In this document: positions 1 through 64,000 of the stretch, piece by piece
How the letters are laid out: each line of letters begins with the position of its first letter
How positions within the stretch are numbered: the first letter of the stretch is position 1
Origin: Ranitomeya imitator
Taxonomy: Eukaryota
DNA: 64,000 nt
NCBI RefSeq assembly: GCF_032444005.1
Contig: NC_091289.1
Coordinates: 12,338,001 to 12,402,000, forward strand
Direction: 5' to 3'
Position numbers and translations under genes: made by a program
The notes under the pieces: model-generated
What the model saw: the letters and a program-made list of their open reading frames with translations, nothing else
Databases searched by the model: none
What the model was told of the DNA's origin: nothing

Positions 1-170
1 ATGCTGCTAGTGAGGTTTTTTTTTTTTTTACCTCTACTAAAAAACACAAGCATGCTCGGCTGAGAGGAGCGTGCATGTGTATTGGAAGGGTTTAGAAGTA
101 ATAACTAGCAGGAGAGTGTGAATGCCCACATTAAGGGTCTTCCTAATGAAGCATTGCAGCCCTGTACTCA

Positions 171-4677
<4,507 letters not shown>

Positions 4678-5238
4678 CCTGAGTGTGATGTGAGCAGACA
4701 CAAGTGTGAGCCGGAGTCACAGAACTTCACTTCCTGCAGAGATAACGGCCAAAGTGAGAAGAGCAGAAGTCAGCGACCGGCACCTCCCCCACAAAACATC
4801 TATAGCATGGCACATGAAGTTATTAAAGGGGTGGTCAACATATAGGACTGGTCACATGTGCTCCATGAATAAAACATGTAGGGGACTAAGCAGTAGTCAC
4901 CGTGCCACAACCTCTGGAACATGTTTAAAGGGGTTTGTCCACTTCAAAAAATAAACTCGTACAATAGATAAGCCAATCCGCCGGCTTATCTAAAGAAATG
5001 AGCGGTCAAGCTCTTCTTAAAAATTGTCCAACCCCTTTAAAAGGGTATTTCCATCTCTTAAAGTAATGGCGTATCTACAAGGCAATAACCGAGGACTGTA
5101 CGGCCGCCTTCATTTATGGGATCTGTGAAGTCCCCAAAGGTTAAACCCCCAGTGATCGAAACATGTGAATGATTCCTACTGATCTCCCAATACTATCTGA
5201 GAAAGTAACACTGCTTTACCCAAAGCCTGGTCCCCGCA

Positions 5239-5660
5239 AATCACAAGAGGGGGGGTCCCAGAGGTCAGACCCCCAATCACAAGAGGGGGGGTCCCAGAGG
5301 TCAGACCCCCAATCACAAGAGGGGGGGTCCCAGAGGTCAGACCCCCAATCACAAGAGGGGGGGTCCCAGAGGTCAGACCCCCAATCACAAGAGGGGGGGT
5401 CCCAGAGGTCAGACCCCCAATCACAAGAGGGGGGGTCCCAGAGGTCAGACCCCCAATCACAAGAGGGGGGGGGTCCCAGAGGTCAGACCCCCAATCACAA
5501 GAGGGGGGGGGGGGTCCCAGAGGTCAGACCCCCAGTCACAAGAGGGGGGGGGGTCCCAGAGGTCAGACCCCCAGTCACAAGAGGGGGGGGGGGTCCCAGA
5601 GGTCAGACCCCCAGTCACAAGAGGGGGGGTCCCAGAGGTCAGACCCCCAGTCACAAGTCC
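5239..5660. repeat. About 36-bp G-rich minisatellite, about 12 copies
   Basis: Unit AAGAGGGGGGGTCCCAGAGGTCAGACCCCCAATCAC with an internal GGGGGTC/GACCCCC hairpin and variable G-run. Confidence 0.95.
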
Positions 5661-5944
5661 CCAGAACCAATGGAGCCCTAAAAGCGAGCGCGACCACACA
5701 GGAAATCCCCGGCAGTCACAAGTGCAGGAGATACAAGGTAAAGAATGAAAGAAAGAAGGAAACAATGAAACAAACAGGAAGGAGGAAATCACCTGATCTG
5801 TGTCCCCAGTATAGTGGTGGCTCGCACTGGTTATACTGGGAGATTAACCCTCTGTCACCAGTGACTCAGCTGTAGGCACCATGAGCGGAGAAATACAGGA
5901 TGGAATGTAAACACTGATGGTGCAAATGTCTCCTAGTGTCCCGT

Positions 5945-8140
5945 ATGTCACACAAGCTGCCCCCTCCTCCACACACAACCTGCCCCCTCCTCCACAGTAC
6001 ACACACACAAGCTGCCCCCTCCTCCACACACAACCTGCCCCCTCCTCCACAGTACAAACACACAAGCTGCCCCCTCCTCCACAGTACACACACAAGCTGC
6101 CCCCTCCTCCACAGTACACACACACACAACCTGCCCCCTCCTCCACAGTACACACACAAGCTGCCCCCTCCTCCACAGTACACACACACACAACCTGCCC
6201 CCTCCTCCACAGTACACACACAAGATGCCCCCTCCTCCACAGTACACACACAAGATGCCCCCTCCTCCACAGTACACACACACAACCTGCCCCCTCCTCC
6301 ACAGTACACACACAAGCTGCCCCCTCCTCCACAGTACACACACACACAACCTGCCCCCTCCTCCACAGTACACACACAACCTGCCCCCTCCTCCACAGTA
6401 CACACACACACAACCTGCCCCCTCGTACACACACACACACAACCTGCCCCCTCCTCCACAGTACACACACACACACAACCTGCGCCCTCGTACACACACA
6501 CACAACCTGCCCCCTCCTCCACAGTACACACACACACAACCTGCCCCCTCGTACATACACACAACCTGCCCCCTCCTCCACAGTACACACACACACAACC
6601 TGCCCCCTCCTCCACAGTACACACACACACAACCTGCCCCCTCCTCCACAGTACACACACAAGCTGCCCCCTCCTCCACAGTACACACACACACAACCTG
6701 CCCCCTCCTCCACAGTACACACACAAGCTGCCCCCTCCTCCACAGTACACACACACACAACCTGCCCCCTCCTCCACAGTACACACACACAACCTGCCCC
6801 CTCCTCCACAGTACACACACACACAACCTGCCCCCTCCTCCACAGTACACACACACAACCTGCCCCCTCCTCCACAGTACACACACACACAAGCTGCCCC
6901 CTCCTCCACAGTACACACACACACAACCTGCCCCCTCCTCCACAGTACACACACACACAACCTGCCCCCTCCTCCACAGTACACACACAGAAGCTGCCCC
7001 CTCCTCCACAGTACACACACACACACACACAACCTGCCCCCTCCTCCACAGTACACACACACACAACCTGCCCCCTCCTCCACAGTACACACACACAAGC
7101 TGCCCCCTCCTCCACAGTACACACACACAAGCTGCCCCCTCCTCCACAGTACACACACAACCTGCCCCCTCCTCCACAGTACACACACACAACCTGCCCC
7201 CTCCTCCACAGTACACACACACACACAACCTGCCCCCTCCTCCACAGTACACACACACAACCTGCCCCCTCCTCCACAGTACACACACAACCTGCCCCCT
7301 CCTCCACAGTACACACACACAACCTGCCCCCTCCTCCACAGTACACACACACACACAACCTGCCCCCTCCTCCACAGTACACACACACAACCTGCCCCCT
7401 CCTCCACAGTACACACACACACAACCTGCCCCCTCCTCCACAGTACACACACACACAACCTGCCCCCTCCTCCACAGTACACACACACAACCTGCCCCCT
7501 CCTCCACAGTACACACACACACAACCTGCCCCCTCCTCCACAGTACACACACAGAAGCTGCCCCCTCCTCCACAGTACACACACACACAAGCTGCCCCCT
7601 CCTCCACAGTACACACACAGAAGCTGCCCCCTCCTCCACAGTACACACACACACAAGCTGCCCCCTCCTCCACAGTACACACACACACAACCTGCCCCCT
7701 CCTCCACAGTACACACACACACAACCTGCCCCCTCCTCCACAGTACACACACAGAAGCTGCCCCCTCCTCCACAGTACACACACACACACAACCTGCCCC
7801 CTCCTCCACAGTACACACACACACAACCTACCCCCTCCTCCACAGTACACACACACAAGCTGCCCCCTCCTCCACAGTACACACACAACCTGCCCCCTCG
7901 TACACACACACACAACCTGCCCCCTCCTCCACAGTACACACACAGAAGCTGCCCCCTCCTCCACAGTACACACACACACACAAGCTGCCCCCTCCTCCAC
8001 AGTACACACACACAAGCTGCCCCCTCCTCCACAGTACACACACAACCTGCCCCCTCGTACACACACACACAACCTGCCCCCTCCTCCACAGTACACACAC
8101 ACAACCTGCCCCCTCCTCCACAGTACACACACAACCTGCC
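5945..8140. repeat. About 30-bp minisatellite with variable (AC)n spacer, about 70 copies, in TPRA1 intron 1
   Basis: Unit AACCTGCCCCCTCCTCCACAGT(AC)n; explains six overlapping nonsense ORFs. Confidence 0.97.
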
Positions 8141-8280
8141 CCTTCCCTGCCCCCCACCTCAGCCCTCTGTGCACCCTCTTATACCGCCTGTATTCGCCCC
8201 GCTTTCCTCTGCTCCCATCGCCGTCTCCAGTGCCTCCTGTGCCCCCTCTCCCGCCCCGCTTCCCTCCTGTGCCCGGTTAC

Positions 8281-8420
8281 CTCTCATGGAGCCGCCCGCA
8301 GTCCGCCGCTCTCGCCCGCTGGTAGCTGCGCTCCTCTGTTTTGGTCTGGCCGCGATCGATGACTCCGCGCTCTGCCAGGATCCCCGCGGGCTGAGCGCCG
8401 AGCGATGGATGGGCGGAGCC
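8281..8420 (-). other. TPRA1: Putative non-coding exon 1 of TPRA1 (5' boundary approximate)
   Basis: CpG-rich island (about 8180-8500) with a donor-like GAG|GTAACC whose GT is at 8280-8279, next to promoter motifs. No transcript evidence. Confidence 0.55.
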
Positions 8421-8443
8421 TGGAGAGCAGTCACGTGACGTGA
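8411..8443. promoter_or_regulatory. TPRA1 proximal promoter motifs: GC box, palindromic E-box/CLEAR GTCACGTGAC, overlapping CRE-like TGACGTGA
   Basis: GGGCGG at 8411-8416, GTCACGTGAC at 8430-8439 and TGACGTGA at 8436-8443, inside a CpG island. Confidence 0.6.
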
Positions 8444-8940
8444 GACTCCGCAGCGCCGCCGGCCGGCCGGACCCGGAGCGTGCGACATTCCGCTGATCTG
8501 TGCGACATTACTGGATCTGTGCAACAGATGTCGAACGTAAAAGTTTAAGTTTAGTTTATTTATATCAGTGTTTTTTTTGTGTCGTCGTTTTCTTCCCTTT
8601 CCGCCGCTGGCCCTGTGTGTGTGTTCCAAGTGTCAGTTTTTATTTTTCTTTAGGGGGAGGAGAGGGTTAAATAGAACTTTTTTTTCTAGCGTTTCCCCGT
8701 CCTGCTACCAGGGATCCGTGTGTGAACCCGGACTACGGGGCGTCGCCACAGAATTTGTTTTTTTTTTTAAAAATAAAGAAATAAACATTGCTGCGTTATT
8801 CATGCGTTTTTTTCTCTGCCAAAATTGCTGCAAAGCATTTAGGGAGGAAAAAAAACAAACAAAAAAAACAAATAAAAATCATATGAGTGAAGCGGAGGGA
8901 GATTCGACCTGCTTAGTTTCCTAGTCCTGACAAAGGGGCG

Positions 8941-11900
8941 TGGCTCAGGGTGACAGACACGCCCCCAGTGTGGCTCAGGGTGACAGACACGCCCCCAGTG
9001 TGACTCAGGGTGACAGACACGCCCCCAGTGTGGCTCCGGGTGACAGACACGCCCCCAGTGTGGCTCCTGGTGACAGACACGCCCCCAGTGTGGCTCAGGG
9101 TGACAGACACGCCCCCAGTGTGACTCAGGGTGACAGACACGCCCCCAGTGTGGCTCAGGGTGACAGACACGCCCCCCAGTGTGACTCAGGGTGACAGACA
9201 CGCCCCCAGTGTGACTCAGGGTGACAGACACGCCCCCAGTGTGGCTCAGGGTGACAGACACGCCCCCAGTGTGGCTCAGGGTGACAGACACGCCCCCAGT
9301 GTGGCTCCGGGTGACAGACACGCCCCCAGTGTGGCTCAGGGTGACGGACACGCCCCCAGTGTGGCTCAGGGTGACAGACACGCCCCCAGTGTGGCTCCGG
9401 GTGACGGACACGCCCCCAGTGTGGCTCCGGGTGACGGACACGCCCCCAGTGTGGCTCAGGGTGACAGACACGCCCCCAGTGTGACTCAGGGTGACGGACA
9501 CGCCCCCAGTGTGGCTCAGGGTGACGGACACGCCCCCAGTGTGACTCAGGGTGACAGACACGCCCCCAGTGTGACTCAGGGTGACAGACACGCCTCCAGT
9601 GTGGCTCCGGGTGACAGACACGCCCCCAGTGTGACTCAGGGTGACAGACACGCCCCCAGTGTGGCTCAGGGTGACAGACACGCCCCCAGTGTGGCTCCGG
9701 GTGACAGACACGCCCCCAGTGTGACTCAGGGTGACAGACACGCCCCCAGTGTGGCTCAGGGTGACAGACACGCCTCCAGTGTGGCTCCGGGTGACAGACA
9801 CGCCCCCAGTGTGACTCAGGGTGACAGACACGCCCCTAGTGTGGCTCAGGGTGACAGACATGCCCCCAGTGTGGCTCCGGGTGACAGACACGCCCCCAGT
9901 GTGGCTCCGGGTGACGGACACGCCCCCAGTGTGGCTCCGGGTGACAGACACGCCCCCAGTGTGGCTCCTGGTGACGGACACGCCCCCAGTGTGGCTCAGG
10001 GCGACGGACACGCCCCCAGTGTGGCTCAGGGTGACAGACACGCCCCCAGTGTGGCTCCGGGTGACGGACACGCCCCCAGTGTGGCTCCGGGTGACAGACA
10101 CGCCCCCAGTGTGGCTCCTGGTGACGGACACGCCCCCAGTGTGGCTCAGGGCGACGGACACGCCCCCAGTGTGGCTCAGGGTGACAGACACGCCCCCAGT
10201 GTGGCTCAGGGTGACAGACACGCCCCCAGTGTGGCTCAGGGTGACAGACACGCCCCCAGTGTGGCTCCGGGTGACAGACACGCCCCCAGTGTGGCTCAGG
10301 GTGACGGACACGCCCCCAGTGTGGCTCAGGGTGACAGACACGCCCCCAGTGTGACTCAGGGTGACAGACACGCCCCCAGTGTGACTCAGGGTGACAGACA
10401 CGCCTCCAGTGTGGCTCCGGGTGACAGACACGCCCCCAGTGTGGCTCCGGGTGACGGACACGCCCCCAGTGTGGCTCCGGGTGACGGACACGCCCCCAGT
10501 GTGGCTCCTGGTGACGGACACGCCCCCAGTGTGGCTCCGGGTGACGGACACGCCCCCAGTGTGGCTCCGGGTGACAGACACGCCCCCAGTGTGGCTCCTG
10601 GTGACGGACACGCCCCCAGTGTGGCTCAGGGTGACGGACACGCCCCCAGTGTGGCTCCGGGTGACAGACACGCCCCCAGTGTGGCTCAGGGTGACGGACA
10701 CGCCCCCAGTGTGGCTCAGGGTGACAGACACACCCCCAGTGTGGCTCCGGGTGATGGACACGCCCCCATTGTGGCTCAGGGTGACGGACACGCCCCCAGT
10801 GTGGCTCCGGGTGACAGACACACCCCCAGTGTGGCTCCTGGTGACAGACACGCCCCCAGTGTGGCTCCTGGTGACAGACACGCCCCCAGTGTGGCTCAGG
10901 GTGACAGACACGCCCCCAGTGTGGCTCAGGGTGACAGACACGCCCCCAGTGTGGCTCCTGGTGACAGACACGCCCCCAGTGTGGCTTCGGGTGATGGACA
11001 CGCCCCCAGTGTGGCTCCTGGTGATGGACACGCCCCCAGTGTAGCTCAGGGTGACAGACACGCCCCCAGTGTGGCTCAGGGTGACAGACACGCCCCCAGT
11101 GTGGCTCCTGGTGACAGACACGCCCCCAGTGTGGCTCCTGGTGACAGACACGCCCCCAGTGTGGCTCCTGGTGACAGACACGCCCCCAGTGTGGCTCCTG
11201 GTGACAGCCACGCCCCCAGTGTGGCTCAGGGTGACAGACACGCCCCCAGTGTGGCTCCTGGTGACAGACACGCCCCCAGTGTGGCTCCTGGTGACAGACA
11301 CGCCCCCAGTGTGGCTCCTGGTGACAGACACGCCCCCAGTGTGGCTCCTGGTGACAGACACGCCCCCAGTGTGGCTCCTGGTGACAGACACGCCCCCAGT
11401 GTGGCTCCTGGTGACAGACACGCCCCCAGTGTGGCTTCGGGTGATGGACACGCCCCCAGTGTGACTCAGGGTGACAGACACGCCCCCAGTGTGGCTCCTG
11501 GTGACAGACACGCCCCCAGTGTGACTCAGGGTGACAGACACGCCCCCAGTGTGGCTCCTGGTGACAGACACGCCCCCAGTGTGGCTCCTGGTGACAGACA
11601 CGCCCCCAGTGTGGCTCAGGGTGACAGACACGCCCCCAGTGTGGCTCCGGGTGACAGACACGCCCCCAGTGTGGCTCCTGGTGACAGACACGCCCCCAGT
11701 GTGACTCAGGGTGACAGACACGCCCCCAGTGTGGCTCCTGGTGACGGACACGCCCCCAGTGTGGCTCCTGGTGACAGACACGCCCCCAGTGTGGCTCCTG
11801 GTGACAGACACGCCCCCAGTGTGGCTCCTGGTGACAGACACGCCCCCAGTGTGGCTCAGGGTGACAGACACGCCCCAGTGTGGCTCCTGGTGACAGACAC

Positions 11901-13675
11901 GCCCCCAGTGTGGCTCCTGGTGACGGACACGCCCCCAGTGTGGCTTCGGGTGATGGACACGCCCCCAGTGTGGCTCAGGGTGACAGACACGCCCCCAGTG
12001 TGGCTCCTGGTGACAGATACGCCCCCAGTGTGGCTCCTGGTGACAGACACGCCCCCAGTGTGGCTTCGGGTGATGGACACGCCCCCAGTGTGGCTCCGGG
12101 TGACGGACACGCCCCCAGTGTGGCTCCTGGTGACAGACACGCCCCCAGTGTGGCTCCTGGTGACAGACACGCCCCCAGTGTGGCTCCTGGTGACAGACAC
12201 GCCCCCAGTGTGGCTCCTGGTGACAGACACGCCCCCAGTGTGGCTCAGGGTGACAGACACGCCCCCAGTGTGGCTCAGGGTGACAGACACGCCCCAGTGT
12301 GGCTCCTGGTGACAGACACGCCCCCAGTGTGGCTCCTGGTGACGGACACGCCCCAGTGTGGCTTCGGGTGATGGACACGCCCCCAGTGTGGCTCAGGGTG
12401 ACAGACACGCCCCCAGTGTGGCTCCGGGTGACAGACACGCCCCCAGTGTGGCTCCTGGTGACAGCCACGCCCCCAGTGTGGCTCCTGGTGACAGACACGC
12501 CCCCAGTGTGGCTCCTGGTGACAGACACGCCCCCAGTGTGGCTCAGGGTGACAGACACGCCCCCAGTGTGGCTCCTGGTGATGGACACGCCCCCAGTGTG
12601 GCTTCGGGTTATGGACACGCCCCCAGTGTGGCTCCGGGTGACAGACACACCCCCAGTGTGGCTCCTGGTGACAGACACGCCCCCAGTGTGACTCAGGGTG
12701 ACAGACACGCCCCCAGTGTGGCTCCTGGTGACGGACACGCCCCCAGTGTGGCTCCTGGTGACGGACACGCCCCCAGTGTGGCTCCTGGTGACAGACACGC
12801 CCCCAGTGTGGCTCCTGGTGACAGACACGCCCCCAGTGTGGCTCCTGGTGACAGACACGCCCCCAGTGTGGCTCAGGGTGACAGACACGCCCCCAGTGTG
12901 GCTCCTGGTGACAGACACGCCCCCAGTGTGGCTCCTGGTGACAGACACGCCCCCAGTGTGACTCAGGGTGATAGACACGCCCCCAGTGTGGCTCCTGGTG
13001 ACGGACACGCCCCCAGTGTGGCTCCTGGTGACAGACACGCCCCCAGTGTGGCTCCTGGTGACGGACACGCCCCCAGTGTGGCTCAGGGTGACAGACACGC
13101 CCCCAGTGTGGCTCAGGGTGACAGACACGCCCCCAGTGTGGCTCAGGGTGACAGACACGCCCCCAGTGTGGCTCCTGGTGACAGACACGCCCCCAGTGTG
13201 ACTCAGGGTGATAGACACGCCCCCAGTGTGGCTCCTGGTGACGGACACGCCCCCAGTGTGGCTCCTGGTGACAGACACGCCCCCAGTGTGGCTCCTGGTG
13301 ACGGACACGCCCCCAGTGTGGCTCAGGGTGACAGACACGCCCCCAGTGTGGCTCAGGGTGACAGACACGCCCCCAGTGTGGCTCAGGGTGACAGACACGC
13401 CCCCAGTGTGGCTCAGGGTGACAGACACTCCCCCAGTGTGGCTTCGGGTGACGGACACGCCCCCAGTGTGGCTCCTGGTGACGGACACGCCCCCAGTGTG
13501 GCTCCTGGTGACAGACACGCCCCCAGTGTGGCTCCTGGTGACAGACACGCCCCCAGTGTGGCTCCTGGTGACAGACACGCCCCCAGTGTGGCTCCTGGTG
13601 ACAGACACGCCCCCAGTGTAGCTCAGGGTGACAGACACGCCCCCAGTGTGGCTCCGGGTGATGGACACGCCCCCA
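8941..13675. repeat. 30-bp tandem array, about 158 copies, between the TPRA1 and MCM2 promoters
   Basis: Unit GTGACAGACACGCCCCCAGTGTGGCTC(AGG/CGG/CTG); 240-bp higher-order duplication at 12961-13200 and 13201-13440. Confidence 0.98.
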
Positions 13676-13866
13676 CAGAATCCCGTATAGTCTATAACGC
13701 TAGAACCTTCTGTGAATTGAAACTTGCATTGGGGGCATGCTGGGAGTTGTAGTGTCTCCGCCGCCGGAGTTCAGCTCCCTGACATAGCTCCATCTACACA
13801 AACCGCAGCAGTTTTTTTGCTGAATCCAATCCAAAAAAAATCGCGACACAAACGCTATCTCTCTAT

Positions 13867-14058
13867 GGCTGCGGTCACACTAGCAGTATTTGGTCAGTAT
13901 TTTACCTCAGTATTTGTAGCTAAAACCAGGAGTGGGTGATAAATACAGAAGTGGTGCATGTTTCTATTATACTTTTCCTCTACTTGTTCCACTCCTGGTT
14001 TTGGCTACAAATAATGATGTAAAATACTGACCAAATACTATATAGTGTGACGGCAGCC
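13867..14058. mobile_element. MITE, PIF/Harbinger (Tourist)-like
   Basis: TIRs GGCTGCGGTCACACTA and TAGTGTGACGGCAGCC (1 mismatch); 3-bp TSD TAT at 13864-13866 and 14059-14061; long internal inverted symmetry. Confidence 0.85.
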
Positions 14059-14079
14059 TATCACAGCAATGATCCCAAC

Positions 14080-14280
14080 GCCCCGCCCACCTGCAGCGTT
14101 ACTCCGCCTCTTATTACCAGATCACTCACTTATTCAGAAGCCGTATTACCCCGCCTCCTTGTAATGACCAATTGGAAGCCCGGAGGTTGCGAGGGCCCGC
14201 CCTTGAGAAGGCGGAGTTTATGCAAACGAAGATATTTTCGCGGGCTTGAGCGGGTCATGTGGTATTTTCGCGCCAAACTG
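14080..14280 (+). promoter_or_regulatory. MCM2 promoter with GC boxes, CCAAT and two E2F sites
   Basis: CCCCGCCC near 14081; CCAATTGG at 14168-14175; TTTTCGCGGG at 14235-14244; TTTTCGCGCCAAA at 14265-14277, about 60-100 bp upstream of the ATG. MCM genes are established E2F targets. Confidence 0.8.
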
Positions 14281-14333
14281 CGGGCAGGAGAAAGCGAGAA
14301 GTGTGTGAGCGGAGAGTCCGGAGCAGCAGCGAC

Positions 14334-23136
<8,803 letters not shown>

Positions 23137-24544
23137 GCCGGCGCGCTCCGCGGGATGTGATGCGGGACACATGGACCTCTGTCAGCACAAAATGAGGGGA
23201 CAAAAAAAAGATCTTGTGGCAAATCTGCTTTTTGCGGCACTGAGGCGTGACGCCCGTGCTAATCTTCATTTAAAGTGACCGGATTCTCAGTGCCGTGGTA
23301 AAATGGCGTCGGACCGGCCGCTCCCCATGGGAAGCTCGTCTCCCCCCAGTTTAATGTTCTTGTTACTGGTTTGTCTAGACCAATGTGCACAACGTTCGGC
23401 CACACGCACGGCCACAAACATTGACTTTTGTGACTTTTTGTGCTTGGGACTCGTTACTTCTGCGATAGTACGTCTCTTGTATGTTTGATACTGATGCAAC
23501 GTGTAATTTTCTAGTGAAATATAACAAGTTTGTTCGATAGTTGTCTGATTTTCTTTTCGGAAGGGTGACCGTCTCGGGGGTTCATGCATATGATATTAAG
23601 CATTTGTGATGGCCCCATATTGTAATTTTAAAGAGGTTTTCTAAATGTAAAATAACATAAAAGCAGATAGTTGTAGCAGCAGTGTCGCTGTTAAATCGAC
23701 ATCGTTCATAACCGCTGCAGCCAATCACTCGGCGGCTCTTTCTCTTCATCAGCGGAGTTGCTAAGTTCAGTGAAGCCAAAGCCCTGAGATTGGAGCAGCG
23801 GTGACAGTGGCGCTTGACCCAGGGAGGACGAGCACATGAGCTGCTGCTTTCCAAACCAGTGCTGGAAAATAAGCATGTCCCATTGCATCTGCTCTTGTCA
23901 CGGGGTCTTTGCACCTGGCTGTATGGGTGTTTTCGGACTGACATCACTTGACCACATTGTAGCCTGCAGGTCGGAGCCACGGCATATGCACTCTATACTT
24001 TTTCTGGGTTTGAGCCGCTCTTCTGGAGTATGTTAAATGGCTGCCACATTATTACCATATAGGTAATCGGCCTCATACGTTCGTTCTAAAAATCTGCATC
24101 GTAGGTTGACCTGCGGCGCAGATCTTCAGACTGTCGCTTTACGCCGCAGTGCAGAGGGTGCAATACACCAGGGGTGTGCGGTAAACCTGCAGGTAAGATC
24201 TGTGATGTCTGCGCCGTACAGAATGGTGCTGACGTCTGACACTCGGCAGCAGATTGATGCTTAAGCTGTGAAGACTCCAAATAGCAGATGGGTAATTAGA
24301 GGTGAACAGAGATTTGCTAAATCGGGTCAGACTGGCATCTGCCGGCTGCGCTGCTTCCGTACAGTCTGGGATCCCGGGGTAGGGTCTGCATCCCGCTATG
24401 ATGGATGGGCTGCACCTTACAGGTGGGCTTTCCTGCTCCGCCTGCATTAAAGGGGTGTTGTGCTACCATGTCATGAAGCATGTGGGAGTTGTAGGTTTTG
24501 CAACAGGTGGAGAGCGACCAGAGTTTGGGGTGATTATAATATAA

Positions 24545-24545
24545 T

Positions 24546-24571
<26 letters not shown>
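24545..24571. repeat. (AT)n microsatellite
   Basis: Run of TA dinucleotides. Confidence 0.9.
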
Positions 24572-24576
<5 letters not shown>

Positions 24577-25187
24577 CTACTGAGTATGCTGTGAACTGGA
24601 GTCTGAGAAGGTGCAATTTAATTGGAATGTTACACCTTACTTTTTTATGGCAAAAATTGTTTTAAAAATTTGGAATATACCGTATGTTCCTTAGAGGGTT
24701 CTTGTATCCCGTCTCTCGCGTCATGCCTCTGCACAGTAATGGGGGCATGTCCGGGGACGACCATGGGGTTTCTGACCAGGACTAAAAGCATCGTCGTGAT
24801 CTACGTGACGCTGATACATTCTGATGAAGACTGACCTAATGAATATCCATGGCCGTCTGCTATTTGGTAGCCACAATCCTGCACTCCTGTCTCCCCCTCT
24901 TTTAAAGGGACTGTCCGCACGGAATGTTCAAACCATCGGGGCTTCATGGCAGCAGATGGAACAGTCATTCTGTGCTGACAGTCCTTTTTAACCCTGTCCC
25001 TGCTGATACTTGCAGGCTCAGGGCAGGCCGCCATGTTCTCCTGTTCTTCTTAATTTCCTGTGGCTTCTCTTACTCCTCTTCTGCACGTCCGCAACAAAGC
25101 CGGCTCTCCGGCCACCACGTTTTTTTAGGCATTGGCCATGAATACTGTTACTTCCTTTCCATCTTGTATACATCTTAGAACAGTCTG

Positions 25188-25356
25188 GCCGCTATGGTGA
25201 AATGAAAGCTGAGCTCTGGTTGCCACGGTAAAATGAAAGCTAAGCTTTGGTTGCCATGGGGAAATGAAAGCTTAGCCCTGGTTGCTATGGTGAAATGAAA
25301 GCTGAGCTCTTGTTGCTATGGTAAAATGATAATTTGGCTGCCGTTGCTATGGGCAG
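25188..25356. repeat. 31-bp tandem repeat, about 6 copies, with X-box-like half sites
   Basis: GTTGC(C/T)A(T/C)GG at 25219, 25250, 25281, 25312 and 25343, spaced exactly 31 bp apart. Confidence 0.85.
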
Positions 25357-25389
25357 CATGCCATTTTGCTGTCAAGGCAGCTCTGATGA

Positions 25390-26910
25390 ATGAGATCTGA
25401 TAAATATCCCAAGTGGAGATTAGAATAGCAGGTGTGACCTCACAAGTGGAGACTAGATAAGCAGATGTGACATCACAAGTGGAGATCAGAATAGCAGGTG
25501 TGACCTCACAAGTGGAGATTATAATAGGTGTGACCTCACAAGTGGAGACTAGATAAGCAGATGTGACATCACAAGTGGAGACTAGATAAGCAGGTGTTTC
25601 CTCACAAGTGGAGACTAGATGAGCAGGTGTGACATCACAAATGGAGATTATAATAGCAGGTGTGACTTCACAAGTGGAGACTAGATAAGTGGGTGTGACA
25701 TCACAAGTGGAGACTAGATAAGCAGGCGTGACATCACAAGTAGAGATTATAATAGCAGCTGTGACATCACAAGTGGATATTAGATAAGTAGCTGTGACAT
25801 CACCAGTGGAGACTAGATAAGCAGGTGTGACATCACAAGTGGAGATTATAATAGCAGGTGTGACCTCACAAATGGAGACTAAATAAGTGGGTGTGACATC
25901 ACAAGTGGAGACTAGATAAGCAGACGTGACATCACAAGTAGAGATTATAATAGCTATGCCATCACAAGTGGATATTAGATAAGTAGCTGTGACATCACCA
26001 GTGGAGACTAGATAAGCAGGTGTGACATCACAAGTAGAGATTATAATAGCAGGTGTGACCTGAAGAGACTAGATCAGCGGGTGTGACATCACAAGTGGAG
26101 ACTAGACAAGCAGGTGTGACATCACAAATGGAGATTATAATAGCAGGTGTGACCTCACAAGTGGAGACTAGATAAGTGGGTGTGACATCACAAGTGGAGA
26201 CTAGATAAGCAGGCGTGACATCACAAGTAGAGATTATAGCAGCTGTGACATCACAAGTGGATATTAGATAAGTAGCTGTGACATCACCAGTGGAGACTAG
26301 ATAAGCAGGTGTGACATCACAAGTGGAGATTATAATAGCAGGTGTGACCTGAAGTGGAGACTAGATCAGCGGGTGTGACATCACAAGTGGAGACTAGACA
26401 AGCAGGTGTGACATCACAAATGGAGATTATAATAGCAGGTGTGACCTCACAAGTGGAGACTAGATAAGTGGGTGTGACATCACAAGTGGAGACTAGATAA
26501 GCAGGCGTGACATCACAAGTAGAGATTATAGCAGCTGTGACATCACAAGTGGATATTAGATAAGTAGCTGTGACATCACCAGTGGAGACTAGATAAGCAG
26601 GTGTGACATCACAAGTGGAGATTATAATAGCAGGTGTGACCTCACAAGTGGAGACTAGATAAGTGGGTGTGACATCACAAGTGGAGACTAGATAAGCAGG
26701 CGTGACATCACAAGTAGAGATTATAATAGCAGCTGTGACATCACAAGTGGATATTAGATAAGTAGCTGTGACATCACCAGTGGAGACTAGATAAGCAGGT
26801 GTGACATCACAAGTGGAGATTAAATAAGCAGGTGTGACATCACAAGTGGAGATTATAATAGGTGTGACCTCACAAGTGGAGACTAGATCAGCAGGTGTGA
26901 CATCACAACT
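25390..26910. repeat. About 31-bp minisatellite, about 48 copies, with alternating variants and higher-order blocks
   Basis: Unit GCAGGTGTGACATCACAAGTGGAGA(CTAGATAA/TTATAATA); degenerate TGTGACATCAC copies continue to about 27375. Confidence 0.95.
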
Positions 26911-27014
26911 GTTTCAGACATGGAAGATGTTATAGAATCGTATTTCGGTCGGGTAAGCTACTGTGACCTCACACTACATATTAGCCAGGTGAGCAGCTGT
27001 GACATCACAAGACT

Positions 27015-27210
27015 TTATTATTATTATTATTATTTATTATTATAGCGCCATTTATTCCATGGCGCTTTACATGTGAGGAGGGGTATACATAATAAAACAG
27101 GTACAATAATCTTGAACAATACAAGTCATAACTGGTACAGGAGGAGAGAGGACCCTGCCCGCGAGGGCTCACAATCTACAAGGGATGGGTGAGGATACAG
27201 TAGGTGAGGC
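27015..27210 (-). mobile_element. Probable LINE 3'-end fragment with (AAT)n tail, reverse orientation
   Basis: (TTA)n tail followed by TATAGCGCCATTTATTCCATGGCGCTTTACA; a related fragment lies at about 39817-39950. The family assignment is from recall only. Confidence 0.45.
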
Positions 27211-27488
27211 AGTAGTCTTAGTCATGTAAGTTACTATGACATCACAGCTGGTGTTTCTCGGTGAGCTGCTGTGACATCATGGGTTTCCGGTCAGGTAGGT
27301 TACTATGACATCATAATTCTTTTAGCTCTGACATCCCTAGGGCTTCATTGAGGATTGTTTCTGTGACATCACAATGGGCCTGATTCATTCTTCCATTTGC
27401 GCCTGTTACTTGTCGAGTTTTTAGTGTTTTGCGCCTTATTCATCTTTATCGCGCGTTTTTTTTACTTCACTATTGTGGACGAGTTTAA

Positions 27489-27859
27489 GGCTATGTGCAC
27501 ACGCAGGAAAAGAGGTGCAGAATTTTCTGCACAAAATCCGCATCTTCTGGCAGAATCAGCAGCCGCGGATTTTGTGCAGTTTTTATGCGGAATTGATGCG
27601 GATTTTGTGCGGATTTTCAGTGGTTTTGGCCACTGCGGAATTATATCATGGAGGGGTGCAGAAACGCTGCAGATCTGCACAAAAGAAGCGACATGCACTT
27701 CTTTCAAATACGCAGCAATTCCGCACTGATGTTTCTGCACCATCTGCACAACTTTTGTTTTTTTCCATAGAATAACATTATACTGTACATCACAGTGCGG
27801 ATCTGCAGCGTTTCTGCGTGGAAAAATCCGCAGCAAATCCGCATCGTGTGCACATAGCC
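27489..27859. mobile_element. MITE, PIF/Harbinger (Tourist)-like
   Basis: Perfect TIRs GGCTATGTGCACACG and CGTGTGCACATAGCC; TAA TSD at 27486-27488 and 27860-27862. Confidence 0.9.
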
Positions 27860-28947
27860 TAAGGCTCGTCGTTTGTGGCTTTTCAAAGAGTCATGAAATG
27901 TTCTCCAGGCCCATCCACCACCCCCGGAGTGATTTTTATACACGCCTGAAATTTTGGCACAATTTTTTTGTGTCATTTTAGCAGAACATGTGACTTTTTG
28001 GCTGTTAAAAAAAAAAAAGATGCAAAACAGGAAATTTTAAAAAATTATCGAGAAATGTGATAATTTGTCCCAAGAAAAACCTCAGCGAATAACAAAATAA
28101 AAATTAAAAAAAGGAAACGCAAATGATGAATGTTTCTTTTCGGGAAGCTACTATGACAACTCTTGTGGTCTCCTGCACCATTGTGTGTCACATCTTTCCT
28201 CTATAGTAACTGTCTCCATAGCACGCTGCTCCTATATGAGGTGGGGGGAGGGCTACGTGCCAGCTTTAGGGGTCCAGCTGCCATGCGGTCCCTTCCGTGG
28301 CCCGATTGGCTTGCAGAGCATTGTGCCATTGTATGCTGGTAGTGCAGCACAGAGGAGGAGCTGTGGGCAGAGTGCTGGCAGTAGGACCATGCGGGTGAGC
28401 GGAGATCTGCAGCCAGACACTGCGCCAGCCCTGCAGGGAGGAGGTGAGGATCTGTGCAGGATACTATGTATCAGGGAGATGCAGCGAATGTATCAGTCAG
28501 TGCTGGAGGATACAGACCCCTGGGCTCCATCATTGGGTCTTGGCACAGATTAGGCGATGCCCCTGCCACCTGCCCCTATGGCCTCTTACAGCTCCTGGCC
28601 CTCCTTATCCTAGAAGATCGAGCCGGTTCTGGGAGATCTCCCTCTGTCACCCTACCAAGAACTGACCCGGCATGCACTAATGTCCAGCGCTGGCCCGCCG
28701 GTCCCAGCAGTAAATGCCCACGCCGCCACTAAACGCCCTGGTGATTTTGATGGTTCTTTCTCAACAGGAATTTGCAAGGTGACACTTTGAAGTGGGCAGT
28801 GTTCCTCAGACACCTGTAGATCTTAGACCCCCCGGTAAGGAGGAAAAAAAAAGAAGAAGCAAGCTGGCATTGAAGTGCCCTCCATCCGTGCCTGGGCTAT
28901 AGGGATGTCCTCTGCTCCGAGGGTGGACATAGCACACTGACGTGATC

Positions 28948-28975
28948 ATGCTGCGAGCCTGGCACCTCTTCTTGG
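28948..28975 (+). CDS. PODXL2: PODXL2 exon 1 coding part (signal peptide start)
   Basis: atcATG CTG CGA GCC TGG CAC CTC TTC TTG G|GTAAG; the phase-1 donor fits exon 2 and together they form a hydrophobic signal peptide. Confidence 0.72.
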
Positions 28976-31900
28976 GTAAGATCTGCTTCGTTCTGGCACT
29001 GACATGGCAGCGGCGGGTCGTGTCGCAGTGTCTGACACCAGGCATGCTATTTTAAAAATTCATGCAGCAAAGGGAGGGCACGTCTCACAATGGCACCTTG
29101 GGTACTGTCCAGAGGCAGCCTGCCAGCCCAGCCCTGAAATCTATATATATACAGTATATAGAGGCCATTGTGTCCCGCAGCGTCTGCCACTTTAATTAGA
29201 TTGCAAGCTCTTTGGCCCGGCAGACGAGCCCGTCTGCTTTATTTGGCACACGTCTTCCTGCTTGAGAAACGCTCTCAGAAAATGTAATGAGATTAGGGAT
29301 CTGTCGCGGCTGCGAGACATTCATCACACTAAACAGGCCCCCGAGGATCACATCACTAATTTAGTAATGTGTCTGCGTGACCCCGACGCGCGTCCTCCCA
29401 TCAGGGGGTGTAACGCCGCTTCTGTAATTGAGAACGACTGCTTTCTTGGACGCAGATTGTAGTTGTTAGTCTTTAACCAATTACTCCCTCCAACCGCCAT
29501 ATATAGCACGAGCGAAGGGGGCAATCTACCTAGCGCCTCCACCATACCGCCCCCCTCCATTGTCTAAACTTGTGGTGTTGGCGGTGGTAATATTTTAGAA
29601 ATACATATCGTAACGGTGGTATTAATAAGACACTGTGGCGGTATTATTTATGTACTATAAGGCTGTCATGTGGCATTATAGAACAATCCTTTATTCTTAA
29701 AGGGGTTGTCCCATAAACAATGTACATAATCTGTGTTGTAGATAAATGTATGATCCTCTGGGACCCCCAGTAATCCCAAGACTAGGGTCCTAAAGTCCCC
29801 TTGTGAATGCAGTGATGCAGAACATGCCCTCTACCACTCCATGCACACAGAGGATTTTGAGCCCCCCATTGTCAGAATTCAACATCTATTTTCTGTGATT
29901 AGGTGATAAATGTGCTTTATGGAACAACCCCTTTAATATGATTTTCCCTTTAACTACATCTTTGGATATAGTGAAATAAAAATCCATTATTCTTTATGTG
30001 ACTGACAATTTGGGGTTCACACCGGGACTAAAATGCATTAGTTTGTTATCGAGTAGAATGCTGGGAGTTGTAGTTTGTCAACAGTTACATACTAGTGTCT
30101 ACGGGTTCTGACCAGCCGGGTCTCTGTCCGCAGGGTTCTCCTGCTTCCTCCTGGCCGCCTGCGAGGACCCCCATACAGAAGGACTCTCCTCCACATCTCT
30201 GCTGGACGTGTCATTGTCCAATCTGGAGAGCGTGGATTCCGGCGAGCGCGGCGCTGACGGTTACCCAGATACCGACTTTCGGCACAACCTCCTCCATACA
30301 CCTCAGGGCTCTGGATTTTCCAGCCAAGAGACAGAAGAAATCTCCATTTTTCAGTCACCAAAATATTTCTGGGATGATGAAGTGAAGAAATCGAATGACA
30401 GCGAAGATCAAAGCAGAAGTCAGACAGGTAAAAGCGGAGACCCCCATATCCTGCACATTGTGCCTAATGCTTAAAGGTTGAGTGACGTGTCCATCAAATG
30501 TACGGCTAGATAGGTGGGGACTGAATCTGGGAACAACTGATACCTGGGAAATGTGTGTGTGCCATGCTGAAAGCAACATATATAAAATAGAATCATTCTA
30601 CATAGTTAGTAAATATACTACATTACTTTTCCTCGGGAGCTGCACTCACTATTCTGCTGGTGCAGTCACTGTGTACATACATTACATTACTGATCCTGGA
30701 GTTACCTCCTGTATTATACTCCAGAGCTGCACTCACTATTCTGCTGGTGCAGTCACTGTGTACATACATTACATTACTGATCCTGAGTTACATCCTGTAT
30801 TATACTCCAGAGCTGCACTCACTATTCTGCTGGTGCAGTCACTGTGTACATACATTACATTACTGACCCTGAGTTACATCCTGTATTATACCCCAGAGCT
30901 GCACTCACTATTCAGCTGGTGGAGTGACTGTGTTAAAAAAAATAGCAAAATTGTAGGTGTAGCTTTCAAATATAATAAGAATAAGTAATGTATGTACACA
31001 GTGACTGCACCAGCAGAATAGTGAGTGCAGCTCTGGAGTATAATACAGGATGTAACTCAGGATCAGTAATGTAATGTATGTACACAGTGACTGCACCAGC
31101 AGAATAGTGAGCGCAGCTCTGGGGTATTATACAGGATGTAACTCAGGATCAGTAATGTAATGTATGTGCACAGTGACTGCACCAGCAGAATAGTCAGTGC
31201 AGCTCTGGGGTATAATACAGGATGTAACTCAGGATCAGTAATGTAATGTATGTACACAGTGACTGCACCAGCAGAATAGTGAGTGCAGCTCTGGAGTATA
31301 ATACAGGATGTAACTCAGGATCAGTAATGTAATGTATGTACACAGTGACTGCACCAGCAGAATAGTGAGTGCAGCTCTGGAGTATAATACAGGAGGTAAC
31401 TCAGGATCAGTAATGTAATGTATGTACACAGTGATTGCACCAGCAGAATAGTGAGTGCAGCTCTGGAGTATAATACAGGATGTAACTCAGGATCAGTAAC
31501 GTAATGTATGTACACAGTGACTGCATCAACAGAATAGTGAGTGCAGCTCTGGAGTATAACACAGGATGTAACTCAGGATCAGTAACGTAATGTATGTACA
31601 CAGTGACTGCACCAGCAGAATAGTGAGTGCAGCTCTGGAGTATAATACAGGATGTAACTCAGGATCAGTAATGTAATGTATGTACACCGTGACAGCACCA
31701 GCAGAATAGTGAGTGCAGCTCTGGAGTATAATACAGGATGTAACTCAGGATCAGTAATGTAATGTATGTACACAGTGACTGCACCAGCAGAATAGTGAGC
31801 GCAGCTCTGGAATATAATACAGGATGTAACTCAGGATCAGTAATGTAATGTATGTATATAGTGACTGCACCAGCAGAATAGTGAGTGCAGCTCTGGAGTA

Positions 31901-34900
31901 TAATACAGGAGGTAACTCAGGATCAGTAATGTAATGTATGTACACAGTGACTGCACCAGCAGAATAGTGAGTGCAGCTCTGGAGTATAATACAGGATGTA
32001 ACTCAGGATCAGTAATGTAATGTATGTACACAGTGACTGCACCAGCAGAATAGTGAGTGCAGCTCTGGAGTATAATACAGGAGGTAACTCAGGATCAGTA
32101 ATGTAATGTATGTACACAGTGATTGCACCAGCAGAATAGTGAGTGCAGCTCTGGAGTATAATACAGGAGGTAACTCAGGATCAGTAATGTAATGTATGTA
32201 CACAGTGACTGCACCAGCAGAATAGTGAGTGCAGCTCTGGAGTATAATACAGGAGGTAACTCAGGATCAGTAATGTATGTGCACAGTGACTGCACCAGCA
32301 GAATAGTGAGCGCAGCTCTGGAGGATAATTCAGAATAAGTAATTTGTGTAGAGATGTTTGTATAGTATTCATCTCGCAGTAACATTGTGTCTGGAGTGTG
32401 GGGGGCATACATTGCAGTGTGTTATATACTATGTGGGGTGGTCTGTGCTATCACATCTGCTTTTATTGGAGGTGACGTGGCTGCATGATGAGACCATTGT
32501 GTAATTCATGGTCTTCACCTCTGACTCTTTCAGTCTTGAGTAAATAATTCTCAATTACTGTTTATATAAAAAAAATCTTTCTAATGTTCTTTTTGTTTTT
32601 TATTTTTACCACTGTAAGTTCTCTGCTTGGTGTCAGTGAATAGATAAAACCTTGTTTATATCCAGAAGCCGAAAACTTTTGAACACCAAACCTTTTTCTC
32701 ACTTGTTACAATTGTCTCCTGCCTAAAAAATAATCTTCAGTAAACGAAATAGTTTGGACACAAAACTAATACAATGTATCAGTGCAGGGGAAAAATGTAA
32801 CAAACTATCAGGGCAGGAGATATCAGCTCAGCTCATGAATTCTTCTCTACATTGTAACAAACCCTCATCTCTGAAAGATATAAAAATGGGTTTACGCCCC
32901 TCAGATGTAAAAAATAGAAGATCATATGTTATTTCCTCCACAGATGGACCAGATACCACGCATATCTATGGTGTTAACCAAGAAGAGACCACAGATCGCA
33001 GCAGCAGTTTACCTAAAGAAATCGTGGAAACGTCTACAACGTTGTGGTCTACGGACATCGATGGGTCCTCCAAACTATCATCTCCAAGCACCAAGATCCC
33101 AGAAGAAGAAAACACCATCAAAGCAACAGCCCAGAATGCGAGGATAGCACCATTTCCAAATATCGAGGATAGGACACTTTCCAAGCTGGTGGTCTCTACT
33201 ACTGTGCACCCAACGGCCAAACCTTCCAGGAAGAACAGGAAACATTCATGGTCCAAAAACCATCATGGAAACCACAACCACGAGTCAAACACCCGGCCTG
33301 GACCTCCAGCTGATTCACGGGGGCTTCCAGCAGGACATTCCCGTCACGGACCTGGATATCATGAAGATGAAGGCCAAGCAACCCAGTCATTGCATATTGT
33401 CAGTGAAGAAGGGAAAATTAGGTTCTCTACCCAACGAGATGAATATTTGACCAAGGCAGTGGTCCCCAGCGAGGTATCGGTGGCGTCACATCAGGTTCGG
33501 CCGGGCAGTGAACGCTCTATTGTTTCTTGAGCACTGGAATCACAGTTGTAGGATTTGGGGTACAGTGAGTGATGACGAGCCATAATGTTCACTGGGCCAT
33601 AAAAGCTAAATATATTGTTAAATGTCATTCTCAGATCAGATCTCAAGTCTGAGGTCCGGCTAGCCCACCAGAGGGAGGACCTTCTGGAGATACCAGGTCC
33701 TCAGTAATAGTGCAGAGCTGGGGGTTACTTCCTAAATATTCCTTATAGTTCCATGTTTGCAGCGCTGGTCTTACCATACTGTCTGGTGTGTGAGCTCCTT
33801 TAAGGTGTTACCGCACTTCTTTATTTTCGAGGACTTGTTACATTTACCATTTTTATTTCCAGGTAATCTGCAAGGATTGGATTAATCTGGCCGGAAAGAA
33901 CTATGTTATACTGAACATGTCGGATGATATTGACTGCGTGAGTACCGTGTAGTTTTCCGAAACGTCATCATTCTTATTCTGAACCCGGAGCTGAACGCGG
34001 CCTGATGCTTGCAGTGAACAAGGGGGTCTTTAGGGTCCTCGGCTTCAGCCCCAAAATCAGTATTTAAAAGGGTTTTCCAACTTCATAAAATAACCTGTTT
34101 CCTGGCTGCAATTTCTTAAAATAAAAAAAAAAATAATAAAAAAAAAAAAGAGCTTTGCTCACCCTCCCCAGGTCCAGGGCTGAGACTGCGCTACTGCTCC
34201 CAGTATACGTGATTGTGAGCTCAGCGGCTCTGCCCGAGTTGACGGCACAATGCCGCTCAGAGCCGCCAAGCTCACTGATTGACTGCAGCGCTTTTGTCGT
34301 GATGTCAGCGCTGCAGACAATAACAGGCACCGGGAACAGCGGGGAGCCTCAACGTTGGACCTGGAGAGGGTGAGTTGAGAATAGTTTTGTTTTTTTTTTC
34401 ATTTTTAAACAAACTGCAGGTGAAGGACGTGAGTTTTCTGAAAGTGGAAAACCCCTTTAAATAGTACTCCGACTGTACTAAAGTGGTTGGTAAAGGAACG
34501 GTCGCTTCCAGCCTTTACTGAGGTAAGCATTGGCCGCCATTATTCCCCATTAAATGGCTTTATCGTTGTATTTTAATGCAATGGACTTGGATAAAGACGA
34601 TGTCCAATATTTACATTTCCTGCAGGGGTGGTACTATAACTCCCAGCATGTTTTGATAGATCGCTCCACAGGATGCGTTTCCTCCAGAGACCAGTGGTGG
34701 CGGCTTTACACCACTCCATCCAACGCTCGACATTGTGCTTGGTGATGTACGGCTCATAAACTCACGCCACGAAGCTTTTGGCCTCCATTGGGCCGGTATA
34801 CCTTTCCATTCAGCTGTTTCAAGCAGCGTGGTTGCAGTAGACATTTTTTTTTTTTTTTTTACATGGGGGCCTGTGGACGACATACGCACAACAGGTAGCG

Positions 34901-37900
34901 TGAGCGGCCCACCAGGATACGTTTATCACAAAACCCCCAATTATTATCTGCGGTGAGCGATCGCCTCCATAGCTGGCAAGGAATTTGTGTCAGCTTTTGC
35001 CTCCAAATTGTATTGTTGGAGCGCAGGCCGGAGCCTGCCCTGAGATTTAGCCGTCTCCATGACAACTGTCGACTGTCTTTATTAACCATCTCCAGGGTTT
35101 CTGTGTTACTATGGCAACAGTAGCTGGGATTAGACGGCCTTCCTGGCAGGCGGGAGGAATGTGGAAGCGTTCGGTGACCTTTCTGTACCAGCAGAGCGTC
35201 GCGGGGTACACGAGGAGGCCATCATTATTGGCCACAGCCTTCATTCACAGGCGGCCACGGTCTGATATGTTACGTTTTACCGCTGCGGGGATGAGCATCT
35301 TATTGTTCACGATCCATCATTTACATAGTTTTATCCATGTATCGTACACAGTATGTGACCCCCTCCCCAAGACCGTATCCATAGTATCCGCAGGACATGG
35401 TATACATGGCCGCTATTATGGAGCCGGGCTCACTGTTCTGCAATGGTCCACTCATTTGTAAGGACTTTCCAGCAATTTCAGCTAAGGTTTAATGTACCTG
35501 GCTGATAACCCGGACTTTAGTGCTAAACCTGAATTTATGTCAATGGAAATGAACTAGATCAGTGGTCCCCAACTCCAGGCCTCGAGGGCCACCAACAGTG
35601 CAGGTTTTCAGGATTTCCTTAGTATTGCACAGGGGTTGGAATCCAACATTGGACAGCAACATTGGACAGAGAGGATTCAGGAACGGTGTAGCAGAGCCGG
35701 GAGACGTGACAGAAACATTGGACAGAGAGGATTCAGGAATGATGTAGCAGAGCCGGTACAGAAACATTGGACAGAGAGGATTCAGGAATGATGTAGCAGA
35801 GCCGGTACAGAAACATTGGACAGAGAGGATTCAGGAACGGTGTAGCAGAACCAGGAGATGGGACAGAAATATTGGAGAGAAAGGATTCAGGAGCGATGTA
35901 GCAGAGCCGGGACAGAAACATTGGACAGAGAGGATTCAGGAACGATGTAGCAGAGCCGGAACAGAAACATTGGACAGAGAGGATTCAGGAACGATGTAGC
36001 AGAGCCGGGACAGAAACATTGGACAGAGAGGATTCAGGAACGGTGTAGCAGAACCAGGAGATGGGACAGAAACATTGGGCAGAGAGGATTCAGGAGCGAT
36101 GTAGCAGAGCCGGGACAGAAACATTGGACAGAGAGGATTCAGGAACGGTGTAGCAGAGCCGGGAGACGTGACAGAAACATTGGACAGAGAGGATTCAGGA
36201 ATGATGTAGCAGAGCCGGTACAGAAACATTGGACAGAGAGGATTCAGGAATGATGTAGCAGAGCCGGTACAGAAACATTGGACAGAGAGGATTCAGGAAC
36301 GGTGTAGCAGAACCAGGAGATGGGACAGAAATATTGGAGAGAAAGGATTCAGGAGCGATGTAGCAGAGCCGGGACAGAAACATTGGACAGAGAGGATTCA
36401 GGAGCGATGTAGCAGAGACGGGACAGAAACATTGGACAGAGAGGATTCAGGAACGGTGTAGCAGAGCTGGGAGACAGGACAGAAACATTGGACAGAGAGG
36501 ATTCAGGAACGGTGTAGCAGAGCCGGGACAGAAACATTGAACAGAGAGGATTCAGGAATGATGTAGCAGAGCCGGGAGACGGGACAGAAACATTGGACAG
36601 AGAGGATTCAGGAATGATGTAGCAGAGCCGGGAGACAGGACAGAAGCATTAGACAGAGAGGATTCAGGAACGGTGTAGCAGAGCCGGGACAGAAACATTG
36701 GACAGAGAGGATTCAGGAACGGTGTAGCAGAGCCGGGAGACGGGACAGAAACATTGGACAGAGAGGATTCAGGAACGGTGTAGCAGAGCCGGGAGACGGG
36801 ACAGAAACATTGGACAGAGAGGATTCAGGAATGATGTAGCAGAGCCGGGACAGAAACATTGGACAGAGAGGATTCAGGAACGGTGTAGCAGAGCCGGGAC
36901 AGAAACATTGGACAGAGAGGATTCAGGAATGGTGTAGCAGAGCCGGGACAGAAACATTGGACAGAGAGGATTCAGGAATGATGTAGCAGAGCCGGGAGAC
37001 GGGACAGAAACATTGGACAGAGAGGATTCAGGAATGATGTAGCAGAGCCGGGAGACGCGACAGAAGCATTAGACAGAGAGGATTCAGGAATGATGTAGCA
37101 GAGCCGGGAGACGGGACAGAAACATTGGACAGAGAGGGTTCAGTAACGATGTAGCAGAGCCGGGATAGAAACATTGGACAGAGAGGATTCAGGAATGGTG
37201 TAGCAGAGCCGGGACAGAAACATTGGACAGAGAGGATTCAGGAACGATGTAGCAGAGCCGGGACAGAAACATTGGACAGAGAGGATTCAGGAACGATGTA
37301 GCAGAGCTGAGAGATGGGACAGAAACATTGGACAGAGAGGATTCAGGAACGGTGTAGCAGAACCAGGAGATGGGACAGAAATATTGGAGGGAAAGGATTT
37401 AGGAGCGAAGTAGCAGAGCCGGGACAGAAACATTGGACAGAGAGGATTCAGGAACGATGTAGCAGAGCCGGGATAGAAACATTGGACAGAGAGGATTCAG
37501 GAACAGTGTAGCAGAGCCAGGAGATGGGACAGAAACATTGGACAGAGAGGATTCAGGAACGATGTAGCAGAGCCGGGATAGAAACATTGGACAGAGAGGA
37601 TTCAGGAACGATGTAGCAGAGCCGGGATAGAAACATTGGACAGAGAGGATTCAGGAACAGTGTAGCAGAGCCAGGAGATGGGACAGAAACATTGGACAGA
37701 GAGGATTCAGGAACGATGTAGCAGAGCCGGGATAGAAACATTGGACAGAGAGGATTCAGGAACGATGTAGCAGAGCCGGGATAGAAACATTGGACAGAGA
37801 GGATTCAGGAACGATGTAGCAGAGCCAGGAGACGGGACAGAAGCATTGGACAGAGGATTCTGCAATGAAGTAGCAGAGCTGGGAGATAGGACAGAATTAG

Positions 37901-40900
37901 AGGACAGAGAGCCCGCTTCCTGCCTCATATACTCTCTGCACTCCCTCCATTCAGACAGATCGGTTTGGATCTAGTTACGACTACTGGTAAAAACTCCAGG
38001 TGTTATAACTTTCTTCAGTACAGACAGGAGATGGAGGGGCATGGAGAGAAAACATCCTGCGGCCCCCGACACACGAGGTCTGTCTCCCCACTGGATGCCC
38101 ACCGTGGTTTTTGCAGTGAACGATATCTGGAATACTAATTATTTTTTTCATTTAATGGGTTTAATAAGCGGTAATGGAGGATTGACGTACAAACGCTGCA
38201 TCACCTAACTGCGGTATTATTTTTATAGGAAGAGTTCAGATGGCAGAGGGGGCAACATCTACTGTCGCTGCTGGAGGGGGCACTAGCATGGAAAACGGAC
38301 CCGCCTCAGAGGGACTGGGTGGTCTTCCTGAGCAAACCTAACGAAAACGATAATCACCTGCTAATGACAATCACAGACGAGGAGCGTAAGTCTCGGCCTC
38401 ACGAAGCCGTACAAGGCGCATACTGGGGGGCTATAGATAAAAGCGGGCACCAATGTGCAGGAAGAGTGGTGCAGAGTCACTATTAAAGGGGTATGCCCTT
38501 CTCATACACTTGATTGCCTATCATTAGGCTATGCCATCACTTTATGGTCATCTGGGGTCTGAGCTCTGAGACCCCCACTGATCCTGACGTATCAATCAGG
38601 GGTATAGCATTCATTAAGATCAGTGGGGGGCAATACTGTCAGACCCCCACGATTATAAACTGATGGTATATCCAACATTGTCACCGTTCTATGAGATTGG
38701 ATATATCCCTTTAAATCAGACCAGTCAGGAAAAGTTGCGCTTGTGAAAACTACAACAACCAGCAGTCACTGGCTGTCAGGACTTGTTGAGAGTTGTAGTT
38801 CCACAATAACTGCAGAGCTGCACCTTGCCGATCCCTGGTCTAGAGCAATCCTCTGTGAGCTAAAAATCATCCCTCTCTGGTCCTGATACTCTGCTACAAT
38901 GTATCAGCGCAGATATAATGCATCAGTCTGTGTCTGCAGTGGATACAAATGTAGCAAACACTCAGCTGTGAGAAGTATTAGGTCATAGGTCATTACAAAG
39001 ACCCCTAACATTTGCATCCAGCTAATCCCATTATCTGCTGTGCACAGGTGTGGTTCCTGTAAAAGACGTCTTCACGGCACTTGGAGACATAAAGAGGAGT
39101 CTTGCAGAGGTTAGTAGTCCATACTCAGGGGTAAACCTAGCCTCTCTGCTGCCTGAGGCGAACTGCAAAACGGCAGCAGAGAGGCTGTACGAGTCCGACT
39201 CCCAGCAATGTGTGTGTCCCAGCAGGTCAGGAGACTGGGCACCTCTGCACCTCAGCCCGTGTAAGTAACAGTCACCTGCCGGGCACGCCTCACATTAGGT
39301 TGTTGTGACACTGCACTGTCGGCAAGTGTCAGAGCAGGGATTACAGGGAGAGTTGGCACCACATGTTCTGACTGCCGCTCTGCCGCCCCCTGTCTTTAAG
39401 GATGCTCTGCCGCCTGAGGCAAAGTATTCAACTTGCTTCATGATAGCAGCACCCCTGTCCATACTATATATTTATATACACATTATATTATATAAATACC
39501 GTATATCCATTTCTTAATAGATCTTTGTAGTGGCTTCTGTGATACAGCGCTCCAAACTCCCTGCACAGACATGATAACATTGTCTGCCCGCGGTCACCAC
39601 TAGGTGGAGCCCAATGTATATGGCTGTATACAGCTCCCATTGATCGCAATAATACATTTATCTTCAGTCTCCAAGATAGAACTAGTTAATGTCAAGTACA
39701 AAAAAATCATCACATGTAATATTACCCGATGTCCAGTAGAGGGCAGTCAGCTCTCTGCACACATTTCAAGCAGCAGAACGCAGCGTATGGCGATTTACAA
39801 TGGCTTGTGAAAGTAATAACGATAATTTTATTTCTATAGCGCCGACATATTCCGCAGCACTTTACAGGAACTTGTACAGACAATAGACATTACAGACTAA
39901 ACATCACTCAGATATCAAAAGGAGTGAGGGCCCTGTCCGCAAGCTGCAATCTACTCACCACCTTGTCATTTTTTGTGTTTTGCTCGCTCAAAACCTGGAA
40001 TTTCACTGCTTTTTTTAGGGTTTGCATCAGTTCATGTACAGAACACGCCGACAACTGTGAACATTGGTTTTTCTTTTTATTGTGAAGCAAACAACAAATA
40101 AGACAAACTAACTGAAAACTTCAGTGTGCATAACTATTCACCCCCCTAAAGTCAGTACTTTGTAGAGCCTCCTTTTTCAGCAATTACAGCTGTAAGTCGC
40201 TTTGGATAAGTCACTATGAACTTTCCACATCTTGCCACTGGGATTTTTGTCCATTCCTCAAAGCAAAACTGCTCCAGCGCCTTCATGTTAGATGTTTCCT
40301 CTGGTGAACAGCGATCTTCATGTCTGAGTCCACAGATTCTCCATTGGAGTAAGGTCCGGGCTGTGGCTGTTTCCCCTTACACCACTCGAGTGTTGCTCTA
40401 GCAGTGTACTTTGGGTCACTGTCTTGTTGGAGTATGAACCTCCGCCCCAGTCTCAAATCACTGACAGACTGAGACTGGTTTTACTCAAGAATATTCCTGT
40501 ATTTTGCACCATCCCCTTGTCTCAGATGATTTTATCTGCCCCTGTTGCCAAAAAGCATCTCCAGAGCATGATGCTACGACCACCATGTTTCACTGTGGGG
40601 ATGGTGTTCTTGGGATCAGGAGCTATGCTGGCTTGGCGCCGCGTCAGACACAGCGTTTACCTTGGTGGCCAAAAAGTTCAATTTTGGGGAGTCTCCCATA
40701 AGTCTTTTGACAAACTGAAAATGAGCCTTACAATTTTTTTTGTGTAAGTAAAGGCTTTTTTCTGCCCACTCTTCCATAAAGGTCACCTCTATGGAGTGTA
40801 CGGCTTATTGTGGTCGTATGGACAGATACTCTAGTCTCTGCTTGGGAACTCTGCACCTCCTTCAGGGTCACCTTTGGTCTTTGTGCTGTCTCTCTCATTA

Positions 40901-43900
40901 ATGCCTGGGCTGACCGGGTGGGCGTCCTCTCTTGGCAGGTTTGTTGTGGTGCCATGTTTTATGTTTTTTTTTTTTTTTAATTCAGGACAATGGATTTGTT
41001 GGTGTTTGGGGGATCGTCACAGATTGGGAAATTTTCTTATATTGCAACCCTGACTAGTACTTCTCTACAACTTTGCCCCTGACTTGTTTGGAGATCTCCT
41101 TGGTCTTCATGGTGTTGTTTTGAGATCTCATTGGTCTTCATGGTGTTTGGAGATGTCCTTGGTCTTCATGGTGTTGTTTTGAGATCTCCTTGGTCTTCAT
41201 GGTGTTTGGAGATGTCCTTGGTCTTCATGGTGTTGTTTTGAGATCTCCTTAGTCTTCATGGTGTTGTTTGCCGATCTCCTTGGTCTTCAAGGTGTTATTT
41301 GGAGATCTCCTTGGTCTTCATGGTGTTGTTTGGAAATCTCCTCGGTCTTCATGGTGTTTTTTGGAGATCTCATTGGTCTTCATGGTGTTGTTTGGAGATC
41401 TCCTCGGTCTTCATGGTGTTTTTTGGAGATCTCCTTAGTCTTCATGGTGTTGTTTGGTGATCTCCTTGGTCTTCATGGTGTTGTTTGGAGATCTCATTGG
41501 TCTTCATGGTGTTGTTTGGAGATCTCCATGGTGTTGTTTGGAGATCTCCTTGGTCTTTATGGTGTTTGGAGATCTCCTCGGTTTTTATTGTGTTTGGAGA
41601 TCTCCTCGGTCTTCATGGTGTTGTTTGGAGATCTCCTTGGGCTTCATGGTGTTTGGAGATGTCCTTGGTCTTCATGGTGTTGTTTGGAGATCTCATTGGT
41701 CTTCATGGTGTTGTTTGGAGATCTCCATGGTGTTGTTTGGAGATCTCCTTGGTCTTTATGGTGTTTGGAGATCTCCTCGGTATTTATTGTGTTTGGAGAT
41801 CTCCTCGGTCTTCATGGTGTTGTTTGGTGATCTCCTTGGTCTTCATGGTGTTGTTTGGAGATCTCCTTGGTGTTCATGGTGTTGTTTGGAGATCTCCATG
41901 GTGTTGTTTGGAGATCTCCATGGTGTTGTTTGGAGTTCTCCTTGGTCTTTTTTGTGTTTGGAGATCTCCTCGGTCTTCATGGTGTCTGATTAGCGGAGCC
42001 TCTTATTAATGATGTTGCAGCCTCTGTGGCCTTTCAGAGATGGTAAAGTGCATATACTGACAGACATGTGACACTTAGATTGCACACTGGTGAACGTCCT
42101 GTCACTAAGCATTGGAATTATGAAGGTAATTGCTTGCACCACAAAGTTTTAGGGGCTTCATAGCAAAAGGGGTGAACATATATGCACATGCCAATTTTTA
42201 GTTATTTGATTCCATGAATTTAATTTACGTTTAGATTTTTCTCACTTCCCCAGTTTAGACTATTTAGTGCTGATGCATCACACACAAATCAGATTACAAA
42301 AATATTTAAACACAGGTGGTAGTATAACAAAATAAAAAAAAGCCAAGGGGGTGAATACATTCACATGTCACTGTATTATACACAGCAAAGTAATGGACAC
42401 ATCTGAACCTTTCCATACATGCAACTATTAAGATAAACGATCATAGTAAAAAAATAATGTTACCGTATTACGGAACATTGTGTGTCTGCGGCATTATATA
42501 ATACTGATGTAACTTCAAGATGAACAAACAACAGAAATAAAATAATCAACTGTTCTCACTATTCTACAGATTGGTATTGAGAGTTACTCCAGCACCGCGA
42601 GCTGTCAGTCCCGGCCCAGCCCTCCCCGCAGCGATTACGGCAAACTCTTCATTGTTTTGGTCATTATCGGATCCATTTGTGTTATGATCATCATTGCAGG
42701 ACTCATATATATCTGCTGGCAGAAACGACTACCAAAACTGAAAAATATGGTGAGAAAAGCAGAGAACATAACGAGAAACTTATAGAATAATGGTCCTTAG
42801 TAGTGATGAGCGATGTACTCGTTGCTCGGGTTTTCCAGAGCACGCTCTGGTGGTCTCCGACTAATTGTTGGTGCTCGGAGATTAAGTTTTCATTGCAGCA
42901 GCTGAATGATTTACAGCTACTAGCCAGGCTAAGTGCATGTGGGGGTTGCCTGGTTGCTAGGGAATCCCCACATGTAATCAAGCAGGCTAGTAGCTGTAAA
43001 TCATTCAGCTGCTGCAATTAAAACTTAATCTCCGAGCACCAACAAATAGTCGGAGACCACCCGAGCGTGCTCTGGAAAACCCGAGCAATGAGTACACTCA
43101 CTCATCACTAGTCCTTATATTCTTGTACATAGGGGCAGTATTATAGTAGTTATATTCGTGTACATAGGAGCAGTATTATAGTAGTTATATTCTTGTACAT
43201 AGGGGCAGTATTATAGTAGTTATATTCTTGTACATAGGATCAGTATTATAGTAGTTATATTCTTGTATATAGGAGCAGTATTATAATAGTTATATTCTTG
43301 TACATAGGGGCAGTATTATAGTAGTTATATTCTTGTACATAGGGGCAGTATTATAGTAGTTATATTCTTGTACATAGGGAGCAGTATTATAGTAGTTATA
43401 TTCTTGTATATAGAGGGCAGTATTATAGTAGTTATATTCTTGTACATAGGGGCAGTATTATAGTAGTTATATTCTTGTACATAGGAGCAGTATTATAGTA
43501 GTTATATTCTTGTATATAGAGGGCAGTATTATAATAGTTATATTCTTGTACATAGGGGCAGTATTATAGTAGTTATATTCTTGTACATAGTGGGCAGTAT
43601 TATAGTAGTTATATTTTTGTATATAGGATCAGTATTATAGTAGTTATATTCTTGTACATAGGATCAGTATTATAGTAGTTATATTCTTGTACATAGTGGG
43701 CAGTATTATAGTAGTTATATTCTTGTACATAGGATCAGTATTATAGTAGTTATATTCTTGTACACAGAGGCAGTAATATAGTAGTTATATTCTCGTACAT
43801 AGGAGCAGTATTATAGTAGTTATATGCTTGTATATAGGAGCAGTATTATAGTAGTTATGTTTTTGTGTGTTGAGTGTTTTGCCTGTTGCTGACACATCCT

Positions 43901-44114
43901 CTGTTGTTTTTGCTATCAGGAGCTGCATTTTGTGGAGAACGGCTGCCACGATAACCCTACCCTGGACGTGGCTATGGACGGCCAATCCGAAATGCAGGAA
44001 AAGAAGACAAGCCTTAATGGCGGCACCTCTCTCCGGGCTGACGGCTGGGAGACATTGATCAACAAGACAAGCAAAGACGAGACGGACCCCATGGAAGAAG
44101 ACACTCACCTGTAG
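28948..44114 (+). CDS. PODXL2: Podocalyxin-like protein 2 (endoglycan, CD34 family); join(28948-28975, 30134-30427, 32944-33473, 33863-33937, 38229-38385, 39048-39109, 42570-42749, 43920-44114) = 1521 nt, 506 aa
   Basis: Signal peptide [18 protein letters not shown]; [10 protein letters not shown]; GSGF and KYFWDDE motifs; Ser/Thr-rich mucin stalk; Cys-containing globular domain [18 protein letters not shown]; transmembrane helix [25 protein letters not shown]; cytoplasmic [13 protein letters not shown]; PDZ-binding DTHL*. Introns are GT-AG and in phase; the position after MCM2 is syntenic. Confidence 0.93.
29701..29932. mobile_element. TTAA-targeting MITE (T2/Kolobok-like)
   Basis: TTAA|AGGGGTTGTCCCATAAA ... 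TTTATGGAACAACCCCT|TTAA. Confidence 0.85.
30134..30427 (+). CDS. PODXL2: PODXL2 exon 2
   Basis: ccgcag|GG TTC TCC ... ACA G|GTAAA; [24 protein letters not shown]...[25 protein letters not shown]. Confidence 0.93.
30637..32325. repeat. 86-bp repeat as two oppositely oriented arrays (about 3.4 copies + at 30637-30932; about 15.5 copies - at 30984-32325) in PODXL2 intron 2
   Basis: Same unit as 3786-4353; the orientation flips across a spacer of about 50 bp. Confidence 0.95.
32944..33473 (+). CDS. PODXL2: PODXL2 exon 3 (mucin-like stalk)
   Basis: atttcctccacag|AT GGA ... AGC GAG|GTATC; S/T/P-rich; the phase 1 to phase 0 transition fits both neighbouring exons. Confidence 0.85.
33863..33937 (+). 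CDS. PODXL2: PODXL2 exon 4
   Basis: tttccag|GTA ATC TGC ... GAC TGC|GTGAG; [25 protein letters not shown]. Confidence 0.95.
34068..34456. mobile_element. TTAA-targeting MITE (T2/Kolobok-like)
   Basis: TTAA|AAGGGTTTTCCAACTT ... AAAGTGGAAAACCCCT|TTAA. Confidence 0.8.
35560..35635 (+). mobile_element. Truncated hAT MITE left end
   Basis: CAGTGGTCCCCAAC terminus; the internal sequence (CCTCGAGGGC...GATTTCCTTAGTATTGCACAGG) resembles the intact MITE at 20632. No right TIR was found. Confidence 0.65.
35650..37910. repeat. 49/56-bp two-variant tandem array, about 43 copies, in PODXL2 intron 4
   Basis: Unit AGCAGAGCCGG(GAGACGG)GACAGAAACATTGGACAGAGAGGATTCAGGAACGATGT; higher-order periods of 154 bp and 462 bp are visible from identical ORFs. 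Confidence 0.96.
38229..38385 (+). CDS. PODXL2: PODXL2 exon 5
   Basis: tttatag|GAA GAG ... GAG C|GTAAG; [19 protein letters not shown]...[23 protein letters not shown]. Confidence 0.93.
38487..38710. mobile_element. TTAA-targeting MITE (T2/Kolobok-like), diverged
   Basis: TTAA|AGGGGTATGCCC ... GGATATATCCCT|TTAA; internal GGGGTC...GACCCC hairpins. Confidence 0.7.
39048..39109 (+). CDS. PODXL2: PODXL2 exon 6
   Basis: gcacag|GT GTG GTT ... GCA GAG|GTTAG; [20 protein letters not shown]. Confidence 0.93.
40300..41110 (-). pseudogene. Tc1 transposase pseudogene (stops, frameshifts and deletions; lower boundary approximate)
   Basis: ATG at 41110: [27 protein letters not shown]; ...[12 protein letters not shown]...[26 protein letters not shown] (ORF 40728-40955); [16 protein letters not shown] near 40550-40600. 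Confidence 0.88.
41085..41985. repeat. About 28-31-bp minisatellite, about 30 copies, derived from the Tc1 transposase start region
   Basis: Unit TGTTTGGAGATCTCCTTGGTCTTCATGGTGT is the reverse complement of ACACC-ATG-AAG-ACC-AAG-GAG-ATC-TCC-AAA-CA. Confidence 0.93.
42570..42749 (+). CDS. PODXL2: PODXL2 exon 7 (transmembrane)
   Basis: ctacag|ATT GGT ... AAT ATG|GTGAG; [34 protein letters not shown]...[11 protein letters not shown]. Confidence 0.95.
42801..43110. mobile_element. hAT-type MITE, nearly fully palindromic, in PODXL2 intron 7
   Basis: TIRs TAGTGATGAG and CTCATCACTA; 8-bp TSD GTCCTTAG / GTCCTTAT (7 of 8 match); arms of more than 100 bp are near-perfect inverted repeats. Confidence 0.9.
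43113..43860. repeat. 35-bp AT-rich satellite, about 21 copies
   Basis: Unit GCAGTATTATAGTAGTTATATTCTTGTACATAGG(A/G). Confidence 0.96.
43920..44114 (+). CDS. PODXL2: PODXL2 exon 8 (cytoplasmic tail, DTHL)
   Basis: gctatcag|GAG CTG CAT TTT GTG GAG AAC ... CAC CTG TAG; [17 protein letters not shown]...MEEDTHL*. Confidence 0.93.
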   Translation, partial: ELHFVENGCHDNPTLDVAMDGQSEMQEKKTSLNGGTSLRADGWETLINKTSKDETDPMEEDTHL

Positions 44115-44581
44115 AGACTAATGGGGCAGATCCCGGGGGTGAAGCTGAACTCTTGTTTGTTTGTTTTTTTATTGTTGGGCACGTGGGGTTCTAAATGTTT
44201 TCGGTCACTTTCCTGTAAGTAGTTGGGTTGACACTTTGGATTGTTGGCCTGTAGCAGCACAGTATTGTTAGCACACGGTATCGATCGCTGGTGCCCGCAC
44301 TCTCCGTCGCCCTCCGGCCGCTCTCCAGTTTACAACGATCGATATGATTGCACTTTATTCTTCCAAAGATGATATTAGGAGACACTTTCCGGTGCAAATC
44401 TTACCTGCCGGTGCATTCCAGGTCGGCCTCAGCCGTACAGAGTATTGTCGTATTTTTATTTTTCTGCGTGTCGTGATGTAGGACCAGAATTTGTCGCCTC
44501 CTCCACTCGTCCGCTTCCCCATCCCACCCGCATGCATTGTGGATCCTGACAGCTTGACACAATAACAAAAAAAAAAAAACA

Positions 44582-44625
44582 AATAAAAAATCTAATTAAA
44601 AAATATCTTTGATCCAATGAATAAA
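44582..44625 (+). terminator. Candidate PODXL2 polyadenylation signals
   Basis: AATAAA at 44582-44587 and 44620-44625, about 470-510 bp after the stop codon. Not confirmed by any transcript data. Confidence 0.4.
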
Positions 44626-45344
44626 ACAAAATGCGATGGAATATTTCATAAAATGTGGATATCTAAAAACATCAATATACACTGAATATATCCTGTTATA
44701 TGTGCGCCCGGTATAGGAAAGTACTGAAGAAAATGACAGATCTTTGGAATCAGAAGGTGTTTCTATGAGATTAGATGGAACTATATTTTTTTTTTTTAAT
44801 AAGAACAGCTCCACCATCATGAATGTGGCTGTGTTTGGTATTGCAGCTGCAGTAATACCCGACATGACCTGAAAAGAACGGTGGCGCTCTCTTGAGCAGA
44901 AGACCGCTATATTTTGCTAAGTTCATAGAACTCCTTTCCTTCCAGTGTAAAATATGCTCCAGTATTTAGAAATATAGAAATGTGATTATATAAGGGAGAC
45001 AAGATTGTGTATCCAGAGGCCGGGACCCGAGACACGGCCTGAAAAAAAAAGATCTTATAGAGCTCCAATGCTTTACATCAATCCGCGTTTCAGAAGGAAT
45101 AACTGGATGTGACAAGGATCATCTTACTCCTGAGTCCACCATGATTGTCCACGTATCACTCCGGATAAATTATTATTACACACATCCAAAATATATATCA
45201 TTGTAATGGTCCAACACCTGCTGTCAAAACCATGTCCCACCCAACACCCGGACCCTCCAACGTTCCGCTCAACCGGACCAACATCATTATAAAACCAAAA
45301 CTGGAACTACAATAGTACTTACAGAAGTTGTAGTTACATTCTTG

Positions 45345-46658
45345 CACATGAGCAGTATTATAGTAATTATATTCTTGTATATAGGGGCAGTATTATAGTA
45401 ATTATATTCTTGTATATAGGGGCAGTATTATAGTAATTATATTCTTGTACATAGGGAGAAGTATTATAGTAGTTATATTCTTGTACATAGGGGCAGTATT
45501 ATAGTAGTTATATTCTTGTACATAAGAGCAGTATTATAGTAGTTATATTCTTGTATATAGGGGCAGTATTATAGTAGTTATATTCTTGTACATAGGGGCA
45601 GTATTATAGTAGTTATATTCTTGTACATAGGGAGAAGTATTATAGTAGTTATATTCTTGTACATAGGGGCAGTATTATAGTAGTTATATTCTTGTACATA
45701 AGAGCAGTATTATAGTAGTTATATTCTTGTATATAGGGGCAGTATTATAGTAGTTATATTCTTGTATATAGGGGCAGTATTATAGTAATTATATTCTTGT
45801 ATATAGGGGCAATATTATAGTAGTTATATTCTTGTACATAGGGGGCAGTATTATAGTAGTTATATTCTTGTACATAGGGGCAGTATTATAGTAGTTATAT
45901 TCTTGTACATAGGGGCAGTATTATAGTAGTTATATTCTTGTACATAGGGGCAGTATTATAATAGCTATATTCTTGTACATAGGGGCAGTATTATAGTAGT
46001 TATATTCTTGTACATAGGGGCAGTATTATAATAGCTATATTCTTGTACATAGGAGCAGTATTATAGTAGTTATATTCTTGTACATAGGGGCAGTATTATA
46101 GTAGTTATATTCTTGTACATGGGGGCAGTATTATAATAGCTATATTCTTGTACATATGGGCAGTATTATAGTAGTTATATTCTTGTACATAGGGGCAGTA
46201 TTATAGTAGTTATATTCTTGTATATAGGGGCAGTATTATAGTAATTATATTCTTGTATATAGGAGCAGTATTATAGTAGTTATATTCTTGTACATAGGGG
46301 CAGTATTATAGTAGTTATATTCTTGTACATAGGGGCAGTATTATAGTAGTTATATTCTTGTACATAGTAGCAGTATTATAGTAGTTATATTCTTGTACAT
46401 ATGGGCAGTATTATAGTAGTTATATTCTTGTATATAGGAGCAGTATTATAGTAGTTATATTCTTGTACATGGGGGCAGTATTATAGTAGTTATATTCTTG
46501 TACATGGGGGCAGTATTATAGTAGTTATATTCTTGTACATAGGAGCAGCATTATTGTAGTAATATTCTTGTACATAGGAGCAGTATTATAGTAGTTATAT
46601 TCTTGTACATGGGGGCAGTATTATAGTAGTCATATTCTTGTACATAGGAGCAGTACTA
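45345..46658. repeat. 35-bp satellite, about 37 copies (left part of the array interrupted by the Helitron)
   Basis: Same unit as 43113-43860; ends at ...CAGTACTA immediately before the Helitron TC. Confidence 0.96.
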
Positions 46659-49600
46659 TCTATATATATAATTGCCTAAGGGTTTTTCCGTCTGTCTGTC
46701 TGTCTGTCTGTCCTGGAAATCCCGCGTCTCTGAGACCAGCACAGCATCGACGTAGAAATCCCGCGTCTCTGATTGGTCGAGGCCGCCAGTCTGATTGACA
46801 CTTCTATATTGATCAGTCCTCCTGACACTTCTATATTGATCAGTCCTCCTGACACTTCTATATTGATCAGTCCTCCTGACACTTCTGTATTGATCAGTCC
46901 TCCTGACACTTCTATATTGATCAGTCCTCCTGACACTTCTATATTGATCAGTCCTCCTGACACTTCTATATTGATCAGTCCTCCTGACACTTCTATATGG
47001 ATCAGTCCTCCTGACACTTCTATATTGATCAGTCCTCCTGATACCTCTATATTGATCAGTCCTCCTGACACTTCTATATTGATCAGTCCTCCTGACACTT
47101 CTATATTGATCAGTCCTCCTGACACTTCTATATTGATCAGTCCTCCTGACACTTCTATATTGATCAGTCCTCCTGATACCTCTATATTGATCAGTCGTCC
47201 TGACACCTCTATATTGATCAGTCCTCCTGACACTTCTATATTGATCAGTCCTCCTGACACTTCTATATTGATCAGTCCTCCTGACATTCTATATTGATCA
47301 GTCCTCCTGACACTTCTATATTGATCAGTCCTCCTGATACCTCTATATTGATCAGTCCTCCTGACACTTCTATATTGATCAGTCCTCCTGACACTTCTAT
47401 ATTGATCAGTCCTCCTGACACTTCTATATTGATCAGTCCTCCTGACACTTCAATATTGATCAGTCTTCCTGACACTTCAATATTGATCAGTCCTCCTGAC
47501 ACTTCTATATTGATCAGTCCTCCTGACACTTCTATATTGATCAGTCCTCCTGACACTTCAATATTGATCAGTCCTCCTGACACTTCAATATTGATCAGTC
47601 CTCCTGATACCTCTATGGCGGCCTCGACCAATCAGAGACCGGCACAGCATCGACGTAGAAATCCCGCGTCTCTGATTGGGCGAGGCCGCCAGTCTGATTG
47701 ACACTTCTATATTGATCAGTCCTCCTGACACTTCTGTATTGATCAGTCCTCCTGACACTTCTATATTGATCAGTCCTCCTGACACTTCTATATTGATCAG
47801 TCCTCCTGACACTTCTATATTGATCAGTCCTCCTGACACTTCTATATTGATCAGTCCTCCTGACACTTCTATATTGATCAGTCCTCCTGACACTTCTATA
47901 TTGATCAGTCCTCCTGACACCTCTATATTGATCAGTCCTCCTGACACTTCTATATTGATCAGTCCTCCTGACACTTTTATATTGATCAGTCCTCCTGACA
48001 CTTTTATATTGATCAGTCCTCCTGACACTTCTATATTGATCAGTCCTCCTGACACTTCTATATTGATCAGTCCTCCTGATACCTCTATATTGATCAGTCC
48101 TCCTGACACTTCTATATTGATCAGTCCTCCTGACACTTTTATATTGATCAGTCCTCCTGACACTTCTATATTGATCAGTCCTCCTGACACTTCAATATTG
48201 ATCAGTCCTCCTGACACTTCAATATTGATCAGTCCTCCTGACACTTCTATATTGATCAGTCCTCCTGACACTTCTATATTGATCAGTCCTCCTGATACCT
48301 CTATATTGATCAGTCCTCCTGACACTTCTATATTGATCAGTCCTCCTGACACTTCTATATTGATCAGTCCTCCTGACACTTCAATATTGATCAGTCCTCC
48401 TGACACTTCTATATTGATCAGTCCTCCTGACACTTCTATATTGATCAGTCCTCCTGACACTTCTGTATTGATCAGTCCTCCTGACACTTCTATATTGATC
48501 AGTCCTCCTGACACTTCTATATTGATCAGTCCTCCTGACACTTCAATATTGATCAGTCCTCCTGACACTTCTATATTGATCAGTCCTCCTGACACTTCTA
48601 TATTGATCAGTCCTCCTGACACTTCTATATTGATCAGTCCTCCTGACACTTCTATATTGATCAGTCCTCCTGACACTTCAATATTGATCAGTCTTCCTGA
48701 CACTTCTATATTGATCAGTCCTCCTGACACTTCTATATTGATCAGTCCTCCTGACACTTCTATATTGATCAGTCCTCCTGACACTTCTGTATTGATCAGT
48801 CCTCCTGACACTTCTATATTGATCAGTCCTCCTGACACTTCTATATTGATCAGTCCTCCTGACACTTCTATATTGATCAGTCCTCCTGACACTTCTATAT
48901 TGATCAGTCCTCCTGACACTTCTATATTGATCAGTCCTCCTGACACTTCTATATTAATCATTCCTCCTGACACTTCTATATTGATCAGTCCTCCTGACAC
49001 TTCTGTATTGATCAGTCCTCCTGACACTTCTATATTGATAAATCCTCCTGACACTTCTATATTGATCAGTCCTCCTGACGCTTCTATATTGATCAGTCCT
49101 CCTGACACCTCTATATTGATCAGTCCTCCTAACATTCTATATTGATCAGTCCTCCTGACACTTCTATATTGATCAGTCCTCCTGATACATCTATATTGAT
49201 CAGTCCTCCTGACACTTCTATATTGATCAGTCCTCCTGACACTTCTATATTGATCAGTCCTCCTGACACTTCTATATTGATCAGTCCTCCTGATACCTCT
49301 ATATTGATCAGTCCTCCTGACACTTCTATATTGATCAGTCCTCCTAACACTTCTATATTGATCAGTCCTCCTGACACTTCTATATTGATCTGTCCTCCTG
49401 ACATTCTATATTGATCAGTCCTCCTGACACTTCTATATTGATCAGTCCTCCTGACACTTCTATATTGATCTGTCCTCCTGACACTTCTATATTGATCAGT
49501 CCTCCTGACATTCTATATTGATCAGTCCTCCTGACACTTCAATATTGATCAGTCCTCCTGACACTTCTATATTGATCAGTCCTCCTGACACTTCTATATT

Positions 49601-52600
49601 GATCAGTCCTCCTGACACTTCTATATTGATCAGTCCTCCTGACACTTCTATATTGATCAGTCCTCCTGACACTTCAATATTGATCAGTCCTCCTGACACT
49701 TCTATATTGATCAGTCCTCCTGACACTTCTATATTGATCAGTCCTCCTGACATTCTATATTGATCAGTCCTCCTGACACTTCTATATTGATCAGTCCTCC
49801 TGACATTCTATATTGATCAGTCCTCCTGACACTTCTATATTGATCAGTCCTCCTGACATTCCATATTGATCAGTCCTCCTGACATTCTATATTGATCAGT
49901 CCTCCTGACACTTCTATATTGATCAGTCCTCCTGACACTTCTATATTGATCAGTCCTCCTGACACTTCTATATTGATCAGTCCTCCTGACACCTCTATAT
50001 TGATCAGTCCTCCTGACACTTCTATATTGATCAGTCCTCCTGACACTTCTATATTGATCAGTCCTCCTGACACTTCTATATTGATCAGTCCTCCTGACAC
50101 TTCTATATTGATCAGTCCTCCTGACACTTCTATATTGATCAGTCCTCCTGACACTTCTATATTGATCAGTCCTCCTGACACTTCTATATTGATCAGTCCT
50201 CCTGACACTTCTATATTGATCAGTCCTCCTGACACTTCAATATTGATCAGTCCTCCTGACACTTCTATATTGATCAGTCCTCCTGACACTTCTATATTGA
50301 TCAGTCCTCCTGACATTCTATATTGATCAGTCCTCCTGACACTTCTATATTGATCAGTCCTCCTGACATTCTATATTGATCAGTCCTCCTGACACTTCTA
50401 TATTGATCAGTCCTCCTGACATTCCATATTGATCAGTCCTCCTGACATTCTATATTGATCAGTCCTCCTGACACTTCTATATTGATCAGTCCTCCTGACA
50501 CTTCTATATTGATCAGTCCTCCTGACACTTCTATATTGATCAGTCCTCCTGACACTTCTATATTGATCAGTCCTCCTGACACCTCTATATTGATCAGTCC
50601 TCCTGACACTTCTATATTGATCAGTCCTCCTGACACTTCTATATTGATCAGTCCTCCTGACACTTCTATATTGATCAGTCCTCCTGACACTTCTATATTG
50701 ATCAGTCCTCCTGACACTTCTATATTGATCAGTCCTCCTGACACTTCTATATTGATCAGTCCTCCTGACACTTCTATATTGATCAGTCCTCCTGACACTT
50801 CTATATTGATCAGTCCTCCTGACACTTCTATATTGATCAGTCCTCCTGACACTTCTATATTGATCAGTCCTCCTGACACTTCTATATTGATCAGTCCTCC
50901 TGACACTTCTATATTGATCAGTCCTCCTGACACTTCAATATTGATCAGTCCTCCTGACACTTCTATATTGATCAGTCCTCCTGACACTTCTATATTGATC
51001 AGTCCTCCTGACACTTCAATATTGATCAGTCCTCCTGACACTTCAATATTGATCAGTCCTCCTGATACCTCTATGGCGGCCTCGACCAATCAGAGACCGG
51101 CACAGCATCGACGTAGAAATCCCGCGTCTCTGATTGGTCGAGGCCGCCAGTCTGATTGACACTTCTATATTGATCAGTCCTCCTGACACTTCTGTATTGA
51201 TCAGTCCTCCTGACACTTCTATATTGATCAGTCCTCCTGACACTTCTATATTGATCAGTCCTCCTGACACTTCTATATTGATCAGTCCTCCTGACACTTC
51301 TATATTGATCAGTCCTCCTGACACTTCTATATTGATCAGTCCTCCTGACATTCTATATTGATCAGTCCTCCTGACACTTCAATATTGATCAGTCCTCCTG
51401 ACACCTCTATATTGATCAGTCCTCCTGACACTTCTATATTGATCAGTCCTCCTGACACTTTTATATTGATCAGTCCTCCTGACACTTTTATATTGATCAG
51501 TCCTCCTGACACTTCTATATTGATCAGTCCTCCTGACACTTCTATATTGATCAGTCCTCCTGATACCTCTATATTGATCAGTCCTCCTGACACTTCAATA
51601 TTGATCAGTCCTCCTGACACTTCAATATTGATCAGTCCTCCTGACACTTCTATATTGATCAGTCCTCCTGACACTTCTATATTGATCAGTCCTCCTGATA
51701 CCTCTATATTGATCAGTCCTCCTGACACTTCTATATTGATCAGTCCTCCTGACACTTCTATATTGATCAGTCCTCCTGACACTTCAATATTGATCAGTCC
51801 TCCTGACACTTCTATATTGATCAGTCCTCCTGACACTTCTATATTGATCAGTCCTCCTGACACTTCTGTATTGATCAGTCCTCCTGACACTTCTATATTG
51901 ATCAGTCCTCCTGACACTTCTATATTGATCAGTCCTCCTGACACTTCAATATTGATCAGTCCTCCTGACACTTCTATATTGATCAGTCCTCCTGACACTT
52001 CTATATTGATCAGTCCTCCTGACACTTCTATATTGATCAGTCCTCCTGACACTTCTATATTGATCAGTCCTCCTGACACTTCTATATTGATCAGTCCTCC
52101 TGACACTTCAATATTGATCAGTCCTCCTGACACTTCTATATTGATCAGTCCTCCTGACACTTCTATATTGATCAGTCCTCCTGACACTTCTATATTGATC
52201 AGTCCTCCTGACACTTCTGTATTGATCAGTCCTCCTGACACTTCTATATTGATCAGTCCTCCTGACACTTCTATATTGATCAGTCCTCCTGACACTTCTA
52301 TATTGATCAGTCCTCCTGACACTTCAATATTGATCAGTCCTCCTGACACTTCTGTATTGATCAGTCCTCCTGACACTTCTATATTGATCAGTCCTCCTGA
52401 CACTTCTATATTGATCAGTCCTCCTGACACTTCTGTATTGATCAGTCCTCCTGACACTTCTATATTGATCAGTCCTCCTGACACTTCTGTATTGATCAGT
52501 CCTCCTGACACTTCTATATTGATCAGTCCTCCTGACACTTCTATATTGATCAGTCCTCCTGACACTTCAATATTGATCAGTCCTCCTGACACTTCTATAT

Positions 52601-55024
52601 TGATCAGTCCTCCTGACACTTCTATATTGATCAGTCCTCCTGACACTTCTATATTGATCATTCCTCCTGACACTTCTATATTGATCAGTCCTCCTGACGC
52701 TTCTATATTGATCAGTCCTCCTGACACCTCTATATTGATCAGTCCTCCTAACATTCTATATTGATCAGTCCTCCTGACACTTCTATATTGATCAGTCCTC
52801 CTGATACATCTATATTGATCAGTCCTCCTGACACTTCTATATTGATCAGTCCTCCTGACACTTCTATATTGATCTGTCCTCCTGACATTCTATATTGATC
52901 AGTCCTCCTGACACTTCTATATTGATCAGTCCTCCTGACACTTCTATATTGATCTGTCCTCCTGACACTTCTATATTGATCTGTCCTCCTGACACTTCTA
53001 TATTGATCAGTCCTCCTGACATTCTATATTGATCAGTCCTCCTGACACTTCTATATTGATCAGTCCTCCTGACACTTCTATATTGATCAGTCCTCCTGAC
53101 ACTTCTATATTGATCTGTCCTCCTGACACTTCTATATTGATCAGTCCTCCTGACACTTCTATATTGATCAGTCCTCCTGACACTTCAATATTGATCAGTC
53201 CTCCTGACACTTCTATATTGATCAGTCCTCCTGACACTTCTATATTGATCAGTCCTCCTGACACTTCTATATTGATCAGTCCTCCTGACACTTCTATATT
53301 GATCAGTCCTCCTGACACTTCAATATTGATCAGTCCTCCTGACACTTCTATATTGATCAGTCCTCCTGACACTTCTATATTGATCAGTCCTCCTGACATT
53401 CTATATTGATCAGTCCTCCTGACACTTCTATATTGATCAGTCCTCCTGACATTCTATATTGATCAGTCCTCCTGACACTTCTATATTGATCAGTCCTCCT
53501 GACATTCCATATTGATCAGTCCTCCTGACATTCTATATTGATCAGTCCTCCTGACACTTCTATATTGATCAGTCCTCCTGACACTTCTATATTGATCAGT
53601 CCTCCTGACACTTCTATATTGATCAGTCCTCCTGACACTTCTATATTGATCAGTCCTCCTGACACCTCTATATTGATCAGTCCTCCTGACACTTCTATAT
53701 TGATCAGTCCTCCTGACACTTCTATATTGATCAGTCCTCCTGACACTTCTATATTGATCAGTCCTCCTGACACTTCTATATTGATCAGTCCTCCTGACAC
53801 TTCTATATTGATCAGTCCTCCTGACACTTCTATATTGATCAGTCCTCCTGACACTTCTATATTGATCAGTCCTCCTGACACTTCTATATTGATCAGTCCT
53901 CCTGACACTTCAATATTGATCAGTCCTCCTGACACTTCTATATTGATCAGTCCTCCTGACACTTCTATATTGATCAGTCCTCCTGACATTCTATATTGAT
54001 CAGTCCTCCTGACACTTCTATATTGATCAGTCCTCCTGACATTCTATATTGATCAGTCCTCCTGACACTTCTATATTGATCAGTCCTCCTGACATTCCAT
54101 ATTGATCAGTCCTCCTGACACTTCTATATTGATCAGTCCTCCTGACACTTCTATATTGATCAGTCCTCCTGACACTTCTATATTGATCAGTCCTCCTGAC
54201 ACTTCTATATTGATCAGTCCTCCTGACACCTCTATATTGATCAGTCCTCCTGACACTTCTATATTGATCAGTCCTCCTGACACTTCTATATTGATCAGTC
54301 CTCCTGACACTTCTATATTGATCAGTCCTCCTGACACTTCTATATTGACCAGTCCTCCTGACACTTCTATATTGATCAGTCCTCCTGACACTTCTATATT
54401 GATCAGTCCTCCTGACACTTCTATATTGATCAGTCCTCCTGACACTTCTATATTGATCAGTCCTCCTGACACTTCTATATTGATCAGTCCTCCTGACACT
54501 TCTATATTGATCAGTCCTCCTGACACTTGACGATGATGTCATAAAGGACGTAGATATCCCGCGTCTCTGATTCAGCGACGGGCACAGTATCGACGTAGAT
54601 GTCATAATTGTTGCCATGGCGACGATGATGTCATAAAGGTTGCCTCAACCAATCAGCGACGAGCACAGTCTGCCGCGAATTCTGGAATCATCATTGTCCA
54701 TATACTACGGGGACATGCATGTTCTAGAATACCCGATGCGTTAGAATCCTGGAAATCCCGCGTCTCTGATTGGTCTGATTGTCCTGGAAATCCCGCGTCT
54801 CTGATTGGTCGAGGCCTAGCGGCCTCGACCAATCAATCAGCAACGGGCACAGCGACGATGATGTCATAATGGTTGCCATGGCGACGATGATGTCATAAAG
54901 GTTGCCTCGACCAATCAGCGACGGGCACAGTCTGCCGCGAATTCTGGAATCATCATTGTCCATATACTACAGGGACATGCATATTCTAGAATACCCGATG
55001 CTTTAGAATCGGGCCCCAATCTAG
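46659..55024 (+). mobile_element. Non-autonomous Helitron (8,366 bp) with an internal 27-bp tandem array
   Basis: 5' end TCTATATAT; 3' hairpin CCCGAT-N8-ATCGGG (54994-55013) then CTAG (55021-55024); inserted between A and T with no TSD; the flanks rejoin into an intact satellite unit. No RepHel ORF. Confidence 0.88.
46798..54527. repeat. 27-bp tandem array, roughly 280 copies, inside the Helitron
   Basis: Unit GACACTTCTATATTGATCAGTCCTCCT (26-bp variants break the frame); interrupted by 74-bp palindromes at 47617-47690 and 51075-51148. Confidence 0.98.
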
Positions 55025-58000
55025 TAGTAGATATATTCTTGTACATAGGAGCAGTATTATAGTAGTTATATTCTTGTACATAGGGGCAGTATTATAGTAG
55101 TTATATTCTTGTACATAGGAGCAGTATTATAGTAGTTATATGCTTGTACATAGGGGCAGTATTATAGTAGTTATATTCTTGTACATAGGAGCAGTATTAT
55201 AGTAGTTATATTCTTGTACATAGGGGCAGTATTATAGTAGTTATATTCTTGTACATAGGAGCAGTATTATAGTAGTTATATTCTTGTACATAGGAGCAGT
55301 ATTATAGTAGTTATATTCTTGTACGTAGGAGCAGTATTATAGTAGTAATATTCTTGTACATAGGAGCAGTATTATAGTAGTTATATTCTTGTACATAGGG
55401 GCAGTATTATAGTAGTTATATTCTTGTACATAGGAGCAGTATTATAGTAGTTATTATCTTGTACATAGGGGCAGTATTATAGTAGTTATATTCTTGTATA
55501 TAGGAGCAGTATTATAGTAGTTATATTCTTGTACATAGGAGCAGTATTATAGTAGTTATATTCTTGTACATGGGGGCAGTATTATAGTAGTTATATTTTG
55601 TACATAGGAGCAGTATTATAGTAGTTATATTCTTGTACATGGGGGCAGTATTATAGTAGTTATATTCTTGTACATGGGGGCAGTATTATAGTAGTTATAT
55701 TCTTGTACATAGGAGCAGTATTATAGTAGTTATATTCTTGTACATAGGGGCAGTATTATAGTAGTTATATTCTTGTACATAGGAGCAGTATTATAGCAGA
55801 TATATTCTTTTACATATGAGCAGTATTATAGTAGTTATATTCTTGTATATTGGAGCAGTATTATAGTAGTTATATTCTTGTACATAGGGAGCAGTATTAT
55901 AATGGTTGTATTCTTGTACATGAGGCAGTATTATATTAGTTATATTCTTGTACATAGGGGCAGTATTATAGTAGTTATTGTATATAGGGGCAGTACTATA
56001 GTAGTTACATTCTTGTACATAGGGGCAGTATTATAGTAGTTATATTCTTGTACATAGGGAGCAGTATTATAGTAATTATATTCTTGTACATAGGGGCAGT
56101 ATTATAGTAGTTATATTCTTGTACGTAGGAGCAGTATTATAGCAGATATATTCTTTTACATATGAGCAGTATTATAGTAGTTATATTCTTGTATATTGGA
56201 GCAGTATTATAGTAGTTATATTCTTGTACATAGGGAGCAGTATTATAATAGTTGTATTCTTGTACATGAGGCAGTATTATATTAGTTATATTCTTGTACA
56301 TAGGGGCAGTATTATAGTAGTTATATTCTTGTACATAGGAGCAGTATTATAGTAGTTATATTCTTGTATGTAGGGGCAGTATTATAGTAGTTATTGATTA
56401 TTTGGGCAGTACTATAGTAGTTACATTCTTGTACATAGGGGGCAGTATTATAGTAGTTATATTCTTGTATGTAGGGGCAGTATTATAGTAGTTATTGTAT
56501 ATAGGGGCAGTACTATACTAGTTACATTCTTGTACATAGGGGCAGTATTATAGTAGTTATATTCTTGTACATAGGAGCAGTATTATAGTAGTTATATTCT
56601 TGTATGTAGGGGCAGTATTATAGTATTTATTGTATATTTGGGCAGTACTATAGTAGTTACATTCTTGTACATAGGGGGCAGTATTATAGTAGCTATATTC
56701 TTGTACATAGGGGCCGTATTATAGTAGCTATACTCTTGTACATAGGGGCAGTATTATAGTAGTTAGATTCTTGTACATTGGAGCAGTATTATAGTAGTTA
56801 TATTCCTGTACATAGGAGCAGTATTATAGTAGGTATATTCTTGTACATAGGAGTAGTATTATAGTAGTTATATTAAGTTATATTCCTTACATAGGAGCAG
56901 TATTATAGTAGTTATATTCTTGTACATAGAAGGCAGTATTATAGTAGTTATATTCTTGTAAATAGGGAGCAGTTTTATAGTAGCTATATTCCTGTACATA
57001 GAAGGCAGTATTATAGTAGTTATATTCCTGTACATAGGAGGCAGTATTATAGTAGTTATATTCTTGTACATAGGGAACAGTATTATAGTAGTTATATTCT
57101 TGTACATAGGAGGCAGTATTATAGTAGTTATATTCTTGTACATAGGGGACAGTATTATAGTAGTTATATTCTTGTACATAGGAGGCAGTATTATAGTAGT
57201 TATATTCTTGTGCATAGAGGACAGTATTATAGTAGTTATATTCTTGTACATAGAGGCAGTATTATAGTAGTTATATTCTTGTACATAGGAGCAGTATTAT
57301 AGTAGTTATATTCCTGTACATAAGAGCAGTATTATAGTAGTTATATTCCTGTACATAGGAGCAATATTATAGTAGTTATATTCTTGTACATGGGGGCAGT
57401 ATTATAGTAGTTATATTCTTGTACATAGGAGCAGTATTATAGTAGTTATATTCTTGTACATGGGGGCAGTATTATAGTAGTTATATTCTTGTACATGGGG
57501 GCAGTATTATAGTAGTTATATTCTTGTACATAGGAGCAGTATTATAGTAGTTGTATTCTTGTACATAGGGGCAGTATTATAGTAGTTATATTCTTGTACA
57601 TAGGAGCAGTATTATAGCAGATATATTCTTTTACATATGAGCAGTATTATAGTAGTTATATTCTTGTATATTGGAGCAGTATTATAGTAGTTATATTCTT
57701 GTACATAGGGAGCAGTATTATAATAGTTGTATTCTTGTACATGAGGCAGTATTATATTAGTTATATTCTTGTACATAGGGGCAGTATTATAGTAGTTATT
57801 GTATATAGGGGCAGTACTATAGTAGTTACATTCTTGTACATAGGGGCAGTATTATAGTAGTTATATTCTTGTACATAGGGAGCAGTATTATAGTAATTAT
57901 ATTCTTGTACATAGGGGCAGTATTATAGTAGTTATATTCTTGTACATAGGAGCAGTATTATAGCAGATATATTCTTTTACATATGAGCAGTATTATAGTA

Positions 58001-61000
58001 GTTATATTCTTGTATATTGGAGCAGTATTATAGTAGTTATATTCTTGTACATAGGGAGCAGTATTATAATAGTTGTATTCTTGTACATGAGGCAGTATTA
58101 TATTGGTCATATTCTTGTACATAGGGGCAGTATTATAGTAGTTATATTCTTGTACATAGGAGCAGTATTATAGTAGTTATATTCTTGTATGTAGGGGCAG
58201 TATTATAGTAGTTATTGTATATTTGGGCAGCACTATAGTAGTTACATTCTTGTACATAGGGGGCAGTATTATAGTAGCTATATTCTTGTACATAGGGGCA
58301 GTATTATAGTAGCTATACTCTTGTACATAGGGGCAGTATTATAGTAGTTAGATTCTTGTACATTGGAGCAGTATTATAGTAGTTATATTCCTGTACATAG
58401 GAGCAGTATTATAGTAGCTATATTCTTGTATATAGGAGTAGTATTATAGTAGTTATATTCCTGTACATAGGAGGCAGTATTATAGTAGTTATATTCTTGT
58501 ACAAAGGGGACAGTATTATAGTAGTTGTATTCTTGTACATAGGAGGCAGTATTATAGTAGTTATATTCTTGTACATAGGGGACAGTATTATAGTAGTTAT
58601 ATTCTTGTACATAGGAGGCAGTATTATAGTAGTTATTGTATATTTGGGCAGTACTATAGTAGTTACATTCTTGTACATAGGGGGCAGTATTATAGTAGCT
58701 ATATTCTTGTACATAGGGGCAGTATTATAGTAGCTATACTCTTGTACATAGGGGCAGTATTATAGTAGTTAGATTCTTGTACATTGGAGCAGTATTATAG
58801 TAGTTATATTCCTGTACATAGGAGCAGTATTATAGTAGCTATATTCTTGTACATAGGAGTAGTATTATAGTAGTTATATTAAGTTATATTCCTGTACATA
58901 GGAGCAGTATTATAGTAGTTATATTCTTGTACATAGAAGGCAGTATTATAGTAGTTATATTCTTGTAAATAGGGAGCAGTATTATAGTAGCTATATTCCT
59001 GTACATAGAAGGCAGTATTATAGTAGTCATATTCCTGTACATAGGAGGCAGTATTATAGTAGTTATATTCTTGTACAAAGGGGACAGTATTATAGTAGTT
59101 GTATTCTTGTACATAGGAGGCAGTATTATAGTAGTTATATTCTTTTACATAGGGGACAGTATTATAGTAGTTATATTCTTGTACATAGGAGGCAGTATTA
59201 TAGTAGTTATATTCTTGTACATAGGGGGCAGTATTATAGTAGTTATATTCTTGTACATAGAGGCAGTATTATAGTAGTTATATTCTTGTACATAGGAGCA
59301 GTATTATAGTAGTTATATTCCTGTACATAAGAGCAGTATTATAGTAGTTATATTCCTGTACATAGGAGCAGTATAATAGTGGTTATATTCTTGCACATAG
59401 GAGCAGTATAATAGTAGTTATATTTTCGTACATAGGGAGCAGTATTATAGTAAATATATTCTTGTACATAGCGGCAGTATTATAGTAGTTATATTCTTGT
59501 ACATAGGAGCAGCATTATAGTAGTTATATTCTTGTACATAGGGGGCAGTATTATAGTAGTTATATTCTTGTACATAGAGGCAGTATTATAGTAGTTATAT
59601 TCCTGTACATAGGGGCAGTATTATAGTAGTTATATTCTTGTACATAGGGGGCAGTATTATAGTAGTTATATTCTTGTACATAGAGGCAGTATTATAGTAG
59701 TTATATTCTTGTACATAGGAGCAGTATTATAGTAGTTATATTCCTGTACATAGGAGCAGTATAATAGTGGTTATATTCTTGTACATAGAGGCAGTATTAT
59801 AGTAGTTATATTCCTGTACATAGGGGCAGTATTATAGTAGTTATATTCTTGTACATAGGGGGCAGTATTATAGTAGTTATATTCTTGTACATAGAGGCAG
59901 TATTATAGTAGTTATATTCTTGTACATAGGAGCAGTATTATAGTAGTTATATTCCTGTACATAAGAGCAGTATTATAGTAGTTATATTCCTGTACATAGG
60001 AGCAGTATTATAGTAGTTATATTCTTGTACATAGGGGGCAGTATTATAGTAGTTATATTCTTGTACATAGAGGCAGTATTATAGTAGTTATATTCTTGTA
60101 CATAGGAGCAGTATTATAGTAGTTATATTCTTGTACATAGGAGCAGTATTATAGTAGCTATATTCCTGTACATAGGAGACAGTATTATAGTAGTTATATT
60201 CTTGTACATGGGGGCAGTATTATAGTAGTTATATTCTTGTACATAGGAACAGTATTATAGTAGTTATATTCTTGTACATAGGGGCAGTATTATAGTAGTT
60301 ATATTCCTGTACATAGGGGCAGTATTATAGTAGTTATATTCTTGTACATGGGGGCAGTATTATAGTAGTTATATTATTGTACATAGGAGCAGTATTATAG
60401 TAGCTATATTCCTGTACATAGGAGACAGTATTATAGTAGTTATATTCTTGTACATGGGGGCAGTATTATAGTAGTTATATTCCTGTACATAGGAACAGTA
60501 TTATAGTAGTTATATTCTTGTACATAGGGGCAGTATTATAGTAGTTATATTCCTGTACATAGGGGCAGTATTATAGTAGTTATATTCTTGTACATGGGGG
60601 CAGTATTATAGTAGTTATATTATTGTACATAGGAGCAGTATTATAGTAGTTATATTCTTGTACATAGGAGCAGTATTATAGTAGTTATATTCTTGTACAT
60701 AGGAGCAGTATTATAGTAGCTATATTCCTGTACATAGGAGACAGTATTATAGTAGTTATATTCTTGTACATGGGAGCAGTATTATAGTAGCTATATTCTT
60801 GTACATAGGAGTAGTATTATAGTAGTTATATTAAGTTATATTCCTGTACATAGGAGCAGTATTATAGTAGTTATATTCTTGTACATAGAAGGCAGTATTA
60901 TAGTAGTTATATTCTTGTAAATAGGGAGCAGTATTATAGTAGCTATATTCCTGTACATAGAAGGCAGTATTATAGTAGTTATATTCCTGTACATAGGAGG

Positions 61001-64000
61001 CAGTATTATAGTAGTTATATTCTTGTACATAGGGGACAGTATTATAGTAGTTATATTCTTGTACATAGGAGGCAGTATTATAGTAGTTATATTCTTGTAC
61101 ATAGGGGACAGTATTATAGTAGTTATATTCTTGTACATAGGAGGAAGTATTATAGTAGTTATATTCTTGTACATAGGGGACAGTATTATTGTAGTTATAT
61201 TCTTGTACATAGGGGGCAGTATTATAGTAGTTATATTTTTGTACATAGAGGCAGTATTATAGTAGTTATATTCTTGTACATAGGAGCAGTATTATAGTAG
61301 TTATATTCCTGTACATAAGAGCAGTATTATTGTAGTTATATTCCTGTACATAGGAGCAGTATAATAGTGGTTATATTCTTGCACATAGGAGCAGAATAAT
61401 AGTAGTTATATTTTCGTACATAGGGAGCAGTATTATAGTAATTATATTCTTGTACATAGCGGCAGTATTATAGTAGTTATATTCTTGTACATAGGAGCAG
61501 TATTATAGTAGTTATATTCTTGTACATAGGGGGCAGTATTATAGTAGTTATATTCTTGTACATAGAGGCAGTATTATAGTAGTTATATTCCTGTACATAG
61601 GGGCAGTATTATAGTAGTTATATTCTTGTACATAGGGGCAGTATTATAGTAGTTATATTCTTGTACATAGAGGCAGTATTATAGTAGTTATATTCTTGTA
61701 CATAGGAGCAGTATTATAGTAGTTATATTCTTGTACATAGGAGCAGTATTATAGTAGCTATATTCCTGTACATAGGAGACAGTATTATAGTAGTTATATT
61801 CTTGTACATGGGGGCAGTATTATAGTAGTTATATTCTTGTACATAGGGGCAGTATTATAGTAGTTATATTCCTGTACATAGGAGCAGTATTATAGTAGTT
61901 ATATTCTTGTACATAGGAGCAGTATTATAGTAGCTATATTCCTGTACATAGGAGACAGTATTATAGTAGTTATATTCTTGTACATGGGGGCAGTATTATA
62001 GTAGTTATATTCTTGTACATAGGAGGAGTATTATAGTAGTTATATTCTTGTACATAGGGGCAGTATTATAGTAGTTATATTCCTGTACATAGGGGCAGTA
62101 TTATAGTAGTTATATTCTTGTACATGGGGGCAGTATTATAGTAGTTATATTCTTGTACATAGGAGCAGTATTATAGTAGTTATATTCTTGTACATAGGAG
62201 CAGTATTATAGTAGTTATATTCTTGTACATAGGAGCAGTATTATAGTAGCTATATTCCTGTACATAGGAGACAGTATTATAGTAGTTATATTCTTGTACA
62301 TGGGGGCAGTATTATAGTAGTTATATTCTTGTACATAGGAGCAGTATTATAGTAGTTATATTCTTGTTCATAGGAGACAGTATTATAGTAGTTATATTCT
62401 TGTACATGGGGGCAGTATTATAGTAGTAATATTCTTGTACATAGGAGACAGTATTATAGTAGTTATATTCTTGTTCATAGGGGCAGTATTATAGTAGTTA
62501 TATTCCTGTACATAGGGGCAGTATTATAGTAGTTATATTCTTGTACATGGGGGCAGTATTATAGTAGTTATATTCTTGTACATAGGGGCAGTATTATAGT
62601 AGTTATATTCCTGTACATAGGGGCAGTATTATAGTAGTTATATTCCTGTACATAGGAGCAGTATTATAGTAGTTATATTCTTGTACATAGGAACAGTATT
62701 ATAGTAGTTATATTCTTGTACATAGGAACAGTATTATAGTAGTTATATTCTTGTACATAGGAGCAGTATTATAGTAGTTATATTCTTGTACATAGGAGCA
62801 GTATTATAGTAGCTATATTCCTGTACATAGGAGACAGTATTATAGTAGTTATATTCTTGTACATGGGGGCAGTATTATAGTAGTTATATTCTTGTACATA
62901 GGAACAGTATTATAGTAGTTATATTCTTGTACATAGGGGCAGTATTATAGTAGTTATATTCTTGTACATAGGAGCAGTATTATAGTAGTTATATTCTTGT
63001 ACATAGGAGCAGTATTATAGTAGCTATATTCCTGTACATAGGAGACAGTATTATAGTAGTTATATTCTTGTACATGGGGGCAGTATTATAGTAGTTATAT
63101 TCTTGTACATAGGAGCAGTATTATAGTAGTTATATTCTTGTACATAGGAGCAGTATTATAGTAGTTATATTCTTGTACATAGGGGCAGTATTATAGTAGT
63201 TATATTCCTGTACATAGGGGCAGTATTATAGTAGTTATATTCTTGTACATGGGGGCAGTATTATAGTAGTTATATTCTTGTACATAGGAGCAGTATTATA
63301 GTAGTTATATTCTTGTACATAGGAGCAGTATTATAGTAGTTATATTCTTGTACATAGGAGCAGTATTATAGTAGCTATATTCCTGTACATAGGAGACAGT
63401 ATTATAGTAGTTATATTCTTGTACATGGGGGCAGTATTATAGTAGTTATATTCTTGTACATAGGAGCAGTATTATAGTAGTTATATTCTTGTACATAGGG
63501 GCAGTATTATAGTAGTTATATTCCTGTACATAGGGGCAGTATTATAGTAGTTATATTCTTGTACATGGGGGCAGTATTATAGTAGTTATATTCTTGTACA
63601 TAGGAGCAGTATTATAGTAGTTATATTCTTGTACATAGGAGCAGTATTATAGTAGTTATATTCTTGTACATAGGAGCAGTATTATAGTAGCTATATTCCT
63701 GTACATAGGAGACAGTATTATAGTAGTTATATTCTTGTACATGGGGGCAGTATTATAGTAGTTATATTCTTGTACATAGGAGCAGTATTATAGTAGTTAT
63801 ATTCTTGTTCATAGGGGCAGTATTATAGTAGTTATATTCCTGTACATGGGGGCAGTATTATAGTAGTTATATTCTTGTACATGGGGGCAGTATTATAGTA
63901 GTTATATTCTTGTACATAGGGGCAGTATTATAGTAGTTATATTCCTGTACATAGGGGCAGTATTATAGTAGTTATATTCCTGTACATAGGAGCAGTATTA
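55025..64000. repeat. 35-bp satellite, about 255 copies, runs off the right edge
   Basis: Same unit; higher-order duplicated blocks carry shared variants (e.g. near 56860, 58870 and 60820). Confidence 0.98.

What the first reader, a model, noticed from the sequence alone, without database searches (positions are those of the whole stretch)
8935..13675. Head-to-head TPRA1/MCM2 promoters separated by about 158 copies of a motif-dense 30-mer that appears to have grown from a GC-box
Seen in sequence: about 5.9 kb separate the putative TPRA1 exon 1 from the MCM2 ATG, and 4.7 kb of that is one 30-bp array. Every unit contains CACGCCCCC (SP/KLF-type), and most contain TGACAG (TALE/MEIS-type) overlapping CAGAC (SMAD element). 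The left edge is a perfect GGGGCGTGGC (8935-8944) that is inverted relative to the first unit's CACGCCCC (8958-8965), which looks like the seed hairpin. Variants are polarised: CAGG/CCGG on the left, CCTG on the right, with a 240-bp higher-order repeat near 12961-13440. Established: TPRA1 and MCM2 are divergent neighbours in human. Inference: a native promoter element was amplified into a VNTR that uncoupled a compact divergent promoter. Each side now has its own CpG island and motif set (CLEAR/E-box versus E2F). Copy number could tune expression of a replication-licensing gene.
Basis: partly seen in the sequence, partly recalled or inferred. Interest (0 to 1): 0.72.

Follow-up and report, generated by a model that had tools for sequence, protein, structure and literature searches.

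The report
Large minisatellite between TPRA1 and MCM2 promoters
A real 4.7-kb tandem repeat of 158 thirty-base units separates the start regions of two neighbouring frog genes (TPRA1 and MCM2), but it looks like one of many ordinary unstable repeats in a repeat-rich region, and neither its origin from a promoter element nor any effect on the genes is shown.

Summary
There are 157.9 copies of a 30-bp unit at 8940-13675. Variants are polarised, and one 240-bp block is duplicated. MCM2 lies on the + strand and a TPRA1-family gene on the - strand, head to head, each beside its own CpG island.

- 56% of the window is tandem repeat, and three further unrelated minisatellites border the same two CpG islands.
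- The unit has no significant likeness to either flank.
- The "seed hairpin" is marginal (z -1.8).
- The array is CpG-depleted (o/e 0.41 against 0.94-0.95 in the islands), so it does not look like protected promoter DNA.
- I found no transposon ends and no other copy in the window.

Best reading: a locally arisen VNTR-type minisatellite of a recombination-prone frog region that passively spaces two promoters. It is a new member of a known kind. This scan has noted other motif-bearing minisatellites beside promoters elsewhere in this genome (mimic poison frog), but not this 30-mer.

The parts
8940..13675 (.). 30-bp minisatellite, 158 units, consensus GTGGCTCCGGGTGACAGACACGCCCCCAGT
   Evidence: TRF; unit parse; core pattern 154 matches against 0.01 expected
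8935..8944 (+). GC/GT-box-like decamer GGGGCGTGGC across the left junction (5 flank bases plus the first 5 bases of unit 1); inverted relative to CACGCCCC at 8958-8965
   Evidence: sequence; inverted repeat I4; hairpin -11.5 kcal/mol, z -1.8
12928..13407 (.). 8-unit (240 bp) block present twice in tandem inside the array
   Evidence: block APDADBBB at units 134 and 142
9901..10200 (.). 5-unit (150 bp) block present twice in tandem inside the array
   Evidence: block FCDJB at units 33 and 38
8281..8440 (-). putative non-coding TPRA1 exon 1: donor GAG|GTAACC (GT at 8280-8279 on the - strand) and a palindromic CLEAR-type E-box GTCACGTGAC at 8430-8439. The TSS is inferred, not shown.
   Evidence: sequence; CpG island; downstream Tmemb_40 exons
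8200..8800 (.). CpG island on the TPRA1 side (8150-8520: GC 0.68, o/e 0.95)
8521..8934 (.). AT-rich spacer (GC 0.39) between the TPRA1 island and the array.
13676..13866 (.). unique right flank. It holds a ZNF143/THAP11 (SBS)-type motif ACTACAACTCCCAGCATGCC at 13734-13753 on the - strand, 59 bp from the array.
   Evidence: 2 matches in the window, 0 expected; flank unique in the window
13867..14058 (.). MITE-like hairpin element (51-nt inner arms and 16-nt outer arms, both 94% complementary)
14061..14334 (+). MCM2 core promoter and CpG island: GC boxes, CCAAT, and E2F-type sites TTTTCGCGGG (14236-14245) and TTTTCGCGCC (14266-14275) on either side of GTCATGTG
   Evidence: sequence; o/e 0.94; module conserved in L014:381-424
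14335..14340 (+). coding part of MCM2 exon 1 (ATG TCG), followed by the donor gtgagc
   Evidence: the same layout (ATGGCG|gtgagt) in L014
14457..16071 (.). 32-bp minisatellite (50 copies) in MCM2 intron 1, starting 117 bp after the exon-1 donor
   Evidence: unrelated to the 30-mer
16280..16670 (.). 33-bp minisatellite (11 copies) in MCM2 intron 1
5970..8146 (.). 34-bp minisatellite (68 copies) in the presumed TPRA1 intron 1, ending 135 bp from the exon-1 donor
16974..23133 (+). MCM2 coding exons 2 to the last (15 exon segments mapped)
171..4716 (-). TPRA1-family (Pfam Tmemb_40) coding exons. The first coding exon is about 4510-4677. Profile positions 3-50, 86-125 and 176-216 follow in colinear order.

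Best explanation
The 30-mer array is a locally arisen, GC-rich minisatellite (VNTR type) in the spacer between the TPRA1 and MCM2 promoters of the mimic poison frog.

How it most likely grew (inferred): one 30-bp stretch was duplicated, and the array then expanded by replication slippage and unequal exchange or gene conversion. These are the processes proposed for the many minisatellites of recombination-rich frog chromosome regions.

Its shown effect is structural. The two CpG-island promoters, each complete with its own motifs, now lie about 5.8 kb apart.

The SP/KLF-like, TGACAG and CAGAC strings are simply part of whatever 30 bases were amplified. The array is probably methylated and transcriptionally passive. 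Any effect on MCM2 or TPRA1 would come through spacing, not through 145 working binding sites.
For: Shown:
- Head-to-tail 30-bp units, 94% alike, with sharp borders.
- Interspersed variants with polarity, plus two multi-unit block duplications. This is the footprint of unequal exchange.
- 56% of the window is tandem repeat.
- Three further arrays of 32-34 bp with unrelated units border the same two promoters.
- No other copy of the unit in the window. No terminal inverted repeats between the flanks. The flanks are unique in the window. No Rfam or tRNA match.
- CpG o/e is 0.41 in the array against 0.95 and 0.94 in the islands. The commonest variants at unit position 15-16 are CpG to CpA or TpG.
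- Array units fold no better than shuffles (z +0.9 and +1.9).

From the literature:
- PMC10794172: frog extended subtelomeres are dense in satellites. Recombination correlates with satellites (r 0.68). The authors propose expansion by unequal crossing over. Amphibians lack prdm9.
- PMC8096271: human minisatellite VNTRs are enriched within 1 kb upstream of genes and at CpG islands.
Against: - The junction decamer GGGGCGTGGC completes an 8-bp stem with the first unit, which needs exactly GGGGC in the flank (about 1 in 1000 at that spot, judged after the fact).
- A second inverted look-alike of the unit core lies 54 nt beyond the right end.
- The CpG within CACGCC is kept in about 149 of 154 full-length units while the other two CpG positions vary. 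Selection or hypomethylation could also explain that.
- Locus-uniqueness in the whole genome was not tested.
- Small runs of 60-135 Mb hold 5-13% of the stretch's words. That could mean the unit is more abundant genome-wide than this one array suggests.
- Whether this window lies in a high-recombination region is unknown.
Confidence: 0.6

Rival explanations
1. A native SP/KLF GC-box of an ancestral compact bidirectional promoter was amplified, seeded by a hairpin. The array now works as a homotypic binding-site cluster or insulating spacer whose copy number tunes MCM2 and/or TPRA1.
For: - GGGGCGTGGC at the left junction, inverted to the unit core.
- CACGCCCCC in 145 of 158 units, with its CpG largely kept.
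- Promoter-type motifs on both sides of the array: a CLEAR-type E-box on the left; an SBS-type motif and E2F sites on the right.
- A human CpG probe shared by MCM2 and TPRA1 suggests close promoters there.
- VNTR units with factor sites can affect expression (PMC8096271).
Against: - The hairpin is not better than 10 of 200 shuffles.
- No unit-like remnant in either flank (p 0.09-0.99).
- Array CpG o/e is 0.41, unlike the two islands.
- The motifs are short, and the unit core matches the KLF consensus only 7 of 8 (consensus from memory).
- Many unrelated arrays in the same window need no such explanation.
- No binding, chromatin or expression data.
Confidence: 0.12
2. The 30-mer is a dispersed satellite or the cargo of a transposon, as with the Helitron-borne 27-mer in this same window, and landed between the promoters by insertion.
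For: - Earlier notes on this genome describe Helitron, piggyBac and Harbinger elements that carry minisatellites.
- The array has sharp borders.
- Runs under another species label, and very small runs, hold 5-13% of the words. That is close to the share of distinct 31-mers occurring at least 5 times in the array (9.4%).
Against: - No copy of the unit elsewhere in 64 kb.
- No terminal inverted repeats (best 10 nt, within the shuffle range).
- The flanks do not match the window's Helitron ends or anything else in the window.
- No called protein made of the repeat in public assemblies (a weak test) and no match in metagenome contigs (not informative for frogs).
Confidence: 0.15
3. The array is not intergenic. 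TPRA1 transcription starts to the right of it, near the SBS-type motif beside the MCM2 promoter as in a classic bidirectional promoter, so the array lies in a TPRA1 5' intron.
For: - An SBS-type promoter motif on the - strand lies 59 bp right of the array.
- TPRA1 exon 1 at 8281-8440 is inferred without RNA.
- First introns of both genes already hold arrays.
Against: - A strong CpG island with a good donor and an E-box lies at 8200-8800.
- The right flank 13676-14060 has low GC (0.43) and o/e 0.62.
- By eye (inference, no tool), only a weak donor-like site (AG|GTTCTA) is on its - strand (sequence).
Confidence: 0.08
4. The copy number or the array itself is an assembly artefact.
For: Long arrays of near-identical units are error-prone to assemble.
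Against: - DNA runs of the same species hold 38-48% of the sampled words of the stretch.
- The ordered variant map with polarity and block duplications is not what a collapsed or inflated assembly usually gives.
Confidence: 0.05

Closest known systems
Promoter-proximal human minisatellite VNTRs (for example INS VNTR, MAOA 30-bp uVNTR, the CSTB upstream repeat; class described in PMC8096271)
   Same: Tandem GC-rich units of 10-40 bp just upstream of a gene. The units carry factor-type motifs, variants are interspersed, and growth is by slippage or unequal exchange.
   Different: Far longer here (158 copies, 4.7 kb). It lies between two divergent promoters. Polymorphism, factor binding and any expression effect are all untested. 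The named human examples are from my own knowledge, except CSTB.
Subtelomeric and recombination-associated minisatellite expansions of frog genomes (Bredeson et al. 2024, PMC10794172)
   Same: Dense, unrelated minisatellite arrays in GC-rich DNA of a frog. The proposed driver is unequal crossing over in a prdm9-less genome.
   Different: The chromosomal position and recombination rate of this window are unknown. The tetramer enrichment reported there is only weak here (ACAG 15.2 against 11.1 per kb). No transposon source of the unit was found.
Vertebrate bidirectional (head-to-head) CpG-island promoters
   Same: Divergent orientation of TPRA1 and MCM2, with promoter-type motifs (E-box, SBS-type, GC boxes, CCAAT, E2F) on either side.
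   Different: The inferred starts are about 5.8 kb apart, in two separate islands. The usual criterion (under 1 kb, one shared island) is not met in this frog.
Transposon-borne minisatellites of this same genome
   Same: A kb-scale array of a 27-35-bp unit with sharp borders.
   Different: No transposon termini, target-site features or second copies were found for the 30-mer.

Membership tests
Minisatellite / VNTR | Head-to-tail tandem units of about 10-100 bp forming an array of 0.5-30 kb | tested here: met
   Period 30, 157.9 copies, 4736 bp
Minisatellite / VNTR | Interspersed variant units and multi-unit duplications (the signature of unequal exchange or conversion) | tested here: met
   29 variants, polarity, and 8-unit and 5-unit block duplications
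Minisatellite / VNTR | Copy number varies among individuals | not testable with these tools
All listed runs are kept as contigs.
Bidirectional promoter | Two divergent genes, head to head | tested here: met
   TPRA1-family exons on the - strand, MCM2 on the + strand
Bidirectional promoter | Transcription starts less than about 1 kb apart within one shared CpG island | tested here: not met
   The inferred starts are about 8440 and 14290. There are two islands, separated by a 4.7-kb array with o/e 0.41. The starts themselves rest on sequence features, not RNA.
CpG island (applied to the array itself) | GC at least 0.5-0.55 and CpG observed/expected at least 0.6 over 200 bp or more | tested here: not met
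   GC 0.67 but o/e 0.41 overall. 200-bp bins give 0.28-0.63.
Transposon-borne or dispersed satellite | Element termini (TIRs or Helitron ends) around the array | tested here: not met
   Best inverted match between the flanks is 10 nt, within the shuffle range. No likeness to the window's Helitron ends.
Transposon-borne or dispersed satellite | Further copies of the unit at other loci | tested here: inconclusive
   None in the 64-kb window. None among called proteins or metagenome contigs. The frog genome itself could not be searched.
Homotypic SP/KLF binding-site cluster | Repeated matches to the factor consensus | tested here: met
   CACGCCCCC in 145 of 158 units. This is string matching only, with the consensus from my own knowledge.
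Homotypic SP/KLF binding-site cluster | Factor occupancy or open, unmethylated chromatin | not testable with these tools
   No chromatin, methylation or binding data. CpG depletion argues indirectly against a protected state.

The most novel reading that the evidence does not exclude
In this prdm9-less frog, meiotic recombination centred on CpG-island promoters systematically throws off kb-scale minisatellites right beside promoters. Four unrelated arrays border the two islands here. One of them has split an ancestral shared TPRA1/MCM2 promoter, leaving the E-box island on one side and the SBS-type and E2F elements on the other. Promoter architecture in such genomes would then be remodelled by repeat growth.
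Probability: 0.2. Interest if true: 0.55.

Novelty: new member of a known kind. Interest (0 to 1): 0.3.

Why it matters
If the ordinary reading holds, this is a well-resolved example of how minisatellite growth can push two divergent promoters kilobases apart without damaging either core promoter. That is useful for annotating repeat-rich amphibian genomes but not surprising.

It would matter more in two cases:
- The array proves polymorphic and its length tracks expression of MCM2, a replication-licensing gene.
- Promoter-flanking arrays prove to be a genome-wide by-product of promoter-centred recombination in prdm9-less vertebrates. Long-read assemblies, read-level methylation and population data could test this directly.

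Tried and rejected
So there is no depth, RNA starts or cross-species laying.

2. Dispersal through translated repeats. A profile of the five open frames of the array found nothing, although it scores its own members at 96-137 bits. The test is weak because short-read contigs collapse such arrays.

3. Orthologous loci.
- The spliced MCM2 model was not joined; exons were searched one by one.
- The representative search with one exon returned mostly exon-sized fragments and arthropod-like full-length proteins.
- Alignments of a catfish MCM2 with the frog exon pieces (A2, A3) were misaligned and not used.
- Exon-2 look-alikes led to frog contigs under 1.2 kb that stop in intron 1 (L007, L015, L016).
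- One fish-like contig reaches the promoter (L014).
- L008-L013 are from a mammal whose protein differs from the human chain at several residues, so I do not take them for human. L002-L006 look sauropsid by their exon-2 peptide (my own judgement). I used neither set beyond an exon match.

4. An exact-product look-up of a flank ORF found nothing on record.

5. Likeness of the unit to the other arrays: none (p 0.07-0.89).

6. Tetramers reported for Xenopus subtelomeric repeats: only a weak excess here.

I replaced it with coordinates taken from ungapped tblastn.

8. Chromosomal position of the window could not be obtained.

9. A paper search for TPRA1 + MCM2 + bidirectional found none.
Full report
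**The observation**

Tandem Repeats Finder reports one array at 8940-13675 with period 30, 157.9 copies, 94% matches and no indels. Parsing it in register gives 158 units (154 of 30 nt) in 29 variants. The five commonest variants make up 110 units.
- CACGCCCCC is present in 145 of 158 units, TGACAG in 114 and CAGAC in 111.
- The 21-nt core occurs 154 times with up to 3 mismatches against 0.01 expected, always inside the array.
- CAGG and CCGG units dominate the left half and CCTG units the right half (Mann-Whitney on unit index p 1.7e-7; units are not independent events).
- The '240-bp higher-order repeat' is an 8-unit block present exactly twice in tandem (12928 and 13168). A 5-unit block is likewise doubled at 9901 and 10051.

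**The genes**

MCM2 lies on the + strand.
- A ruler of 15 exon segments from 16974 to 23133 matches MCM2.
- One exon hits the Pfam MCM P-loop domain at E 2e-40.
- Exon 2 matches solved Xenopus mcm2 best (8q6o, E 2e-23).
- Exon 1 is ATGTCG followed by gtgagc at 14335-14346. It sits behind GC boxes, a CCAAT box and two E2F-type sites (14236-14245 and 14266-14275) either side of GTCATGTG.
- A fish-like public contig (L014) has the same module, TTTCGCGGGC ... GGGTCACGTG ... TTTCGCGC, and the same two-codon first exon. The MCM2 core promoter assignment therefore rests on conservation, not only on motif spotting.

A TPRA1-family gene lies on the - strand.
- Three exon ORFs match Pfam Tmemb_40 in colinear order: profile positions 3-50 at 3561-3851 (E 1e-13), 86-125 at 1312-1494 (E 0.022, below Pfam's cut-off of 25 bits) and 176-216 at 171-485 (E 3e-8).
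- A podocalyxin-family exon follows MCM2 at 42546-42782. This gives the order TPRA1-MCM2-PODXL2, which I recall from human 3q21.
- The first coding TPRA1 exon is near 4510-4677 and has no CpG island in front of it. The only island on that side is at 8200-8800, with the donor GAG|GTAACC and GTCACGTGAC.
- TPRA1 exon 1 at about 8281-8440 is therefore a reasonable inference, but it is not shown.

**The surroundings**

Tandem repeats cover 56% of the window. Besides the 30-mer, three arrays lie directly beside the two promoters:
- a 34-mer (68 copies, 5970-8146) ending 135 bp from the putative TPRA1 exon-1 donor;
- a 32-mer (50 copies) starting 117 bp after the MCM2 exon-1 donor;
- a 33-mer (11 copies) further into intron 1.

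Their consensus units are no more like the 30-mer than shuffled units are (p 0.07-0.89). The two promoter blocks are true CpG islands (GC 0.68 with o/e 0.95; GC 0.59 with o/e 0.94). The array has GC 0.67 but o/e only 0.41. Its commonest internal differences at unit position 15-16 are CG to CA (113 units) or TG (12 units), the products expected of methylated CpG. The direction of change cannot be proven. Rfam and tRNA scans of 8789-17000 are empty.

**Did it grow from a GC-box?**

Only five flank bases (GGGGC) contribute to the junction decamer; the rest is the start of unit 1.
- The resulting hairpin has an 8-bp stem, -11.5 kcal/mol and z -1.8. 10 of 200 shuffles fold as well.
- Array units themselves fold worse than shuffles.
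- Local alignment of a unit dimer to 150-190 bp of either flank, both strands, gives p 0.99 (left) and 0.09 (right) against dinucleotide shuffles. So there is no decayed proto-unit beside the array.
- The right flank does hold a 13-nt inverted look-alike of the unit core. This overlaps a ZNF143/THAP11 SBS-type motif, ACTACAACTCCCAGCATGCC, at 13734-13753 (two such motifs in the window, none expected).

That motif, 59 bp from the array, means promoter-type elements lie on both sides of the array. This fits an old shared promoter that was split, but it does not show it. A human methylation study lists one promoter CpG probe under both MCM2 and TPRA1 (PMC7865606), which indirectly supports close divergent promoters in human. 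A search for papers naming both genes with 'bidirectional' found none.

**Is it dispersed or transposon-borne?**

Earlier notes on this genome, which they call the mimic poison frog, describe transposons that carry minisatellites. One is a Helitron in this very window. I therefore looked for element ends.
- The best inverted match between the flanks is 10 nt, inside the shuffle range.
- The flanks match nothing else in the window.
- By eye, the flanks do not resemble the Helitron's ends.
- A profile of all open reading frames of the array found no called protein in 5.8 billion clusters. The profile would have scored such a protein above 90 bits, but short-read contigs collapse such repeats, so this is weak.
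- A metagenome scan was empty and says nothing about frogs.

The frog genome itself could not be searched. The run index leaves an open point. Same-species DNA runs hold 38-48% of the sampled 31-mers. Runs under another species label hold 8-9%, and some runs of only 60-135 Mb hold 5-13%. 9.4% of the distinct 31-mers of the stretch occur five or more times in the array, so those shares could be array words in a relative. They could equally be conserved exon and promoter words, or RNA of the two first exons.

**Other species**

The only routes to orthologous DNA were protein look-ups.
- Exon-sized queries returned exon-sized fragments on short contigs.
- The three frog-like exon-2 contigs are 956-1178 bp and end in intron 1.
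- L014 (fish-like) reaches 360 bp upstream of the E2F sites and shows no significant likeness to the TPRA1 island.
- Contigs L008-L013 come from a mammal whose MCM2 N-terminus differs from the human chain at several residues. L002-L006 look sauropsid by their exon-2 peptide (my own judgement). I used neither set beyond the exon match.

The key comparison, spacer length and presence of a proto-unit in other frogs, therefore remains undone.

**How it most likely works**

The anatomy is that of a minisatellite: sharp borders, an ordered variant map, polarity and block duplications. The setting matches what Bredeson et al. describe for frogs. There, dense satellite arrays lie in recombination-rich, GC-rich regions, the authors propose expansion by unequal crossing over, and prdm9 is absent (PMC10794172). 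I could not determine whether this window lies in such a region, and the tetramer enrichment they report is only weak here. In human, minisatellite VNTRs are enriched within 1 kb upstream of genes and at CpG islands, and some affect expression through factor sites in the units (PMC8096271). So a promoter-adjacent, motif-bearing VNTR is a known kind of thing.

My best reading (0.6) is a locally arisen, probably methylated and passive minisatellite. Its shown effect is to hold two otherwise complete CpG-island promoters about 5.8 kb apart. The rivals:
- a working SP/KLF site cluster or tuner (0.12);
- a dispersed or transposon-borne satellite (0.15);
- an array that actually lies in a TPRA1 5' intron because TPRA1 starts beside MCM2 (0.08);
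- an assembly artefact (0.05).

**Verdict**

This is a new member of a known kind, of modest interest. This scan has noted similar motif-bearing minisatellites beside promoters at other loci of this genome (STX4, IST1, GID4/ATPAF2 and a ZNF143-motif array beside a bidirectional promoter). Those notes are unchecked by me. If they hold, the pattern of arrays bordering promoters may be more interesting than this single array.

Noticed in passing
window 13734-13753 (-) and 30055-30074 (-): Two ZNF143/THAP11 SBS-type motifs sharing the 17-nt core ACTACAACTCCCAGCAT (20-nt pattern, 1 and 2 mismatches); none expected by chance. The first lies 59 bp right of the array. The second lies ahead of the podocalyxin-like exons, without a clear CpG island.
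   Followed up: partly
window 13867-14058: A MITE-like hairpin element (51-nt inner arms and 16-nt outer arms, both 94% complementary) sits about 180 bp upstream of the MCM2 E2F sites. No second copy in the window.
   Followed up: partly
window 14236-14275 and L014:381-424: The MCM2 core module (E2F site, GGGTCAYGTG E-box-like, E2F site) and the two-codon first exon are conserved between this frog and a fish-like contig.
   Followed up: yes
window 5970-8146, 14457-16071, 16280-16670: The first introns of both genes are largely filled by unrelated 32-34-bp minisatellites that begin or end 117-135 bp from the exon-1 donors. With the 30-mer, four arrays border two CpG islands.
   Followed up: partly
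window 3786-4354 (+) and 30637-32333 (opposite orientation): The same 86-bp satellite unit occurs in a TPRA1 intron and again downstream of MCM2 in inverted orientation. So, unlike the 30-mer, some arrays of this window are dispersed.
   Followed up: no
window 8469-8520: A short imperfect direct repeat (tgtgcgacatt..., about 20 bp, 2.5 copies), seen by eye, just upstream of the putative TPRA1 exon 1.
   Followed up: no
window 8842-13770 (-): The array is open in five of six reading frames. The longest is a 1643-codon ORF on the - strand. A gene caller could mistake it for a repetitive protein; no look-alike protein is on record.
   Followed up: yes
L007, L015, L016 (frog-like MCM2 exon-2 contigs): All public short-read contigs of frog MCM2 exon 2 that I could fetch end within about 110-430 bp upstream of exon 2. 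This may reflect repeats in intron 1 of those species too, or just low coverage.
   Followed up: no
window 42546-42782 (+) and 32727-33527 (+): A CD34/podocalyxin-family transmembrane exon (42546-42782) and a long serine/threonine-rich ORF (32727-33527, no Pfam match) lie downstream of MCM2. This fits PODXL2 and conserved gene order with human; the human order is from memory.
   Followed up: partly

What the first reader, a model, noticed from the sequence alone, without database searches (positions are those of the whole stretch)
46659..55024. 8.4-kb Helitron with exact ends, inserted in one satellite and filled with another
Seen in sequence: the element starts TC and ends with a 6-bp-stem hairpin (CCCGAT-GCTTTAGA-ATCGGG) 7 nt before CTAG. 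Removing it joins CAGTACTA + TAGTAGATATATTCTTGTACATAGG into one intact 35-bp satellite unit, so it inserted at A^T with no target-site duplication. Established: these are the diagnostic Helitron features, and Helitrons are known to carry internal tandem arrays. About 92% of the element is a 27-bp array and it has no RepHel ORF. Inference: this is a non-autonomous Helitron that carries and spreads the 27-bp satellite. An ORF or repeat track would show it only as two adjacent satellites.
Basis: partly seen in the sequence, partly recalled or inferred. Interest (0 to 1): 0.8.

Follow-up and report, generated by a model that had tools for sequence, protein, structure and literature searches.

The report
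Satellite-carrying Helitron inside another satellite
This 8.4-kb stretch is a real non-coding rolling-circle transposon (Helitron) filled with a 27-bp repeat, an ordinary kind of element; the less ordinary part is that its family has repeatedly landed at one exact spot of the surrounding 35-bp satellite.

Summary
Window 46659-55024 starts with TC and ends with a CCCGAT/ATCGGG hairpin, 7 nt, then CTAG. Removing it restores one 35-bp satellite unit, so it inserted at A^T with no duplication.

It belongs to a young family of canonical Helitrons:
- The genome holds about 12,000 exact 3' ends.
- All 50 sampled 3' ends are followed by T, and 48 of 51 sampled 5' ends are preceded by A, with unrelated flanks.
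- An 8.0-kb autonomous partner encodes an intact 1874-aa Rep/helicase. It shares the first ~20 nt and last ~40 nt, including the hairpin.

Ordinary family members are 280-620 bp and lack the 27-mer. A subfamily has the array in place of an internal segment. Its array-to-tail junction recurs at 113 sites on ten chromosomes, so the array is copied along with the element.

The window copy has a chimeric tail that is unique in the genome.

New here: Helitron 5' ends join the 35-bp satellite at one of its five A^T sites in 99 of 100 listed cases. Reverse-oriented copies use a different site. A tree forces at least five independent insertions.

Helitrons carrying minisatellites are already known, in frogs as well. 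Other first-reader notes on this genome, unchecked, mention similar elements elsewhere.

The parts
45330..46658 (.). Left flank: 35-bp satellite (about 38 units), ending ...gcagtacta
   Evidence: TRF; sequence
46659..46795 (+). Helitron 5' leader: left terminal sequence TCTATATATATAATTGCCTAAGGGTTTTTCC, a (CTGT)n run, and a palindromic CCAAT-box module
   Evidence: Same 5' end at 30 or more loci with unrelated upstream flanks. The first ~20 nt are shared with the autonomous element.
46796..47616 (+). 27-bp array, block 1 (30 units of TGACACTTCTATATTGATCAGTCCTCC)
   Evidence: TRF
47617..47698 (+). 82-bp spacer 1, a copy of the leader's palindromic module (GGCGGCCTCGACCAATCAGAGACC...GTCTCTGATTGG.CGAGGCCGCC)
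47699..51074 (+). 27-bp array, block 2 (125 units)
   Evidence: TRF. It is 97% identical to block 3, but no better in register than out of register.
51075..51156 (+). 82-bp spacer 2
51157..54528 (+). 27-bp array, block 3 (125 units)
   Evidence: TRF
54529..54748 (+). Tail A: a normal family 3' region whose terminal hairpin is cut after ...CCCGATGCGTTAGAATC, so it lacks GGGCCACAATCTAG
   Evidence: Alignment with short copies. The array-to-tail junction is shared by 113 genomic sites.
54749..55024 (+). Tail B: a second family member lacking its first ~54 nt. It supplies the working 3' terminus. The A/B junction is unique in the genome.
54994..55013 (+). 3' subterminal hairpin CCCGAT-GCTTTAGA-ATCGGG
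   Evidence: Fold. It is conserved in 50 sampled copies and in the autonomous element.
55021..55024 (+). 3' terminal CTAG, followed by T of the target
55025..64000 (.). Right flank: 35-bp satellite (about 255 units, running to the window end), starting tagtagatatattc
   Evidence: TRF; sequence

Best explanation
Window 46659-55024 is a non-autonomous canonical Helitron (HLE1).

What it is (shown). It belongs to a young family with about 12,000 or more copies. Ordinary members are 280-620 bp. A subfamily has a 27-bp minisatellite, interrupted by 82-bp spacers copied from the element's own palindromic module, in place of about 30 nt of internal sequence.

How it moves (inferred from established Helitron biology). 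It encodes nothing. It is moved in trans by the RepHel protein of the ~8-kb autonomous family that shares its terminal ~20 nt (5') and ~40 nt (3', including the hairpin). The protein nicks at A|TC, peels one strand off up to the hairpin-CTAG stop signal, and pastes it between A and T of a target without duplication. Whatever lies between the two ends is copied along with them, so the 27-bp array travels to new loci. Its length then changes by slippage or unequal exchange.

Where it landed (shown). This copy sits at GCAGTAyTA^TAGTAG of a 35-bp satellite, a position the family has used many times independently.

Its 3' part (shown as structure; the order of events is inferred). It is a fusion of two family members. 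The first has lost its stop signal, so the unit now ends at the second element's terminus.
For: - Ends and empty site.
- Family boundaries: 50 of 50 3' ends are CTAG (or CTAA) followed by T, with diverse flanks. 5' ends are preceded by A in 48 of 51. Complete copies show no duplication. There are no terminal inverted repeats.
- Copy number: 12,001 exact 3' ends.
- Autonomous partner: L071 1263-9256. Its 1874-aa ORF carries Helitron_like_N, PIF1 and Pif1_2B, and its termini match. The genome has more than 1,266 Rep candidates, many of them open frames of 1874 aa. Sampled copies are 98.9-100% identical.
- Array inheritance: short copies lack the 27-mer. The array-to-tail junction occurs 113 times on C1-C10. 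The unit-2 A-to-G variant is shared at array starts in 12 or more loci. Nine different 5' flanks and four different 3' flanks were seen for array-bearing copies. The window holds 108 of the 14,078 exact 27-mer dimers, which fits roughly 110-130 arrays of this size. All four of the first C1 arrays have a same-strand 3' end 0.3-1 kb downstream.
- Hot spot.
Against: - No direct evidence of movement is available: no polymorphic empty allele, no circles, no excision.
- The chimeric tail junction is found nowhere else. The 8.4-kb unit may therefore be the product of two insertions plus a deletion in place, rather than one transposition.
- The four array loci listed first on C1 are not among the 113 junction hits. 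More than one junction type therefore exists, and the total count and history of array-bearing copies are incomplete.
- Some array-bearing copies lie in local tandem clusters (C1:832.64-832.66 Mb). Part of the spread is therefore local duplication, not transposition.
- No source was found for the 27-mer.
Confidence: 0.88

Rival explanations
1. A short Helitron of about 400 bp inserted here, and the 27-bp array then arose and grew in place. On this view the element does not spread the satellite, and arrays elsewhere are independent expansions.
For: Array length differs greatly between copies: 4 units in L034, 30 and 125 units here, and several kb elsewhere. Arrays clearly do change in place. 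Blocks 2 and 3 are not collinear duplicates.
Against: Ordinary copies have no 27-mer seed to expand from. The same left and right junctions recur at more than 100 dispersed sites, and the same unit-2 variant at 12 or more loci. That indicates one origin followed by copying.
Confidence: 0.05
2. The many Helitron/35-bp-satellite junctions at one monomer position come from a single old insertion. That insertion was then amplified and dispersed together with the satellite as part of a higher-order repeat. On this view there was no repeated site-specific insertion.
For: Several junctions lie 0.6-4 kb apart in the same array. Some neighbouring pairs share a rare flanking monomer variant, for example C2:839259828/839261975 and C3:809446142/809448930. 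Local co-amplification therefore does occur and inflates the counts.
Against: - Ten sampled copies on eight chromosomes differ in length (346-621 bp, one array-bearing, one over 1.1 kb) and in 5' subtype.
- In a tree of 53 copies the eight satellite-embedded ones are scattered among the others. The tree needs 8 changes, well-supported branches force at least 5, and three embedded copies are well-supported sisters of non-satellite copies.
- The flanking monomers carry the common variants in roughly the proportions seen in the satellite.
- Reverse-oriented copies sit at a different site.
Confidence: 0.1
3. The 8.4-kb unit is two events, not one element. An array-bearing Helitron inserted first. 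A second copy then landed head-to-tail at its 3' end, and a deletion of about 68 bp fused them in place.
For: The internal junction ...TTAGAATC|CTGGAAATCCC is unique in the genome. Head-to-tail pairs (CTAG|TCTATATA) are common in this family. L072 shows a similar damaged-hairpin fusion at another locus.
Against: Nothing excludes it. It changes only the order of events. The outer ends, the family membership and the carried array stay the same. The alternative, a fusion in a donor copy followed by read-through transposition, would need a donor that is now lost or unassembled.
Confidence: 0.45
4. There is no mobile element here. Two unrelated satellites simply abut, and the TC, CTAG and hairpin are coincidences.
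For: TC and CTAG are short, and the hairpin alone is only marginally stable (z -1.97).
Against: The 137-nt leader and the 200-nt tail recur genome-wide as paired ends of short elements with unrelated flanks, and they match an autonomous RepHel element.
Confidence: 0.01

Closest known systems
Heli2Xen non-autonomous Helitrons of Xenopus (PMC12001565)
   Same: These are frog Helitrons whose non-autonomous copies consist mostly of an internal minisatellite that varies between copies. They have far more non-autonomous copies than autonomous ones.
   Different: Heli2Xen belongs to the Helitron2/HLE2 group and has a 166-bp unit. The element here is a canonical HLE1 (TC...CTAG, A^T) with a 27-bp unit and 82-bp spacers. 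Only a small subfamily carries the array (113 or more of about 12,000 copies).
Heli1Xen1, a canonical Helitron family spread among amphibians and other vertebrates (PMC12001565)
   Same: It is also HLE1: it starts with TC, ends with CTAG, has a TA-rich left end and a 3' hairpin, and has abundant miniature non-autonomous copies in anurans.
   Different: Its reported hairpin is CCCGTTA...TAACGGG and its left-end motif is TATATAAA. Here the hairpin is CCCGAT...ATCGGG and the left end is TCTATATATATAATTG. Whether the proteins are related was not tested.
Cg_HINE Helentron-derived elements of the Pacific oyster (PMC7492417) and DINE-1 of Drosophila (PMC4067079)
   Same: These are non-autonomous rolling-circle elements that carry satellite-like arrays in their middle and scatter them through the genome.
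   Different: They are Helentrons (HLE2), with short terminal inverted repeats, T^T insertion and endonuclease-encoding partners. None of these features is present here.
Helraiser / Helibat
   Same: It supplies the mechanistic model used here: a 5' nick, a 3' hairpin plus CTAG stop signal, read-through when the stop signal is damaged (which produces chimeras), and an AT target without duplication.
   Different: As I recall, Helraiser needs only an AT dinucleotide in AT-rich DNA. The family here uses one particular A^T of a 35-bp monomer, and a different one in the opposite orientation.

Membership tests
Canonical Helitron (HLE1; definition as in PMC11417382) | 5' end starts with TC | tested here: met
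   46659-46660 is TC. The same start, TCTATATATATAATTG, is found at 30 or more loci.
Canonical Helitron (HLE1) | 3' end is CTRR | tested here: met
   CTAG at 55021-55024. Of 50 sampled ends, 48 are CTAG and 2 are CTAA.
Canonical Helitron (HLE1) | Short hairpin just upstream of the 3' end | tested here: met
   It has a 6-bp stem and an 8-nt loop and ends 11 nt from the terminus. The stem is conserved in the family and in the autonomous element, while the loop varies.
Canonical Helitron (HLE1) | Insertion between A and T without target-site duplication | tested here: met
   The satellite unit is restored exactly. Ten further satellite insertions restore it as well. Position -1 is A in 48 of 51 flanks and +1 is T in 47 of 48. 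No duplication is seen in 19 complete copies.
Canonical Helitron (HLE1) | No terminal inverted repeats | tested here: met
   The best local match of the 5' 80 nt to the reverse complement of the 3' 80 nt scores 6, against a shuffle mean of 7.5.
Canonical Helitron (HLE1) | Termini shared with a RepHel-encoding autonomous element in the same genome | tested here: met
   L071 1263-9256 carries an 1874-aa ORF with Helitron_like_N (E 2e-63), PIF1 (E 4e-57) and Pif1_2B. Its first ~20 nt and last ~40 nt match.
Canonical Helitron (HLE1) | Demonstrated mobility (polymorphic insertion, excision or circular intermediate) | not testable with these tools
   The only DNA runs found come from one sample, probably the assembly's own source. 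Read laying is limited to 6 kb and the element is 8.4 kb.
Helentron / Helitron2 (HLE2) | Short terminal inverted repeats, insertion between T and T, often an endonuclease domain in the partner | tested here: not met
   There are no inverted repeats. The target is A^T. The partner has only Rep and Pif1 helicase domains.
Satellite-carrying non-autonomous rolling-circle element | The same internal tandem array, with the same junctions to element sequence, at many dispersed loci between element ends | tested here: met
   The right junction occurs 113 times on ten chromosomes. The left junction and the unit-2 variant are shared. 3' ends lie downstream of arrays in 4 of 4 cases.

The most novel reading that the evidence does not exclude
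This family's RepHel may choose its target by much more than the AT dinucleotide. It would read a strand-specific context of about 10-20 nt, so that one position of the 35-bp satellite monomer (GCAGTATTA^TAGTAG in one orientation, AAGAATA^TAACTAC in the other) acts as a landing pad, as do fixed positions of at least three other minisatellites. That would be a sequence-specific canonical Helitron in a vertebrate. It would also be a route by which one satellite is repeatedly seeded inside another.
Probability: 0.5. Interest if true: 0.6.

Novelty: new member of a known kind. Interest (0 to 1): 0.42.

Why it matters
The element itself is a textbook case and adds a well-delimited, probably still active Helitron family to a large genome. 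The family has autonomous copies about 99.3% identical with intact ORFs, about 12,000 short copies, and a subfamily that has scattered roughly 1 Mb of a 27-bp repeat over all large chromosomes. Annotation pipelines would report the locus only as two tandem repeats.

The more useful result is the target choice. About 200 junctions sit at one of five possible A^T sites of a satellite monomer, the preferred site depends on strand, and at least five of these insertions are independent events. This gives a natural, countable readout of how a Helitron picks its target, a step that is poorly understood. A transposition assay with the intact RepHel could test it.

Tried and rejected
Only small pieces could be taken, so no second complete array-bearing copy with both flanks was read.
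- Source of the 27-mer: BLAST against the autonomous element, short copies and this copy's leader and tail gave only chance 8-9-mers. The unit's ends (CAGTCCTC......ATCAG) resemble the replaced Helitron segment CAGGCCTCGACCAATCAG, but this is too weak to claim.
- Blocks 2 and 3 as a recent duplication: rejected. In-register identity (97.1%) is no better than identity shifted by one unit (97.5%).
- Explaining the hot spot by the family's general target preference: a position weight matrix built from 51 and 48 non-satellite flanks scores another site of the monomer higher (1.7 against 0.99). It therefore does not explain the choice.
- Sibling copies of the chimeric tail: none found.
- Empty-site allele or expression: run names are coded, the only clear DNA holders are one sample, and the other holders look like transcript data for the neighbouring exon. 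Read laying was not used, because its 6-kb limit cannot span the 8.4-kb element and reads from thousands of other satellite copies would mimic an empty site.
- Pfam on the array ORFs: only low-complexity noise.
- Literature: four searches found no report of a Helitron with a fixed insertion position in a satellite monomer. The library is incomplete, so this is not proof of novelty.
Full report
**1. The observation**

- A at 46658 is followed by TCTATATATATAATTGCCTAAGGG....
- At the other end, CCCGAT (54994-54999), an 8-nt loop and ATCGGG (55008-55013) are followed by CCCCAAT, then CTAG (55021-55024), then T.
- Joining the flanks (gcagtacta + tagtagatatattcttgtacatagg) gives one satellite unit of the right length and phase.

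TRF shows the 35-bp satellite on both sides (45330-46658 and 55025 to the window end). It shows a 27-bp array in three blocks inside the element. The blocks are separated by two 82-bp spacers that repeat a palindromic module of the element's own leader.

The arrays make up 90.5% of the 8,366 bp, or 92.4% with the spacers. There are no N's. The long ORFs in the element arise because 27 bp equals nine codons. They encode LISPPDTSI repeats and have no genuine domain.

**2. It is a member of a large Helitron family**

- The 137-nt leader and the 200-nt tail both recur across the 5.96-Gb genome.
- In the fetched loci the 5' end always begins at the same base, with unrelated sequence upstream.
- All 50 sampled 3' ends stop at CTAG (two at CTAA) and are followed by T and then unrelated sequence.
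- Among flanks that are neither satellite nor another Helitron, position -1 is A in 48 of 51 and +1 is T in 47 of 48. About a quarter lie in (TA)n.
- Complete copies show no duplication of the target.
- The two ends are not inverted repeats.
- An exact 23-nt 3'-end word occurs 12,001 times.
- Head-to-tail pairs (CTAG|TCTATATA) are frequent.
- The 3' 190 nt of sampled copies are 96% identical in the median.

**3. The autonomous partner**

Pfam's Helitron_like_N finds more than 1,266 candidates, many within open frames of up to 1874 aa.

One copy was read in full (L071). The element spans 1263-9256 (7,994 bp) and sits directly after another copy's CTAG. Its ORF at 2027-7648 has Helitron_like_N, PIF1 and Pif1_2B domains and no endonuclease.

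Its first ~20 nt (TCTA-ATATATAATTGCCTA) and last ~40 nt, including CCCGAT...ATCGGG...CTAG, match the window element. The interior does not match.

Eleven sampled Rep regions are 98.9-100% identical. The family is therefore young and probably still active.

By the published definition of HLE1 (PMC11417382), every structural criterion is met.

**4. What the 27-bp array is**

Ordinary members are 283-621 bp and contain no 27-mer. In the window copy the array, introduced by TCTGAT, takes the place of the segment GC-CTCGACCAATCAGCAACGGGCACA-GC, between GGCCGCCAG and GACGATGATGTCATAAAGG.

Evidence that the array is inherited by copying:
- The array-to-tail junction occurs 113 times (97 exact) on C1-C10.
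- Array starts after a leader or spacer carry the same A-to-G variant in unit 2 at 12 or more loci.
- Array-bearing copies have at least nine different 5' flanks and four different 3' flanks.
- Exact 27-mer dimers number 14,078, of which this copy holds 108. That implies roughly 1 Mb of array in about 110-130 window-sized equivalents, close to the junction count.
- The four arrays listed first on C1 each have a same-strand Helitron 3' end 0.3-1 kb downstream.

The array therefore arose once in a subfamily and has been copied with it. Array length then drifts: 4 units in L034, 30 and 125 units here, and tandem clusters of 3.5-4 kb units at C1:832.6 Mb. No source of the 27-mer was found.

**5. 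The tail of this copy**

Tail A (54529-54748) is a normal family 3' region, but it stops inside the hairpin after ...TTAGAATC. Tail B (54749-55024) is a second member lacking its first ~54 nt. It provides the intact hairpin and CTAG.

This is what one expects if a head-to-tail pair lost the inner stop and start signals. The fusion junction is unique in the genome. I cannot say whether the fusion happened in a donor copy, with the whole 8.4 kb then moving, or at this site after two insertions. L072 shows a comparable damaged-hairpin fusion elsewhere.

**6. The position in the 35-bp satellite is a hot spot**

- L074 on C3 shows an array-bearing copy ending CTAG|tagtagtt, followed 14 units later by another Helitron starting after gcagtatta.
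- Genome-wide...GGNGCAGTATTA|TCTATATATATAATTG occurs 212 times with up to 2 mismatches.
- A phase-free search (TTCTTGTACA, 0-30 nt, then the 5' end) gives 121 hits. Of the 100 listed, 99 are at this one of the monomer's five A^T sites. The other TA^TA site has no exact hit.
- In the opposite orientation there are 22 hits, 16 of them at a different site, AAGAATA^TAAC.
- Ten sampled insertions on eight chromosomes all restore the monomer exactly. They differ in length (346-621 bp, one array-bearing, one longer than 1.1 kb) and in 5' subtype.
- In a maximum-likelihood tree of 53 short copies, the eight satellite-embedded ones are scattered. The tree needs eight changes, well-supported branches force at least five, and three embedded copies are well-supported sisters of non-satellite copies.
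- A simple weight matrix built from other insertions does not predict the chosen site.

The satellite has 155,593 exact monomers. About 30% of the window's units are exact. That implies roughly half a million units, or about 0.3% of the genome. My rough estimate is that about 1.6% of family copies lie in it.

Some junction pairs are clearly local duplicates, so the counts overstate the number of events.

The family also sits at fixed positions of at least three other minisatellites.

**7. Comparison with what is known**

Non-autonomous rolling-circle elements that consist mostly of an internal minisatellite are established:
- Heli2Xen in Xenopus (PMC12001565)
- oyster Cg_HINE (PMC7492417)
- DINE-1 in Drosophila (PMC4067079)

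Canonical TC...CTAG Helitrons with miniature copies are also known in anurans (Heli1Xen1, PMC12001565).

Four literature searches gave no report of a Helitron with a fixed, strand-dependent insertion position in a satellite monomer. The library is incomplete.

Other first-reader notes on this genome mention Helitrons with expanded internal satellites on other pieces. I did not examine those windows.

**8. Verdict**

- Observation: confirmed.
- Interpretation: supported, with the refinements above.
- Interest: moderate. It rests mainly on the target-site result, which needs a genome-wide tally and an assay.

Noticed in passing
window 43115-43866, 43867-45329 and 45330-46658: The same 35-bp satellite lies on both sides of what looks like a terminal coding exon plus 3' UTR (coding sequence ending near 44113, AATAAA near 44620). 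The last exon of a gene is therefore embedded in the satellite, and the Helitron sits about 2 kb downstream of the gene's end.
   Followed up: partly
window 56820-56918, 58826-58925, 60778-60877: Variant units of 44-45 bp recur about every 1.95-2.0 kb in the 35-bp array, which suggests a higher-order repeat of about 56 units.
   Followed up: no
L009, L016, L042, L043, L047, L057 (flanks); also L046, L075, L015: The same Helitron family sits at one fixed position of other minisatellites. One has a ~38-bp unit, TATACTATATACAGGRGGAGATGACACACAGGTA, hit at ...CAGGTA^TATACT in 6 of about 60 sampled loci. Another has a ~30-bp unit, TACTGTATAATGGCCACACATGATGCTCCA. A third is a repeat hit at ...ATAGCCACA^TAGTATATAA.
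   Followed up: partly
G000:C3:833532059-833554425 (parts in L026, L027, L074): This may be a 22-kb array-bearing copy. A 5' end in the 35-bp satellite at C3:833532059 and a 3' end at about C3:833554425 have 27-bp arrays and spacers at every point sampled between them. The continuity was not verified.
   Followed up: no
G000:C1:832643746-832658220 (L012, L015, L018, L024): There is a tandem cluster of array-bearing Helitrons with a period of 3.5-4.1 kb. Some units have the array fused to position ~10 of the next 5' end (TCCTCCTGA|TAATTGCCTAAGGG). This may be a step from a dispersed element towards a true higher-order satellite.
   Followed up: partly
window 46720-46790, 47617-47698, 54560-54930: The non-array parts of the element are built from repeated CCAAT-box-like modules (GACCAATCAGCGACGGGCACAG and its inverse CTGATTGGTCGAGGCC), arranged as palindromes. 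This looks like promoter or NF-Y-site sequence, but its function was not examined.
   Followed up: no
L071 277-337 of the 1874-aa ORF: The autonomous element's protein has a weak N-terminal match to STPR repeats (E 8e-4, below the Pfam cut-off). An earlier first-reader note on this genome mentions a Helitron carrying an STPR-like gene.
   Followed up: no
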